The position numbers and the translations under genes are program-made. Below are positions 1 to 64,000 of a stretch of 64,000 nt of DNA, in pieces. The stretch lies in assembly GCA_965113315.1 (NCBI GenBank), contig OZ220367.1; one strand, 5' to 3'. The notes under the pieces are model-generated. The model searched no databases and was not told the DNA's origin. It saw nothing but the letters and a program-made list of their open reading frames with translations. Source of the DNA: Podarcis vaucheri (lineage: Eukaryota). Each line of letters begins with the position of its first letter. Positions within the stretch are counted from its first letter, which is position 1.

Positions 1-976
1 GCTACTCAGTTCACAGAGGAACCAGCCCATCCAACATGATACTACAAACTGTTCTGGACCGATGGAGTGCAGAGAACACTACAGAATGTCAGAATGGGAA
101 GAGGAGGCAAGTTCTTTTTTTATTTGTTGTTTTTTTTCCTGAAATTCTAACTTGCTTTTATTTTTAGTATAATTAGCATCACAGGAGAGTAAGTATCTGA
201 TTCTAGTAGTTATTCAATATGCAAAAACTCTTTTATGATAAATGTGCAGAATGGCAAGTACAGGAGATTCTTTGGATAGAAAATCTTTCATTTCTTCACT
301 GTTTTAACTTTGAAGGTTATATGTTGTGCACACACACACACACACAGCTTGTCAGGTGAACAAAGTGTAAAGTTTACAACGGTAGCAGAACAGCAAAATG
401 CCATTCTAGAATCCAGGAGAGGTTTCTGGAAAGACCTTTTAGTAGCAAAGCAACTGCTAAATGTTATGATACAAAAACTTCTAAATTAAAAAATGTTTCT
501 GTGTATTGCACTCTACCCAGTGCTACCTATTTCTGCAAATTAAAGAAAAAAAATAGTGTTAGAATTTTTTAAAACCATCATTAGGGGTTCAAAGCTCCTC
601 CCTGTCCAGAACCAAAACTACTTGTAGCCAAACAGGCTAAGTGTAGTCACATGTAGTTTTATCCACACGGCTGCTCAGTCCGCATGTGTGGAGGGTTTAC
701 TCTTTGCATGAAAAGGAGTGCCCACAGGATGGAAAAGAAGCCCATTTCTTGTCCCCTGCCTGACTTTGCTGCATGCGTCCCATTGCTTTAAGCAGCATTC
801 TCCCCTAGCCTGGCTCCAAGACTGAACATGAACTAAGAAAATGTCTTAATGCAGGAGAGCACAGTGAAGTGAAGTGAGGGTTAGTGGGTTGTTTCTCTCC
901 CCTTCCTCATGTACTCATTTTCCTGTAAAGTGCCCTGGTATCCCTGCTTCATAAGGATGGGACTCCCATCACATCT

Positions 977-1433
977 GTTGTTGTTTAGTTGTGTCTGACT
1001 CTTCGTGACCCCATGGACCAGAGCACGCCAGGCACTCCTGTCTTCCACTGCCTCATGGTCAGACTCATGTTGGCAGCTTTGAGAACAGTGTCCAACCATC
1101 TCATCCTCTGTCGTCCCCTTCTCCTTGTGCCCTCCATCTTTCCCAACATCAGGGTCTTTTCCAGGGAGTCTTCTCTTCTCATGAGGTGGCCAAAGTATTG
1201 GAGCCTCAGCTTCAGGATCTGTCCTTCCAGTGAGCACTCAGGGCTGATTTCCTTCAGAGTGGATAGGTTTGATCTTCTTGCAGTCCATGGGACTCTCAAG
1301 AGTCTCCTCCAGCACCAGAATTCAAAAGCATCAATTCTTCGGCAATCAGCCTTCTTTATGGTCCAGCTCTCACTTCCATACATCACTACTGGGGAAACCA
1401 TGGCTTTAACTATACGGACCTTTGTTGGCAAGG
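977..1433 (-). mobile_element. Bov-B (RTE-clade LINE) 5'-truncated 3' fragment
   Basis: ORF 985..1437 encodes an RTE-type RT C-terminus (KAMVSPVVMYGSESWTIKKADCRRIDAFEFWCWRRLLRVPW...LQYFGHLMRR). It has a CAA-type tail and a direct repeat TCACATCT at 969-976 and 1434-1441. Confidence 0.9.
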
Positions 1434-1908
1434 TCACATCTAGCTTGACTGAAATGGCATCAAGCAGAAAGCTGTCCCAGTGATAGCTTCCGATGCGCAG
1501 ACGTTTGAGGGTGACTGTTACAGAGCCCTAGAAGAACTGACTCATCTCTTCTCCTCCCTTGCCCCTCCATAGCTGCTTTTTCAGCTTTAGACACAGAAAG
1601 TTAATTCTCTCCCCCTTCTCGGCCACTGCAATGTCAGCTGCAAGTCAAAAGCAAAGCTGCAGAAGCCACTGATTAACAAAGCTACCCAGCCATGCTGCAA
1701 TGCCGTCTAAGTAATCATCTGGGTATCATGGAGTCTCTGTCCAGCGGGAGACTTAAAACAAAGATTTCTGTAGCTCCTGCAGCTCGGTTATTTAAGCCTG
1801 AAAGCAAATGTCTAAGGGCAGATCACTTGGCAGCTTCCCAGATTCTCGGTGTGGCATTTCAGCTCCAGCATTCTTCACTGGAGTGTTTGTTCATGTTATA
1901 AAGCCCAT

Positions 1909-2695
1909 TGTCACGGCTGCCTCAGGTCCCAGCTCACAAAGGACCAACACCAGTCTCTCTTTATATACAAAGGTCTTTATTGAAGTCCATTAGTTGTTCC
2001 ACAGTAGCGGCGCGCAGCCGTACGTCTGTTAGCTTAGACCGTAGAAGTCCCTTCTGAGTCGGTCCCCCCCCCTACACCAGCTTAAGATGCTGGCTTTGCT
2101 CCACCTCCTCCTGTCCTTCCTTTTCCGCAGGGTCTTTCTGCCCGCTGGAGTTCCGCCCCTCCTAGATTCTTCTGACGCTGAATCTCCCGACGGCTCTCCC
2201 TCCCTCCTGCGGGCTTTGGGACCTGGCTCCTCCCCCGGGCTCTCCGTTTCCCCGCGCGCTTGCACATTTGAACTTGGCGCGCGTGCCCAGTTTCCAACCC
2301 TTCTCCTGATGGTAACGTCACTCCTCTCACTGCTCCCCTCCCCTTCTGGGAGAGTGGCTTGTTCTGACCTCTCCTCCCTTCCAGCCAACGGAGCTGCTTC
2401 TCCTGACACACTGGAACTTCCCCCCCCTTCGCTACGCTCTGGAGGGGAAGCCGGCTTTGATCTCCAGCTGCTGCTTCGGGATTCCCTGTTGGCTCTTTCC
2501 CCCTGATGAGTCCCCCCTGGGGCTCCTTTCCCCCTGGCTACAGGCGCCCCCTCCTGGGAATCCCCTGATTCGCTGGAAAAGCTCATGGAGTCCCTTGGGC
2601 CCCAGTCCTCCTCCTCCTCCTCGCTGTCCTCGGACTCTGCCCAATGGTCCTCCCTCTCCTGCCTCCCATGTGCCTCTGCCCCTGAACCCCTGACA
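1909..2695 (-). mobile_element. Solo LTR (787 bp) of a Gypsy-like LTR retrotransposon
   Basis: TGTCA...TGACA termini, 5-bp TSD CCCAT (1904-1908, 2696-2700) and AATAAA on the minus strand at 1976-1981. The frame is open from 2695 to 2029 and resembles the LTR-encoded tail of the full element. Confidence 0.88.
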
Positions 2696-4249
2696 CCCAT
2701 GCTCATGTATATAGTGGGGGACCGGAAGCACTTAAATAGCAGACCCAGGCAATCTATCCAAAGGACAGCTACTGGGTTGTACTCCAGCCAAGTCAACTCT
2801 TCAGATTTATGTCTCAAATATGACCATATTTGGGGGGATTGGGGCGGGGAAGAAACATGAAGTGCCCTGAGCAACTTAGAGAAAGGGCAATATAAAAATG
2901 TTAGGAAAGCAAAAGGCATGTGTTAACACAAAAAAAAAAAAAAACATGCAACTTCGTGCTTCCTAGTGGCTGACTGGACAGTCTGTATGCTGGAGCTTAA
3001 TTAAATTAGTGGTTTAGTTAATCCTGTTCATGTAACCTGGGGTGAAGAAACACTTTCAGCCCGAAAATGGTGGTGCCAAGGGCAAAAGTCAGCAGAGCTG
3101 CAGCTGTAACTCTTACATACAGTGGCTGATATTCCAGCCATCCAAAGGTCAAAGGTTTCTATGCCCCCCACTCCATCCAGGCTGCAGGAGACTTGGGCAG
3201 TTCAAGGACACATTCCAGCTAGTCAAACGCACTCAAAGAAGGCACAGCAGAACCAATGAGAGGTGTGGCCAAGTGCTATTTTTGCATTAAAATGGTACCT
3301 GTTCTGACAATGGGGCAGATGGAGTAGAGAGGGGTTTTTTAATGGAACAAGGAATGTGGTTGGGTAATAAAGGAATAGAAAGTAGCTCTCCAATATATCA
3401 GAGAAACATGCCTGGTAGTTTACATAGGCACAAATGAAGTCTGTAGGAAGAAAGGAGAAGCTGCTTCATTCCTCTGTTTAGAAATGGTAACATGCACATA
3501 ACACGCACACTTAAGAACTCACCTGCTAAACAACTTTGTGTTCATTGTACTACCAACAGAAAATCACTAAAATTAAAAGACCATTTGGAACAATAGCTAG
3601 GTGTGCATTAAAATAACAAAAAGCCTAGAATTCCTTCTCTTAATTGCAGAGTTAATTTTAGGAATCCATCACCCTTAGTCAGGTCTTGTGCTCCACCCCA
3701 CAATGCAATGCTGAGCAACGTCCACACCTATTTTAACAATACGTCCCCTTTCCTAACTTGGCAGACGTGACCTACATCTGCAACCTCTCTTTCCCGTCTC
3801 CGGATTCACTATGCTCCTTCACAGTGGGCTCCTACCTAGGAACCTCAACTTTTATTATTCAGAGACCTACACTCCTTCCCCTTGCATCTCCAATCTAACT
3901 TGACACTTGAGACCAACCCAATAATTCCATAGCCTCTAGCTGCAGGTCACACAGATGAAAGCAAAAGACATGCTTAGGACTCCCCTGTACTCTTACAAAG
4001 AGTCTTCACAATCTTCCCTGCCACTACTCTTATACATTATTAAAGTACTATTTACTGAACAGCTGCATTTATTTATTTTCCAATACAATATGCTGTCTTC
4101 CGCTCATTTAGAAGCCAAGGGGTAGTGGTTCTTTCTGTTAAGGCTACGGATAGCACAGGTGTTGTTAGGTTTACCAGTTCTGAATATGCCACAGTAACTG
4201 CAGGCCATGAAATGGAAAGTCCCTTGTTGTATAAGGGAACCGGATAGGA

Positions 4250-4430
4250 AAATAGGAAGCTGACTTACACTGAGTCACACTCTTGGCTTATTCAGCTCAG
4301 TATTTTCACTGACTGACACTGGCTCTCCAGGGTTTCACGCAAGGGACATTTCCAGCCCACCCTGGAGACCCTGGGGATTGAAAGTGGGATCTTCTGCATG
4401 CATAGCAGATGCTCTACCACTGAGCTACAG
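4250..4430 (-). mobile_element. tRNA-derived SINE, degraded
   Basis: tRNA-like head on the minus strand (GTAGCTCAGTGGTAGAGCATCTGCT...) and an ...AGCTTCCTAT tail. A related copy lies at about 36195-36375 on the plus strand. Confidence 0.7.
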
Positions 4431-4726
4431 ACATTCCCATGAAATAAGGGGGTATATGGGCTCCTTCTATCCTTGGAAGGCATTTGATCAAGTAGAGGAA
4501 TCCCACTGACAGAAGGTGGCAGCAAGACTTTTGCCAACTCCCCCTGTAGCCCCCAGCATCACCACCTATAATGTTCAGAACTCCAAGACAGATTTCCTTT
4601 TATAATCATTTAAATAATTTAGTATTTAAATTAGTAAATTTACAATTCTAGGATTCTATGTATTAAATTTACTAATTTAATTGGAAGGGGCCCTGAGGGT
4701 CATCTAGTACATTAATTAATGATAAC

Positions 4727-5179
4727 TGTCAAGGGATGGTTAGCTGCTTGTGCTTAAAATTGTGCCCCTTCAGAGTTTGTGCGACCCCACAAACCTCTGT
4801 GTGTGACAGAGCTCCTCAGACATGTCTGCTCTAGTCACTAGTAGAGTCTGACAGTGGCTGTCTGCGGAAGCGCTTCCAGCAAAGAAGTTCCTTAACGGAA
4901 ACACGTCTCCTGGACTCACGACGTGGCAGCTTCCGGCGCAGCATGGGTCTCCCTGCAGTTGCTTCTGACACCTCCCCGCTATTTTCGCTCGAAGTGTCTC
5001 TCACCCCTTTCTCTCCCCTGCTGCTTCCTGCCTGGGCTGCTGCGTCTCTCTCAGCATTACTGAGATCCTCCTCCAGAGACCCCGCGCTCCCCCTGCTGGT
5101 CCCTGCTTTGGCTGTTGACTCTCTCCCAGTCTCTGGGAGCCTTACCACTTCCCTTTCCTCCGATGTCAGTTCCCTGACA
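4727..5179 (-). repeat. 3' LTR
   Basis: Direct repeat of 9836-10288; no difference found by eye. Confidence 0.95.
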
Positions 5180-6675
5180 TCCACCTCCCCTCCAGGGCCC
5201 CCCTCTCCCCCGCCCCTACTTTCTCCTCTGGGCGGTGAGGAGCTGAAACCCCTAAAAGAATCCTCTTCATCTTCAGACGTCTCGAACAATTCCCTCCATC
5301 GGTCTTCGTTCCGACTCGCTGAATCCTCCTCCACCTCGGAATCAGCGAACCCCTCCAACTCTTCTTCGTCGTCGGTGGTGGCGAAGTATTCCCTCCGGAA
5401 CCTCGCCACTGGCTGGGGTTTTCTAGGGAATCTCTGATGAAAAGTTTCAATCAAAACCTCGTCATCTACCTCCTCTGCCCTGACCCAGGTGTTTTCCGAC
5501 TCCGGCTCCCCTTCCCACATTACCAAATACTCTACTTGCTCTCCCCTCCACCTGGAATCGAGAATCTCCGCTACATGGTAGCTGTGTTCTTTTTCTTCCA
5601 TAGCTGGTCCCCTATTGACCCTCCCCTCTCTGTCCCCTATATACGGTGACAGCAATGATCTGTGGAACACTGGGTGCAACTTCATGTGGTTCGGTAACCG
5701 GAGTCTGAAAGCCACTGGGTTGACCTGTTGCGTGACTTCAAATGGGCCCAGTCTTTTGGGTCTTAACTTCTTACAACCTCCTTTAAATGGTAACCCTTGG
5801 GTGGACAGCCACACCTGGTCCCCCACCCTAATGCTTTCCCCTTCCCTTCTGGTTTTGTCTGCCTGCCTCTTATATTCCTCCTTCGCCCTGTTTAAATTAA
5901 GTTGGAGTTGGCGATGGATCGCTTCCATTTCTTCAACGAACTGTTCTGCGGCAGGAACGCTCCAGTTCTCCCCCTCCCCCCCTGGGAAGGCTCGGGGATG
6001 ACACCCGTGATTGGCCAAAAAAGGGCTCATCCCCGTGGACACGTTCTCTGCATTGTTATAGGCAAATTCTGCCAACGCCAGCTTCTCCACCCAATCATTC
6101 TCTCTGTCATTCACATAACACCTCAAATATTGCTGGAGGACACCATTAGCTCTTTCCGCCTGCCCATTGGTTTCTGGATGACGGGCAGTGGAAAAATTTA
6201 CCTCTACATGCAATAAGCTCATGAGCTTCCTCCAGAACCTGGAAGTAAATTGTTTCCCTCGGTCCGAAACCACCCTCAAGGGGGCACCATGCAACCTAAA
6301 CACATTTTCCACAAACAATTTAGCGGTTTCTTCTGCTGTGACCGCATGTGAGCAGGCTATAAAGTGGGCCATCTTGGTTAACAGGTCTACCACAACCATA
6401 ATGGCTGTCTTCCCTTTGGACCTGGGCAGATCAGTCATGAAATCTATTGCCACTGCCTCCCATGGTCTTTCCGGCGTGGGTAGTGGTTCTAATAAACCTG
6501 CCGGTGCCCGCCTCTCCCCCTTGGCTCGTTGACATCGGTCACACCCTCTCACATATTCACGCACATCTTCCCTGACCTTGGGCCACCAGAATTCCCTGGT
6601 AACCAGCCACATGGTTTTGTGTTGCCCAAAATGCCCTGCTGTGGGGCTATCGTGCAGTTGCTTGAGTACCTTTTC
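4831..6675 (-). CDS. pol: Pol C-terminal part: integrase (HHCC, DDE, GPF) plus chromodomain plus LTR-encoded tail
   Basis: HDSPTAGH...CDRC zinc motif; AIDFM/VSDRG/NGQAERAN catalytic triad; RLGPFEV; chromodomain YHVAEILDSRW...YLVMWEG...NTWV. It is out of frame with upstream pol at about 6675. Confidence 0.92.
   Translation of the reverse strand, partial: EKVLKQLHDSPTAGHFGQHKTMWLVTREFWWPKVREDVREYVRGCDRCQRAKGERRAPAGLLEPLPTPERPWEAVAIDFMTDLPRSKGKTAIMVVVDLLTKMAHFIACSHAVTAEETAKLFVENVFRLHGAPLRVVSDRGKQFTSRFWRKLMSLLHVEVNFSTARHPETNGQAERANGVLQQYLRCYVNDRENDWVEKLALAEFAYNNAENVSTGMSPFLANHGCHPRAFPGGEGENWSVPAAEQFVEEMEAIHRQLQLNLNRAKEEYKRQADKTRREGESIRVGDQVWLSTQGLPFKGGCKKLRPKRLGPFEVTQQVNPVAFRLRLPNHMKLHPVFHRSLLSPYIGDREGRVNRGPAMEEKEHSYHVAEILDSRWRGEQVEYLVMWEGEPESENTWVRAEEVDDEVLIETFHQRFPRKPQPVARFRREYFATTDDEEELEGFADSEVEEDSASRNEDRWRELFETSEDEEDSFRGFSSSPPRGESRGGGEGGPGGEVDVRELTSEEREVVRLPETGRESTAKAGTSRGSAGSLEEDLSNAERDAAAQAGSSRGEKGVRDTSSENSGEVSEATAGRPMLRRKLPRRESRRRVSVKELLCWKRFRRQPLSDSTSD
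5180..5194 (-). promoter_or_regulatory. Polypurine tract (plus-strand priming)
   Basis: Minus strand reads GGAGGGGAGGTGGA immediately before the 3' LTR TGTCA. Confidence 0.8.
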
Positions 6676-8837
6676 CCTTCAGGTATGTATAACGCTCCCT
6701 TGTAGTACAACGCCCCGTTTCTCTCCTCAAAACCCCCGGGTTTGTCTCCCTCCCTCCTGAGACCCCTGAGTTTGTCCTGGGCGTATTCATCCTGCACCGT
6801 TCCCTCTACCAGTTCCCTTTGCCCCACCAAAGCCGCCCCACACACCCAGCGGTCCTCGGGAATAACATGGGTCTCTTCGGGTGCACCCTCTCCCTCCAAA
6901 TATTCAGGTTTGCGTGAGAGAGCGTCCGCCCTAACGTTCTCCGGGCCTGGTACGTAACAAATCTCAAAGTTAAATTTGGAGAACTCCTGGGCCCATCTCA
7001 ACTGCCTTTGGTTGAGCACTCGCGCAGTTCTCCAATACTCTAGATTCTTATGGTCCGTGCACACTTGCACCTTCTGTTGTGCACCAATTAGTAGATGCCT
7101 CCATCTCCGGAAGGCCTCATAAATCGCAAGAAGTTCCCGGTCGTGCACCGTGTAGTTTCTCTCAGATTTGTTCAGCTTTCGCGAAAAGAAGGCACACGGT
7201 CGCCACTCTGACCCCTCCTTCCCCGGCTGCAGAAGAAGCACCGCCCCTATGGCTCTGTCCGAAGCGTCTGTTTCGACCCTCAGCTTTTTTTGTAAATCCA
7301 CATGTAGAAGTTGTTCGTCAGAGGCGAAGGCCCTTTTCAGTTCCTCAAACGCTCGCTCCGCCTCCCCCGTCCAAACAAACTTCTTTTTGCTGCTGAGACA
7401 GTCCGTGATGGGCGCCGTCAGGTGGGCGAAGTTTCGGATGAACTTACGATAAAAGTTTCCAAACCCTAGGAACCTCTGCACATCCTTCTTGGTTTTGGGT
7501 GTTTTCCATTCCAGCACCGCTTGAACCTTGCCGGGGTCCATGGCCAACCCCTTGTCTGACAAGCGGTACCCCAGGAATTCCACCTCCTTGGTATGAAACT
7601 GACACTTTTCCAGTTTCACCCACAGTCTGTTGGCTTGCAGCCTGCTCAACACTTCTCTGACATCTCTCACATGTTGCTCCTCATTCTCCGAATACACCAA
7701 CACGTCATCTAAGAAGGCCACGCAATTCTTGTAGAGCAAAGGCCCCAGTACATGGTTCATAAAGGCTTGAAAACACGCGGAGCCTGTTTGTAATCCAAAA
7801 GGCATAACGAGGTATTCAAATGCCCCCAAAGGGGTGAACATGGTGGTCTTCCATTCATCCCCTTTCCTTATACGTATCAGGTTGTACGCCCCCCTTAGGT
7901 CCAGCTTTGTAAAAATCTTTCCTTTTCGCACCCTGGTCAAAATATCATCAATCCTGGGCATAGGAAAAGCCGCCGGCTCTGTCACTGCATTTAGGGCCCG
8001 AAAGTCACATACCAGCCTCGGCTTGTCCGTGTTTTTTTTATCCACAAAAAACACTGGGCTACCCCCCGCTGCCTTGGACTCTCTGATGAAGCCTCTCTTC
8101 AGGTTCTTGTCAATGAACGCTCGCAACTCCTGCATCTCCCTGTCTGACATGGCATACAACTTGCCTACAGGAAGCTGTGCTCCAGGGAGTAAATTGATCT
8201 GGCAATCAAAGGGCCTATGCGGGGGTAGTTGGTCCGCTTCCTTCTCGCTGAACACGTCGCTGAGATCAGCATACTGTGGTGGCACCTTCCCCTTCTCCAT
8301 CACTTCCGTCCCTGCTAGGGTGGCTTGGGCCCCTGCTGACCCCTTTTCCGCCCTGCAGTGTTCTAAGCAGTGTGCGGAACCGAAGGAAACCACTCTTTGA
8401 TGCCAGCCCACCAGCGGATCATGTAGGGCTAGCCAGCTCATTCCCAAAATAATGGGAGCGCCTCCCAAGGTGGCCACATTAAACGCTATCAGTTCTGTGT
8501 GCCTTGCCACCCTCATTATCATTGGGACGGTCTGCAAGCTGACGCCTCCTCCCAACAGTTCCCTGCCATCAATCGTGGTCACCTGCAGGGGGTTGCTTAA
8601 AGGGATAGTCTGTATCTGGTGTTCAGCAGCAAACTCCTTGCTCATGAAATTGCAGGAGCTGCCTGAGTCCAACAGCGCCTTTATTTTTAGGGGGTGTCCA
8701 TTTTGCAGCTCTAGCGACACTTCAATCACTAGAGCAGGTCGAGGAGCTTCTGGCACTGGCACTTGGGGAAGGGGCACTTTCACTGCTCTTTGGCCTGGCT
8801 GCAGTGCCCTGCTGGCAACCAGGCGTTGGCTTTTACC
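6676..8837 (-). CDS. pol: Pol N-terminal part: aspartic protease, reverse transcriptase, RNase H
   Basis: ALLDSGS protease; KLDLRGAYN, VMPFGL and FLDD RT motifs; ETDASD, RELLAI and TDHKNL RNase H motifs. It lies in the -1 frame relative to gag. Confidence 0.93.
8772..8837 (-). promoter_or_regulatory. Gag-pol -1 programmed frameshift signal (G_GUA_AAA plus H-type pseudoknot)
   Basis: Heptamer at 8831-8837 and a 6-nt spacer. Stem 1 is GCCUGGUUGC/GCAGCCAGGC; stem 2 is GGGCACU/AGUGCCC. Confidence 0.8.
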
Positions 8838-9790
8838 TGCTCCGTTTCTCCCTGCTCTTCCCCCTCAACAGCTCCCACCATCCCTTGCCATTCCTTCCTC
8901 TGGGGGCAGACTCTGGCAAAGTGGCCTGGCTGTTGGCAGAGATAGCATTTCCGGGCTCCCTTTCCCTCCTTCTTCGCCCCCTCACTGGGCTTTGAAACTG
9001 CGCGCGCGCGGGCTGTTCCGATTTCCATCGGCTCTGCCGGCGGGAAAGCTGGCTCAGGAATGTCTGGAATGCGTAACTCCTTCCAACGTTCCCCTCTCCC
9101 TTCCCGCCTCTCCAAGGCTCTTGCCTCCTGGCGCGCTCCAATGGTCAGCGCAGATTTGGTCAGCTGATCCATAGACCCCGCCCTGGGGCTCCTGGCCAGC
9201 TCGTCTTTCACAGCTGAAGAAAGACCTTCTTCAAATAGCATCTGAATGGGTGCCGCCGATAAATCCCACCCCAATCTGTGAATCAGCATGGTAAATTCAG
9301 TCCAGTACTCACGGACAGATCTGCTTCCCTGCTTGCAAGCCATTAGCTGTCTGCGTACCAACCCTTCCTCAATATCGCTGGAAAACATGATATCCATTGC
9401 ACGAAAGAATTTCATAGTGTCCTTTAGGATATCGTTGTGCGTTGCCATCAGGGGTCGAACCCAGTCCCGCGCCCCCTTCTCAAGATGCCCAATTACGAAC
9501 GCAACTCGCGATTCCTCATCAGGGAACTCATCAAACTGCACATTCAGAGCATATTGCATCTCAGTCCTAAAGGCATGGTAATCCTTGGGGTCCCCCCCAA
9601 ACTTCTGCACCAATCCTGGTACCTTTCTGGGGAACTGAGTGGTTCTCCCCTTTTTGTCAGCATCCTGAGCCCTTCTCTCCTCGAGCCTCGCCGTCTGCAG
9701 CGCAAGTTGGACCTCCAGAGCTTGATACCTTTCTTCCAAGCTTGGACCAGCTCCAACCCCTGCGTCTCCGGTTCCGACTGGGTTGCTCAT
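8780..9790 (-). CDS. gag: Gag (336 aa), capsid plus CCHC zinc knuckle
   Basis: Intact ORF with the retrotransposon gag motif CKQGSRSVREYWTEF and zinc knuckle CYLCQQPGHFARVC. Confidence 0.93.
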   Translation of the reverse strand: MSNPVGTGDAGVGAGPSLEERYQALEVQLALQTARLEERRAQDADKKGRTTQFPRKVPGLVQKFGGDPKDYHAFRTEMQYALNVQFDEFPDEESRVAFVIGHLEKGARDWVRPLMATHNDILKDTMKFFRAMDIMFSSDIEEGLVRRQLMACKQGSRSVREYWTEFTMLIHRLGWDLSAAPIQMLFEEGLSSAVKDELARSPRAGSMDQLTKSALTIGARQEARALERREGRGERWKELRIPDIPEPAFPPAEPMEIGTARARAVSKPSEGAKKEGKGARKCYLCQQPGHFARVCPQRKEWQGMVGAVEGEEQGETEQVKANAWLPAGHCSQAKEQ

Positions 9791-9822
9791 GATGCTTTCT
9801 CCTGCACAGGCAGCGTACAGAG

Positions 9823-9833
9823 ACTGTCAGACT
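9823..9833 (-). promoter_or_regulatory. Self-priming primer-binding site
   Basis: AGTCTGACAGT lies 2 nt after the 5' LTR and is the exact reverse complement of LTR positions 9954-9964. There is no TGG tRNA-type PBS. Confidence 0.8.
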
Positions 9834-9835
9834 GC

Positions 9836-10288
9836 TGTCAAGGGATGGTTAGCTGCTTGTGCTTAAAATTGTGCCCCTTCAGAGTTTGTGCGACCCCACA
9901 AACCTCTGTGTGTGACAGAGCTCCTCAGACATGTCTGCTCTAGTCACTAGTAGAGTCTGACAGTGGCTGTCTGCGGAAGCGCTTCCAGCAAAGAAGTTCC
10001 TTAACGGAAACACGTCTCCTGGACTCACGACGTGGCAGCTTCCGGCGCAGCATGGGTCTCCCTGCAGTTGCTTCTGACACCTCCCCGCTATTTTCGCTCG
10101 AAGTGTCTCTCACCCCTTTCTCTCCCCTGCTGCTTCCTGCCTGGGCTGCTGCGTCTCTCTCAGCATTACTGAGATCCTCCTCCAGAGACCCCGCGCTCCC
10201 CCTGCTGGTCCCTGCTTTGGCTGTTGACTCTCTCCCAGTCTCTGGGAGCCTTACCACTTCCCTTTCCTCCGATGTCAGTTCCCTGACA
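9836..10288 (-). repeat. 5' LTR
   Basis: Direct repeat of 4727-5179. Confidence 0.95.
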
Positions 10289-11658
10289 ATAACTTTAATA
10301 TTTCTTTAAAAATATTAATAATTATTAATTTAAACTTAAGTGTTTCTTTCTAAAATAAAATAAAAAATTACCCTGGCCTTCCTCTCATAAGAGGCCAGGG
10401 CATCAAGTAACAAACATGACACACAAATGAATATCAGAAAACCAAACTAGTACAGAGAGGTACAGGACATTGTTTAGAGGCTTGCAGATTGCTGGAGGGT
10501 GCAAGGGACTGTGGTGAGGACCTGTAAAAGTTGCTTTCTCTCCCTCTCTCTCCACCACTCTCCACCTTTCACTAGTGAAAGCATCCCCTGAGCAGGAACT
10601 CTTCTCAGGCAACTTTCCTACTGTTGGAGCGGGGTGGGGGGGAATAGATCCAAGTCTATTTGGTATGCATCTAGATTCTTGTGCAATGTTGTTTCTGAAT
10701 GGTTCTAAAGGCAGCCGGAAAGTAAACAGGTTAATTTAAAACAAAACAAATCTCAAAACCCATTGTAACACCCACAACACAATAGCCCTCAGTCCCCTGG
10801 CTGATGGACAGGGCCATTATACATTTCCATTCTCCTCTCCATTGCCCAGACACCTGAGGGTTGGAACAGAGAGTTCTTTCAAAAAATGAGGGGACAATGT
10901 AAACTCTCTGAAGGTGCTCCTTCTCTGGCTGGTGGATGTGGCTAGGCTATTCTTCACCTTGCCATGATGTCCTTCTTTACAGATAATGCATCCACCCACT
11001 CAGAGTTTTAACTTCTAGAGACTTCAGAAACATAAAACTGTGAGGAATGACAAAACTAGCAGCAACAATAAAAAATCACCAAGGCATCACAAACGGGCAA
11101 GAATGGGGACAGTGACTAGGATTCTGAGTTTGGAACCACTGGAAGGAGGGGGGGAACCCTGCCTGAAGGTCCAATCATCAGAGACTCCAATCATGCAAGT
11201 GGAAGAGGGGACAGATATTACTTTTGTTGGATCCCTCTTCCTCCTGAAGTCCTGTCTGCCCCCTAACAGTTGTGCTAGAGGGTTGGGGACCCTCCAGAGC
11301 TGCATGATGAGTGATGCTGTGGACTACAGGATAAAGAGGGGACTCAACAAAAATTGCAGCCTCCTCTTCCACCCCCACCTTTGCTGGTAGAATTGTCTGC
11401 CAGAATCTTGGTTCTATCAATGAGACCTTCTATTCATGGATGCCTAATTAGTATTCAAGTCAATGGTTTTATGAATAAGAACCAGAAGATAGAAACTGTT
11501 CTTGGTAAAGAGTGACTGTCAGGGTGTATGTCATTTTGCCTGAATGGGATAGGCAGACTTTGCAAAGGAAGCAGCATCATGATTTTCTCATTACATACCG
11601 TACATCTCTTTACCTCACACCTGGCAAAATGGCTGAAACACAGGAAAAGTCCTTAGGA

Positions 11659-11796
11659 CAGGCATAGGCAAACTCGGCCCTCCAGATGTTTTTTGGCACT
11701 ACAACTCCCATCATCCCTCACCACTGGTCCTGTTAGCTAAGGATGGTGGGAGTTGTAGTCCCGAAACATCTGGAGGGCTGAGTTTGCCTATGCCTG
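11659..11796. mobile_element. hAT-type MITE
   Basis: Terminal inverted repeat (TIR) CAGGCATAGGCAAACTC, palindromic body and 8-bp TSD CCTTAGGA. Confidence 0.88.
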
Positions 11797-14589
11797 CCTT
11801 AGGATATCCCAATGCCATTTTTTCAGCGTTTAAAAAAGAAAGAAAGCTAAACTGCATTCATCTGTAGTGGTGAAATTTGTACCGAGGCTCAAGCATGGCA
11901 ACATTTTAGCACCTTTTTAAAATAGTAAAACACAACCTAAATGTAGTCGGATGCTTGAAAACAAAGTCATACACAATCTAGGAAAGAGAAACCAAACTGG
12001 GCATTGTATGGCTTCCATACAGGGTTTTTCGTCACCATGATGGCCTTTTTTATATAGGTCAAATGATCCAACACCATAAGCAATTTAGATGCTATTAACT
12101 CATCATAATTTCAGTGTATCCTGTAACCTATAATTTAGCTATGTCGCTCAGATACACAAACCAGTCCATCAGCATTAACAACAACAAATTGCACCATATA
12201 TGCAGCAGTGTGTACTTTACACATATTTATTGCAGAGGCTGTACTTTAATGACGCTAAATATGTAGCAACACAACCTATAAAACATATGAGGCTTAAAAT
12301 ATTCCTCTGCACTAAGGTTCTTACTGGATCAGCATTGCAGGCTCTTTCTCTCTTTCTCTCTAGCGTTAACAAATACCACGTTAAGCTTCTGTCGACATCC
12401 CTAATTGCAAGGAGGAAAACATTTACAATAACATGAAAATATCTTGGTTGTGTTTTTTTAAGGGTAGGTGTCTGTTCACACTTGGTCAGGATTACTTGGA
12501 TTAGAAGAAGAAAGGATTAAAAGTCAATGTAAGATGCTACAATTATTTTATTGAACTTGGAGCTAGCTTTTGGCAATTCACCTTCTACATCATATGTACT
12601 CTTTAGAGCAGTAGTTACCAAACATGGTTTCCCCTGGGCCACTTGAAAATTGCTTCAGGTCTTGGCAGATCACTTAATTCCAGACCTTCTCCTGTTTTGC
12701 TTCCCCTGTCTTGCCACCAGCCACGGCTTTATTTCTCTAAGGAAAAGCCTCCTCCCCAATCACTTCTGTTCCATCCTGCTCACCTTCCAGGCAGACCACC
12801 AAATTCTAAGAATCATGAAGTAGCCACTATGCCAGCTGTTCTTCACACGCGCACAGCTACTGTGCCCACCATTCTTCACACACACACAGATTCAACACCA
12901 CTATGCAGAGTCACCACCATGAGCCTCCTCATGGTTGAAGTTCATGCACTATTGGTGGTCCCCAGAGCACTTTAGGAACCCCCACTTTAGAGCCCTGATT
13001 TGAAAATAGAATAGAATAGCTCCATGTTGGCCATGCTGAACTCCTTGGAAGAAAGGCAAGATTCAAACAAGATAAAACATACTCATACTGGCTGTCATCT
13101 TTGGGAAGGCAACCAGTTTAGATGAGCCTTTGGTCTCTCTTTCCACATAAAATTCCATCTCTACCTGGATTATATTTTCTTGCCTCTCAAAAATAATTCT
13201 CACAAGGTTAAATGAAAAACAAGCATATACAGTTTGTGGGTTGTAGGGTTTAACTTCAATTTAACAGCTTACTACTAGTAGTAGTAGTCTAATAAAGAGG
13301 AGTAGAGGAAGTCTTCACAAAGACAATACCATGCTAGTGAAACTGACTTTGCGTCTGTTAAAAAATGCTTTGAAGTCCCCATCTGATCATATGCAGTAGA
13401 CATGAATGCCTTTAAGGCTCACAGGAGTTCACTACAAGGGCATGAAGGGAAGCACTGTGCTGCTTGCATTACTGAAGAAGCTATTGCCCAATTAGTGCCA
13501 CAACTGCCATGGACGCTGGCAGTTAACAAAAAGAGCAAATGAGAAAGCACAGCTTTAAGATGACAAAGCTCATTAGTGGAAGATCAATCCAAGGGCATGC
13601 TTGAACAACTGCCCAGTACTCCCAACACGTTAAAGGCCTCACACAGATCTCCTCATTGAGCAAGCTTATTGCTAGGAGTTGGCAGAGGTGGCTTAAAAAC
13701 CTATAGATTACATAATGTCATTTTTGGGGAGAAGTGCTGTTTTTAAGGGATGCTTTTTAAAAAATGTTTTAAGTCTATCCAAGACACAATCGTCCCAGCT
13801 CATTGTATAGTACAGCAATGGGGGACCTGGGACCTTTCAGAAGTTTCCTGATTACAACCCCCACCAGCCCCAGCCAGCATGGCCAACAGTCAAGGATGAT
13901 GGGAGTTGTAGTCCAACATCACCTTGGAAGGCATCATGTTGGGTACATCATTTAGTATCCTGTATTTTGTCTGTATCTATAAATAATCTAAAATGTCAAG
14001 CATTCACACAACACAGGAAGCCAAGCTTTACAATCCCTGTGCTCCTAGTAGGATTACACTTGGTGCAATGAGTGTGTACATAGCTTCAGATGACATTGTG
14101 GGGTTTTCCAGTTCAGATTCAGTTGCTGTTCCAACTTTTATATTCTTTGCTGTAAATTGAAGTCACTGCTACTTGTCCCTTTTTCAGTGGCTTTGGTAAA
14201 CCACTGTCTTCTGACTTCATAAGCACACGCTGCTGGTAAAACCAATATTGAAATTGTTCCAGGCATCTTGAAATCTCTCTGTTGAGAAAGGAAGGGCAGA
14301 AAGGGGAGGCGTTTGGAAAGAGAGGAAGCCGAAACATAGGAAGTTGCTACCTGTAAAAGCTGTGTCAGCAAGCTGAGATCATGGGGCTTTCTCCTTGTTT
14401 AGAGTCATCATAGACCACAGCATATGAAGTCAAGTGTTTCCTACGGAAGTCCAACCAAGGTCCTCCACTTTCACAAGTGAAGCTTGAATTGCTGCATCTC
14501 ATTGACAAGGTACCGCACAAAGGCTCCTGAGCAAGCTTTACAGTCATGGAATGAGAGGCGAAGCCCTCTTATGGATCAGAAATTGGTTA

Positions 14590-15120
14590 AGTAGCAGGAA
14601 GCATACAGGAGTCGTCAATGGACAGTCCTCCAAATGGAGAGATGTAGAAAGTGGAGTCAATTAAACCAAGAAGAAAGGTTACAGCATTTGGGACTTTTTG
14701 GTTTACAAAAAAAGTTAAGAGGTTGCACGATAAAACTCTGCAAGGCATAAAGGCACAAAGAAATCGGATAGAGAAACGTTTTTGTCTCTTTCTTTCATAA
14801 CACTAGAACTCGTGGAAATTCAATGATGCAGAATGATGGAAGATTCTGGACCAATAAAAGAAAGTAATTATTTACACAGCACTATGGAACTTGCTCCCAC
14901 AAGATGCAGTGATGGCCACCAACTTCAGGGGCTGAAAAGATTAGACAAATTCATGGAGGACAAAGCTATCAATGGCTACCAGTCAAGATGTGTGTATTTT
15001 GCCTCCCAGTTACAGGGAACCACAGGTGGGCAGCTTGCATACTTCCCACAGGCAACTGGTTGGCCACTGGAATAGCTGGGCCATTGGCCTGATCCAACAG
15101 GCTTGTCCTATGTTCTTATG
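14590..15120 (+). mobile_element. Old CR1 LINE 3' fragment
   Basis: Degenerate CR1 ORF2 end and 3' UTR (TTAGACAAATTCATGGAGGACAAAGCTATCAATGGCTAC...TGTTCTTATG). Confidence 0.65.
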
Positions 15121-16228
15121 TCCTACAGAGACAAATGGATAGGAAATGCATTTCCCACCCGACTGGTTGATGAGTAGATATTTCAGTGATGCCCACTGGT
15201 TGCTTGGACATATTTACTAGATCTCTTACCTAGACCTCTTAAAACAGTTCACTGAAGGAATTTTTCGAAGTGGTATGAGAAGTCTGAGATGCTGTGCACT
15301 CTGGATCCACTCTGAGACAGTCAATGTGAAGAAAACTACATGGTTGAAACAAAACTGGCAACTGGAAGTGTTGTTTATCTGCAACAGGCCATTTAAGGTT
15401 TTTGTGTTTAGAAGCCATTTTATCATATTGTTTGGCAAGTGAAGCACCTGTTCAAATTAGGCTGCGGACCTCCATTTACTTGTGTTAATTAAATGTAAAT
15501 GTATATCACATTTTAGCACTGGGACTAGAAATGGTTATTTTCCGTTCATAATTACATATGGTGTAAAATTTATAAATCTTGGCGTCGCTAACTTTTAATC
15601 ATCTGCGATCTTAATTTATTATTTGCAGGAAACATATCAAACCCATGTACAAAATGAAATGCAATTTATTTGTAACACTCCCAAAATATTTAAACAGTTA
15701 TATAATGGGGCAGGCTAACCCACCATGGGACTCGAATGAGTGCAGCTCCCCACAATTTATGGCAGTATTGCAGTTGCTCAATATTCCCAGAAAGGTAACA
15801 GCAAAACTAGATTTACTGAACTCTGGGTAGGCAGATAAACCATAGTTCCTGTACAGTATTTGGTTGGTAGGTCATAAATTGTACAGATTGAGGGAACATC
15901 AGAAATAAGAAGGATAGAGGCTGGGAATAAAGCCCTATTTATAATTGGTTTACATGTTATCACAATCCTAAACCGTTACAGAACTTCTCAGGGTTTATAG
16001 TATAATAAGAAACATGGGTAATGGACATAGAAAAAGCTTATTAACATAGCCAGAATCCAGAAGTTAAGTTCTCAGGGATATTTTCCTGAATTTAACTATC
16101 TCTGATGATTTTGAATGACACTCCCTAGCCTAATTTTCTCACATTGCTTACTCTTCACTGTGTTTTGCATTAATCCATCCACCAGAGTTAACAACCCCAA
16201 TATTATTTACATACTAATTTACTCTTAA

Positions 16229-16595
16229 GGGACACGGGTGGCACTGTGGGTAAAACCTCAGTGCCTAGGACTTGCTGATCGCAAGGTCGGCGGTTCGAAT
16301 CCCCGCGGCGGGGTGATCTCCCATCGTTCGGTCCCAGCTCCTGCCTACCTAGCAGTTCGAAAGCACCCCCAAGTGCAAGTAGATAAATAGGTACCGCTTT
16401 ATAGCGGGAAGGTAAACGGCGTTTCCGTGTGCGGCGCTGGTGCTGGCTCGCCAGATGCCACTTAGTCACGCTGGCCATGTGACCCGGAAGTGTCTCCAGA
16501 CAGCGCTGGCTCCCGGCCTCTTGAGTGAGATGAGCGCGCAACCCTAGAGTCGGACACGACTGGCCCGTACGGGCAGGGGTACCTTTACCTTTACC
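16229..16595 (+). mobile_element. Sauria SINE, full length
   Basis: GGGACACGGGTGGCACTGTGG head, GGTTCGAATCC B-box, (ACCTTT)n tail, and ATTTACTC repeated on both flanks. Confidence 0.9.
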
Positions 16596-16976
16596 ATATT
16601 TACTCGGGGATGAAGATTATGTGAGTCAAAATTAGTCATTCAGCTTGTCATTTGTTGCTGATTGTCTGCCTTGAAAGGGCAAAGCAATCAAAAGCTGAAG
16701 GGAATCCAGAGATTATTACCCAAGAAATCTAATCAAGTAAATTGGTCTTTGGTGGATCAAAGTGAAAAACTCAAGAATGGTAGGCATCACTTTTATTTAA
16801 TAGAGAGCTAATTGTCTGCAACCAGGACACAGTTATATTGAATCCCATTGATGATGCTGAAGGATCCATGATAAGCCCAGGCTTTTAGCTAAAGCATTAA
16901 TAAACTACAGGCAGCAGTACAAATGTAGTTAAAATAGAAAAATATATACTTGTGTTAGCTTGGAATGAATTAAGTA

Positions 16977-17321
16977 CAGTGGTGCCCCGCAAGACGAATG
17001 CCTCGCAAGACGAAAAACTCACTAGACGAAACGGTTTTGCGGTTTTTGAGCTGCTTCGCAAGATGAATTTCCCTATGGGCTTGCTTCACAAGACGAAAAC
17101 GTCTTGCAAGTTTGTTTCCTTTTTCTTAACACTGTTAATACAGTTGTGACTTTACTTCGAGGAGCAACTCATAGAACGCGGTGTGGTAGCCTTTTTTGAG
17201 GTTTTTGGTGATTTTTGAAGCTTTTCCAAAACTTTTCCGATACCGTGCTTCGCAAGACGAAAAATTCGCTAGACAAAAAAACTCATGGAACGAATTAATT
17301 TCGTCTTGCGAGGCACCACTG
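16977..17321. mobile_element. Tc1/mariner (Tigger-like) MITE
   Basis: TIR CAGTGGTGCC(C/T)CGCAAGACGAA with TA TSD. Confidence 0.88.
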
Positions 17322-17656
17322 TATTGACCTTCGTTTCTCTCACATGGAACCACCTGCCCACAAGATAGCCTGCCCTTGTTGCTACATTCATTGTTGCTCA
17401 CAATTTACCCATAGGAGTCGTTTAAAATATTGTCTGTCTCCAGATAATTACTACTTTGGGAGTCCATGTTACAATGCAACAGCTACTATAAGCTAGTGGC
17501 AGAGTGAGCTGGTAATTAATGCACGAGCGTGTAGAAGCTATACAGAAAGCTGCATTGCCCAAGAGAGCAGTGATATTGTAGCAGCCTTTTCCAGAATCGG
17601 GGCTGGTCCTAGCTTTTTCATTCACAGTGACACGTCTCTGTGTGTATGAGGAAGGA

Positions 17657-17866
17657 TCGGTGTCCAAACTTTTTTCAAAGAGGGCCAGATTTGATGAAGT
17701 GAAGGGCCGTGAGGGCCGACCAAATGGCCAACCAAAGTTGTTAACCTTTTTTTTAGGATTGAAGTTGTTGAGGGATTTTACCCCAGAAAATTAACTGCCA
17801 CAGGGGCCGGATTAAACCGACCAGTGGGCCAGATTAGGCCCCCGAAATGGACTTTGGACATGCCTG
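17657..17866. mobile_element. hAT-type MITE, degraded
   Basis: GGTGTCCAAACT ... ACTTTGGACATGCCTG termini with internal GGGCC repeats. Confidence 0.6.
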
Positions 17867-18039
17867 CTAGACTATCCTTTCCATGTAGTGCATTTTCCAC
17901 AAGACACATCAGGAAGCAAATGCACACATTTCATAGATGATGGTGCACACCTATCTCCTCTTTACTTGAAGTTGAACTCCATGGAAGAAAAGCCATGTCT
18001 GAGTTGTCTCTTAGGGGCCAAGATGCAGCTGAGTTCATA

Positions 18040-18208
18040 CCGTATTTTTTGCTCTATAACAAGCACCTGACCATAACACGCACGTAGTTTTTAGAGGAGG
18101 AAAATCCATAGGCATGCCACCCGTAGGCATTCCCTCCATAACACGCACAGACATTTCCCCTTACTTTCTAGGAGGAAAAAACTGAGTGTTATGGTGCAAA
18201 AAATACGG
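18040..18208. mobile_element. pogo/Tc2-like MITE
   Basis: TIR CCGTATTTTTTGC with TA TSD. Confidence 0.85.
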
Positions 18209-18434
18209 TAATTTTGTCCAATAAGCCGAGGCCTGCAGCACAGCTGCCATCATTCTGTGCTCAGCCAGAAACTAAAAGATGCTGCTGTTGACACTGAGGT
18301 ATTTGCCTATTGTAAATATTTTCACTTCCTATATTTTTCAGACGTTAGAACTTGTACAACCCATGATGTGTCCTAGATCAATTGCCACCAGTGTGTCTCC
18401 TGAAAAGCATTTGACCAGCAAATCAACAATAATA

Positions 18435-18468
18435 ATGGGGTCTAACATGTCATATGTGAAGCTTCCAG
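18435..18468 (+). CDS. GPR87: GPR87 first coding exon (MGSNMSYVKLP + G)
   Basis: ATG at 18435, 34 coding nt, donor CAG|GTAAAT and acceptor TTTTTCAG at 18341. The phase matches the exon starting at 20228 and mirrors the mammalian MGFNLTLAKLP exon. Confidence 0.85.
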
Positions 18469-20227
18469 GTAAATGACTTTAAAAATAAATAAATCAGGAA
18501 TTTCTGATACAGTTGTTTTAGAGAGGAGTTAATAATTTATACAGTTGTACCTCCTTTTTAGTACCACGTTGTTAGTTGAGTTTCACATAACAGCAGTTCA
18601 TTTAGAAGACTTCCCAAAAACAACCATTGGTTATTTCCATTCCTGCTTAGCATTCTAACCAAGCTCGTGAGGTCATTGTCTTTAAACCTCGAACCATCTA
18701 ATAAACAGACTACCCCTGGTTCACACACACATCCTTTCTTTAATAATCAAAATTCACAAGTACCCCTAATGAAGCTCCTCATTATCAATATATTTGAAAA
18801 AAGATAACCATACCTGTATATACACCACAATCTAGTGAAGATAACCCTTGCTCGCATGCCATTCACTTTCAGAAAACCACTATGCATGCAGTTCCACTTG
18901 CTACACAGCTGCAGCCAGCATTTGGCATTCTCAACACAGTTCCTGCTGCTGGGCTTGGAATGCATGGGCAGTGCCAAAGAGTAGAGACTGCCTGTGGTGT
19001 CAGGTTTGGGGGAACCCTAGATTGAAGACTCCATATTCTCCTCCTCTTAAAAAAAAGCAAGCAAACAAATATAGCAGTGCTATCAATGCCAATAGCACAA
19101 TGATCTGATTGGCAGGTATGTATGCAAGCAGATACTCACCTACAGCCTGCTACTGCATTCGTGAGTCTAGAGACTGGCAATTAGGAATTTAATCAAGCAC
19201 CTGGTGGTCCTCACTACATGATCAGCATGCCACAAAAATACCCTATGATTCACAGGACTTAGAAGCCTGATGCAGTCTGAACTGATGGGTAAAGAGTTCC
19301 TAAAGCAAGGGAGGCTCTCTTGCAGCGTTGCACCACAAATGGCATAAAAAGCAGGACCCAAGGTTTGGCTAGACAGGAGCAGGATGATCTGTGGTTCTCG
19401 TGTTGTCACAGATTTAGCACTACCCCGCACAATCTCTGAACTCGGCTTGCAGCCTCATTGCTTCCAAACCTTCAATAAATGGAGAATTTACAGTTTCCTT
19501 AGGCAGCTCATTCTGCTGCTGAACTGGTCTTAAGAGTTATGAACACAGCATATATTTATGTTCCAGTCTTCCCCCTCCCTTTCAATACCCTTTTGTGTCC
19601 TTGAATAAGACTCCGAGGGCTCATCCCAACAAGCCTTTGCATGCAGACAGGATCTTAGTCACTGGCATCACTAAGCATACTTGTGCAGCTGGCTGCTATT
19701 CGGAGTTTAAAACCATGCACGCCCTGCCACCTCATTGCTGGAGCTGTGGTCTGAAGCCCTTTTCTGTAGCGTGCAAACATAGCAGTGTAATAAAAACATT
19801 TTCTTGAAAGAGGAGGGCAACTCCCCTGGCTGTACCAGGTGTAGAACCTCACTCTGCTGACCTCCTAAGAACCACCCTGCTGAATCAGACCAAATATTTA
19901 TGCATTCCAGCACTACATTTCCAGCAGAGCCCAACCAGGTGCTTCACAAGCGGAGACAAAAAGCAATAGCCACCTCTAGTTGTTAATCCCAAACAACTGC
20001 TATCCATCATGTCTAATTGCACCCTTTCTACATGCTCCACAGTTACTCAAATGTGATAGATGAGTGTGCATCCAGAAACAGTTTCTGGATTCCTTCTGTT
20101 CACATAAATTAGGGGGATGTGACTCTTGATTATAGGGGTAACTATTGAGTTATTGTTGTTATAGTTCTGTATGAATAGCTACGATTGTTAAACCAACTTA
20201 GACCATTTCTTTCCATCATTCCCATAG

Positions 20228-21270
20228 ATCATCATCAACATCTGGGTCAAGGCAACAGTATTTTAGCCAACTGTTCACAAGATCTACCTGGGAATTCTAC
20301 CAGTAATGAATTCACAACCATTGTCTTACCTGTGCTTTACCTCGTCATATTCCTGGCTAGCATCTTACTGAACAGCTTGGCTGTATGGATTTTCTTCCAC
20401 ATCAGAAACAAGACCAGCTTTATCTTTTACCTCAAAAACATTGTGGTTGCGGACTTGATGATGACCCTGACATTTCCATTTAAAATCATCCAGGACTCAA
20501 GACTGGGGCCATGGTACTTCCATTTTTTCCTGTGCCGGTATTCGACCGTTTTGTTCTACGCCAACATGTACACTACGATTGTGTTCCTTGGGCTCATTAG
20601 CATCGATCGTTATCTGAAAGTGGTCAAACCCTTTGGGGATTCCAGGATGTACAGCATCAGGTTCACCAAGATTCTGTCTGCGTGCGTTTGGATTGTCATG
20701 GCATTTTTAGCCTTGCCAAATGTGATCCTTACAAATGGTCATGCAACTAGGAAAAACGTAGGCGACTGCTTAAAGCTAAAGAATTCCCTGGGAGTCAAAT
20801 GGCACAGAGCTGTCATTTACATCAACAACGGCATGTTTGTCGTTGTACTGATAGTATTGATAGGATGTTACATTGAAATATCAAAGTATATCTACAAATC
20901 AAGCAAACAATTTACCAGTCCTTCAAGTCGCAAACGGAAGCACAACCAAAGCATAAGGGTGGTTGTAGCAGTGTTTTTCACGTGTTTCTTGCCATATCAT
21001 TTGTGCAGAATACCTTTTATTTTTGGCCACCTAGATAAACTTTTGGATGAATCGGCACACAAAATCCTGTACTACTGCAAGGAAGTGACACTTTTCCTTT
21101 CTGCGTGCAACGTGTGCCTAGATCCAATCATCTACTTTTTCATGTGTAGATCATTTTCAAGAAGGATGTTTAGGAAATCAAACATGCGAACGAGGAGCGA
21201 AAGCATTAGATCGCTTCAGAGTGTTAGAAGATCAGAGGTGCGAATATATCATGAATACGTTGATCTGTGA
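20228..21270 (+). CDS. GPR87: G protein-coupled receptor 87, main coding exon (358 aa after splicing)
   Basis: 7TM protein with [46 protein letters not shown] and [19 protein letters not shown]; acceptor CCCATAG at 20227. Confidence 0.96.
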
Positions 21271-21335
21271 CGCTGAAGACAATGAGATGGACATTCCGTC
21301 CCGTATTTGTATCCGTATATTTGTTATTTGTAAAT

Positions 21336-21341
21336 AATAAA
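21336..21341 (+). terminator. Probable GPR87 polyadenylation signal
   Basis: AATAAA 65 nt after the stop codon in an AU-rich context. Confidence 0.6.
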
Positions 21342-21581
21342 GTATTTTTGATTGATTATAACAAATGTCCACTGTTTTTCATGTTATTCTGCGCACAAGG
21401 GAGCCATGCAGAATATAGCAGAGTAACCAAGCCTTTGACTTACCGTAATCTAGGCTAGACTATTACAAATGTTGTACTGTGCCATCTAGTGGAGGAAAAC
21501 ATGCTTCTGTTACAATACTAGGAAGTTAAATATTCAGAATCAAAATTGCTTCTGAAACAATGCTGTCTGAATCACATCTGT

Positions 21582-21720
21582 TAAGTCGGTAAAGCTTGAG
21601 ACTCTTAATCTCAGTGTTGTGGGTTACAGCCTCACATTGGGCAAAAGATTCCCGCATTGCAGAGGGTTGGACTAGATGATCCTTGCGGTCCTTTCCAACT
21701 ACAGTTCTATGATTCTATGA
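21582..21720 (+). mobile_element. tRNA-Lys-derived SINE with CR1-type tail
   Basis: GAGACTCTTAATCTCAG anticodon-arm-like head and (ATTCTATG)n tail. Related copies lie at about 40685-40755 and 45652-45776. Confidence 0.75.
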
Positions 21721-21780
21721 CAATTATTATCAATAATCAACAAAAGGGTTCCAGAAAGAAAGAAAATACTTCAGAACATA

Positions 21781-21782
<2 letters not shown>

Positions 21783-21822
<40 letters not shown>
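21783..21822. repeat. (TG)n microsatellite
   Basis: About 20 perfect TG units. Confidence 0.95.
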
Positions 21823-21826
<4 letters not shown>

Positions 21827-22870
21827 ATTGCAATATTTATTGTTTAATAACAAATCCTCAGAAACTACTTGAATTCACTTTCATGGGAGGTCATTGTTTT
21901 CTTCATAATATTATATGAGGAGCAACCAGTTTACCCAGAATTTGTTTCTATATTTTCATGCAATTCTCACTCTTAGATAAGATGCTCCTATTGCTATTAT
22001 AGCCAAATCCCGAACTTGATCAAGCCATTCTTTGCAAGAAAGGAGTAATGTAACTTACCAGTATTGAGTCATTAACATTCTTGCAGCTGTTAACAGATAG
22101 AATGTAGGCTACTTATGTTCTTCTTTATGATATAGACCAGCAACATAAACAATGGATTCATTGTTAAACAAATGGGAGCCAAAAATCATTGCCAATCTAC
22201 TTCATATCAGCCAGAGATCTATTAGCGGATCCTCTTCTATCTACTGGCCACTCCTGCACTACAGTAAACATGTTTCTACAGAAGAGATGTGACGGTGATG
22301 CATTTTTAATTTATAGCTGCCAACTTTTCCCTTTTTTTAAGGGAAATTCTCTTATTCCAAATAGGATTCCTCACAAGAAAAGGCAAAAGTTGACAGCTAT
22401 GTTTTAATTGCCTCACTTTCTTTCTGAAGGAAAAACCTATAATTAAATCCATATAGTAGTTGGATGAGGCATTCTCCTTAATCTTATTTATAGTATGTTT
22501 TGACTGAGGAGTATTAATAACTATCACACTCTAATGTGATAGAATCTAATGCAGTAGATTAGCACATGGAATTCTGGGTGCTGCCAAACATGATCAATTT
22601 AAAATTAAACCTCATGTATTGTAGTTATGTTGCACAACCAGAAGGTGGCAAGAAACTATTGTTGATTCATGCTGATTCATTTTTATACATTCCAATTATG
22701 TTTCCCCTTACTTGCCTTTCTTTCTAATTTTTTTTTAACTGTAGCTTCTAGAACTGAAGACAGTACTCCAAGTGGGATTGCACCATAGATTTGTAAAAAG
22801 AAGCAAGTACCTGTTTCTTTAAAAAAAAAAAATCCTTTTCTGGTTATCCCTAACATGGTATGTGCATGTT

Positions 22871-23079
22871 ACAGATAGGTAGCCGTGTTGGTCTGCCATA
22901 GTCAAAATTAAAAAAATTCCTTCCTGTAGCACCTTAAAGACCAACTAAGTTAGTTCTTGGTATGAGCTTTCGTGTGCATGCACACTGTGTATCTGAAGAA
23001 GTGTGCATGCACACGGAAGCTCATACCAAGAACTAACTTAGTTGGTCTTTAAGGTGCTACAGGAAGGAATTTTTTTATT
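22871..23079. mobile_element. Penelope-like element remnant with inverted pseudo-LTR
   Basis: About 77-bp inverted arms (22910-22986, 23000-23076), direct flank ATGGTATGTGCATGTT (22855-22870, 23080-23095) and a hammerhead-like core. Confidence 0.8.
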
Positions 23080-23624
23080 ATGGTATGTGCATGTTTCACA
23101 GCTGCTGTGCACTGGTCATTGTGGTGTGTGAGAGTCTGTGGCTATGTATAGTTCTGTGTGTAACCATAGACTTATCAGTTGATGTCCTTCCCCAATCTGG
23201 TGGCCCCCAGGTGTTGTTGAACAGGTCTTTGAGGCAACCCATTTACTGAGCATTCATCCTGAATTGCTTATGCAGAGGTCAGACGATGTCTGCTCCTTAT
23301 ACAACATTCTGATTTGACAGGGGAAGCAGAGTGACTGCTGATAAAATCAGTAGCCTCCTATTCCTTTTCCCACCGCAAAGTCTAGTGATGCAAAATTAAT
23401 GTGACAACCCTGTACTGCTAGTTTTCCCACTGCACTTCATTACCTGGCAGGCCAGGGAAACGCTGAGCACTGTCAGTGCCACATAATGCAATATGAGATT
23501 ACTGGGAACTGTGGGAGAAGGGAGAGAGGCTGCAGCTTTTGCAGGCAGCTACATGAGTCTTGTATGTCCTAGTTCCAATGCTATGTATTTAAGAGGGAAA
23601 CTGCTCTTCCTGAGGAGCTTACAT

Positions 23625-24208
23625 TAGGGTTACCAAACATCCCCAGTTCCCGGGGACAGTACCCGGATTTGCAAATCTGCCCCTGGAATGTCCCCAGATT
23701 TGCAAATCTGTCCCTGGGAAATGTGGCAGCAGCAGCCTCAGCAGCCCGGAGCCAGCCTGTTAGTGCAGTTGGCTCTGGCTGGCTTATGGAGCTGCTCGCT
23801 GCCGTGGCGCCCGCCATTTTTTCTGTGACACGGCAGCCAGCAGCTCCTGAAGCCAGCCAGAGCCAACTGCACTAACAGGCTGGCTCTGAGCTGCTGAGGC
23901 TGCCACTACCAGGCTCACCCCTCCCGGGCCATGACTCCCGAGCCTTCCCTGATCTATCAAAACAAAGGGGGGGAGGAGATCAGGGAACGCTCGGGAGTTA
24001 TGGGCGGGCGGCACACCGTTGCCCAGTTAAAAAAAAACTCTGCGCATTTATGTTTCACAGGGTGCAAAAGAAGGGCTTTACACCTTTATATAATATGCTT
24101 GGGCCAAGGGTCTTTTGCCTCACCTTCCCCACTACTGACTCCCTGTTGCTACCCAACTTCAAAAAAAAAAAGGGTCCCCGGATTCATTGAAAAAAAATGG
24201 TAACCATA
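23625..24208. mobile_element. Non-autonomous hAT DNA transposon
   Basis: TIR TAGGGTTACCA / TGGTAACCATA, 8-bp TSD GCTTACAT and an internal inverted repeat of about 60 bp. Confidence 0.85.
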
Positions 24209-27200
24209 GCTTACATGCTTTTGACAGCATAGGGCAGCCTACCCTAAACCTGGTGCCCTCTGGACCGCAACTCCCATAAGCTTCAGCCAGCAGAGTCATA
24301 ACAAGGGCGAATAAAAACATTGCAGCCAGTGATGACAAGGCTTGTGCCAGTTGTGGATAAAGGCGGGTTTTGCATATCAAGGTTATGTTTCAGTCACAGA
24401 TAAGAATAATGGTTTCTTGGGGAAATGTTGTTTGTGCAGTGGCACCACACCTTGCATTTGGTTATGTGGGCTTCTTTGGAAAATAATCATCATTAGTCTG
24501 CAGGGAACAATGGGTTCATGCAGCTGCCTTAAATTGGTTAGTCCACTGGACTTGAATTGTATGCCAAGGGTTGTGAAAGCTCGCTCTCTTCCTTCAGAGT
24601 TCTTGAGCTTTCTCCAGTACGCCTTATGAAATGCATTGTGTGTGGAGGCTAAAATAAAATGTACCAGGTCAGAAAAGTGCTGAGTTCAGTCCACAGTGGA
24701 AACCTGATAGTGTACAGAATAAAAACTTTCTTTTTTTAAAAAAAAGATTTTGATCCAATAGTTCCAGGTAAAAAGCAGACCAGAACGAAACAGCACAGGA
24801 TCATAAGTCTCATAAGTCTTAACAAAATAGGAAACACCTTCCTTTTTCCTAAGCATAGGGAAGGCACACGTAGAAAGTCCTTGCCTTGACACAATACAGG
24901 TACTCCCTCTTTTTTGCCATTCAGAGTTTGTTCAGGTCATATGCCACCATGGCTTCTTCGAAGTTCAAGTGGCTAGATCAGCAGTGAAATACCCAAGCAA
25001 CTTCCCTTTCATAAACTTAAGAAATCACAGCATGTGATTTTTTTTCTCAGCTCACAGGATACAAAGCAGGCGATTCTTGCAAAAGCTGGTTGTTCACACA
25101 TGTAAACAGCTGGCATGAGAAATATATATACGTAGAGGCAGTGGCTACGTTGTGTCCTTAGAACAGTTCTCTTTCAGAATCCAAAAGCAGAGCTACGTAA
25201 ATGATTCAAAGAAGCAAAGAATTATGATAGTTGAATTTCTAATAACTGCATTTATACTCTATGTCTGATTGTGTGTTTTTCAATGCCCTAGAAAACATTT
25301 TTTAAAGGTCATTATAAAGATGCCAGCAATCACAACTTATCAGAAACACAAGTTCTTTCCCACACTGTCCAAAGTGGCTCACAACAGATGGTGGCTTTCC
25401 CCGTTGACTAAAAGAACGGGTATAGTTGAAGAGGAATCAAACTGCTTTCCCTAGAAATTCTCATTTGAAGGTTTACTATCTTGTGCCAATTGTGATCTCA
25501 TTCTTGTCTTTAAAAAGAATGCCGAGTTACTTCCAATTTCATACGTAAGGAAAGCACTCCGTTATTAAGGTCATGACTTCTTCTCCAAGTACCGTATGAA
25601 TGAGTCAGGAAATGAGCACAAGTTCCCTTGCACGGCTACAAAACCACCAGTCACTGCATTATACTAAAAGGAAGCTGGAGTGCAGCAAACCCTTTTGTCC
25701 ATGGCAGGGCCTTCTCTGGAGTGGTCCCGTTTGTGGAATGCCCTTCCTGGTTAGGGTGCCCGTCTCCCTCCCTACTGAATTCCAGGACAGATTTAGAATC
25801 ATTCCTGTTTACCCAGGCAATTGATGGGTTATAGACACTGGCCGTGGCAAACACGGAATTAATAATTATGCAGGTACGTGACTGCTTTTTAATGTTTTCA
25901 GAAGCTGTGAGTGTTTAAATGTTTTAGGGTGTTTTGAGTTGTTTTGAAATGTTTAAATTGTGTTTTACTGGACTGCTTTCACATTTTGATGTTTGCTACT
26001 CTTGGTTCCTTCGGGAGGAAGGGTGGAATAGAAATCTAGTAAAAATAATCATCTGGGTGATGGTAGCCTGTGGCCCTCCATTTGTTGTGGGACTCCAACT
26101 CTCATTAGCTCCAGCCAGTATGACAAATGGTCAGGAATGATGGGAGCTGTAGTTCAGCAACCCAGAGTGGAACTGCGCTGAACAGTTTCCAGAGATAAAT
26201 GCACAGCATCTCCCAGAGCACTGAAGCCAACTCTTTTTAACTGTTCTATAGAATGCTTCTAAGAGTGAGGCAAAAAAAATCTACAGAGGCTATATGCTAG
26301 CAAGTAAGATTTCAGCTTTCACAGCATTTCCTCTTTTTTTTGCCAAAGTCTGCGGTTTGTCACTTAAATAGTTCAAATCTGCCCTTCGTGGAAGTATAGG
26401 AGAGCTGGCCAGCTGCAGCATTTGACACTTAACCCATACTTGGCACCAACAAGAAACATTACTAACAATGGCTTTTTTCAAGTCCAATTTTGGAGTTCAA
26501 GAAGTTCCAGGGTTTTTAAACCAGGCAGGGCAGGAATAGCAGGGAGCATTATTCCTGCATGAATTCAGAAACATATTTTTTAGTTACTTAATAGCTTGAA
26601 AGGATACCGGACTCTCCAAATTGGTAAGTAAATGCAACTGAAGCATTCTAATAAGCATAAGCTTGTTTTTTAAAGACTCCTTCATATGGAAACGCTTAAT
26701 CCTAATGCAAGTCATTTTCTCAGCTTAAAAATTGGAAGCAGAAAGCCAATAAAACTTTTTTAAGTGTGCGGCTTCTAGTAATGAAATGTATTGTTCCGTC
26801 ACATCCTCCAATATTTCACAGATGAATAACAGGGGACTATTCAGTACTTATAATAGCTTATTCTGTTTACTAAGGTTCACCTAACTTACATAGGGCTGAA
26901 GACGCTTCTCTGCATGCTGTACTAATTTCACCCTGTATTAACTAGCACCACATGAGTTTCTGAGGAAGTTAGAAAAAGCTTCTTTTATTATTATGTCAAT
27001 TTATTCTGTTTTGGGGTTCCCAAAGGATTTAAAGTTTTTAAATTTAAGGATTTTTCAAAAAGAATTTGAAAAGTTAATCTGGTTGCATTTTGATACAGAA
27101 TAGCTGTAGCTCCAACACATTCAGGATACTTTGCTGTTTGGGTAGGCAGTTATAATGTGAATGTAAAAATGTGTGCTTTTTAAAGATATCTTCAAAAGGA

Positions 27201-28546
27201 GAGACCAGAAAAGTTACCATACCTCATAAATAAGGGCAATGGCAGAATGTTTACAAATAAGAATATGTTTCGGTTATACATGTTGCAAAATATAATAATC
27301 CTGTTCTGTTTCTTTTCTGAAAATCCATTATCAATTCATTTCCCATGAGCTGAAAGTAAGAATACAGTAATGGGTTGAATCCCACAGCCTGCTCCCACTA
27401 GTCCTAGTTTTTCCTGGATTAAGTTACACTCAGGACATTACCTACTGGCAGAAAAGGGGGGTGGGATTTTGCTGATGTCTGCCTCTCCCAGCAGCCCCTG
27501 GCCACCTTTTCCCATGCGATTCTGGAGGGTGCGCCAACCCTCAAAAGCCCATTTTCAAGGGGTTGCAGAGACAGAGGGAATTGATGAAAATCTCCTCCTG
27601 AAGGAGTCCAAATAAAGGATATAAATCATGGGTCCAACCCTATGTTTGCTAGGCTGGAAAGCAGAAAGGCAGACAAAAAAGGGAGCAAAAGGAACCTCAA
27701 GCAAATAAACTCAGGGATTTTTCTGTCTTGCTATAGCTCCTTTATGGAGGGCAGGCACCTTATTTTGTACTGAGAACCATACTGGAAATGCTTCCCGTTG
27801 CGTTTTCAAATCAATTCTTACCACCTTGAGGGCTGTGTAACTGGCAATGTTGATTTTGCAGTTTAAAATCAATGGACAGGGTTATCAAGTTCTAGTAAGA
27901 GTCTAGCAATGTCTGCAGAAAAGGGCCCTGGGCAGCAGAACCCTGCCTTTCAGTAAAAGCTGGAAATAGAGGTTATATACAATTGCTAAAGTTAACCCCA
28001 CTGAAGCACTTAATTTACCCCATTTGAAATCAACAGGATCCAATAGTGCTTATTTTTTGGGAGAGCTGTACCAACAGAACCAAGAACTGTATATTCAACC
28101 AGGGTTCTCAAATTGGGGAGATCGCATGGCACTTACAAGGGAGGGAGGGAAACATACATTTGCAGTAAAAGTCTTCATACTATAAATTTAGTGTATCTCA
28201 AGGTATTTTAACTTTCCCAGCCATGTCAAATAAGAGGAAATACTATCTTTTTCTCACATTTAAGATCCCAGTTTTTACCTGACAGCTAAATTTTCACCCC
28301 TCTTATTCATACAGACCTACCCAAGAATGGCAGACTCCGTGTGTTCCTTAGAACGGAAAGCCTCCCCAGTCAAGTGAATATACAAGACAACATACAAGAT
28401 CCAAGAAAATAAGGTAAGCAAGGCTATTTCAGCAACGCTGAAGATTTCACTCTGCAGTTCCAGGTTTGGTGGTCCCTCCAGGAAAGCAATTTACACTCCC
28501 TCCAGCAAGAATTCCTTTTATAATCTCTTACACAAGGGATAGTTAA

Positions 28547-29289
28547 TGTTGCGTGGCAAGGTCCCAAACACTCCCAGGAAGTGGAATAAAGACATTTTAG
28601 GTTAATGGGCGAAAAAGGCCACAACTTTATTGGTTACAGAATGTGAGTGGTATTGGTTTGGCTATTTCTGACTCCTGCCTGTCTGCAGGAGTCTTGGAAG
28701 GGTTAACCACCAGAAGGGGGAGCCCTGCTGATGCATATCAACTAGGAACTTCCCCAGGATCACTGCTAGGGGTTGTGCCATGGCCCTAGCGCCCCCCCCC
28801 CCCGGGTCTGGGGCTTCGGACAGAGGCCATGCCCCTCGGATTTCTTTAATGGAGTACCCTTGAAATAGGAGGGATAGGTGATGGCCACTACCTCCCCTCA
28901 CCTTCAACCTAATACTCCAATGCCTAACCGCCTAACCTTACAAAGTTGTGGTGAATTGCTACAAGGTAGGCGAAAAACCAAATGGCCAATGCCAATTTGC
29001 CAAGTGGAAAAAATTCCTACCAAGCCCCTGCTAAAAAACAGGCGACCAACCGAAGTCCATAGCAAGGTCGGGAGATAAAGAGCCTAACCTAAGGGAGGGG
29101 GGGAGAGAACTGTCCAAGCAGGGAGAAAAGGAACATGTCCTCTGCTGTGGGCAGTTTAAATAGCCCGCACCACACCCCCAGAGCATCCGGATTGGACATC
29201 CTTGGGTTGACGCGGCCGAGGACCAACCAATGGCGCTGGGGCTATCCTGCCCCATGTGCGTGGGGAGGGCTTGCTCCCAGCCCACAACG
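28547..29289 (-). mobile_element. Solo LTR (probably ERV-type)
   Basis: TGTTG...CAAC termini. The minus strand carries a TATTTAAA box and AATAAA (28626-28631), and a CCAAT box is present. It is homologous to 60714-61449. No clean TSD was seen. Confidence 0.7.
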
Positions 29290-29429
29290 TCATCTCCCCG
29301 GGGACAGGAAATGGCTTTGCTGGACTACAGCTCCCATAATCCCTGAACAGTGGACATGCTAGCCAAAGCTGATGGAAGTTGTAACATCTGGGAGGTTGTC
29401 ACCTTAGCTAGCCCTCTCATGGTATCTTA

Positions 29430-29835
29430 TTGCTCATTTCCGAGCACAATTCAAAGTGCTGATGCTAACCTTTAAAGACCTAAATAGGTAAACCTGAAGG
29501 AGCGTCTCCACCCCCATCGTTCAACCCGGACACTGAGGTCCAGCTCCAAGAACCTTCTGGCGGTTCCCTCACTGTGATAAGTGAGGTTACAGGGAACCAG
29601 GCAGAAGGCCTTCTCAGTAGTGGCACTCACCCTGTGGAGTGTGCTCCCATCAGATGTCAAGGAAATAAATAACTATCTGACTTTCAGAAGACATCTGAAG
29701 GCAACCCTGTATAGGCAAGTTTTTAATGTCTGATGTTTTCTTGTGTTTTTAATATTGTTTGGAGCTGCCCAGAATGGCTGGGGAAACCCAGCCAGATGGG
29801 CAGGGTATAAAAAATAAATTATAGTCTTATTATTA
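29430..29835 (+). mobile_element. L2 LINE 3' fragment
   Basis: Degenerate L2 ORF2 end (TTCAAAGTGCTGATGCTAACCTTTAAAG...AGGCCTTCTCAGTAGTGGCAC...CTGTGG) with a (TTA)n tail. Confidence 0.7.
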
Positions 29836-30397
29836 TCATCATTTGTCATCTGCTGGTAGAAGAGGTGATGGTTTGGTCTTGCATTGGACCCATGGTCCAA
29901 TTTAGTACACCCATCAAACATTCGCCAACAGCTGCTCAGCTTCACTGGTTATGTTATTCTGTGTGTTCTCTTATACCTCCCTTATACAGCAATAGTACTC
30001 AAACTTCTTCATAGTAGCAAATATCAAGACAATATTCATGCTTAGGCTCCCAAAAAACGCCCAGAAAGTTTGCACCTGTGGATGTGAAACCTACACTGGC
30101 TGCAAAGTACATTATATTTCAGCATACTGAACAAACATTGCTCTGTGCATTTTTGCCTCTGGTCATACCCACAGCAGGCAAATGCCACCCCTGGAAAGTT
30201 CCCAAGAATGGCTGAAAAAGGCTCCCAATTCCTGCTCTTGCGGAAACATATTTGATTTAGCTCCATGCAAAAATGTTCCTGAATGTGGTCTTCATGTGCC
30301 ATATAGGAAGATACATGGGGGGATTCTGCTGCAGGTGGATAACTCTTGTGGATAACTCTTTCTTTCTCTGCTCACAGGAACTGAAAATGCACTAGAG

Positions 30398-31411
30398 ATG
30401 CCTAATTCAAGCACTCCTCTAGGAAACTCCTGCAGCTTCAATGAGATAATAAGAAAACAAGTTCTTCCAGTTGCCTATGGTCTGATCTTTCTAGGAGGAA
30501 TCCTGTTGAATGGGGTGGCAGCCTGGGTCTTTCTGTACATTCCCAGCAAGACAAGTTTTATCGTCTATCTCAAGAACATTGTGGTTGCTGACCTCATCAT
30601 GAGCTTAACTTTCCCATTTAAAGTTTTCGCCGATTCAGAAATTGGATCTTGGCGGCTCAGTGTTTTCGTCTGCCGTTTTTCAGCAGTCATATTTTACCTA
30701 AATATGTATATCAGCATAACACTGTTTGGTCTCATAGGCTTCGACCGATGCTACAAAGTTGTGAAGCCTCAGTTCATCACATCTTTCCATACTGTTCGAT
30801 GTAGCAGATGTATCTGTGTAGCCGTGTGGGCACTTCATATAGTGATATCACTTCCCAATACAATTTTAACCAATCAACATCCTACCAAAAATCTTTCGAA
30901 GAACTGTGTGAACCTCAAAAATGAACTTGGAGTCCAATGGCACAAGGCTTCGAACTACATCTGCTTAGGAATTTTTTGGACTGTCTTTTTACTCCTAATA
31001 GCCTTTTACAGTTCTATAGCAAGGAAAATATATCTATCCCACCAAAAATTCAGGAAAAACTCCAAACGGTCAAGGAAAAAAACCAATCGGAATATTTTCA
31101 CCATCATGCTTGTATTTATCATTTGCTTTGTCCCATACCATGTTGTAAGAATCCCATACACATTGAGTCAAACTGCTTCACATCATTATAACTGCCTAAC
31201 AAAAGAGGTGTTGTTTTACCTAAAGGAGCTTTCTCTGCTCCTGTGTGCTGCAAATGTTTGCCTTGATCCTATTATTTATGTATTTCTTTGCCAACCCTTC
31301 AAGGAAAGGTTGTACCAAAAATTGCACCTCAAGTTGAAGGTGTCTGAGGAATTAGAAAACTCTAGATCTAAAAAGTCAAATGTGATTTGTGAAACAGTAG
31401 TTATTCCATAA
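30398..31411 (+). CDS. P2RY14: P2Y purinoceptor 14 (UDP-glucose receptor), 337 aa, single coding exon
   Basis: 7TM protein with [53 protein letters not shown] and CLDPIIY. Acceptor CTCACAG at 30377; syntenic between GPR87 and GPR171. Confidence 0.95.
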   Translation: MPNSSTPLGNSCSFNEIIRKQVLPVAYGLIFLGGILLNGVAAWVFLYIPSKTSFIVYLKNIVVADLIMSLTFPFKVFADSEIGSWRLSVFVCRFSAVIFYLNMYISITLFGLIGFDRCYKVVKPQFITSFHTVRCSRCICVAVWALHIVISLPNTILTNQHPTKNLSKNCVNLKNELGVQWHKASNYICLGIFWTVFLLLIAFYSSIARKIYLSHQKFRKNSKRSRKKTNRNIFTIMLVFIICFVPYHVVRIPYTLSQTASHHYNCLTKEVLFYLKELSLLLCAANVCLDPIIYVFLCQPFKERLYQKLHLKLKVSEELENSRSKKSNVICETVVIP

Positions 31412-31419
31412 ATTCCAAT

Positions 31420-31836
31420 CAAGCGTCTGGAAACCAAGCCTTATCGGGAACAGTTGAGAGAACTGGGTATGTTTAGCCTGGAAAAGAGGAGACTGAGAAG
31501 AGCTATGAAAGCCATCTTCAACTATCTCAAGGACTGTCACATAGAAGAGGGGGGAAACTTGTTTTCTCCTGCTCTGGAGGGTAGGACTCGAAACAATGGC
31601 TTCAAGTTACAAGAAAGAAGATTCCGACTAAACATCAGAAAGAACTTTCTGACAGTTAAGAGTTGTTCGATAGTGGAACTGACTCCGCTGGAAGGTGGTG
31701 GACTTTGCCTCATTGCAGGTTTTTAAGCAGAAGTTGGATGGCCATCTGACATGGATACTTTAGTTGTCTGCATTGCAGAAGGTTGGACAAGTTGACCATC
31801 AGAATGCATGCCAACTCTACAATTCTTTGATTCTGT
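31420..31836 (+). mobile_element. CR1 LINE 3' fragment in the P2RY14 3' UTR
   Basis: ORF 31454 ([14 protein letters not shown]...FRLNIRKNFLTV) matches the CR1 ORF2 C-terminus; ATTCT tail. Confidence 0.88.
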
Positions 31837-32212
31837 GAGAGCAAGCTATTTACAATATGCTAAGATGGACCCAATGGGGGGCTGGTCCTTGAGTGCAAAT
31901 GGGGCACTGCCTCACCAAGCTGAGCCTGCCCTTAGCTAGCCCTCACTTCACTGCCTTCTTTCTTGCAACCAGTAAGAAGGTGACTTTGACTGTCTTACAC
32001 CTCAACTGAATCTAAACAATATGGACAGCTGTAGCTGACTTAAAAGACAACTGTATCACTATTGTGAATGAACTGATTGTTTCACTTGGCTCCTCGATTT
32101 TTTATTAATATATTTGTATGCAAAAGTCATACAAACATGAGTGCTATGTGCATTTTGTGCTTGAATTTGTATAAAAATAAAATAATGTGGATTTCAGCAA
32201 TGGCTATTTAAT

Positions 32213-32219
32213 ATCTATC

Positions 32220-32254
<35 letters not shown>

Positions 32255-32265
32255 ATCATCTATCT
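32213..32265. repeat. (TATC)n tetranucleotide microsatellite
   Basis: Interrupted TATC/ATC run. Confidence 0.9.
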
Positions 32266-32317
32266 AATTTTATAAATGCTGTATTGCTAGAAAGAATCCC
32301 TTATCGGAAGAGTTATA

Positions 32318-32588
32318 CAGTGGTACCTTGGTTCTCAAACTTAATCCGTTCCGGAAGTCCGTTTCAAAACCAAAGCGTTCCAAAACCAAGGTGCGTTTTC
32401 CCATAGAAAGTAATGCAAAACGAATTAATCCATCCCAGACTTTTAAAAACAACCCCTAAAAAAGCAATTTAACATGAATTTTACTATCTAACGATGATAA
32501 AAAGTAAAATTATTTTTTTTCTTACCTGCACTGATGATAGTCATTGTTTGGATTGGGGGTGGGGGCTTTTATCTATTTCCACAGTCAC

Positions 32589-32619
<31 letters not shown>

Positions 32620-32931
32620 GTAGCTGAACTGGGTTCCACACAGTCACAAAAACAAATTAATTGAAAAAGCCTCAAAAACAAAAAATAAATAGCAAAAACA
32701 AAAGCGCCAAACTTAAATCAGTTCTGGAAGTCCATTTTACTTCCGAAATGTTCAAAAACCAAGGCGCAGCTTCTGATTGGTGCAGGCGCCCTGGAAACAA
32801 TAGCCGACAGCTGCATTGGACGTTCGGCTTCTGAAAAATGTTTGAAAACAGGAACACTTACTTCTGGGTTTTCAGAGTTTGAGAACCAAAGTGTCTGAGT
32901 ACCAATGCATTTGAGAACTAAGGTACAACTG
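32318..32931. mobile_element. Tigger-like Tc1/mariner non-autonomous element
   Basis: TIR CAGTGGTACCTTGGTTCTCAAA, TA TSD and an internal (TCAA)n run. Confidence 0.85.
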
Positions 32932-34513
32932 TATTCTTGAATTTCTCCAGTGAAAATCTTCATCCCTTCTCTTTTGCAAACACAGCCTCTTCAACTAAAA
33001 CAGTACTCTCATAACTTTAACCCAACAATAGCATCAGGCATCCCAGTGGCAATCTACATTAAGTCAATGGGGGGGGGGGTAATTTTCTATCAACAGTTCC
33101 CAGGTGTATTGTATGAATATTAGTTCAGAGATCTGCTTTCCCTCACTGGTGCACGCTCTTGGCAATGGTGATATTTGCTCCCTTCTCGACAGAAGGAGGG
33201 AACAACAGGAAACAATGCCAATTGGAGTATATAGGCAGATCAGTGGTTTGGGAGGACATGGCTTCTCAAACAAAAGCTGCAGGTATGATTCAAGTCTGAC
33301 TCAGAACAGCAAAAGGTTGCAACTCTCTTGTCAGTTCCACAACTGAGAGCTAGTCAGACGCCTTCTGTAATACACAACTCTGGTCTCCGAGTTGAGTAGG
33401 CCATGAGAACAGTTCCCCCTTATTAGATGCCACAATATGGTGTTGGAAACTGTTCATTTTGAACTGGAGAAACCTCTGTAGCATTAGGGAGCTAGATTCA
33501 ATGGAAATGAGATTATTTGAGGGATGGAAGTCTTGTTCCTTCTAGCAAGATTTGAGATTTAGGGTCAGCATTGTTGGAAGCAGTCCCGATTTTCTTCTGC
33601 TTCTCAGTTCCTGTTTAATGTTTCATTGTTCGCAATCACATCAGATGCCTCCAAAAATGTAAGGGTGCCATGCTCAGCACTCATTTCCTCAGCTCCAATG
33701 AATCAAAGTTCCTCAAGTTTGCTCCACCACCACCCATGATTGCTGAATTGAACATCCGTAGTCTCAGGCTGTATACCTATAAATACTAAATGATAGCGAC
33801 AAGCATGAGAATGCTGTTGCCTCATGCCCTGTTCATAAGCTTCCCTCAGGATCCTGTTAGAAAGAATTACAGACTAGAGGGATATGAGGGTCACACCCAA
33901 GACTTCACAATAAGTTTGAAGATAGAATATGAAGTATTTCAGGGACTGTATCACTATCTGGAATGTCTAAGTTTAAAATTTATGTTGTTTGATATGATTT
34001 TGTTTATTTGGGGGGTTTAAAAACTTTCTTTTCATTGGACCCAACGAAGAAAGCTGAGAATACCGGGGTCCTTTTTGCATAGAAAACATATTTATGTGAG
34101 GTCCTTTTCATTCATTCGGTGGTTGTCTACTGAACACAGGACACAAACCTGCTTCTGGATTCATGAGCATGGGGAGGGAAATGAATTTAAGAAGTCGGTT
34201 AGACCACAGTCTTTTTGATAATACATTTTTATCAGTAGTTTTTATAAGACAACAACAACCATAGTCTGTAGATATTGCAAAAAAATTGCTATGAATGCTT
34301 CTCAGAATAAAGCCATTTCAGAGATGACGGCACTATTATTAATCTATGTAATTGTATCACTCCAAATTAAGTTCCGAGAAACAGATAGGTGCATCTCTCT
34401 GTTGCAACAATTAACATAAGCAACAACAACAAAATGGTAGCCGCACTGTAGCTGATACTAAAGGAATTCCTTAACACAGACACACAGGAACGTTATGAAA
34501 TGATCCCGATATA

Positions 34514-35048
34514 CTGTATTTTTCGCTCTATAAGACGCACTTTTCCCCTCCTAAAAAGTAAGGGGAAATGTGTGTGCGTCTTATGGAGCGAATGCAGGCA
34601 GGAGGCTCTGCTCAGCGCTCCCTTTAAAGAGCCGTGTGGAGTGTGTGTGCAGCTTTTCGGGGCTTTCCCCCGAGGAGGGAGAAGGGCTGCCCTTCTTGGG
34701 GGACCCTTAGCCGCGTGCAGCCTCTCCCGGGCAGGGAATGAAGGCTCCCCTTGCCCGGGAGAGGCTGCGCGTGGTTATCCCATGAGCCAAGATAGCCAGC
34801 GGGATCGCTGCGATCCTGCTGGCTGTCCTGGCTTCTTGTTTAACCGCACACAGCCTCCGCAGGGCACGGGGAGCCTTCATCCCGCTGCCCTGTGGAGGCT
34901 TCGTGCGGCTATCCCTGGCTTTTGCGGGAGGTGGGGGGAAGGGACAGAGCGCACTCTGCTCAGCGCTCCCTTTAAAGAATACTTTTTCCCCCTCTAAAAA
35001 TTAGGTGTGCTTTATCGGCTGGTGCGTCTAATAGAGCGAAAAATACGG
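34514..35048. mobile_element. pogo/Tc2-like non-autonomous DNA transposon
   Basis: TIR C(C/T)GTATTTTTCGCTCTAT..GACGCAC, TA TSD and GC-rich interior; same family as 59762-60683. Confidence 0.85.
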
Positions 35049-35221
35049 TAGTTCAAGTTCCAATGCTTTCAGTGGAAGAATTCAACCTACGCTAAAATCT
35101 CTTGAGATTAGCAAAAGTCAATTCAATGTTTTGTTTTGTTTTTGCCTGTTTGTCTAAATTATGCTTTTATAACAATGTTTTATTTATTTTAGTCATAACA
35201 TTGTAATTCCGTTGCTCCAGA

Positions 35222-35368
35222 AGCGGTTTAGTCACGCTGGCCACATGACCCGGAAAGCTGTCTGTGGACAAATGCTGGCTCCTCGGCCTGAAAGTGAAAT
35301 GAACGCCACACCCCATAGTTCTCTATGACTAGACTTAACCATCCAGCGGTCCTTTACCTCTACCTTTA
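35222..35368 (+). mobile_element. Sauria SINE 3' fragment
   Basis: GTCACGCTGGCCACATGACCCGGAA core and ACCTTT tail. Confidence 0.75.
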
Positions 35369-35807
35369 ATACTTTAAAATACTTTAATACTTTACCTCTA
35401 TTTAAAACTTGCTGCAATTGATTTTGCTGGACTGTGCACCACCTAGATAGGATCAGTGAAGGACTGCTTTAATTAAAACCTTTAAAATTACATACATATT
35501 TATGCTCTGCTGAACCTCACACTCCAGTTTGCTCCCTGAGAAAGCAAGGTGCATTATTCTGCTACTATCTCAACTGTTCTGGCATTCCACTGGCAAAAAT
35601 TAAAAGGATAATGGTCTCAAGTCATTACAGCAACTTTGCTTTCCCACCCAATCACAAGAGGAGGATGAAGTATTATTTTGCAACAGTGAATAATTCTGAA
35701 CTCTTAGGAGTGTGCGTACACGCACACACCTTCAGATGGCTTTTGGTTTCATAGACGTCAACTGATGTGTTTGAAAGCCACAGGAAAATCTCTTTTAAGA
35801 TTCGAAC

Positions 35808-35921
35808 TATATAAAGAGCAAAAGGAAAAGTAGCTGGCCACAAGGCAAAAAGCAGGTCGCCTGCCAATACTAAACAGGACATTTAACAAACTTCTTCAAT
35901 GCTTTTTGGACTCTAAAACAG
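35808..35921 (+). promoter_or_regulatory. Candidate GPR171 TATA box and non-coding first exon
   Basis: TATATAAA at 35808-35815 and donor CAG|GTATGT at 35921; no transcript evidence. Confidence 0.45.
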
Positions 35922-38006
35922 GTATGTACCTTTTAAAATACTTTACCCAGTCATTATTATTATTGACGCAAATACAAAACGCAGGCTATGTAAACTGCTG
36001 GTGTTTGCAATTAGGGACAAACTCAGTATAGATACTCCATGCTGAAACTTCATAGTCACAAAAACTGCAACGACTTTTTCTGTTGAAGGAGTTGACAGAA
36101 TCAAGCATTCGCTATCTCAGGACCACAGTGCAATTTCCTTTGTAACTGATTCAAAGTGACTGTCATTTCTCAGAAGGAAGATTATGATATTTAAACTCAG
36201 TGGAAGAACACCTCTGTTTTATATGCAGATGGTCCCTGGTTCAAACCTCGCCCTCTCCAGGAATGGCTGGGATAGAACTCGTTCTTAAACCCTTGAGATC
36301 TGCTGCTATAGACTACGCTAAGCTAGGAGGACCAGTGATTTGACTCTGTATAAGGCAGCTTTCTGCATTCCTATGCGTTTCATCCCTTCATAGCGGTTGC
36401 TCCCAAACTCTCTCAGATCTTTCTAGCACTGTGTTCTGGTTAAATTCTTTAGACTCCCAAGATTTAAAAGGAATCATCTGTGTAAGCTACTAATAAAATG
36501 GACGTAGGATATACCAAAGTTGACCAATGGCATACTTCCACATGGTGTTGATAGTATGCAGAGACCCAGACCTGCTTAGCTTCAGCAATGTGCCTTCAGA
36601 CCCTGGGAAAATAACTGACTTTCCACACTTATCAACCCTCAGGCACCACACATCCCTTGCCGACTGGGAACTTGGCTGATTAGCAGTCTGATCCACATGG
36701 TCAGTTAACTGCACACATTACAGGCGTATTTTAACACTTGCCACACCACTGTCATAACACACGACACCAGCCTAAGAGCGCAATGCTGAATTGTACTCAA
36801 CCTGACCAGGCCCCCTTGCTGACTATTAGTAAATAGCTGCTGGCATGCACCTAATGACCTGAAGAGAAGCCCACCAGATTTCAACATTTCAGGCATTCTG
36901 TAAGCAAACAAAAGCCACCTTACTCCAACAAGCCCTTGGTTACTTTGATTTGGCTAATAACAGATTTTGTTTTAGTAGTGCTACAGTTACTTGCTGCTAC
37001 TGCTATTGATTAGCTTGATTCTGAGGTTTTAATTCTGCTACTGATGTCTGTTTGATTTCTGCCTAGTTTAAGTTGTTAGCTACCTTGTGCTCCTGTGGTC
37101 GGAGGAAAGGCAGGATATAAAAACAAGATGTGAAATAGTTAGCTGGCTATAGATGTCTCGTGAGTTGTGAAAAATGAGGTAGCAATGGGCTGTGGTCAGA
37201 AAGCCCTTGAAAAAATACATCCCCATAGCTAATACACACTTGAATAAGCAAACCATCTGCAAATCTTTAGCTTACAGAGTTCTAGGAGAAGTGAAACCCA
37301 TTGAAAGGTGCAGATACATCTAGAAGTAGCCTTGCCAAGTTGATTAGAGTAGATGCTACTTTAGAGTAATCAAGTCATTACAAAGGTTTGGATAAATGGA
37401 CAATTTTGTTGTCTGTAGAGAGGTACATACAAACTGGGCCCTCATCCTCATTTATTTTTATTTATAAAATTATTTATATACCACTACCTCATTAAAAAAA
37501 TAAAATCAGTTCAGAACAATAGATAAAACCATAAAATTAAAACAAAACAAAACAAAAGATAATAGAAATCAGAAAACTATTGGGGAAAGATAATTTCCTG
37601 ACAGAGTGAACAGTTTTCAAAAGTCATTTAAAAGCTGACTTACTGCCACAGAGTTGTCCGACGCTTGGCTAAATGAGGATGTTTGTAATTTGATTTCCAT
37701 TTATAACTTTTATAACCAACAAGAGTGTATTATACAAACCTCCAACGCCTCACGCCTCACTATCACTTGCCTCCTCTCTGATGGATTCTCCATTTGCCTG
37801 GCTTTGACGTGTTTCAGACTATCCCTTGCCCAACCAACTGATTTTATTTCATTCTGATGTAAATTCTGACCCATTGCTACAAATTTACTCATAAGGTGAG
37901 TTGAGTTTGGCATTTGTGCTCCAGGCAATCCAAATTGTGCTGGGAGCTTCTGAGCAGGTTGGCCACACTAGTCCCCTGCTGTGCAGTCACACTACCTTCT
38001 GCATTA

Positions 38007-38243
38007 CAGCGGTACCTCAGTTTACGAACTTAATCCATTCTGGAAGTCCATTCTTAAACCAAAACCATTCTTAAACCGAGGTGCACTTTCCCTAATGAGG
38101 CCTCCCGCCACCGGTGCCCTTCCACCGGCTTCCCTTTGTAGACTGAGGTGAAGTTCGCTAACCGGAACATTACTTCCGCTTTTGCGGAGTTCGTATACAG
38201 AATAATTCGTAAACAGGGCTGTTCTTAAACCGAGGTACCACTG
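38007..38243. mobile_element. Tigger-like MITE
   Basis: TIR CAG(C/T)GGTACCTC with TA TSD. Confidence 0.85.
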
Positions 38244-39041
38244 TAGTTTTATTGGCTAGTTATATAAACTAGGTTCCAGTGCTAACTATCTCTGAAAATG
38301 ATGGCATACCTGTGGTATATTTGTGCACTTCAAAAAACTGCACAAAAAAATCACTTCCATTTACTGCCAAAGCTCTTGAAAAAAATGTAAATTGACACAC
38401 ACACATTTTATTTTTGTAAAACTGCCAACATTAACGATTCCAGCGTTTAACCTACAGTTCTGTTTGTACACCAACAGCTCCACAACAACTGGAGAGGGCA
38501 AACATCTATGAGGTGCATCAAATGGAAGCTGAAGGTTCACTGTTCTTCATCTGGAAATCATTACTGCATTTCATTTCTTAGAAATGTTAAAAATAGCCAC
38601 TTCCTCTTCAGTGTGCATGGCTCTAGCAATGATTTCTACCAGTACATCTACAAAACAGATCCTGCTGCAAAAAATCAGACCATCAAACTATGGAAATGTT
38701 CTTGGCAAATATGGTTTTCTTGCATCTCAATTAAAACCTCCTATGCCTAGGGATGTCTGAGAATACCAAATCAAACAAAAAGAGAAGCAGTGTTCACACT
38801 TATTTGTTCCATTTCTGGGATGATTAAGTCTGCAATCAGCCCTGCTACCTGAAAAGGGAATGCTTTGGAGTAAATGCATTTCTCATATGAATGCAGCATC
38901 ACACTGAACAGATTTGTCAAAAAGTTGCTTTAAACATTTTAAAAAAATATATGTGTACCATTGGCTGGGCCCAATGGAAGCTATAGCCCAAAACATCTGG
39001 CAGGCACCAGAATGGGGAAAGTGGCTCCTGAGCTTCTTAAG

Positions 39042-39177
39042 CAGGCATCCCCAAACTCGGCCCTCCAGATGTTTAGGGACTGCAACTCCCACCACCCCTA
39101 GCTAGCAGGACCAGTGGTCTGGGATGATGGGAATTGTAATCCCAAAACATCTGGAGGGCCGAGTTTGGGGGTGCCTG
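39042..39177. mobile_element. hAT-type MITE (same family as 11659)
   Basis: TIR CAGGCA(T/C)CCCCAAACTCGGCCCTCCAGATGTTT; 8-bp TSD TTCTTAAG/TTCTTAAC. Confidence 0.85.
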
Positions 39178-39347
39178 TTCTTAACAACAGTCACAGATTT
39201 GGTTAGGTATTGTGCGACACTATTGCTTACCGAAAGACAGTTTATTTGTTTGTTTATTTCTCTCTCTCTCTCTCTCTCTCTCCCAACTCCAGGTTTTGTC
39301 TCTCAGAAAAGGTGCACATACTTTGCCTCTCCTGTGAATCATTTAAG

Positions 39348-40313
39348 ATGCGCATAACCAATTCCTCAGGTTGCAATGTTTATTCTGCCATGGAGCCATT
39401 TCCTTATTTTTATTACTTGATCTTTCTTATTGGGTTCATCGGGAGCTGCTTTGCCCTGTGGACCTTCCTGAAGGCAGAGCAACATCGCAAATGCATGAGC
39501 GTCTACTTAATTAACCTGCTAACAGCAGACTTTTTGCTAACCCTTGCCTTGCCGGTGAAAATCGCAGTTGATTTAGGAGTTGCTCCCTGGAAACTGAAAA
39601 TATTCCACTGCCAAGTCACAGCTTGCCTCATCTATATCAACATGTACCTATCCATCATATTCTTGGGATTTGTAAGCATGGACCGTTGCCTTCAGTTAAT
39701 ACACAGCTGCAAGATCTATCGCATCCAGGAGCCTGGCTTTGCTAAGATGATATCAGCAGTAGTCTGGGCAATGGTTCTATTTATCATGGTGCCAAACATG
39801 GCAATTCCAATCAAAGAAATCAAAGAAACGGCCAATGTGGGCTGTATTGATTTCAAAACAACGGTGGGAAGAGATTGGCATGTTTTCACTAATTTCATTT
39901 GTTCTGCCATATTTCTCAATTTTTCCGCCATAGTGCTTATTTCTAACTTCCTTGTGATCAGATTACTCTATCGAAACAGATACAATGTGAGCTACGACAA
40001 TGTGAAGAAAGCTCTGGTGAACATACTCTTAGTCACTGCAAGCTACATAATATGCTTTGTTCCTTACCATATTGTCCGGATCCCGTATACTCTGAGTCAA
40101 AGCAAAGCTATAACCACAGACTGCTCTCTCAGGCGAACGCTCTTCAAAGCAAAAGAATCCACCCTGCTACTTGGCGTGTCAAATCTCTGTTTTGACCCAA
40201 TTTTGTATTTTTACCTTTCAAAGACATTTAGACTGAACGTGACAAAGGCTTTCGGGTCGCGTAAAGAAAATAATACTCCCCCAGAAAATGCATTAACAGA
40301 GACAGCACTTTGA
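39348..40313 (+). CDS. GPR171: G protein-coupled receptor 171, 321 aa
   Basis: EPFPYFYYLIFLIG, YLINLLTADFLLTLALPVKI, VAPWKLKIFHCQVTAC, KIYRIQEPGFAKMIS and AKESTLLL. ATG at 39348 follows acceptor CTCCAG (39292); the listed ORF start at 39210 is intronic. Confidence 0.95.
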   Translation: MRITNSSGCNVYSAMEPFPYFYYLIFLIGFIGSCFALWTFLKAEQHRKCMSVYLINLLTADFLLTLALPVKIAVDLGVAPWKLKIFHCQVTACLIYINMYLSIIFLGFVSMDRCLQLIHSCKIYRIQEPGFAKMISAVVWAMVLFIMVPNMAIPIKEIKETANVGCIDFKTTVGRDWHVFTNFICSAIFLNFSAIVLISNFLVIRLLYRNRYNVSYDNVKKALVNILLVTASYIICFVPYHIVRIPYTLSQSKAITTDCSLRRTLFKAKESTLLLGVSNLCFDPILYFYLSKTFRLNVTKAFGSRKENNTPPENALTETAL

Positions 40314-41360
40314 TGTTTCAATGGAGACTGCAGACCATTCCAGACAATTTATTGCACATTAAAAATGCATTGACCCCGCCCCCGCCCCAGCTAGAGCACA
40401 CAATCTCTCCATCTTTTCTTCAGGTAGAGCTTCAGTTGCAAGGGCACTGCATTTTCTGAGAAAGAGAAAGAAGCAATATCCCCACCCCAAGGTACCATAT
40501 TCATTGCTAGTAGCTATTGCTCTGTAGAATTTGGTTGCACAATGTGTCACAAGCAGTTGTCACATTTTGTTTCTGAAGGGTGAAATACAATGAAAGTCAT
40601 ACTCAGATTAGTCATTGATTTCAATAGTCTATGTATGACTTGGCTGGGTATTTCTCAAAGTGCCCCATGGCAAATGATTTAGCTGAGATTCCTGCATTGC
40701 AGAGGGATGAACGAGATGACCCTCAGGATCCCTTCCAACTCAACAATTCTATGAATTCTCCCCCTGCATACCTGTAACTTGACATTCAGATATCTTGAAG
40801 TGGCATGACTGAATACTTTGTGAGCCTTTTTGCTTTCATAACACTGACATTTAGAGTTATGTATATAAGAAGCATGTAATTCATCTAAGGGAGTACACAC
40901 AGCGGGGTTGGTTCAGATGTAACAATAAAAAATGGTGTCACAGGAACAAGCCCCATGCTTACGAATGGTTTATGATTCTATTTTCATGTTAATCTGCTTG
41001 AAGACCATGATATGCTTGACAGACAATGTACAGTTTTCAAAATGTACTTGGATAAAATATTCATATAGGAACCCAAATCCAGGTAAAACTAGTCATGGCT
41101 AAGTCTAACTGGATATAAGGGAATGAGTTGAGTCAACTAATTTAACACTCACCTGTTTCAGTGACACTTTGTATGATGAGTATAACAAAACAACGAGGCA
41201 CGACCTGGCCAAATGAATTGTCATTAGTTTGAAGTAAGCCAGTAAGCAATTTATTTATTTAACAGAATTGGCATCCCACTTAATTGTAAATAAAACCTCT
41301 AAGCAGTTTTGCTTGCATGTGTATAGACTTCCTCTTCAAAGACAGAAAGAAGTTACTTAC

Positions 41361-41543
41361 CAGAGGTATAGGAAAATGTGTTGCATATTGCAAATGGCGA
41401 AGGAGGTTGTAGTTTGATGGGAAAATCAGCTCCCTCAGTTTTTCCCTCTTCATAGACTTTTCACTCATTGTTGAAATTCTTCTGTCTATCATTGATACGG
41501 AAGTCAGATTCTCACAAGACTCCCCAGGCATTGGAGAAAATAT
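41361..41543 (-). CDS. MED12L: MED12L exon (IFSPMPGESC...ATHFPIPL), last exon before the giant GPCR-containing intron
   Basis: AG/GT bounded, 183 nt, phase 0, recognisable MED12L peptide. Confidence 0.93.
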
Positions 41544-42282
41544 CTAAGACATGTAAACAAACATTTAATACTGTAAACAGAAATATCCGTTGAATTTATG
41601 GTATGGCCAAAAAATGCAGCTTCATTTTACCTCAGAATAGGTAACTTATGATGTATGTCTGAGACAGCCAATGTGGCAACTCCCAGATGTTGGTCCACAA
41701 CTATCATCAGTCACAGCCAGCATGGCCAATGGTCAAGGATGATGGGAATTGTAGTCTAATAACATCTGAAGGGCACCACATTGGCTACTGCTGATGCATG
41801 CCAATGAAAACAACATTCAATTGCATTGAAATATACAGTTACTAAAACCATTTTGATTCAGTTTTCAAACAGCAGCTAATAAGAGGGCCAATGTTAGCAC
41901 TCAATATTGTGAGTGAAGAATGGCAAAATGTTTTTGTTTTATTTTTAAAAAAATGGTTTCAGTAAGTATAAATGATATGAGTTAATGTTTCACTGCTCGT
42001 GACATGTTCATGATGGTGGCAGTTTAAACACAGTGGAAGTGGTATCAAGGTTACCACAGTGGAAATAGGTGAGGCATCTTTTGTAAACCTAAGACCATGA
42101 TGCTGTTTAAAAGAAGGAAAGGATGAGTATGGGGGAAAGGGGCGAGATATTTTGAGAATACCAGAAGAAATGCAGAAAATGCTGGTAAGAGTGTGTGTGT
42201 TCCATGTCTCAGATCATGCTGACACACGTAGCAAAGTGAAGAATGGGTTTTTTTAATTGAAAAAATCCGAAGTTAGACCTAC

Positions 42283-42387
42283 TGGAAATTCCGAACCAAA
42301 GTCTGTCTTAAAGTCATTCTTGTCTATGTCATCAAAAATATTAGCAGTTCCCGAGTCAATGTACATATGTTCCATAATACTATGGTC
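42283..42387 (-). CDS. MED12L: MED12L exon (DHSIMEHMYIDSGTANIFDDIDKNDFKTDFGSEFP)
   Basis: AG/GT bounded, 105 nt, phase 0/0, in frame with its neighbours. Confidence 0.85.
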
Positions 42388-43489
42388 CTAATGATCACCG
42401 AAGAGAAAAAGAAACACCAGTCAGAGCATGATGTAAAGCATGGGTGACTGGCCACATAAGATTTAAAAAATCACTCAGTTTTAAAAAGCACAATACAAAA
42501 ATTCTTAGATTAAACAAGACGGAAGACATTTCTGCCCCCAACATATATAACACTCAAAATGGTCTCTTTTTGAAGTCATACTTAAAAAATAATAACAACA
42601 AGCTCGGGGAAACTGCACTCAAGGGCGATAGCCTGAATGTTTTGTTTACAATGAATGAGTAATCTCCTGGGAAATGTCTGCTTTGCTATGGGATCAGATT
42701 AGAGAAAGGCTACAGCTAAACCATCAATACTTCTCTAGAGGGATGCGTATTCCCCAAGAACAGTGCAATTTGTATAAAGGACCACTGTTCACAAGAGATT
42801 GTGCTGCTGCTGAGATGAAACCTTGCAGAAATAAAAGTCTGAAGTCATGATTCTTGCAGATCCAATGGATTGGTTTTGAGGAAAGAACCTAACAACCATT
42901 AAAGTTAAAAATAAAATTTGGGTTCAGACCTTAGAAGGACACCCTTTCCTTCCAATTCCAATCATGGACATATAAAACAATGCAAATGTAACTAATTCTA
43001 TCGGCACCTTTAATATATAAAGAGATCTTGATCCATCAGAGCCCAATAGGTGCAAAATATCATATTTCATTTATGCAACAGGCATTTCGTCATCATGGCA
43101 GCTCTGTATTTAGCCATGAACTACCTTTAAGTATAATGTGTCAAAGCTATTATCTCATTCATCTGCATAATATTTTTATTTTATTTAATAAATATTTCTA
43201 AACCACTGAGGGTTATATTGCCTTCCTCTCCTCTCCCCTCGTGCCCCCAAATTCTGCTCTAGAGAGTCCCCCAACTCTCCAGAGCAGATTTTGAGGTTGT
43301 GCAGGGAGAGGAGAGGGAGGTTTCATTGTGCAAGCAAAACTTTGATGTGCAAACAGAATGGCATCAACGAACAGAACCCTTCGTGTTTAAAAAATGTCTA
43401 CGTACCATGGAAACAACACCAATCAACATTAAAAACAGTAAAATAATATCACAGAAGCAAACCCAGAAAATCAGTGATACAGGTTCCAA

Positions 43490-43950
43490 TCTTACTGGTT
43501 AGGGAAAGCCTGCACATTTTCATAAAGACATCTGAAGCAAATAATTGATGGTGCTTCCCATCATAAGGCAGAGGTGAGGGCATTCCAGAGTGAAGGGGGA
43601 AAGGAGGAAATTGCCTGTTTTAACATTACCACTATATGATATTCTGTAGAGTGTGCTGGCCTGAGCAAAAATATCCCAGGTGTTCGAAGTGATCTTGCAG
43701 GTCTATACAGGGGCAAGCAGTCCTTCAGGTAACCCAGTCCTGATTCGTTACAGTAGTCCAATCCTGAGGTTACCAGTACATGGAATCATGGTGGCCAAGG
43801 TATCCCTATCCAGAAATGGGTATCGTCGACACACCAACACAAGTTGGCAGTAAGCACCCATCACCAGAGAAGTAACCAGGGCCTCCACTGACAGATGAAT
43901 CTAGGAGAACCCCCAAACTACATGTCTGTTCCTTCAGAGGGAATGAAACT
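43490..43950 (-). mobile_element. Old L2 LINE fragment
   Basis: ORF 43561 (DYCN...GLGYLKDCL...SLWNAL) resembles the L2 ORF2 C-terminus. Confidence 0.6.
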
Positions 43951-44739
43951 TATATAATCTCATCTACTGTCTTCCATTCCAATCCCAAGGCAGTTTAAAA
44001 CTTTGGAAGACACTCCTCTAAACAAAACCAGTAAAAAAGCAAAAGGCAAAAACAATACAACCAGTGTAAATTACAATATAACAATAAATCCAGCAACCTG
44101 AAAAGTTCTCAAGGTCAGGTATCAATGACCCCCAGAGGAAAACTCAGCAAGGTTGGCACCTGCTTTATTTCAAGCAAGAAACTGTTCCATAAACTTAGTA
44201 ACCAGGCATAGCTTCTACCTGGATGGTGCCAAATATATTTTTGCACAGCCAATAGGACCTCATCCTGAGAGCAGGGTACTGTTGAGATCTCGAGGTCTCA
44301 ATATTGCACTGTTGGCATGGAAGCTTCTGCACAGTGCCACTCTCGTCCTACATCATCAGGATAAAACACGTGCACACTCGTGCAAAATCCCAGGTCACAT
44401 GAGAAGACCATAAACTGCTATTCCTTTTCATGCCAACAGAATCCCTCCAGAAACTGGGGAGGAGGAGCAGCAGCAGCGCGGACTGCTCACATTATACTGG
44501 CTAAAAGGGGCTACATTAAAGGTGGGCACTGAGAATCTGATGAACACCACCAATAAAGCTTTCTTGGCAGCATAATTATTATTATTTTTTATATTTTGCA
44601 CAATTATATTGTGCAAAATATATTCACAATTATATATTTTTTATTGCTCTTAGGATAAAGTGGGGTAGGGAGAAAACAGCACCAGGTTGTCATTTTTGAC
44701 CGAGTGAAGCTGAGAAGCAAACTACAATGCACTCCATAC

Positions 44740-44954
44740 CTCCAGTTTCACATCTTGTTCCCTAGAATACTGTTCATCCATATTTTCCCCAGTTGGTGAG
44801 CGAGACATAGAGGCTGCAGTGATGGATAAGTCTCCACGTGATATTAAAGTGCACATGTAAGCATCGTGGGAGAAAACATCATGCCGTATGAATTCACAGA
44901 AAAGCAGCACCAGGTTCACAAATTCCATCTTCTCATGTTCACTGTTTGGGTCAG
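44740..44954 (-). CDS. MED12L: MED12L exon ([42 protein letters not shown]...)
   Basis: AG/GT bounded, 215 nt, phase 1/0. Confidence 0.95.
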
Positions 44955-45056
44955 CTACCAATAGAGAAAAGGTTAGATTTTATTAATTACCATTAGGCTC
45001 AAGCAGCTTTTGTTTGAAAAGAAGAAGAAAAAAGTAAGCCTACCTTAAAATTAAGG

Positions 45057-45409
45057 TAAAGCTAAAGGGACCCCTGACCGTTAGGGTCTAGTCATGACCG
45101 ACTCTGGGGTTGCGGTGCTCATCTCGCTTTATTGGCCGAGGGAGCCGGTGTACAGCTTCCGGGTCATGTGGCCAGCATGACTAAGCCGCTTCTGGCGAAC
45201 CAGAGTAGCACACGGAAACACCGTTTACCTTCCCGCCGGAGCGGTACCTATTTATCTACTTGCACTTTGACGTGCTTTCGAACTGCTAGGTTGGCAGGAC
45301 CAGGGAATGAGCAACAGGAGCTCACCTCATCGCGGGGATTCGAACCGCCAACCTTCTGATTGGCAAGTCCTAGGCTCTGTGGTTTAACCCACAGTGCCAC
45401 CTGCATCCC
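45057..45409 (-). mobile_element. Sauria SINE, full length
   Basis: Reverse copy of the family; flanking repeat TTAAAATTAAGGT. Confidence 0.9.
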
Positions 45410-46935
45410 ACAACGTTAAAATTAAGGTTACACAAATAGCTACTTAAATATTTCAGACACAAAGGGTAGAATTCAACATGGCCCTAAGGAGATAAGTTAC
45501 ATCAGCTTGCTTGTCCAACAGATTGGTATCCCCTCTGCTCCCACAAATTGTTCTTCCATCCCTCCAGAGATTTAGGGGAAGGTCCATTGTGCTAGTAGGA
45601 GACTTCACACAGGCTTCTGCTAGCAGGACAGGTTAGTTAACCCCACTCCTTATAGCTCAATCAGAGGCTTAATCTCAGGATCATCGGTTCCTGTCCCACA
45701 TTGGGCAAAAGATTCCTACATTGCAAGGGGTTGGACCAGATGACCCTCATGGTCCCTTCTGACTCCATGACTATGAATTGCAGCCCAAACCATCCTCATG
45801 TGGTTAATCCAGGCTTCAAAAAGTCAGCCCATATAAGAAGGTCCTACAACACTTCTGAAAAATACTCAGATTGGTGTATTTGTATGCAGCTTAACAAATT
45901 TATTTAACCACATTGAGGCTTTCTGGAAGTTATAAGAATAATGTACCATGAATTGGACAGCTTCAAGACAATATATTTGCACTATTGAACCAATATAGGT
46001 TAAATGACGTGGAGGAAACCCGGTTATTAGAACCCACAGCACCTGAATGCACCAACATTCCCACTCCTTAAACCCTTACAGAGTTTTGCTCTCTTTTTCT
46101 AACTACTACAAACACACACACAAGTGTCAGAAAGCAACATATACAGGTTCAGCATATGGTTAAGCATATCAGAAGGTTATCCTTCAGGTTCCAAAGATAT
46201 CAGAAGCCCGCTCCACAGTAACTCAGAGCAGGGCTTTCAGTGTGGCTGCCCCAGTTCTGAGAACAGCATTCCTGTCACAATATGGCAGGTGCAGACTATC
46301 AGCTCCACCTTTGTGGACACGCAGCAAGGGCACCTATGAGGAGAAACCAGGAACAAATTGCAAAGGGAGGTATAAAAAAAGTCTAAACTACTCTGATAAG
46401 CACTGGAGGACAACTGTGTTTCATCTGGTAATAAACTGATGAGCTGGTGCCTTGAAGCTCAGATCTGACACATTTGCGCTACAATCCTGTGCATATTTAA
46501 TAGGAGCAAATCCCACTATAAACTGTGAGTCTTACTTCTGAATAAGCATGTACAGAATGATAATGTCAGAGTTTTAGTTTATGTTTTCCCTAGTGCCAAA
46601 TGTTAGATTGTATAGTCTAAGTTTAGATTGTAAAGCAACCGGTCCAAGGTAAGGCAGGCAGGACACACACCCCCCCAAAAAAAAGCTCTAAAAGAAAAAG
46701 CTACATTAATTGCCTCAAGGCAAAAACAAAGCTCACAAATACTTCAGTTCCCAAAACACAATGTTTTGGAAAGTTAAAGCCTTCTAGGGAAAAAAAATAA
46801 AAATCTGTAGGTCAGGCAGAAATGAGGGAGGGGAAAAATGATACAGTCACCAATAATAATAGTGAATATCCAGTAGCTGGACAAAAGGTCACAGAGTTTC
46901 ATCCTGCTCTGGAACAGAGAGGATTTGATGCTTAC

Positions 46936-47062
46936 ATAATGAAGGGGCCTGGGTGTCTAAAAACCTAAGGAGGACATTCTGGAAAACGGGAAGGCTGGAT
47001 CCAGCAAGTGATGCCGAAGAAATGGATTCCTTTTCGTCCAAGACTTCTGCCTCACCACATCG
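46936..47062 (-). CDS. MED12L: MED12L exon ([16 protein letters not shown]...FLDTQAPSL)
   Basis: AG/GT bounded, 127 nt, phase 0/1. Confidence 0.95.
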
Positions 47063-47513
47063 CTGCAGAAATAAGACAGGATAAAAGCAATCAGCGTAGA
47101 ACTGCAACGAAACAGCTATGAATGCGAATGCAATTGCACTTGCCCTCCCCTCCCCTATTACTTAGGGGCACACAAGCAAAAAGGGGAGGGGGGAAATAAC
47201 CTGTTGTTCAACCTGTTGGTCTCTGCTTGTGTGCGAGGAAAAACAAACAAATTAATCTAGAGTCATCTGAAATGTGGCCAGATGACACATAAGAATGGAA
47301 TAAAGACTGGCATTCTCAGCATCCTATGTTCCCTCTGCATGAGAGATTAAAGACTTCCAATGCTTGTTACAGGGCCACTATGAACCAAGATGGATAAACT
47401 GCGCTAACCTGGATTATAAGGCTGTAGTTCAAAGTAAAAGCTAGCTCTCACTTAAATATGAACTGTATTTTTCTCTCCCTGCACACAGCTGTCAAACTGC
47501 AAAGACAACTTAC

Positions 47514-47645
47514 TTCCACTTCAATTTCAGCTTGCCTCTTCTCCAATAATTTAGCCACAGCCATTGCCCTGTGCTTGCCAGCTCTTTTGCTGCTCACGGC
47601 CCATTCACAAAGCAACGTTACGACAGCTTCGTCATTAGTTGCAAC
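47514..47645 (-). CDS. MED12L: MED12L exon ([44 protein letters not shown])
   Basis: AG/GT bounded, 132 nt; contains the LCEWAV signature of the Med12 family. Confidence 0.96.
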
Positions 47646-49093
47646 CTGTTAAATAAAAACAAAACGAAAGGTCGGTCTCTTGTTTAAGTAGATTAAAATG
47701 CTGGCTACAAAGACAGGCATACGATGCCGACCAATGGCAACACTAAGTTTCCTGTTCAATTTCCTACCCCTTTTATCCCTAGGATGTAAGTTTGTCTAAA
47801 AGTTCAAAACAGAGTTTCTCTTCTAAGAGGTATGTGTGGCTAGACAGGGAATGAATGCATGGAACAGAAGCATAGTAGATGTGTGTTGAAGAGCATGATG
47901 AGCTAGTTTGAAACTGTTCTCAAAATGCAATTCATGTGCTATATACTAAAACAGGCTTTTGCTATCACTTAGGTTTTAGTCTTATTTACATTTACTACAC
48001 TTCAGTTCAAAAGCTGCTCTTTTCAAAGTAAGGATCCTTTATGAACATAGTGCTTGTGTACATATTTCATTACACATTGTTTTCTTATAACTTTTAATTG
48101 AAGATAATCCTCTTTTTTATGCCACCTTCATTTTGGAGGTGATACACCTCTTTTTATTAAAAAAGAAAGAAAAGATATCCTAAGCAATTCTTATAATTCA
48201 GAAATGTGAATCCTCTAACAGTAAAATCTAACATTCATCTTTAATCATCCAATCAATGGTTTAACCAGTTTCTGTATGTGAACATCAAAAAACAAACTTT
48301 CTGTATCGTTATTACTACTCACTACTGCTATTAATTATAATTTATACATAACACAATCCATGTGCATAGGCACTTCAGCACTTTACAGAATGCAATAGTA
48401 CAGTTCCCTGCCCCAAGGAGCTTACAATCTAAAATTTAACATGGGGAAAACAGAGGAAAAGGAACAGGAAGGAAGGAGACACCAAGTTAAACATGGGGAG
48501 GAATGTGTGATTGTTCCAATTTCACATTCTTAGGCTTAGTTACAACAGAGCAAGGAAACTAGGTGGTAAAGCCAACCATTTCATTTTTTAAAATTTGGTG
48601 TAGAAAACAGATTTGAGGAGAGGTGTTCTGGGACACACTTCCAAGCAAACCAACAAAGGAAAAAGGGTGGAGACGATTGAAAGAGCAGGAGACTTGTGGC
48701 TGGTGGTAGCTGGTAGCTGGTACAGCCTGAGAAACTAAGATTGCAGACATATTTGTGATCGGAATGTAATGACAGAAAGAAGGGGGAGGCAACGCCATTT
48801 AAGGCTTTCCTCTCAGCAATTAGATGCATATTCTTAATATACAGTGTCTGGAAAGGTCCTAAGCACATCCTTTTCTACTAGCAACAGCAAACATAAGCAG
48901 AGCAACGGCCTCCCACATCCTCCTCCTGTTGCAACTTTTTCTTGTTCAAAGCATTTGCTTAGATATACAACAAGATATATAGGAGGTGATTATCTGCTGC
49001 TTCTTTCCATCACACTATTAATAACGGCTTTGCTAGATATCACCAGAAGCTTGCCTAGTCTAGCACACCATCTCCAGTAACGGGAGCCTGGAT

Positions 49094-49257
49094 CAGGCCC
49101 ATGCAGAGGCAAGGGCAACCGAGTACACTTGCCCCGGGGCCTCGGAGGGCTAAGCCAGCCAGGGCAGGAGGCCTGTCAGAGACCAGCTGCTTTGTCTGAA
49201 GTTTAGAAGCTTTATTCTAACAAGGCACACTCCGCAGACAAGCTCTGCACGGGCCTG
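49094..49257. mobile_element. hAT-type MITE
   Basis: TIR CAGGCCC(A/G)TGCAGAG; 8-bp TSD GCCTGGAT. Confidence 0.85.
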
Positions 49258-49790
49258 GCCTGGATCATCCTGGAAAGCTAAAAAAAAAAAGGTGATTCAC
49301 ATCCCTTTTAATTCATCTGCAACCACAAAATGTTAAGGATGCCACACACTTTTCCATTCAAAAAAGAAACCTAGAGGGAAGGGAGATCAATAAAAGTTTA
49401 CAAAGTTGTGGGTGTTGAGAAAACGAAGAAGGAAAGTTATTAACGTATGTAGCACACATAGGATTGGGGGGGGACCCGACCCTCCATAAACGGTAATTGT
49501 GAAAAATAGGGAAGTCATGTGTCCTACTTTGCAGAAGACATTCTTCTATTTCCATTGCAGAACAGAGCAAAGTGTGCCACCCTGACAGAACTGTCTGCAC
49601 TTCCTAAACTACGCTCATGCCTGTAATTGCAGTGGAGGAAACCATCCCATTGCCAATGTTGAAGGTGCAGCTTCAGTAGTTAATGAAGATTCAGTAGTTA
49701 ATGAAGCCAACATTTATACGTGGAATGGGGAAGTACCAAATTTTCCTTTGCCTCAAACAGCAAATTGCCACAGGCCTAACCCTGAATACT

Positions 49791-49982
49791 CCTGCCAACC
49801 TAGCAGTTTGAAAGCGGTATTTCCGTGTGCTGCTCTGGTTCGCCAGAAGCGGCTTAGTCATGCTGGCCACATGACCCGGAAGCTGTACGCCAGCTCCCTT
49901 GGCCAATAAAGCGAGATGAGCGCCGCAACCCCAGAGTCGGCCACGACTGGACCTAATGGTCAGGGGTCCCTATACCTTTACC
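49791..49982 (+). mobile_element. Sauria SINE, truncated and internally deleted
   Basis: Shares its 3' half with 56131-56483. Confidence 0.85.
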
Positions 49983-52351
49983 TAACGCTGAATATGTTGC
50001 AGAGATACAAAAGCAACGTGCATAATCCCATTACCCCTTTCCACAAACAAGATCTCAAGCCAAAAGCATTGGGTAACTAAGCAATGCTTGCCCCTTGCAG
50101 AACAGGGTCTTGAGAAGTCCCATCCCGAAAAGGTTGCCTTGGGCTCAATTCTCATAGCACAAGGCCCAGCCTTTCTGCTTCTTCCCCTCATCCACATGCA
50201 GCACACAGTAAAGATCCCTGCCTTGTTTGTGAAAGGGCTGGGAAATTAACTTTGGGCAACAGCACAAACAAAACAAAGCCAGATGGCCCTCCTTTATGAA
50301 AGCTAAAAAATCTGAAGCTACTCTTAACAGCAGCTGTGACTTTTTGCATTGGATATGTGAATGTTTATAGAAATTGGATTATTTTATTTAAAAAGGAACA
50401 CAAGTTAGCACTGGAATTCTTGGCAATAAATTAATAGTGATACATTTCTCAGAACAACACATCACTTTATTTTCCAGTGCGCTGATGACTGAAGTGAAGC
50501 CATTTGACACTTTTAACTTAATTGTTCAAATAGAATAATTGCTTAGTTGTCTTTAGAAGCATCCAATTCCTCCATATACAGAAGTTTTTTCAATACCTCC
50601 CTTCTGACCTTTCATTGTGCAACATTAATCAAGAACAGAATATATGCTGTGTGAAACTGAAAAAGGACAAACAGCTGGTTCTGTTTCTAAATGAGTCAGA
50701 CTTGTTTTAAGGTTGTGCAGCTGCCAGTTTGACTACAACACTCAATCCCAATCGTACATATAAACAGGAGGGAGTGAAGCAAACTTCAGACCTCTGAACT
50801 GCCAGCAGAAAATGCACCACTAAGTCCACAAGCCTAGAATGCTATAAGCACTGGGGGCAGGGGGAGAACACCGAGTCAGTAGTTTTTTTTCAAAGTTTGC
50901 ACTTTGAATGTTTGCAGCCACAGTAACCCAGCTGAACACACAAGCCAATTTTAAATGGAAGAGTGGATTGACTTGCTAGTATAAAGATGTCCCAAAGCAC
51001 ATTTCTCCCTCAGCCATAAACATGGTTGTCTAGGGTTGGCGGCTGCATTCATGATTTATACAAGTCCCTGTCAACTTTCGACCAAATACTCCAAGGCGAC
51101 TTAGAAACACAGCAATACAAACATAGCAATTTAATCAAAACTAGAACCACAAAAAAGCAAATTAATAGGAGCAGCAATAAAACAATTCAAAAGCAAACAG
51201 AAATTTTAAAATACAAGTCAACCTCCAAATGCTTCTAAAATATAAGGGGGGGGATCATATTTATATAACCATTGCCCTAATGTCAATGCATTCCATTAAC
51301 TTGGAAACATAATTTGCATTTAAAATGAAGCCAAAAAGTTTCATGTTTTTGAACTTTCAGACTAGTATATAATCATGCCCCAAGAATGATGTACACTTTT
51401 CACATAAACATAATAATAAAGTATCCACTTATTAAGAGTTAGAACCTGGGAAGAACAGTGCAAGGCTCTACATCTGTCATGAAGGCACCAAGTAACTTAG
51501 GAGAAGAGACTGTTATGAAGGTGTATCTACAGTCAACATCATATGGTACCTTTGTTGCCATTCTGTTCCCAGTAACAACATGGAGCCTTTCTTCACCTCC
51601 CTTGCAATAGTATCAACCTAATATGAGCTGCCATATTAGCTCATATTTGTTTGTTGTAAACACAAGTGCTGGGGGTGGGGCATAAATAGTATTTTACACC
51701 TTGATCAATGCATGCAACATCTTCTCTATGAAGTTATTTATATATTCCACTGATCTCAAACCTCAAATTTGATTCATAGATTGAGAGTGTTCATCCAAGG
51801 CACATTGACTCCAAAAGGCCTCCTTATGATTAATCAAAAAATCTATAATAAAATTAAGCAGTTGATAACTAGCAGCTTTTTCTAAGCACCCCTAATTGGA
51901 TGCCCCTCAAAAGTCTGATGGGTAAGACCAGTCAAGAAGAATCATATCTAAGTGGCTGTAACCTAAACAGACAAGCAATATGGTCATAAAATTGGGGGGG
52001 GGGGGGACTGTTTGAACAGCCTAAATGTTATTGGGTAAAATCAAGTCACTATTCCAAGAGAATGTTGTCCGTAACAATTTCCTCCGCAATTATGACTTTT
52101 ATGTAATTATGACAATTATGACCCTCTATCACAAAACAGCTCACCCAAACAATATGATAGGAGTCACTGTTTGAACTTCAAATCTGTCTAGTTTGGGTGT
52201 TTATTTTATTCTGTTCCCGGGCCTCCAGCGTCCTCCAACATCATTGCTTTCAATATGCTTCTAATGTCTCTCCATACTGTTCGTAAACCTCCCTGCGATG
52301 ATAATGTTTCCATTGTATCTTCAACTTCCTAATAGCTAATTATTGTTATAT

Positions 52352-52640
52352 TACAGATAGGTAGCCGTGTTGGTCTGCCATAGTCAAAATAAAAAAATTC
52401 CTTCCAGTAGCACCTTAAAGACCAACTAAGTTAGTTCTTGGTATGAGCTTTCATGTGCATGCACACTTCTTCAGATACACTGAAACAGAAGTTGCCAGAC
52501 CCTTCTATATAGTGAGAAGGTGGGGAGGGGTATTACTCAGAAGGGTGGTGGGAATGGGAGATTGGCAGATAGCTGAGATGATCCTGTTGACGACTCTTAA
52601 CGACTGTAATAGGTCTTACAGGAAAAGGCAAGGGGTGAGA
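52352..52640 (-). mobile_element. Penelope-like element 3' fragment (pLTR)
   Basis: Near-identical to 22871-22986 and extends further; AT-rich junction; carries a hammerhead core. Confidence 0.8.
52441..52478 (-). ncRNA. Minimal type I hammerhead ribozyme motif (Penelope-associated)
   Basis: GUAU-CUGAAGA-AGUGUGCAUGCACAU-GAAA-GC-UC-AUAC: stem I GUAU/AUAC, both catalytic boxes, and a palindromic AGCU in place of stem III. Confidence 0.75.
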
Positions 52641-52729
52641 ATATATATTAATTATATATTAATATATATTATATTAATTATGGCAATCAGAATATACCGC
52701 CCTCTAAAATTGAACTGCTGATATAGTTG

Positions 52730-52898
52730 CAGTGGCGTAGCGTGGGTTGTCAGCACCCGGGGCAAGGCAAGTAATTTGCGCCCCCTAACCCGTGGATTTG
52801 CGCACCCTAACCCGTGGATTTGCGCACCCTAACCCTAACCCCCAGGTGTTGCGCCCGGTGCGGCCAGCCCCCCCTGCACCCCCCACGCTACGCCACTG
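52730..52898. mobile_element. hAT-type MITE containing CCCTAA repeats
   Basis: TIR CAGTGGCGTAGCGTGGG; 8-bp TSD TATAGTTG. Confidence 0.88.
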
Positions 52899-53519
52899 TA
52901 TAGTTGATGATGGCTGCACCATTTCACGCCACCTTTTTATTTAATACCTTTCCTTAGCTGCAAAGGGGAAAGGCACTCCCAACCCTTAGGCAGCTTCAGC
53001 TCCGCATATAGGAATTCAAAAAACCCTGCTGAAAATCCCTCTTCTGCCCAGTTACTAAAGGCTCAGGGACACTGCATCTATCCCTTGCCTCTGCCCCCCT
53101 AACTTTGCTTGTGATCTTTTGCATTCCATAACTCCAGACAAAATTCTCCTGCATACAACATTTAACAGAATCAGCATGGAGAATCCTAGGAACCAGTTAT
53201 GGGATTCCCCTCAATTCCATTTAAATGTAGACATTTCCATTGTTAGCACTTTGGGCTTGCAGTCACATCTTCCTTATCTTGAGCCAAACCAAGTCAAAAA
53301 TACAACTCTCCCTGTTCTAACCAAGTCTGCATCATCAAACCACCTCCTGTAACAGGAAGAGGTTTGGGTGGGTCCAACAAAAAGCAGATGCAAGCAGTAC
53401 CTACTATAAAAAAAACACCAGCGCATTATAGCTGAAAAGTGTACCAATCAGCTAATAATCTCATCTGTTGAATCCCACATTAAGAATATGGAGCAGGATC
53501 CATCCTTATGTGCATGCAG

Positions 53520-54160
53520 CTATATCTTGAAGCCATTGGTTCACGTCCTACCCTCCAGAGCAGGAGAAAACAAGCTTGCTCCATCTTCCATGAGACATCC
53601 CTTTAGATATCTGAAGATGTCTATAATAGCTCCTCTCAGTCTCCTCTTTTCCAGGCTAAACATAACCTAGCTCCTTCAACTGTTCTTCATAAGGCTTAGC
53701 TTCCAGACCCTTCATCATCTTGCTTGCCCTTCTCTGCACACGTTGCAGCTTGTCAACATATTTCCTAAATTGTGGTGCCCAGAATTGGACACAGTATTCC
53801 AAGTGTGGTCTGACCAAGAAAGAATATTACTTCCCCTGATCTTAAGAGTTGCCATATTTCAAAAAGTAAAAATCCGGACACAAAAGTGAGGGTTTTGTTT
53901 TTTTTTAGTTTTACCCACATTTGTTGAGCTTTTGAGCTATTTTTCATGAAATTTGACATGGGCTGCCATATGTCTGGATTTCCCCAGACATTTAAGCAAT
54001 TTCCACCCAGGCCCTGTTTCCGAGGGCCGAATATCATTTATGTCTGGGAAATTCCGGACGTATGGCAACTCTACATTATCGGGACACTAAACTTCCGTTG
54101 ATGCTGCCTGGAATAGCATTAGCTTTTTTTGCTGCTGCATCACACTGCTGACTCATGTTT
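53520..54160 (-). mobile_element. CR1 LINE fragment interrupted by a hAT-like MITE (53844-54073)
   Basis: Reverse homologue of 55172-55760; the insert has TIR AGAGTTGCCATA. Confidence 0.8.
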
Positions 54161-55171
54161 TATTTGCAGAATTCATAAAAACTATCTCAAGAGAAAATAA
54201 TAAAGAAAGCAAATGAAAATATTAGTTACAACCAGATATGCATCCAATGAAATGACAAAAGTCTTACTTCTGGATAAATGTGATTGTGGGTGGCATGCAA
54301 GTCAGCTTAAGGAACAAGGCTGGCACAGTGGACCTCCTAACCTGAGGTGAATAGGTATTAAGAAACACAAATAAGGCAACTTCAAGAAAAGCTGCAGCAA
54401 GCCATTATCAAGTAATATTATCAGCTGCTTCCCAACCAACGGAAACGGCTAGAAACAGTTTACAGAGCCACATGTTTATCAACTGGTAGTTTCCAAAAAA
54501 GTAAAACTCCCCCTCTGTCTGAATAGTCTCTATGGGAACAGCTTTGCACAAATCGAATACTTCTCTCAATACTGGACTTACTCACGGGGAAATTATGCAA
54601 CCTTCTATGAATAGCAACTGATCAACAAATTTAAAATGGCAGCGCTGAAGGTGAAGGGCAGAATACAGGAGAACTGTGGGCAAGGAAAGAGGGTGGCTTT
54701 GTGAGGCTACGTGAAATTGAAAAATTGACTCATTCCTGAGTAGTGACATGTTCTGTGCAGTCAATGCAGTACAGGATATTTTTAACCAAGGACTGAACTG
54801 GAAAACTTCAAAAGCTTGTTCTAGTAAATACACAGCAGGATAAGGGGAAAGGTTGATGATATGAATAACTTGGTTTTTTTACCCAAGAGACTAAAAACAG
54901 CTAATGGTTAAAACTTTCAAAACCTACTCTCCCACAATATTAAATAGCTTAACATGAGCTAAGGATGCACATCACAAACTGTGTCTGATGTTTAGTTTGA
55001 ATGCATATACATTACTTTAAAACCATTTGGCTATTCCTCTGATGTTCCCTTGAGAATTCAAGGGGGCATGAAGGAAAGCATCACTCTGAGAAAGAGGGAA
55101 ATGATACCTTAGAAGGGACCTATTCTGCGGGAGATGATACCTTATCCTGTAATGCCAACAATAATCTTCTT

Positions 55172-55760
55172 GGGGAATCAATAGGAGTATAGCATCTAGA
55201 TCAAGGGAAGTAATAGTGCCACTGTATTCTGCTCTGGTCAGACCTCACCTGGAGTACTGTGTCCAGTTCTGGGCACCACAGTTCAAGAAGGACACTGACA
55301 AACTGGAACGTGTCCAGAGGAGGGCAACCAAAATGGTCAAAGGCCTGGAAACGATGCCTTATGAGGAACGGCTAAAGGAGCTGGGCATGTTTAGCCTGGA
55401 GAAGAGGAGGTTAAGGGGTGATATGATAGCCATGTTCAAATATATAAAAGGATGTCACATAGAGGAGGGAGAAAGGTTGTTTTCTGCTGCTCCAGAGAAG
55501 CGGACACGGAGCAATGGATCCAAACTACAAGAAAGAAGATTCCACCTAAACGTTAGGAAGAACTTCCTGACAGTAAGAGCTGTTTGACAGTGGAATTTGC
55601 TGCCAAGGAGTGTGGTGGAGTCTCCTACTTTGGAGGTCTTTAAGCAGAGGCTTGACAACCATATGTCAGGAGTGCTCTGATGGTGTTTCCTGCTTGGCAG
55701 GGGGTTGGACTCGATGGCCCTTGTGGTCTATTCCAACTCTATGATTCTATGATTCTATGA
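55172..55760 (+). mobile_element. Young CR1 LINE 3' fragment
   Basis: [23 protein letters not shown]...KNFLTVRAV and (ATTCTATG)n tail. Confidence 0.93.
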
Positions 55761-56130
55761 ATCCTGTTAGGGGGTCATTTGATCATTAGGAACATGGGAA
55801 ACTGGGTGTATGACAGGTCTGTGGCTGCACAGTGACCTGCCTATCTCAAAGGTTGTAGATGTTGCACGTCATCCGGGTAGCCAGGTAGACAGTGCTGTGG
55901 AGGAGTCAGAGATAGTAGTGCATGTTGGCCCTGGAAGCAAACTTTAGTGTTTTAGCCAAGCAAAAATGTTCCTCTTTAACCAAGCCTTTGGCTGATTGAC
56001 ATCCAATGCCCTATTAAAAATGTGTTGGGGGAGGTTATTGGGTTGTTTTGCTTTGTTTTATGTATGGTGCGTTATTATATTGTGATTTTATGTTGTAACT
56101 GCCCTGAGGCCTGCTGTTTAGGGTGAGATA

Positions 56131-56483
56131 GGGACGCGGGTGGCGCTGTGGGTTAAACCACAGAGCCTAGGACTTGCCAATCAGAAGGTCAGTGGTTCGA
56201 ATCTCCGTGACGGGGTGAGCTCCCGTTGCTCGGTCCCTGCTCCTGCCAACCTAGCAGTTCGAAAGTACATCAAAGTGCAAGTAGAATAATAGGTACCGCT
56301 CCGGCAGGAAGGTAAACGGCGTTTCCGTGCACTGCTCTGGTTTGCCAGAAGCAGCTTAGTCATGCTGGCCACATGACCCGGAAGCTGTACGCCGGCTCCC
56401 TCGTCCAATAAAGCGAGATGAGCGCCGCAACCCCAGAGTCGGTCACGACTGAACCTAATGGTCAGGGGTCCCTTTACCTTTAC
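56131..56483 (+). mobile_element. Sauria SINE, full length
   Basis: GGGACGCGGGTGGCGCTGTGG head and ACCTTT tail. Confidence 0.9.
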
Positions 56484-56493
56484 TATATTATTA

Positions 56494-56735
56494 CAGTGGT
56501 ACCTCAGGTTAAGTACTTAATTCGTTCCAGAGGTCCGTTCTTAACCTGAAAGTGTTCTTAACCTGAAGCAGCACTGTAGCTAATGGGGCCTCCAGCTGCT
56601 GCCGTGCCGCCAGAGCACGATTTCTGTTCTCATCCTGAAGGAAAGTTCTTAACCCGAGGTACTATGTCTGGGTTAGTGGAGTCTGTAACCTGAAGCGTAT
56701 GTAACCTGAAGAATATGTAACCTGAGGTACCACTG
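56494..56735. mobile_element. Tigger-like MITE
   Basis: TIR CAGTGGTACCTCAGGTTA; internal AACCTGAAG repeats. Confidence 0.85.
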
Positions 56736-57119
56736 TGTTATTATTAAACATGGCTGCAGCCATCTTGGATCAGTAGATGTGGCCTCTTGACAGTTGCAGT
56801 GCCCTCTTGAGTTTTTGTATGTGTGTGCGTTTGTGTGTTTGTGACTGAATATGAGAGAGAGAAGAAGAAAGGGAGAAAGGAAGAAAGGCCTGGTAGAGAA
56901 CATTCTCTGTGGCAGCCCCTACACTGTGGAAATCCTTCCCCAAAGAGTTGCATCTAGCACCTTCATTTTACAGTTTTTGTTGTATGCTGAAGACACATCT
57001 CTTTTGACACTTGAAATGCATACATTTTAGGACCACTCTGGCTATTACAGCATTTTGTTTTGAACTGTTTTAGTGCTGTATTTTACCCGCCAGGGCCTTG
57101 TGGCAAAGGATGGGTAATG

Positions 57120-58235
57120 ATTGTAACATTGCTGAAAGGAAGAACCTTCAAAGTGGCTTCCTCTGATATGCTACCAGTCCCATGCATGGGGTCAGCTAGG
57201 CAGGCACAGCTATAGGGTCTCAATGAGTGGATGGGTCAGTAGCGTCAGGAGTAGGATTTTGGATTTGTTAGGCACCGATGAATATTTCTGAACAAAGCTG
57301 GCCTGTACAAAAGGGACAGGCTCCACTTGAACTAGGAGGGAACCAGACAGTTGGCACTTAAATCAAAAAGATGGCAGAACAAGCTTTTAAACTAACAACA
57401 AGGGAGAAGGCCAACAGAGATCAAGGAGCGTCCAGCAGTTTGGAACAAATCATCTCCCAGGGATGCAGCATAAAATGATGGTGATCATTCAAGTGAGGAA
57501 GGCGTAGAACTAGGCATTGAGAGTTCAGAAGCACATGATAGGAATTAAAAGAGGCCAAAATATCGTAGCATAAAACAGGTGCCAGAGACATCTGGAGACA
57601 GAACACTGTATATAAGTATTTTTACACTACAGTGGTACCTCGGGTTATATACACTTCAGGTTATATACGCTTCAGGTTACATACACTTCAGGTTACAGAC
57701 TCCGCTAACCCAGAAATAGTGCTTCAGGTTAAGAACTTTGCTTCAGGATGAGAACAGAACTCGTGCTCCGGCGGCGCGGCAGCAGCAGGAGGCCCCATTA
57801 GCTAAAGTGGTACTTCAAGGTTAAGTACAGTTTCAGGTTAAGTACAGACCTCCGGAATGAATTAAGTACTTAACCTGAGGTACCGCTGTAATGCTCAAAA
57901 CTTCTGAGCTAAGATGGTGAAGCTGGAGTTCTTGATCTTAGATATAGAGTGGGCATAATGGAAACCAGGTAGAATGGAGAGAACGAATGGGACATGGTTA
58001 TCTTTGAACGGGAACTCTCTTTGGGAAGGACAGGGAGGGGTGTTCTAGCGGTGGCATCGCTGTACATCAAAGAGGAAATAAATCCAACAAGCTAGAAATC
58101 CCCAGAGAGGCAGACTTCTTCACAGAATTATTGTGGGTAGTAATACCAGGCCACAAGATTCATTTCATGCTATAGTTCCAACCAAAATGCTGAGTTTGAG
58201 GTGGAGAATGAAATCAAAGAGGCATAAAAAAGAGG
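57120..58235 (+). mobile_element. Very degraded CR1 ORF1/endonuclease region, interrupted
   Basis: Remnants resembling CR1 ORF1 esterase (GACAGGCTCCACTTGAAC) and APE endonuclease (GGCATAATGGAAACC...GAATGGGAC; GGAAGGACAGGGAGGG). Confidence 0.55.
57630..57888. mobile_element. Tigger-like MITE (inverted relative to 56494-56735)
   Basis: TIR CAG(T/C)GGTACCTC with TA TSD. Confidence 0.88.
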
Positions 58236-58500
58236 TAATGCTACAACAATATGTTAGATGTCTTTCTAGAAGACATCTGAAGGTAGCCCAGTATAGGGAA
58301 GCTTTTAATGTTTGATGTTTCTATCAATGGCTACTATCCATAATGGCTATGTACAGCTTGCACATGAAACCATATTCAAGTTTTTATAGGATAAAATAAA
58401 CACAACTTTAAAAAAACTATTCCAGATGACACTGAAGCTTTTCTTTAGTTTTAAAAAGGCTGCCATCTAGTGGCTCAAATAATTTTTTTCCAAATATTAG

Positions 58501-58808
58501 TAAAGGTAAAGGTACCCCTGCCCGTACGTGCCAGACTTGACAGACTCTAGGGTTGTGCATTCATCTCACTCTAGAGGCCGGGAGCCAGCGCTGTCCGCAG
58601 ACACTTCTGGGTCACGTGGCCAGCGTGACGAAGCTGCTCCGGCGAACCGGCACCAGAGCAGCACACGGAAACGCCGTTTACCTTCCCGCTATAAAGGGGT
58701 ACCTATTTATCTACTTGCACTTAAGGGTGCTTTCGAACTGCTAGGTGGGCAGGAGCTGGGACCGAATGACAGGAGCTCAACCCGCCGCGGGGATTCGAAC
58801 CGCGGGGA
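58501..58808 (-). mobile_element. Sauria SINE, 5'-truncated
   Basis: Reverse copy of the 16229 subtype; TSD CAAATATTAG. Confidence 0.88.
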
Positions 58809-59423
58809 TTTTCAAATATTAGATATATTCAAAATAGTAGCAAAGTGAATATCTGGCCCATCATCAATGTATATTTGCATGGACAAAACATGTAGCTACT
58901 CCCCAGAAGCATGCAAAAGACTGTAGGTGACATGCAGTGATACCTGTGTCAACAGATTTCCACTTGTACAACACAATTTCTTTTTCCTCTCCTCCCACCT
59001 ATAGCTCACATACCACCCTCAGATATGCTCTGGATTATTCCACATCCTCCATAGAAGATTTTTGGGGGTTGCAGGAGCAGCAGATAGGACAAGTGGAAGG
59101 AGAGAGACATTCACATGACATGTCACGCAGCGAAGGCAGGTGTGATACCAGCCTTTTACATCTGACAAGATTGAAAGAACTAAAACCAGATGGTTATATA
59201 ATAGGACACTGTGCTATGCACAGTTACGGAACTTACATTGAACTCCATAGGCATTGCACTGCAAGTCTATTTGGCTTTTCGAAATGGAAAGTTCTGCAGT
59301 GTGTTCTTATACAAGGCTACACTTATTCCTAAAAACGCAGCACTTCACAGTTTTGTAATGTTTCCTACAAGACTTCGTTCCAATAAGATGTAGTGATGGA
59401 AACCAACCTGGAAGGCCTTAAAT

Positions 59424-59668
59424 GAAGAAGAGTTTGGATTTGATATCCCGCTTTATCACTACCCTAAGGAGTCTCAAAGTGACTAACATTCTCCTTTCCC
59501 TTCCTCCCCCACAACAAACACTTTGTGAGGTGAGTGAGGCTGAGAGACTTCAGGGAAGTGTGACTAGCCCAAGGTCACCCAGCAGCTGCATGTGGAGGAG
59601 CAGGGAAGCGAACCCAGTTCACCAGATTACAAGTCCACCACTCTTAACCACTACACCACACTGGCTCT
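59424..59668 (-). mobile_element. CORE-type tRNA-derived SINE
   Basis: Minus head GAGCCAGTGTGGTGTAGTGGTTAAGAG, CORE-like GCTGGGTGACCTTGGGCTAGTCAC and a CTT tail. Confidence 0.8.
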
Positions 59669-59761
59669 CCCACCGCTTATCTTACATGATTTCATGTAAG
59701 ATAAGGCTACCAATGTCTTCTGGCCATGACAGATATGCTCTTCAATGTCAGAGGCAATGTA

Positions 59762-60683
59762 CCGTATTTTTCGCTCTATAGGACGCACTTTTTCCCCTCC
59801 AAAAATGAAGGGGAAATGTGTGTGCGTCCTATGGAGCGAATTCAGGGGGGGGAGGCAGGCAGGAAAAGCCGCCAAAAGCCGCACAAAAGCTCCGTGAGGC
59901 TCTTGCGGGCTTTTCCTCAGAAGGGAGAAGGGACTGACGCGGTCAGTCAGTCCCTTCTTCCTCCTCGTAGAAAAGCCCATAGGAGCCGCGCGCTCCTTAA
60001 AGGGTGTGCGGCTCCTGTGGGCTTTTGCGGGAGGTGGGGGTATTGCCATAGAGAGGTTGCATGGGGCTAAAGAAGCCATAGCCCCGTTCAGCCTCTCCCG
60101 GCTGGAGAGACGGCGCACGGCTATGACAGCAGCCTCTTTAGCCGCGCGCCACCTCTCCAGCCGGGAGAGGGTGCGTGGGGCTAAAGAAGCCATAGCCCTG
60201 GGATTCCCCGGCAGCCCCGAGAAGCTCGTGGAGCAGTGGGAAAGCTTCGCGCCTTTCCGCTGCTCCCCGACCTGCTCTTTGGGGCTGGCAGTGAGGAAAA
60301 GCAGCACTTCCCACCACCACCAGCCCCACAAGCTCGGGGAGCTGCGGAAGGCTGCACACCTTTCCGCTGCTCCCCAACCTGCTCTTTGGGGCTGGTGGTG
60401 GGCTTTCCCCCACCAGCCCCAAAGAGCAGGTTGAAAGGAACCTGAAGCCTGGGGAGCGAGAGGGGTCGGTGCGCACTGAAGGCGACTGAACGCACCTTGA
60501 ACGGCACCTTGTTTTAGAGGGGGAGAACAAGGGGGGAATTCTCCCCCTCTCTGCACAGCGCCTCCTGCCGCTTCACTGAAGGGGCGCTTGGCAGAGAGCG
60601 GGAGAATTTTTTTTTCTTGTTCTCCCCCTCTAAAACAAAGTGCGTCCTATGGTCCGGTGCGTCCTATAGAGCAAAAAATACAG
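59762..60683. mobile_element. pogo/Tc2-like non-autonomous DNA transposon (922 bp)
   Basis: TIR CCGTATTTTTCGCTCTATAGGACGCAC, TA TSD, and a GC-rich interior with direct and inverted subrepeats. Confidence 0.88.
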
Positions 60684-60713
60684 TAAACCGTGTTCTCCCT
60701 AGCAGAGAGCGCG

Positions 60714-61449
60714 TGTTGCGGTGGGGGATACAAGCCACCCTATTGTTGCTGGGCTGATTTGTGGAGGGACCCAGGCAGTGTACTGGTTAATCGGGTCACT
60801 GGGGAGAACTGCTTGTTGCCAATTTTGAAGGAGGGGTCAGAGGTTTTAAATACTGGTCACCCAACTTTGCACCGGATCACCCGCCCACCCTCCCTATATT
60901 GGGGGGGGTTGTTCACTTGACCTTGCTATGCCTGTCATGGGGTCATCTGCTTTGTGGCAGGGCCTGGTACGAATTTGTCCATTTGGCTGATTGGCTGGTG
61001 CCATTTGGTTTTGCCTACTGCGTAGCAAATCGTCACAACTTGTAAAGTTGACGGTTAGGCATTGGTTAAAATTGGTTGGTGGAGGGGTAAGTGCCTAGCC
61101 CTCCAATGGTGGTGCGGAAAGGGAATTCCGTTAAAGGAATCAGGGGGCTTGCCATTCTTTTCGTCCTTGTCCCTGGCATCGGACTTGGGCCGTGCACGCC
61201 ACCAGGAGCAGGAGGGTGAGAAGGGAGGGACTGAGACCCAGCTTCATCTTCTCCCCAAAATTTGTTTCCCGCACTGGCTTTCGCTGGAATCCGGAAGTCA
61301 GTTCTGTCCCCTGGGCAAGGACAGACAGTCTGAACCAATGCCTAAGCAACCACTCACCTGGATGTATTTAAATAAAGTTGTGGACAAAATCGTGCCGAAA
61401 ACCCAAACCAAAATTGATGTGTGTGGCTTGGGGACCTCGACACGCAACT
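60714..61449 (+). mobile_element. Solo LTR (probably ERV-type)
   Basis: TGTTGCG start, TTTAAATA box, AATAAA near 61371 and ...CACGCAAC end; homologous to the reverse complement of 28547-29289. Confidence 0.7.
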
Positions 61450-61723
61450 CTGAATACAAGTAGGGGGGAACCACAAGTGAGGAGAATGTGTTAGGATCAG
61501 GTCTTGCTTGTGGGGCTTCCAACAGGCATGTGGTTGGTCACTGTACTACAGGACAATGGAATACATGGGCTTTGAGGCCTGGTTTAGTGGGGATTTTCCT
61601 ATATTCTTATAAATGAACGATTATGAAATCTCATTTAGAGTTATTCACTAGGAAGTTCACAACTTTCCTCCTGACCATTTATCATTTAATGATTCAAGAG
61701 AGCTGTTGTTTCCCCCACATCCT

Positions 61724-61724
<1 letters not shown>

Positions 61725-61760
<36 letters not shown>
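61725..61760. repeat. (CA)n microsatellite
   Basis: CA run. Confidence 0.9.
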
Positions 61761-61765
<5 letters not shown>

Positions 61766-62450
61766 GACACACCAAAGCCAACAATGCTTCAGTTTTCAGA
61801 CAATCAGCTGTGGCATAGTTCCTTTGAAACATTCTAAAATTGTTACTTCCTCTGCAGCTGAGTTGGTCTGACAGCACAGTAGATTGTGGTCACCAGAGCC
61901 AACATAAGCAGATCTACCAATACAGCATTTGTTCTGTCAGCTGCAAGCCAAACACATTAAATTAATACACAGTTTTTCAGCAACCTTCACAGATCAGGCA
62001 AGTTAAGATAGCATTTGCTGTGACAGATGCAAGTCAGCGGACACAGAAAACCAGCAGCTGCAGAGAACATGGAACAGAAACCAATCACTTCCTATCTTTC
62101 TCAGCATATAAGCACACTGTAATGGTGGAGTGTAACTCTAAAACCCAAAAGCAAGCAAACAAGAATACAGAGACTTATAGGGCACTATAAGAAAAGGAGC
62201 GGAAAGGCAGACTAGACCCCAGCACTTTTCACCTTCCAAAATTAATGGTTTTGGGAAAGCACATGAAAGACACACAACCACCCACAGAAAAAGAGAAAGG
62301 AGAAAAGTATAAGACAATGAGTTTGTTTAAACTTCCTACAGGTAGTGGGAAGCAAACATAAATTTACATGAACTGCTAGTTGTAAAAGCAGAAGTTAATA
62401 CACAACTTAATATTTACTTAGATTTACTTGTCAATAACAATCTCTGGTTT

Positions 62451-62574
62451 AGTAGCACCTTAGAGACCAAGTTTGTATACCCAGAACAAACTTAGTCTCT
62501 AAGGTGCTACTGGACAATTTTTTAATTTTTTAAATTTATTTCGACTGTGTCAGACCAAGACGGCTACCTACCTG
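62451..62574. mobile_element. Short Penelope-like remnant with 5' inversion
   Basis: Hairpin AGTAGCACCTTAGAGAC...GTCTCTAAGGTGCTACT and 12-bp TSD AATCTCTGGTTT (62439-62450, 62575-62586); related to 22871. Confidence 0.75.
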
Positions 62575-63441
62575 AATCTCTGGTTTGTTAGTTATTTTGT
62601 ACCAGTGTACCCATCCAAATTTTGCTCTGGTAATATTAGCTTTATTGATCAGCTATACCACATTATAAATTTAAAAACAATGCCATAATATGTCAACCGG
62701 CTAATCAAATGATTCTGAATGGATATTTTTTACACATTGTGCTGATATTAGTGTTGGTGGATTTTAAAAAAATAAAAATGTTTAGCTGTAAATACATAAA
62801 GGAACTTATAAATCCTTGCATTTATCTCTTCCTCTCTCCTGCACCTATATAAATATGTGTGTACGTGTGTATAATTGCACCTTTCTAAATACCTGTTAAT
62901 GTAAAATAGTTATTGCGGCAACAGTTCTAGAAACGTAATTTAACTAGAACGTCGTGTAAAACAATGCCAAATTACTGAAAAGATGGGAATTTATATGCAG
63001 TAGAACGTGCAGCATTTCCTATTAACCGAAGTGCATAAACTATTTAACTCTTTTTTATCTTTTGGCCCTTCTGGGATAACCTCCTTCCTGGTTTTGGCTC
63101 AGCCCTAAAATTTACTGTGAATGTAAGAAAGAGCATCTAAGAAACACTGCTAGGAATTTGCAGGTACACATCTCTCACAACCATCAAAGACACGACTTCT
63201 GGGCAATCTTGTGTCACAGCATGTTAGAAACAGAGTAGTGTGCCACTCAAGAGAATGATCAAAACAGGAAGTAGCATTAACTGCCTCATTGAAAGCTACT
63301 GGCCAGTAGACAGGATGCAAATATTTTGAACACACACTATTATGATGCTTCAAATGTCAATCAATCATGTTGGTGAAGAAGAGAATGAGAAAATGAGTCT
63401 TTAACCATTTATAAACTTAGAAGGCGGGAAAATGCAGTTAC

Positions 63442-63578
63442 CTCCTGGCTATCCTTGTTCTGGTTTGGCCAGAAAATCTTGTGATAAAGACTTTCCATTG
63501 AATTGCTAGAATCTGATCGATCAAAGCAGTGTCTATCCAGAACCTCCAATGTGTGCAAAACGCGGCTGATAGTCACCC
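63442..63578 (-). CDS. MED12L: MED12L exon (VTISRVLHTLEVLDRHCFDRSDSSNSMESLYHKIFWPNQNKDSQE)
   Basis: AG/GT bounded, 137 nt, phase 1/0; joins in frame to the exon at 47645. Confidence 0.95.
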
Positions 63579-64000
63579 CTAGAAGACAGAGAAACAGAAA
63601 AGAGTATATTTACATTGTGAAATCCGAGAAATTCTTTATATAGTATTAACTGTCGTCTTATAAAACAGAAAACAAAAAAAAGAACAAATAAAAGTTTCTA
63701 CAATTGTTTTCTTTTGTAGGAATTAAGGAGTTGTATGTATGTGTAATAAGTTCATTTCGTGTTTCGTTTTGCGTTTGTGAGTATTGTATTTATCAATTAA
63801 AAAAAGTTAGAATTTTTTTTTTTAAGTTTCTACAACAGCACTGTCTTGTTTTTGATTCTCACCTTAAAGAATGGTAGGAACTTGTCTTAAGTATTTGATA
63901 ATACCATCCACCCTTTTCAGTGTTTTTCTTCAAGTCTCTACTGCTTTCCTTCTGGCTTTAACCTGCCTAGTCGCATCTTTCAAAATAGATGATTGCAAGA

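Follow-up and report, generated by a model that had tools for sequence, protein, structure and literature searches.

The window, that is, the whole 64,000-nucleotide stretch of Podarcis vaucheri DNA that was analysed, carries near its start two features derived from Gypsy-type retrotransposons, a solo long terminal repeat (LTR) of a family termed B and a full-length element of a family termed A, both on the minus strand. Elsewhere, three single-frame rhodopsin-family GPCR ORFs of 351-368 aa (PF00001) lie on the plus strand at 20179-21270, 30356-31411 and 39207-40313, and probably form a tandem receptor cluster. A stop-free frame of 331 codons on the minus strand (59651-60646), with no Pfam match, lies in a region of overlapping open frames and a 55-nt repeat. 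Inverted-repeat elements (MITE or DNA-transposon-like) and SINE copies occupy 22866-23082, 23724-23911, 34735-34883 and 56490-57892, and a very high-copy repeat occupies 1000-1495. The solo LTR has the following parts:

1904..1908, unstranded: left target-site duplication (TSD), CCCAT
1909..2695, minus strand: solo LTR of family B, 787 bp, TG..CA (TGTCA..TGACA)
2696..2700, unstranded: right TSD, CCCAT, whose reverse complement supplies the host ATG 2700-2698
2029..2694, minus strand: U3-coded C-terminal tail of pol/integrase, 221 codons in the solo copy
2074..2145, minus strand: basic block and R-x-R..L-x-W motif (GRKTLRKRKDRRRWSKASILSWC)
2045..2055, minus strand: 11-nt complement of the family primer-binding site (PBS), the self-priming target and predicted RNA 5' end
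2082..2085, minus strand: TTAA, an inferred TATA-like promoter element at position -30 relative to the predicted start, where it shares bases with the Leu codon of L-x-W
1976..1981, minus strand: predicted AATAAA polyadenylation signal

The solo LTR is an ordinary LTR copy and a real feature. The boundaries given in the preliminary description (787 bp with TSD CCCAT) were confirmed, with TGTCA..TGACA ends on the minus strand, as was its observation that the frame enters this LTR and the 453-bp LTR of family A in the same phase (GTC AGG, V-R, from LTR base 2 in the solo copy; D|VR in the other) without a long match between them, the best blastn match covering 17 nt (E 0.52). The open frame of about 220 codons to a stop at 2029 also stands, at 221 codons to TAA 2031-2029, but that stop is peculiar to this copy: a difference in G-run length at about 2062-2070 places its last approximately 12 codons in another frame (..CRGGDRLRRDFYGLS), and the majority of family-B copies end ..CRGGTDSEGTSTV with a TAA at 2036-2034. 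Among 24 distinct family-B LTRs, the frame reaches the WSKAS motif in only 10 and is lost before the tail motif in 14. Neither a Pfam search with the solo ORF nor an Rfam search of window positions 1-12000 returned a match, and the ESM Atlas gave no usable match to the solo tail.

Contigs of all three DNA runs examined (X1, X4, X8) contain the empty site, with 1903 joined to 2696, and hence the insertion is likely recent and not fixed. An X1 contig also holds a joint from 2695 to 1909 with 27 other letters between LTR end and LTR start, which suggests that two LTRs of the family lie almost head-to-tail somewhere.

Pol and its entry into the 3' LTR

The full-length family-A element provides the second LTR of the window and the coding sequence that precedes it:

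4727..10288, minus strand: full-length family-A element with identical 453-bp LTRs (4727-5179 and 9836-10288) and TSD GTTAT
8780..9826, minus strand: gag frame, an ORF within the element
4831..5178, minus strand: LTR-coded pol tail, 115 codons
4845..4855, minus strand: self-priming target, the complement of the PBS that adjoins the 5' LTR (below 9836)
5431..5580, minus strand: integrase chromodomain (PF00385, E 8e-12), without the third cage aromatic
5347..5406, minus strand: TIM-like sequence motif 1 (ARFRREYF-ATTDDEEE-LEGF)
5245..5304, minus strand: TIM-like sequence motif 2 (DRWRELF-ETSEDEEDS-FRGF)

Its pol is split by a frameshift near 6660-6680. The family-A LTR (4727-5179) lacks AATAAA and has many copies elsewhere with 100% identity, indicating that the family is very young. 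Pol enters the 3' LTR in 7/8 family-A copies and in 5/5 copies of a third, more distant family, C, continuing there for 110-116 codons. Family C (L143-L147; P0014 cluster) has a single gag-pol frame of about 1560 codons, and its LTR-coded tail is acidic and then basic (..RRSARL..). In a sister family of B, one copy with identical LTRs (L108) encodes a single pol of 1561 codons that runs through the polypurine tract (PPT) and MD|VR to WSKARVLSWC and a stop, its end inside the LTR reading ..WSKARVLSWCARGGDSDGSSPT. Continuity of the frame is thereby demonstrated directly in natural copies. Annotated Podarcis muralis pols in UniRef have MD|VR followed by 209 aa (P0009 and nine cluster members among those listed) or VD|VR followed by 100-115 aa, although these gene models may bridge frameshifts. 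A profile of the C-terminal motif matched 5 of 107 proteins, namely four P. muralis pols and one unnamed Logan protein; the range of the motif beyond lacertids was examined by word-based searches. A tree of reverse transcriptase and RNase H (RT-RH), built from 26 rows without a named Sushi or Tf1 reference, united the families as (C,(A,B)) (94/95) and placed them next to chromoviruses of fish and frog (83/77).

The solo LTR of family B had 2047 candidate matches in the genome at first look, of which the best 40 showed 97-100% identity, and the matches include full-length family-B elements with LTRs about 5.8 kb apart, in which pol extends approximately 200 codons beyond the chromodomain to a G-rich PPT. 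Of 30 assembled family-B junctions, pol and the LTR frame share a register in only 8, and the two other phases account for 15 and 7. Five of the in-register eight come from a subfamily of deleted array copies that has a stop 45 codons upstream of the LTR, and none of the full-length copies examined is unbroken from protease to the stop. This is the main result against the reading of pol through the LTR. It is softened by two observations. The G-runs at which out-of-register copies depart from the frame are not the same from copy to copy, and nearly identical array copies disagree among themselves, which points to slippage or long-read error as the source of the differences. Further, with sister families pooled, the in-register class was favoured in short-read contigs (64% and 50% by depth) and in RNA reads (6/6 and 9/12, from runs under another species label).

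The arrays themselves lie at 34.3-37.5 Mb of contig G000:C41 (L034-L040), where a deleted family-B unit of 3.72 kb, comprising the LTR joined to mid-RT without gag and sharing the stop 45 codons before the LTR, is repeated head-to-tail, the longest array having at least five LTRs. Several places carry such arrays, bounded each time by the same, apparently LINE-like sequence. This contig is very rich in these Gypsy families and holds most of the best matches; it is possibly a sex-limited chromosome.

Alternatively, the U3 frame could be a separate accessory gene (nef- or sag-like) read from a spliced or internally started RNA, with solo LTRs expressible from host ATGs. Consistent with this, B-like families have an ATG in the PPT (GGMD) as well as internal ATGs, and many assembled family-B junctions are out of register. 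However, A-like families have no ATG at the PPT position, and the contexts of LTR entry (GGMD|VR in B, GEVD|VR in A and GDG|VM in C) share no start codon, which argues against a separate gene. Moreover, unbroken copies fuse the frame to pol, and no splice-like joint into the LTR was found in two RNA runs (another species label). Together with the evidence on flanking ATGs given below, these findings make a separate gene highly improbable.

Selection on the LTR-coded tail

Composition offers another account, in which a purine-rich, T-poor U3 with a T-rich TATA-like element at -30 would produce both the open frame and the similar tail, the latter being dispensable read-through. Dinucleotide shuffles of the whole LTR have a median longest frame of 112 codons already, and the linker of the tail varies from 100 to 220 aa between families. 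Comparison with composition-matched shuffles, as had been proposed, nevertheless found frames this long to be uncommon: 221 codons or more were present in 0.8% of dinucleotide shuffles of the whole LTR, in 0.26% of 60-nt-block shuffles and in 1.9% of shuffles of the ORF part alone (n=5000 each), and a frame open from base 2 in 0.12%.

In four pairs analysed in detail, two of which include the solo LTR itself, dN/dS of the LTR-coded part was 0.27, 0.35, 0.20 and 0.17 (Fisher P 1.6e-5, 1.3e-5, 1.7e-5 and 9e-18, respectively), with values of 0.10-0.23 over the last 35-45 codons that contain the terminal motif and of 0.18-0.43 (P<=4e-3) in the linker; RT/RH as control gave 0.10. Over all 25 pairs of natural copies, which are not independent, the LTR frame gave 0.23-0.59 compared to 0.78-2.2 in the other two frames. 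Within family B, variants among 24 distinct LTRs of 40 (16 array copies having been dropped) gave pN/pS of 0.57 (shared) and 0.67 (singleton), neither of which is significant; by this measure the neutral expectation of the NG86 method is near 0.67, not 1, and the ratios between families are well under that level. Against composition as the cause, the third-position and synonymous excess is confined to this frame, in both linker and motif, and was not found downstream of the stop. Purifying selection on the frame is thus demonstrated, and the frame-specific tests largely refute the account from composition, leaving it very unlikely. What U3 encodes is the end of pol, a part whose protein sequence is conserved from family to family. 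The earlier proposal, that LTRs with coding capacity are conserved in this lizard chromovirus lineage, is borne out in three lineages and in the pols of P. muralis. The R-R-x-S..W of the LTR-coded tail may resemble the nucleosome-binding motif of CENP-C.

Self-priming, predicted promoter and flanking ATGs

In families A, B, the sister family and C, the PBS is complementary to 9-12 nt within the element's own LTR and the two sites covary across families, demonstrating the complementarity. In A and B the stop follows the self-priming site by 19-22 nt, and in C it precedes the site by about 43 nt. B-like LTRs have TTAA at -28 to -30 of this site, and three of five such LTRs compared also have AATAAA some 75 nt downstream; the predicted leader fold has a z of -2.4 in family B and is weak in family A (z -1.7). 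In A as in B, the invariant L-x-W maps to -29/-30 relative to the self-priming site, as expected were the similar tail a product of composition, and hence part of this similarity may be shared with promoter constraint, though its Leu is variously encoded (CTT/TTA/TTG) and the Arg codons show synonymous variation.

Since almost all of the frame precedes the predicted start, transcription from the promoter of a solo LTR itself would leave it out. Translation from host sequence was considered in view of the flanking ATG, which the preliminary description placed in frame at 2698-2700. It is indeed in frame, has A at -3 and G at +4 as a separate gene might, and is accompanied by a second in-frame ATG at 2706-2704 (minus strand), but it is unremarkable: an in-frame upstream ATG precedes 9 of 31 LTR starts other than those at a PPT (two pairs of which are probably duplicates) compared to 27.5% of random sites, and 3.7% of random sites have one within 2 codons. 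This rate, equal to chance, stands against the accessory-gene account, as does the finding of no reads over the flank 2736-3479 in one RNA run (another species label). Two RNA runs (another species label) gave patchy coverage of the family with no start or end peak, and no RNA dataset was listed as containing the family stretch. The suggestion that solo LTRs scatter ready-made ORFs was therefore not upheld in a functional sense, given a predicted start about 20 nt before the stop, ATGs at the rate of chance, loss of the frame in 14/24 LTRs and the empty site in three DNA runs.

Very probably, then, the frame represents the last part of pol in a lacertid clade of Tf1/sushi-type chromoviruses, in which pol extends past the chromodomain, through the PPT and over the whole of U3. 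The LTR-coded part keeps its protein sequence from one family to another and likely forms a disordered tail by which the integrase is imported into the nucleus or tethered to chromatin. The genomic RNA would begin in the 5' LTR, approximately 20 nt short of the stop, and end in the 3' LTR, past the poly(A) signal, such that only the 3' copy of U3 would be translated, within Pol. U3 would also act as promoter, with L-x-W encoded on the -30 element. The product would be a disordered integrase tail of acidic block, linker, basic block and L-x-W, likely for nuclear import or nucleosome contact by analogy with the integrase tail of Ty1 (PMC8487063). The solo LTR presumably formed by LTR-LTR recombination and is likely untranslated and silent.

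Integrase tails and related elements

Tf1/sushi (V-clade) chromoviruses such as Sushi-ichi and Amn, as described in PMC6317226, share with the lacertid elements the order PR-RT-RH-IN, followed by a chromodomain that was called for A and C, TG..CA ends, a 5-bp TSD and a self-priming layout, in which the PBS is complementary to the element's own 5' end. Placement in this group agrees with the Gypsy order (integrase after RT-RH), the self-priming PBS and the RT phylogeny found here. Relatives in catfish, carp and frog end 54-69 aa past the chromodomain with the Y-W-Y cage (defined in PMC3605345) intact, whereas lacertid A and B have tails of 190-390 aa that fill U3, contain FxGF motifs and accompany partial (A) or nearly complete (B) loss of the cage. 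The U3 of Sushi is described as T-rich (PMC3601003), in contrast to the T-poor coding U3 of the lacertid elements. Entry of pol into the 3' LTR is in print for plant elements, namely CRM group A, with its CR motif in the 3' LTR, and Reina Bingo1-4 and 7 (PMC3059260, PMC3605345). As described there, however, CRM group A is primed by tRNA-Met and has CR instead of a chromodomain; the lacertid elements have a PBS complementary to their own LTR and a degenerate chromodomain upstream of the PPT. They are convergent on the plant CRM/Reina elements, not a member. A literature search of partial coverage returned no vertebrate or lizard element described with pol running into the LTR. The integrase of Ty1 likewise has a large disordered C-terminus, of which a short segment contacts a host targeting factor, but Ty1 is a copia element with a different gene order, a tail that is not LTR-coded and Pol III as partner (PMC8487063, PMC10050235).

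Upstream of the LTR, PF00385 was called for A and C, and no precomputed call was available for the B-like P0008-P0010. Family B keeps ILDSRW and SWVP without the cage aromatics; A and B miss one to three residues of the cage, and C, fish and frog retain all three. An ESM Atlas search with the family-A tail returned only Chromo clusters, at 0.83 or below. Between chromodomain and PPT, F-x(7-10)-[FLMI]-x-G-[FW] is present in 26/26 copies with a located junction (28 chromodomain matches, minus two without one) and in 1/60 other chromovirus tails, the chance rate of one motif per shuffled tail being 0.6-2%. A-like copies mostly have two such motifs with acidic linkers, B-like copies have one with an S/T-rich linker, and no FxGF motif was found in family C.

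These integrase-tail motifs just upstream of the LTR resemble the motifs with which host proteins bind LEDGF, a chromatin tether. TND-interacting motifs (TIMs) bind a TND, such as the IBD of LEDGF/HRP2, via their phenylalanines. A TIM is described as a helix, an acidic linker of 8-16 aa and FxGF (PMC9987994), an anatomy found in A-like elements; B-like elements match its spacing and FxGF with a linker that is S/T-rich, not acidic, unlike the host motifs. The IBD-binding motifs of JPO2, PogZ, MLL1 and IWS1 have a helix, an S/T/D/E linker of 8-10 residues and FxGF, as do the lacertid motifs, and those of JPO2 are in tandem as in family A (PMC9987994, PMC8022399); the lacertid motifs differ in lying within a retrotransposon integrase. 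Lentiviral integrase, according to PMC5053271, binds the IBD via its catalytic core, not via a TIM-like motif, and the literature search, again of partial coverage, found no TIM-like motif reported in a retrotransposon integrase. A score derived from the lacertid motifs, which is post hoc, anchored and not independent, placed JPO2 and PogZ at the head of 5735 windows drawn from 216 proteins. Two LEDGF-domain genes are present in the genome. When the IBD of lizard LEDGF (P0110, residues 398-482) was folded together with TIM-like motif 2, without alignments, the score was 0.16 against a mark of 0.34, which counts neither for nor against binding. Tentatively, and at somewhat less than even likelihood, the sequence resemblance may mean that the lacertid A/B chromoviruses swapped reading of methyl-lysine by the chromodomain for mimicry of LEDGF/HRP2 partners, one or two TIM motifs and the U3-coded basic tail tethering the integration complex to transcribed chromatin, convergent on the host factor of HIV integrase.

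For annotation, the consequence is that hundreds of lacertid solo LTRs will resemble genes of 100-220 codons. For the elements, the result is a vertebrate LTR in which the whole U3 is both predicted promoter and, backed by a selection test, coding sequence for an integrase tail, a layout otherwise found described, within the partial coverage of the literature search, only for plant chromoviruses. If the FxGF motifs bind LEDGF or HRP2, this would be a retrotransposon with linear-motif mimicry of a known retroviral tether, and such binding, if true, would explain why loss of the chromodomain cage is tolerated.

Follow-up and report, generated by a model that had tools for sequence, protein, structure and literature searches.

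Read-through of a lizard chromovirus integrase frame into its 3' LTR, with candidate LEDGF/HRP2-binding motifs in the integrase tail

Introduction

To our knowledge, the integration targeting of LTR retrotransposons in vertebrates is essentially unexplained, and the use of LEDGF has been described as a lentiviral trait. A locus in the wall lizard Podarcis vaucheri (assembly GCA_965113315.1, contig OZ220367.1; the window analysed here is a stretch of 64,000 nucleotides) contains an integrase frame that does not stop before the 3' LTR, which raises the question of whether this LTR sequence is maintained as protein code and, if so, what the additional protein could do. The original prediction read U3 as a promoter and, at the same time, as coding sequence for a disordered, NLS-like or chromatin-binding extension of the integrase.

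A self-priming chromovirus in a lacertid genome

The element occupies positions 10288-4727 of the minus strand (features on this strand are given 5' to 3') and is a Tf1/sushi-type self-priming chromovirus of the Ty3/Gypsy group. It is a young insertion, with two identical LTRs of 453 bp (10288-9836 and 5179-4727) that have TG...CA ends and are flanked by a 5-bp target duplication, GTTAT (10293-10289 and 4726-4722). The att ends of the LTRs fit the Sushi-type motifs TGTYANR and CNTNACA. The end of the gag frame (9826-8780; Retrotrans_gag, Ty3 capsid, CCHC knuckle) is overlapped by a first pol frame (8864-6549) with protease, RT and RNase H, and a second pol frame (6678-4831) carries the integrase zinc finger, core, SH3, chromodomain and tail, so that the domain order is gag, then PR-RT-RH-IN with a C-terminal chromodomain (Chromo, E 7.7e-12). 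In this copy, pol is broken by a single frameshift after RNase H and before the zinc finger of the integrase.

The PBS (9833-9823) is self-priming, with 11 nt complementary to positions 325-335 of the element's own LTR and a fold, and no tRNA-type TGG site was found there. Self-priming is a feature of the Tf1/sushi group, which corresponds to the GyDB V-clade with Sushi-ichi and Amn-ichi (PMC6317226). The element resembles this group in domain order, C-terminal chromodomain, tRNA-free self-priming and att ends, but differs from it in having a tail of about 200 residues where the median of the other records is 12, a lost chromodomain cage, a U3 that is coding and T-poor, and a 453-bp LTR in which AATAAA is not present. 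Sushi-clade U3 has been described as T-rich, whereas the T content of U3 is 14% in the window element and 11% in the solo LTR described below. In a quick tree built without the Sushi-ichi reference, the element grouped with Anolis and Rhineura records (support 95) and with frog records (94).

The solo LTR (2695-1909, minus strand, 787 bp, target duplication ATGGG) belongs to a second family of the same clade. Both insertions share the strand of MED12-family exons, lie downstream of them and come after three P2Y-type receptor genes that are nested there. Going by synteny, they are probably located in an intron of MED12L, the end of the gene not being visible. As evidence of targeting, two intronic insertions are an anecdote. 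An Rfam scan of positions 1-14000 gave no match, and a tmRNA call at 59176-59685 was set aside as a false positive, the genome being that of a vertebrate.

The integrase frame in the 3' LTR

The integrase/chromodomain frame is open into the 3' LTR over 615 codons (6678-4831) and, as had been proposed, gives a long tail after the chromodomain, of 199 residues or 191 when counted from the domain end FPRKPQPV. Within the 453-bp LTR lie 115 codons (5178-4834) and the stop (4833-4831), which occupies LTR positions 347-349, or 77% of the LTR length. The acidic and basic peptides quoted in the original prediction are both found in the tail; two points need correcting. The strongly acidic part (5403-5245) precedes the polypurine tract (PPT; 5193-5180, with a purine-rich run on to about 5225, read as Gly/Glu codons) and is therefore not LTR-encoded. 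Nor does the frame end inside U3; assuming that transcription begins at the self-priming site, U3 is predicted at 5179-4856 and R from 4855, placing the stop about 22 nt into R.

The LTR-coded part starts with a low-complexity spacer rich in G, S, E, R and A (5178-4951), which takes in-frame indels and is the part of the LTR that evolves fastest. It is followed by a basic end (4950-4834). LLCW in this end has its codons (4887-4876) 23 nt 5' of the predicted transcript start, and the self-primer sequence (4855-4845) encodes PLSD.

With mononucleotide shuffling, the LTR part stayed open by chance in 0.7% of cases and the whole 196-codon tail in 0.02%; with dinucleotide shuffling, the figures were 2.3% and 0.1% (5000 shuffles each). 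The other two sense frames contain 3 and 7 stops. A 200-codon frame on the plus strand (4835-5437) was rejected as a by-product, because none of the three antisense frames of the solo LTR is free of stops.

IBM/TIM-like motifs and the chromodomain cage

The acidic block, described at first as strongly acidic and Ser-rich, forms two motifs upstream of the LTR, each with a helix, an acidic linker and an FxGF-type end. This is the pattern of LEDGF/HRP2-binding (IBM/TIM) motifs, and on this likeness both would be candidates for such binding. Motif 1 (5403-5347) consists of a short helix ending in YF, an acidic Thr linker of 8 residues and LEGF, and motif 2 (5301-5245) of the helix RWRELF, a 9-residue acidic Ser/Thr linker with CK2-type sites and FRGF. 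In host proteins, a TIM comprises a helix, an acidic linker of 8-16 residues and an FxGF that is needed for LEDGF/HRP2 (PMC9987994), and the IBM consensus is S/E-x-F-x-G-F, with a DPF3a peptide among the binders (PMC7337902). In the window copy, motif 1 is an LxGF variant, where sister families have FxGF, and in motif 2 the S/E position is taken by D; the exact consensus is found in records P0001, P0002, P0004, P0005 and P0009. The family of the solo LTR is close to the DPF3a peptide (LF-8 residues-STFQGF vs LF-10 residues-STFHGF).

At least one copy of the helix-F, linker and F-x-G-F pattern was found in all 13 family representatives and in none of 280 chromodomain records outside the motif clade and the RRSAR-type families, and residue shuffling of six tails produced it in 5-45 of 5000 cases. 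The linker is acidic in 9 of the 13; in the 4 solo-type representatives it is rich in Ser/Thr and has few acidic residues. Across 16 records, conservation in the two motif regions (0.88 and 0.81) is similar to that of the chromodomain (0.88), compared with 0.55 for the spacer between them, and the helix anchor F is conserved. FxGF carriers form one branch of the quick tree (SH-aLRT 100) with integrase identities of 51-98%, and its named members come from Podarcis only. An AlphaFold model (7-row alignment; mean pLDDT 42, a low confidence, so that it was used solely for helix positions) placed helices at residues 424-431 and 456-465, exactly the two motif helices, and left the remaining tail unstructured. 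A PDB sequence search with the motif region returned no solved IBM peptide chain at E 10, and a feature search with the motif region of a relative gave small clusters with a best score of 0.84, below the lead threshold.

The chromodomain in front of the motifs (5580-5431; residues 367-416 of the second pol frame) has Y, W and E at the three cage positions, leaving the class I (HP1-like) aromatic cage incomplete. None of the 42 motif-bearing records has the third aromatic, compared with 235 of 269 others; 26 records outside the motif clade lack it too. Since a single gain of the motif and a single loss of the cage on the same branch account for it, this correlation is not statistical evidence.

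A second reading, with perhaps one chance in a few of being right by our estimate, is the one of the original prediction: U3 does code for protein under selection, but the tail mainly serves nuclear import and general chromatin binding, with FxGF binding another host factor, or the chromodomain or integrase of the element itself, and not LEDGF/HRP2. In each of the 15 LTR-coded tails examined, the first half is acidic and the last 35 residues are basic; of 19 records from sister squamate families without FxGF (Anolis and Podarcis), 15 have RRS[AL]R[LI]-type motifs at the end. These motifs are near the HMGN nucleosome-binding core RRSARLSA (PMC12480509); its RRSARL is present or near-present in the same number of sister records and was not found in the window tail. 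The Ty1 integrase likewise has a bipartite NLS, with a linker that binds a different host factor (PMC7459421). Folding back onto the chromodomain would fit the start of motif 1 right behind the last chromodomain helix, but the single motif of record P0105 is far from the chromodomain. A complex model of SH3-chromodomain with the element's own two motifs, computed without alignments, scored 0.00 and speaks neither for nor against such a fold. Against this reading as a whole, the fixed F-to-FxGF spacing of 8-9 residues, the acidic Ser/Thr linker, the helix and the tandem copies match all three parts of a TIM, and mimicry of LEDGF/HRP2-binding motifs is the reading that we prefer.

Conservation of the LTR-coded frame

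The solo LTR is 2 kb from the 453-bp LTR and has no blastn similarity to it. Its frame, which keeps the same phase, spans 221 codons without a stop (2694-2032) and has an acidic start and a basic, Trp-containing end, with AATAAA 3' of the stop. Among 49 clade records from protein databases that include a chromodomain, 24 stay in frame as far as the basic Trp block, with LTR-coded lengths of 100, 102, 103 and 115 codons in the element's own family, 101 and 102 in two other families and 209-221 in the solo-type family. The predicted retention of the frame is therefore seen in about half of the records and not in the other 25, of which 10 enter the LTR in frame and then end or shift, 7 shift frame at G-runs of the PPT and 8 end before the LTR junction. 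The shifts fall in different G-runs, pointing to lesions that arose independently or to errors in the assembly of homopolymers.

The LTR-coded parts of two families have accumulated at least 113 and at least 204 amino-acid changes, for which about 4.7 and 11.7 stops would be expected under neutrality, and the window solo LTR differs from record P0394 at 87 of 216 residues with no stop where about 5 would be expected; these expectations overstate the significance, because complete records were chosen for completeness and gene models are biased towards open frames. Over the final 26 codons, the two window LTRs share 9 identical residues, 6 of them with different codons. Other copies were compared as protein records. 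The Trp block sits at the usual TATA position (-23) and PLSD is the self-primer, so that conservation of the LTR end may be at the DNA level, and that of the last 25 codons is confounded by core promoter position and self-primer sequence. E-values between tail types were low but computed without composition correction, and were left out of the evidence. A homolog search with chromodomain plus tail returned no match at E 1 among 2055 candidates, which is uninformative because other searches did recover relatives.

It is improbable, in our judgement, that the read-through is a by-product in which a purine-rich, T-poor U3 is stop-free by chance, the LTR tail is dispensable, its end is promoter and self-primer DNA and only the motifs before the LTR matter. 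In its favour, purine-rich DNA is stop-poor, with 1-2% of shuffles open (2.3% and 1.3% when dinucleotides were shuffled), the Trp block falls on the core promoter position and PLSD on the primer, the 7 records shifted at the junction are joined by at least 4 shifted within the LTR, and short run-ons past the PPT also occur in fish, frog and fungal-type relatives. What argues against it is that two unrelated LTRs are open in one phase in raw DNA, that in-frame indels of 1-15 codons recur, that complete records show hundreds of substitutions and no stops, that the Arg block has synonymous differences, and that three tail types without mutual alignment have the same acidic-to-basic polarity. Still less credible is a separate small accessory protein of the nef or sag kind, which would come from a spliced transcript, from internal initiation or by protease cleavage and would not act as part of the integrase: the frame is kept in solo LTRs and the basic block of the window copy starts with Met, but integrase and U3 frame are continuous in every complete record, this Met is missing in 10 of 16 complete family records, and a solo LTR would not transcribe U3, since U3 precedes the predicted transcript start.

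Read-through into U3 is thus a family trait and not a chance frame, and coding constraint on it is well supported by the sequence comparisons. As predicted, U3, the presumed promoter, also serves as coding sequence, for an integrase extension of low complexity that is probably disordered and has a basic end; it is kept in frame family-wide with in-frame changes of length.

Comparison with known systems

HIV nef and MMTV sag, which are U3-coded, are separate accessory proteins made from spliced RNAs. Proposed at the outset as precedents, they are alike in having a U3 that is both regulatory and coding, but the U3 frame of the window element is the end of the integrase, and the closest precedent is found in plants. 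In CRM group A, the integrase frame enters the 3' LTR and encodes a targeting motif there (PMC3059260, PMC3605345), as the frame of the window element also runs into the 3' LTR; LTR read-through is therefore not categorically new. CRM elements differ in using a tRNA-Met primer and in having a CR motif in place of the chromodomain, whereas the window element self-primes, keeps its chromodomain upstream of the PPT and has its candidate hook before the LTR. An independent origin of the two LTR-coded tails is likely. Our literature search found no report of LTR read-through in lizard chromoviruses, or of FxGF/IBM motifs in a retrotransposon integrase; earlier mention is possible, for example in subscription papers or in Repbase and Dfam notes.

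HIV integrase contacts LEDGF through its folded catalytic core dimer and is not known to use a linear FxGF motif. The lentiviral likeness is in the proposed steering to transcribed gene bodies via the LEDGF/HRP2 TND (PMC9987994). Host proteins with IBM/TIM motifs for LEDGF/p75 and HRP2 include IWS1, JPO2, KMT2A, MED1, ASK, PogZ and DPF3a (PMC9987994, PMC7337902); the window motifs share their helix, acidic Ser/Thr linker of 8-16 residues and FxGF, with tandem copies as in JPO2 and ASK, but are on the integrase of a mobile retrotransposon and are predicted binders. The nearest parallel is PogZ, which is transposase-derived (PMC7337902), yet a host gene. The C-terminal targeting domains of Ty1 and Ty5 integrases and the BET-binding tail of MLV similarly place short host-factor motifs in a disordered tail adjoining a basic NLS, but have other host partners. 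We know of none of these three tails that is LTR-coded.

Proposed mechanism and implications

Taken together, we slightly favour a modular targeting tail, which would combine a LEDGF/HRP2 hook, an LTR-coded spacer and a basic NLS or chromatin anchor. It is virtually certain from the DNA that pol passes through the PPT and the whole of U3 and stops in R, so that the 3' U3 is coding while the 5' U3 is the presumed promoter region. Selection very probably keeps the frame across the clade, with a length-tolerant spacer in the middle, as the comparative data indicate. One or two FxGF motifs then probably mimic host IBD-binding motifs and would bind the IBD (a TFIIS-N-terminal domain) of LEDGF/p75 or HRP2, binding probably being tuned by CK2 phosphorylation. 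More tentatively, this hook may have replaced methyl-lysine reading by the now cage-less chromodomain and would direct integration to H3K36-methylated, transcribed gene bodies. For the LTR-coded basic end, a role in nuclear import and/or nucleosome or DNA contact has an even chance, and this is the weakest step.

On a wider reading, which we offer as a possibility with the odds somewhat against it, lacertid self-priming chromoviruses would have switched tether, losing methyl-lysine reading and gaining a linear IBD-motif mimic that leads through LEDGF/HRP2 to gene bodies, and so would have reached the HIV cofactor convergently by a different structural route. The squamate U3 could then be a reservoir of interchangeable chromatin anchors, with the basic-Trp end here and the HMGN-like RRSAR in sister families.

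For these families, LTR consensus entries hold protein code, which should be considered in annotation, and a single 30-nt stretch can serve as codons, predicted transcript start and reverse-transcription primer together. The layout of plant CRM elements, with an LTR-coded integrase tail, would have arisen anew in vertebrates, an independent origin being likely. As cage-intact and cage-less sister families are present in one lizard genome, assemblies already available allow a direct comparison of their target preferences. Should the motifs bind, the TIM code of the host would be mimicked by a mobile element, with a clear evolutionary before-and-after.

The integrase frame continues into the 3' LTR

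The element at 10288-4727 on the minus strand, a Tf1/sushi-type chromovirus, carries two identical 453-bp LTRs with TG...CA ends and a GTTAT target duplication, and is therefore a very recent insertion. Its domains follow the Ty3/Gypsy order (Gag, protease, RT, RNase H, integrase, chromodomain), and in this copy a single frameshift interrupts pol after RNase H and before integrase. The integrase frame has 615 codons (6678-4831, minus strand), in which domain searches located the zinc finger, core and SH3 domain and, at residues 367-416, the chromodomain; its closest named relatives are from Podarcis muralis, with 94% identity across the whole frame (protein record P0254). As originally predicted, this frame does read into the 3' LTR, where 115 codons and the stop cover 349 of the 453 bases. 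Shuffling left the LTR part open in 0.7% of mononucleotide and 2.3% of dinucleotide trials; for the entire tail of 196 codons the corresponding figures were 0.02% and 0.1% (5000 shuffles); a single purine-rich copy would not exclude chance opening.

The element lacks a tRNA primer site. Immediately downstream of the 5' LTR, an 11-base stretch complements LTR positions 325-335, and the two base-pair when the predicted leader is folded. In Tf1, the RNA's own 5' end serves as primer. If the same applies here, U3 would be LTR positions 1-324, and the frame would span the whole U3 and end 22 bases past the start of R; PLSD is encoded by the self-primer sequence itself. Self-priming is described as a mark of the Tf1/Sushi group in the accessible part of PMC6317226, and the LTR ends match the Sushi att motifs described in PMC3601003, as far as that text was available.

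Read-through is a trait of the family. A solo LTR from a second family of the same clade (2695-1909, minus strand; 787 bp; target duplication ATGGG) lies 2 kb from the full element, and blastn found no similarity between it and the element's LTR. It is open for 221 codons from its second base, in the same phase as the element's LTR, with an acidic start and a basic end containing Trp, and the integrase of its full-length relative P0009 continues into this LTR sequence.

The predicted retention of the frame in family copies is supported. In 16 complete records of the element's own group, picked for completeness, the LTR-coded part has 100, 102, 103 or 115 residues and every indel is in frame. 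Of the 49 clade records with a located chromodomain, 24 reach the Trp block in frame. Ten enter the LTR in frame and then end earlier or shift, eight end before the junction and seven shift in its G-runs; these seven shifts sit in different G-runs, as would independent lesions or homopolymer errors alike. The LTR start in database records was inferred from the protein junction, a Gly-rich PPT followed by x-V-R/T/M, which is what T-GTY-ANR encodes; the DNA examined was that of the two window LTRs. At least 113 substitutions fall in the LTR-coded part of the 16 records, against about 4.7 stops expected if neutral, and 204 in five solo-type sequences, against 11.7. Between P0394 and the unselected solo LTR of the window, 87 of 216 residues differ; about five stops would be expected there, and none is seen. 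All these figures are inflated, both by the choice of complete records and by the use of gene models.

FxGF motifs before the LTR

The acidic block of the original prediction is present, but it sits before the PPT and is not LTR-coded. It holds two copies of one pattern, in which a predicted short helix closes with F and is followed by an acidic Ser/Thr linker (8-9 residues) and FxGF (motif 1, 5403-5347, LEGF; motif 2, 5301-5245, FRGF; both minus strand). The available text of PMC9987994 defines the TND-interacting motif by three parts: a helix, 8-16 residues of acidic linker and, optionally, FxGF. It describes FxGF as present in and needed by all known LEDGF and HRP2 partners, two motifs in several of them, and increased affinity upon linker phosphorylation by CK2. 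PMC7337902, in its accessible part, gives S/E-x-F-x-G-F as the consensus for IBMs, and the motif of the solo-type family closely resembles the DPF3a IBM peptide described there.

The pattern was found in 13/13 family representatives examined, in 5 to 45 of 5000 trials with residue-shuffled tails (six tails), and in none of 280 chromodomain records outside the clade and its sister families with RRSAR-type ends. Those 280 records have a median tail of 12 residues (264 are complete, 206 of them with 30 or fewer), and 29 tails exceed 80 residues, many resembling gene-model fusions. Motif carriers form one branch (14 rows, SH-aLRT 100, in a quick tree of 74 rows) with integrase identities of 51 to 98%, and the named ones are P. 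muralis and P. lilfordi only. A low-confidence structure model places helices at both motif helices and leaves the remaining tail unstructured. The third cage aromatic of the chromodomain is lost in 42/42 motif-bearing records and kept in 235/269 others, 8 of the remaining 34 being broken clade members; this loss is a single evolutionary event, not 42. The solo-type family has lost the central chromodomain Trp as well. In that family (P0009, P0392, P0394 and relatives), the pre-LTR tail is far longer, at 141-194 residues, and has Trp-rich blocks such as YWWD and WRRKW.

The tail is most likely a modular targeting arm, and from their sequence the FxGF motifs probably hook the IBD of LEDGF/HRP2. 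The tail could instead serve import or chromatin contact, with FxGF binding another factor or acting in cis; we consider this unlikely.

Conservation along the tail

Mean pairwise identity in the 16 records was 0.88 for the chromodomain and motif 1, 0.55 for the spacer, 0.81 for motif 2, 0.70 for the U3 linker and 0.86 for the basic end. The basic end is ambiguous, because the Trp codon is placed 23 bases before the predicted start, the expected position of a TATA element, and because the end coincides with the primer. A dispensable by-product conserved at the DNA level could follow from this; nevertheless, of the 9 identical residues among the last 26 of the two window LTRs, 6 use different codons, which favours constraint on the protein, and we regard such a by-product as quite improbable. 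A separate accessory protein is a very improbable reading of a stretch that continues the integrase frame. The proposed targeting arm very probably contains an LTR-coded, length-tolerant spacer selected as coding sequence, and its basic end has an even chance of acting in import or chromatin contact.

The window element's U3 is T-poor (14%), in contrast to the Sushi U3, which the available text of PMC3601003 describes as rich in T, with an AATAAA close to the 3' end. AATAAA was not found in the 453-bp LTR, nor AATAAA or ATTAAA in R-U5 (4727-4855); the solo LTR has one AATAAA, after its stop.

Genomic surroundings

Two MED12-family exons were located by profile (Med12-LCEWAV domain; 46892-47161 and 41283-41543, minus strand). 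They probably belong to MED12L, in which case most of the window would be intronic. Both insertions lie downstream of them on the same strand, beyond three intronless P2Y12/13/14-type receptor frames on the plus strand identified by sequence match (20179-21267, 30356-31408 and 39207-40310), and a position within a MED12L intron presumably fits by synteny. The middle receptor is closest to P2Y14 (E 1e-125); the outer two we take to be probably GPR87 and GPR171 from gene order. If the hook works, integration could, tentatively, favour H3K36-methylated gene bodies; two insertion sites prove nothing on such targeting.

Elsewhere, a fragment at 881-1527 (minus strand) presumably resembles an RTE/Bov-B LINE 3' end, and the GC-rich region 59654-60646 contains short direct repeats and an open frame of 331 codons; Pfam gave no match at either. 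Hairpin-like inverted repeats and dispersed SINE-like repeats (22909-23077, 23724-23911, 34735-34883, 39042-39177, 56490-57892) are probably MITEs and SINEs.

Precedents and sister families

An LTR-coded integrase end is a known kind of architecture, since in every plant CRM group A element, and in some other chromoviruses of beet, the integrase frame enters the 3' LTR and codes a targeting motif there (accessible parts of PMC3059260 and PMC3605345). The window element is not a CRM member; it self-primes and keeps its chromodomain. Short host-binding motifs are also described in the integrase tails of Ty1 and Ty5 (PMC7459421, in part). A literature search, limited to accessible papers, gave no account of IBM/FxGF motifs on the integrase of any retrotransposon, nor any of this LTR read-through in lizards.

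In the quick tree, the motif clade branches together (support 95) with families of Anolis carolinensis (clusters of 366, 94 and 33 records) and with a second Podarcis family. These sister families keep the full cage and lack the FxGF pattern. Their frames apparently extend 85-117 codons into the LTR, whose start was inferred from protein only. RRS[AL]R[LI]-type ends were seen in 15/19 records examined; cage-intact families with RRSAR[LI] ends include P0263-P0268 and P0420-P0429 (Anolis) and P0270 and P0416 (Podarcis). This end is HMGN-like: HMGN proteins contact the acidic patch of the nucleosome through the core RRSARLSA (PMC12480509, in the part available). Four gene models (P0006, P0012, P0418, P0419) fuse related integrase to host genes (vomeronasal receptor, TM9SF2, PCBD2, KCNQ5), which suggests that annotation has absorbed intronic insertions.

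In relatives of the fish, frog and fungal types, the frame usually terminates close to the PPT or extends a few codons further. Set against these short run-ons, the sister-family tails suggest that long LTR-coded integrase tails may be squamate-wide, with differing ends.

What the first reader, a model, noticed from the sequence alone, without database searches (positions are those of the whole stretch)
9823..9964. tRNA-independent self-priming: 11-nt PBS complementary to the element's own LTR
Seen: the sequence after the 5' LTR (sense GC-AGTCTGACAGT) has no TGG tRNA-acceptor complement, but it pairs perfectly over exactly 11 nt with LTR sense ACTGTCAGACT (9964-9954). Known: S. pombe Tf1 primes reverse transcription with the first 11 nt of its own mRNA, and this was proposed for vertebrate sushi-group elements. 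Inference: the transcription start is at about 9964. In the 3' LTR the same 11-mer also encodes P-L-S-D-S of the Pol tail, so it has a dual function.
Basis: partly seen in the sequence, partly recalled or inferred. Interest (0 to 1): 0.7.

Follow-up and report, generated by a model that had tools for sequence, protein, structure and literature searches.

The report
Lizard retrotransposon primes its own copying
A young jumping gene, likely from a wall-lizard relative, has no tRNA primer site; its primer site instead matches 11 bases of its own end repeat and the two change together across related families, so it likely starts copying from its own RNA, a trick already known in yeast and predicted for this group, here with the twist that the same bases also lie in its protein-coding frame.

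Summary
Observation confirmed. The element is a 5.6-kb Ty3/gypsy chromovirus with identical 453-bp LTRs. The 11 bases starting 2 nt after the 5' LTR are the exact complement of LTR bases 9964-9954, with no TGG. Covariation is strong: 24 of 41 related elements have a perfect 11-nt match at the same 2-nt offset, in 11 different sequences; 7 more match over 10 nt; 0 of 41 control flanks reach 10. A second U5-leader helix also covaries. The start site was not measured; it is inferred from an initiator match (28 of 39), a TATA box at -30 in a sister family, and a C that would face the RNA cap (39 of 39). Self-priming is the published hallmark of the Tf1/sushi group, so the mechanism is not new, and this scan noted it before in mosses. 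Not found in my searches: Pol reads through the whole U3 and across the primer under purifying selection (pN/pS 0.27), and a sister family's U3 tail carries an HMGN-like RRSARL motif.

The parts
9836..10288 (-). 5' LTR, 453 bp, TG...CA; U3 predicted 10288-9965 (324 nt), R-U5 predicted 9964-9836
   Evidence: the U3/R border is inferred
10289..10293 (-). target-site duplication GTTAT, upstream copy
9954..9964 (-). 11-nt predicted self-primer, the exact complement of the PBS; first base A is the predicted transcription start
9962..9967 (-). initiator-like GCCACT (fits BBCA+1BW) centred on primer base 1
   Evidence: consensus from the abstract start of PMC5287114
9852..9862 (-). U5 strand of the second helix
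9834..9835 (-). 2-nt spacer GC between LTR end and PBS
   Evidence: offset 2 in all 24 perfect cases
9823..9833 (-). primer-binding site, 11 nt, no TGG
9822..9822 (-). C right after the PBS helix, present in 39 of 39 elements; would face the m7G cap of the primer
   Evidence: the cap pairing is inference
9804..9814 (-). leader strand of the second helix (pairs with 9862-9852, 10 of 11 bp here)
8780..9790 (-). gag from its first ATG (336 aa): retrotransposon capsid and CCHC knuckle
   Evidence: only PDB match is PEG10, E 4e-4
6549..8864 (-). pol, first part (protease, RT, RNase H), in the -1 frame to gag; this copy has a frame break near 6670
4831..6678 (-). pol, second part: integrase, SH3, chromodomain, then an acidic tail that reads through all of U3 and stops 14 nt after the primer copy
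5180..5193 (-). polypurine tract next to the 3' LTR
4727..5179 (-). 3' LTR, identical to the 5' LTR
4845..4855 (-). 3' LTR copy of the 11-mer, inside Pol codons P-L-S-D-S (base 1 is a third codon position)
4722..4726 (-). target-site duplication GTTAT, downstream copy
1909..2695 (-). solo LTR (787 bp, TSD ATGGG) of a related family whose full copies have a different PBS, exactly complementary to 2055-2045 of this LTR

Best explanation
This Ty3/gypsy chromovirus has a primer-binding site that exactly matches 11 bases of its own LTR, and it likely primes reverse transcription with them as yeast Tf1 does: the RNA is predicted to start at 9964, its first 11 bases would fold back onto the site 2 nt behind the LTR, and the element's RNase H would cut after base 11 to free a primer end. 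SHOWN: the element's anatomy; the exact complement; the fixed 2-nt offset; co-change of both sites in 11 sequence variants; a second covarying U5-leader helix; no tRNA 3'-end match; the 3' LTR copy of the primer lies in the last Pol codons. INFERRED from conserved signals: start at base 1 (initiator match, TATA at -30 in the sister family, a C opposite the cap position). TAKEN FROM Tf1, not tested: the cut between bases 11 and 12 and extension from it. INFERRED: copying of the primer during plus-strand synthesis would rewrite the PBS, which explains why the PBS tracks a primer that drifts mostly at third codon positions.
For: Covariation: of 41 elements with a defined 5' LTR end, 24 have a perfect 11-nt complement, all at offset 2 and none at offsets 0, 1 or 3-11; 7 have a perfect 10-nt one. 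The 24 hold 11 different sequences that differ at up to 9 of 11 positions and lie on separate branches of an RT tree. Controls: 0 of 41 3'-LTR flanks and 1 of 205 internal positions reach 10 nt. In 24 aligned close relatives the primer helix is 98.1% paired with two-sided changes at 5 of 11 pairs, the U5-leader helix 95.1% with 3 of 11; 37 cells against 7.7 in shuffles, 0 of 500. Geometry: the primer's 3' end points at the spacer and the LTR end, as a minus-strand primer must; pair probability is 0.97 or more at 10 of 11 positions. Start signals: BBCA+1BW on base 1 in 28 of 39 against 0.5-3% per base elsewhere in the LTRs; ATAAAA at -30 in all 7 sister-family elements; A at base 1 in 11 of 11 variants although it is a four-fold degenerate codon position in most; C after the helix in 39 of 39 while the genomic base before the primer is never G. 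Group context: chromodomain integrase, CCHC Gag, -1 frame, PEG10-like capsid; self-priming is the group's hallmark (passages).
Against: No start site, cleavage or cDNA end was measured. The window's family has no TATA box at -30 and no AATAAA or ATTAAA in the predicted R-U5, so its promoter and 3'-end signals are unexplained. 10 of 41 elements lack a perfect match: 7 have one mismatch or wobble, 1 has two, 1 has three, 1 could not be read; their median LTR identity is only a little lower (96.8% against 97.9%). The third duplex of the Tf1 'pretzel' is only 4-6 bp and its LTR-end strand barely varies. The U5-leader helix beat shuffles (at most 9 of 300) in 5 of 11 elements tested and not in the 6 others, all from more distant families. 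The elements are related, so counts are not independent and the shuffle numbers are not probabilities. All comparisons come from one genome. The tRNA sample covers 10 anticodons only.
Confidence: 0.9

Rival explanations
1. The two sites pair, but the 11-mer is not the RNA's 5' end: transcription starts further upstream in the LTR and the helix either primes with a longer 5' extension or serves as a structural or packaging signal.
For: Covariation shows pairing, not where the RNA starts; the helix forms equally well in folds started at 9974, 10000 or 10288. The window's family lacks a TATA box.
Against: The complement stops sharply at 11 (or 10) nt in all 12 variants, always at a pyrimidine-purine step, always opposite a C that does not match the genomic base before it. 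The sister family has ATAAAA exactly 30 nt upstream.
Confidence: 0.06
2. A host tRNA fragment or other small RNA primes at this PBS, and the LTR match is secondary.
For: The primer shares 7 nt with host tRNA-Lys(TTT). Some copia elements use tRNA halves (passage in PMC6317226). Only 10 anticodons were sampled.
Against: TGG in 0 of 41; no PBS variant matches a sampled tRNA over more than 8 nt. A genome-wide pattern for the 11-mer ahead of a T-loop gave 10 hits against 17 for the control pattern, and ARAGORN called 0 of the 10 a tRNA. Eleven different PBS sequences would each need a host RNA, yet each matches its own LTR.
Confidence: 0.02
3. Chance, or a leftover duplication of the LTR's terminal inverted repeat (the 11-mer contains TGTCA and the PBS TGACA).
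For: The motif TGTCA recurs several times in this LTR, and 0.3% of shuffles give such a match.
Against: Families whose PBS has no likeness to the LTR end keep a perfect match at the same offset.
Confidence: 0.01

Closest known systems
Tf1/Tf2 of Schizosaccharomyces pombe (and Tj1, Tosmo1-3, Tcry1)
   Same: Chromovirus; an 11-base LTR segment complementary to a PBS just behind the 5' LTR; at least one extra helix next to the PBS (passages of PMC7175516; bioRxiv 10.1101/2022.12.06.519325; PMC4600332).
   Different: Here Gag has a CCHC knuckle and pol is in the -1 frame, unlike the fission-yeast elements. Start site and cut are shown for Tf1, only inferred here. Only two of the three 'pretzel' duplexes are supported. 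Pol reads through U3 and over the primer.
Vertebrate Tf1/sushi elements (sushi-ichi, Amn-ichi/ni/san; GyDB V-clade), Butler et al. 2001
   Same: Vertebrate chromodomain Ty3/gypsy elements with predicted self-priming (known here only through citing passages). Gag's only PDB match is PEG10 (its sushi-ichi origin is from the listing of PMC4340606). Nearest proteins are lizard and fish elements.
   Different: No named sushi element was in my tree, so exact placement is untested. I did not see Butler 2001 itself, so I cannot say whether it showed covariation. Most homologs end soon after the chromodomain (71 of 120 with a tail of 60 aa or less, 16 longer, 33 not scored by a rough motif count).
Plant CRM group A chromoviruses
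   Same: [quoted passage not shown]
   Different: CRM elements are primed by tRNA-Met and the CR motif replaces the chromodomain; here the chromodomain is kept, the LTR-coded tail is extra, and it runs past the predicted start site.
HMGN nucleosome-binding motif RRSARLSA
   Same: The U3-coded Pol tail of the TATA-bearing sister family contains RRSARL in 17 of 27 copies in the Pol frame; three Anolis proteins end in R[RQ]S[AL]RI. HMGN binds the nucleosome acidic patch through this motif (PMC12487698, passages).
   Different: A six-residue likeness only; binding untested. The window's own family has a different basic tail without this motif.

Membership tests
Tf1/sushi group of chromoviruses | Ty3/gypsy order Gag, protease, RT, RNase H, integrase between LTRs | tested here: met
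Tf1/sushi group of chromoviruses | Chromodomain at the integrase C-terminus | tested here: met
   PF00385, E 7.7e-12, above cut-off
Tf1/sushi group of chromoviruses | CCHC Gag and -1 gag-pol arrangement (non-fission-yeast members) | tested here: met
   zf-CCHC above cut-off; ORF ends give the -1 frame; no canonical slippery heptamer found in 8760-8900
Tf1/sushi group of chromoviruses | PBS complementary to 10-11 bases of the element's own LTR, not to a tRNA 3' end | tested here: met
Tf1/sushi group of chromoviruses | Three-duplex 'pretzel' around the PBS | tested here: inconclusive
   central duplex and U5-leader duplex covary; third duplex 4-6 bp without usable variation; U5-leader helix not above shuffles in 6 of 11 elements tested
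Tf1/sushi group of chromoviruses | [quoted passage not shown] | not testable with these tools
   no run on record as RNA; contigs cannot show starts; indirect signals
Tf1/sushi group of chromoviruses | RNase H cut after base 11 releases the primer | not testable with these tools
   shown for Tf1 (passage in PMC7175516); needs a bench assay here
Tf1/sushi group of chromoviruses | RT-IN phylogeny groups with named Tf1/sushi elements | not tested
   the tree holds only elements of this genome; affinity rests
tRNA-primed LTR retrotransposons | PBS starts with TGG 0-5 nt after the LTR and matches a tRNA 3' end | tested here: not met
   0 of 41
tRNA-half-primed LTR retrotransposons | PBS matches an internal tRNA segment | tested here: inconclusive
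   at most 7 nt for this PBS among 27 tRNA sequences of 10 anticodons; 0 of 10 pattern hits are tRNA genes; host set incomplete

The most novel reading that the evidence does not exclude
Squamate chromoviruses have turned their whole U3 promoter into coding sequence for a long acidic integrase tail that ends in a basic chromatin-tethering or nuclear-import motif (HMGN-like RRSARL in one lineage, a basic L-C-W motif in the window's lineage). In the window's lineage the frame runs past the start site, so 11 bases serve at once as initiator, capped self-primer and Pol codons, and the cap is read or paired by a fixed C behind the PBS.
Probability: 0.3. Interest if true: 0.65.

Novelty: new variant of a known kind. 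Interest (0 to 1): 0.42.

Why it matters
Self-priming has been shown at the bench for yeast Tf1 and, as far as the passages I read go, only implicated for vertebrate elements. This genome gives a comparative proof of pairing (11 co-changing variants) and single-base predictions of the start site in young, high-copy families (2,366 first-look candidates for this LTR), so the vertebrate case can be tested with one CAGE or 5' RACE data set. The fixed C behind the PBS is a testable hint that the primer is capped. The U3-coded tail under selection points to a second targeting or import module beside the chromodomain. The priming mechanism itself is not new, which caps the interest.

Tried and rejected
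RNA evidence: no RNA holder listed; contigs of 4 of the 9 listed runs cover the stretch but cannot show a start; neither counts for or against. Whole-leader folding energy is not unusual (z -0.18), so stability alone is no evidence. A hairpin in R just after the stop codon: 83.8% paired, no two-sided change, 124 of 500 shuffles as high; not supported. A search with the last 56 residues of Pol found nothing at E <= 1 among 37 candidates, though three proteins end in the same L-C-W-type tail. DNA around non-lizard homologs was not obtained, so covariation across species is untested. Rows dropped: 60 regions were hand-picked for diversity from 298 listed matches (20 of 69, 20 of 86, 10 of 79, 10 of 64); with the window that is 61; 14 had no LTR pair and 6 had no definable 5' LTR end, leaving 41; 2 of these (one unreadable, one decayed) were left out of the counts of 39. 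PBS of one element against the LTR of another with a different PBS: 31 of 1,492 pairs matched; not inspected one by one. Papers not held: Lin and Levin 1997 and 1998, Atwood-Moore 2006, Esnault and Levin 2015; Butler 2001 was not seen; no supplements were opened. Searches that found no report of lizard self-priming elements or of this U3 read-through: (0 papers); most subscription papers and Repbase or Dfam entries are not covered.

Full report
What is there. The finding lies at the 5' end of a 5,562-bp LTR retrotransposon on the minus strand. Its LTRs (10288-9836 and 5179-4727) are 453 bp, identical, bounded by TG and CA and flanked by the duplication GTTAT, so the insertion is young. It encodes a CCHC Gag, then protease, RT, RNase H, integrase, an SH3 domain and a chromodomain. 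Pol is in the -1 frame to gag and, in this copy, has a frame break near 6670. The best protein match is from Podarcis muralis at 72%, so the host is likely a lacertid lizard (inference). The LTR has 2,366 first-look candidates in the 1.6-Gb genome.

The observation. After the 5' LTR come GC and then AGTCTGACAGT (9833-9823), the exact complement of 9964-9954, 129 nt before the LTR end; the match is exactly 11 nt. Only 65 of 20,000 shuffles of the LTR give such a match. [quoted passage not shown]

Covariation. A solo LTR of a second family lies in the window at 2695-1909. Of 30 loci fetched with it, 15 continue into a PBS; it is a different 11-mer, and its exact complement lies 147 nt before that LTR's end in all 15. 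I then searched the genome with four diverged integrase proteins, fetched 60 hand-picked regions out of 298 matches, and kept 41 elements, the window's included, with a definable 5' LTR end (14 had no LTR pair, 6 no clear end). Of the 41, 24 have a perfect 11-nt complement, always at offset 2; 7 (one sister family) have a perfect 10-nt one; 7 have one mismatch or wobble, 1 has two, 1 has three and 1 could not be read. The 24 hold 11 different sequences, up to 9 of 11 positions apart, spread over an RT tree of 39 rows. Controls reach 10 nt in 0 of 41 3'-LTR flanks and 1 of 205 internal positions. In an alignment of the 24 closest elements the primer helix is 98.1% paired with two-sided changes at 5 of 11 pairs. 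The rows are related, so these are not independent events, but no other reading links two sites 130 nt apart in this way.

Flanking structure. Tf1 needs three duplexes, the 'pretzel' (passage in bioRxiv 10.1101/2022.12.06.519325). Here a second helix joins U5 (9862-9852) to the leader (9814-9804): 95.1% paired, two-sided changes at 3 of 11 pairs. It beat shuffles in 5 of 11 elements tested and not in 6 from more distant families. A third duplex with the LTR end is only 4-6 bp and cannot be judged; an R hairpin was not supported.

tRNA rival. TGG lies within 8 nt of the LTR in 0 of 41 elements. Against 27 tRNA sequences of 10 anticodons from this genome the window's PBS matches at most 7 nt and no variant more than 8. 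A genome-wide pattern for the 11-mer ahead of a T-loop gave 10 hits against 17 for the control, none called a tRNA. The tRNA set is incomplete.

Start site: indirect only. No run on record as RNA was listed. Primer base 1 sits in a BBCA+1BW initiator match in 28 of 39 elements, the window's included (consensus from the abstract start of PMC5287114). The 7 sister-family elements lack that match but have ATAAAA at -30. Base 1 is A in all 11 variants. The base after the PBS helix is C in 39 of 39, while the genomic base before the primer is C (31) or T (8) and so cannot pair with it; a cap G on an RNA that begins at base 1 could. That RT can copy a cap into C is recalled, not read here. Against: the window's family has no TATA box and no AATAAA or ATTAAA in R-U5.

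Dual use. In 30 of 32 elements outside the sister family the longest open frame upstream of the 3' LTR primer copy puts primer base 1 at a third codon position; in those the stop follows 6-8 codons on. U3 lengths run from 209 to 655 nt, and 19 of 28 are multiples of three. Over the last 28 codons of 12 representatives pN/pS is 0.27, against 1.80 and 1.34 in the other frames; over all of U3 in 14 elements it is 0.54, falling from 0.73 to 0.32 toward the end (uncorrected, related rows). Three of the five co-changing primer positions are third codon positions. So the primer drifts within protein constraint and the PBS follows. Whether the tail stays on the mature integrase is unknown. The sister family also reads about 330-350 nt into U3 but stops 12 nt before its TATA box; 17 of 27 copies carry RRSARL in the Pol frame, and three Anolis proteins end in a similar motif. 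RRSARLSA is the HMGN nucleosome-binding motif (PMC12487698, passages); this is a six-residue likeness, untested.

Mechanism. Most likely (0.9): transcription starts at 9964; bases 1-11 pair with the PBS, helped by the U5-leader helix; RNase H cuts after base 11; RT extends through the spacer and U5-R; after strand transfer the first 11 bases are restored from the 3' LTR copy; plus-strand copying of the primer would rewrite the PBS. The pairing and its conservation are shown; the start is inferred; the cut is taken from Tf1 (passage in PMC7175516); the rewriting is inference (the title of Atwood-Moore 2006, seen in a reference list, says the Tf1 primer is not removed).

Comparison and novelty. 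Self-priming is described as the common feature of the Tf1/sushi group in fungi, vertebrates and non-seed plants (passages of PMC6317226; the bioRxiv preprint; PMC4600332; PMC3601003). The element meets every group feature I could test; start, cut and placement beside named members are untested. The core finding is therefore a new member of a known kind, and two earlier notes of this scan report the same layout in mosses (unchecked). The read-through of all of U3 and over the primer has a partial precedent in plant CRM group A (PMC3059260, passages); I found no report of it in vertebrate chromoviruses, which miss most subscription papers and repeat databases, and I did not see Butler 2001. For that overlap I class it as a new variant of a known kind, interest 0.42.

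Noticed in passing
window 2695-1909 (-): Solo LTR (787 bp, TSD ATGGG) of a related chromovirus family; accounts for the 297-aa ORF at 2029-2922, which is largely the LTR-coded Pol tail.
   Followed up: yes
L101-L110, L161-L180 (sister family, 3' LTR): Pol reads 330-350 nt into U3 and ends after an HMGN-like RRSARL motif, 12 nt before the TATA box, in most of the 17 of 27 copies that keep the motif in frame; an 18-nt length variant keeps the frame. Anolis proteins P0019, P0021 and P0022 end in R[RQ]S[AL]RI.
   Followed up: partly
G000:C41 (41 Mb contig): Holds 30 of the 40 listed matches to the second family's LTR and a large share of the integrase matches, but 0 of 40 for the window's young family; it may be a non-recombining, W-like chromosome (inference).
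   Followed up: no
G000:C41:36761197-36776862: Five LTR copies of the second family at a spacing of about 3,720 bp: a head-to-tail array of shortened elements that share LTRs; several pairs at the same spacing lie at 34.3-37.4 Mb.
   Followed up: no
L084: RT groups with L082 and L085, but its PBS begins like the distant sister family's, and its Pol stop codon lies inside the primer copy; possibly a recombinant.
   Followed up: no
window 9964-9836 (-); alignment A1: No AATAAA or ATTAAA in the predicted R-U5 of the window's clade (24 elements) or of the sister family, while the 8 elements of the other clades have AATAAA; how these RNAs end is unexplained.
   Followed up: no
window 20179-21270, 30356-31411, 39207-40313 (+): Three single-ORF rhodopsin-family 7TM receptor genes in tandem; the element sits about 10 kb upstream of the first.
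   Followed up: no
L151-L160: Several of the 10 pattern hits look like tRNA-derived SINE heads (my reading from recall); ARAGORN calls none a tRNA.
   Followed up: partly
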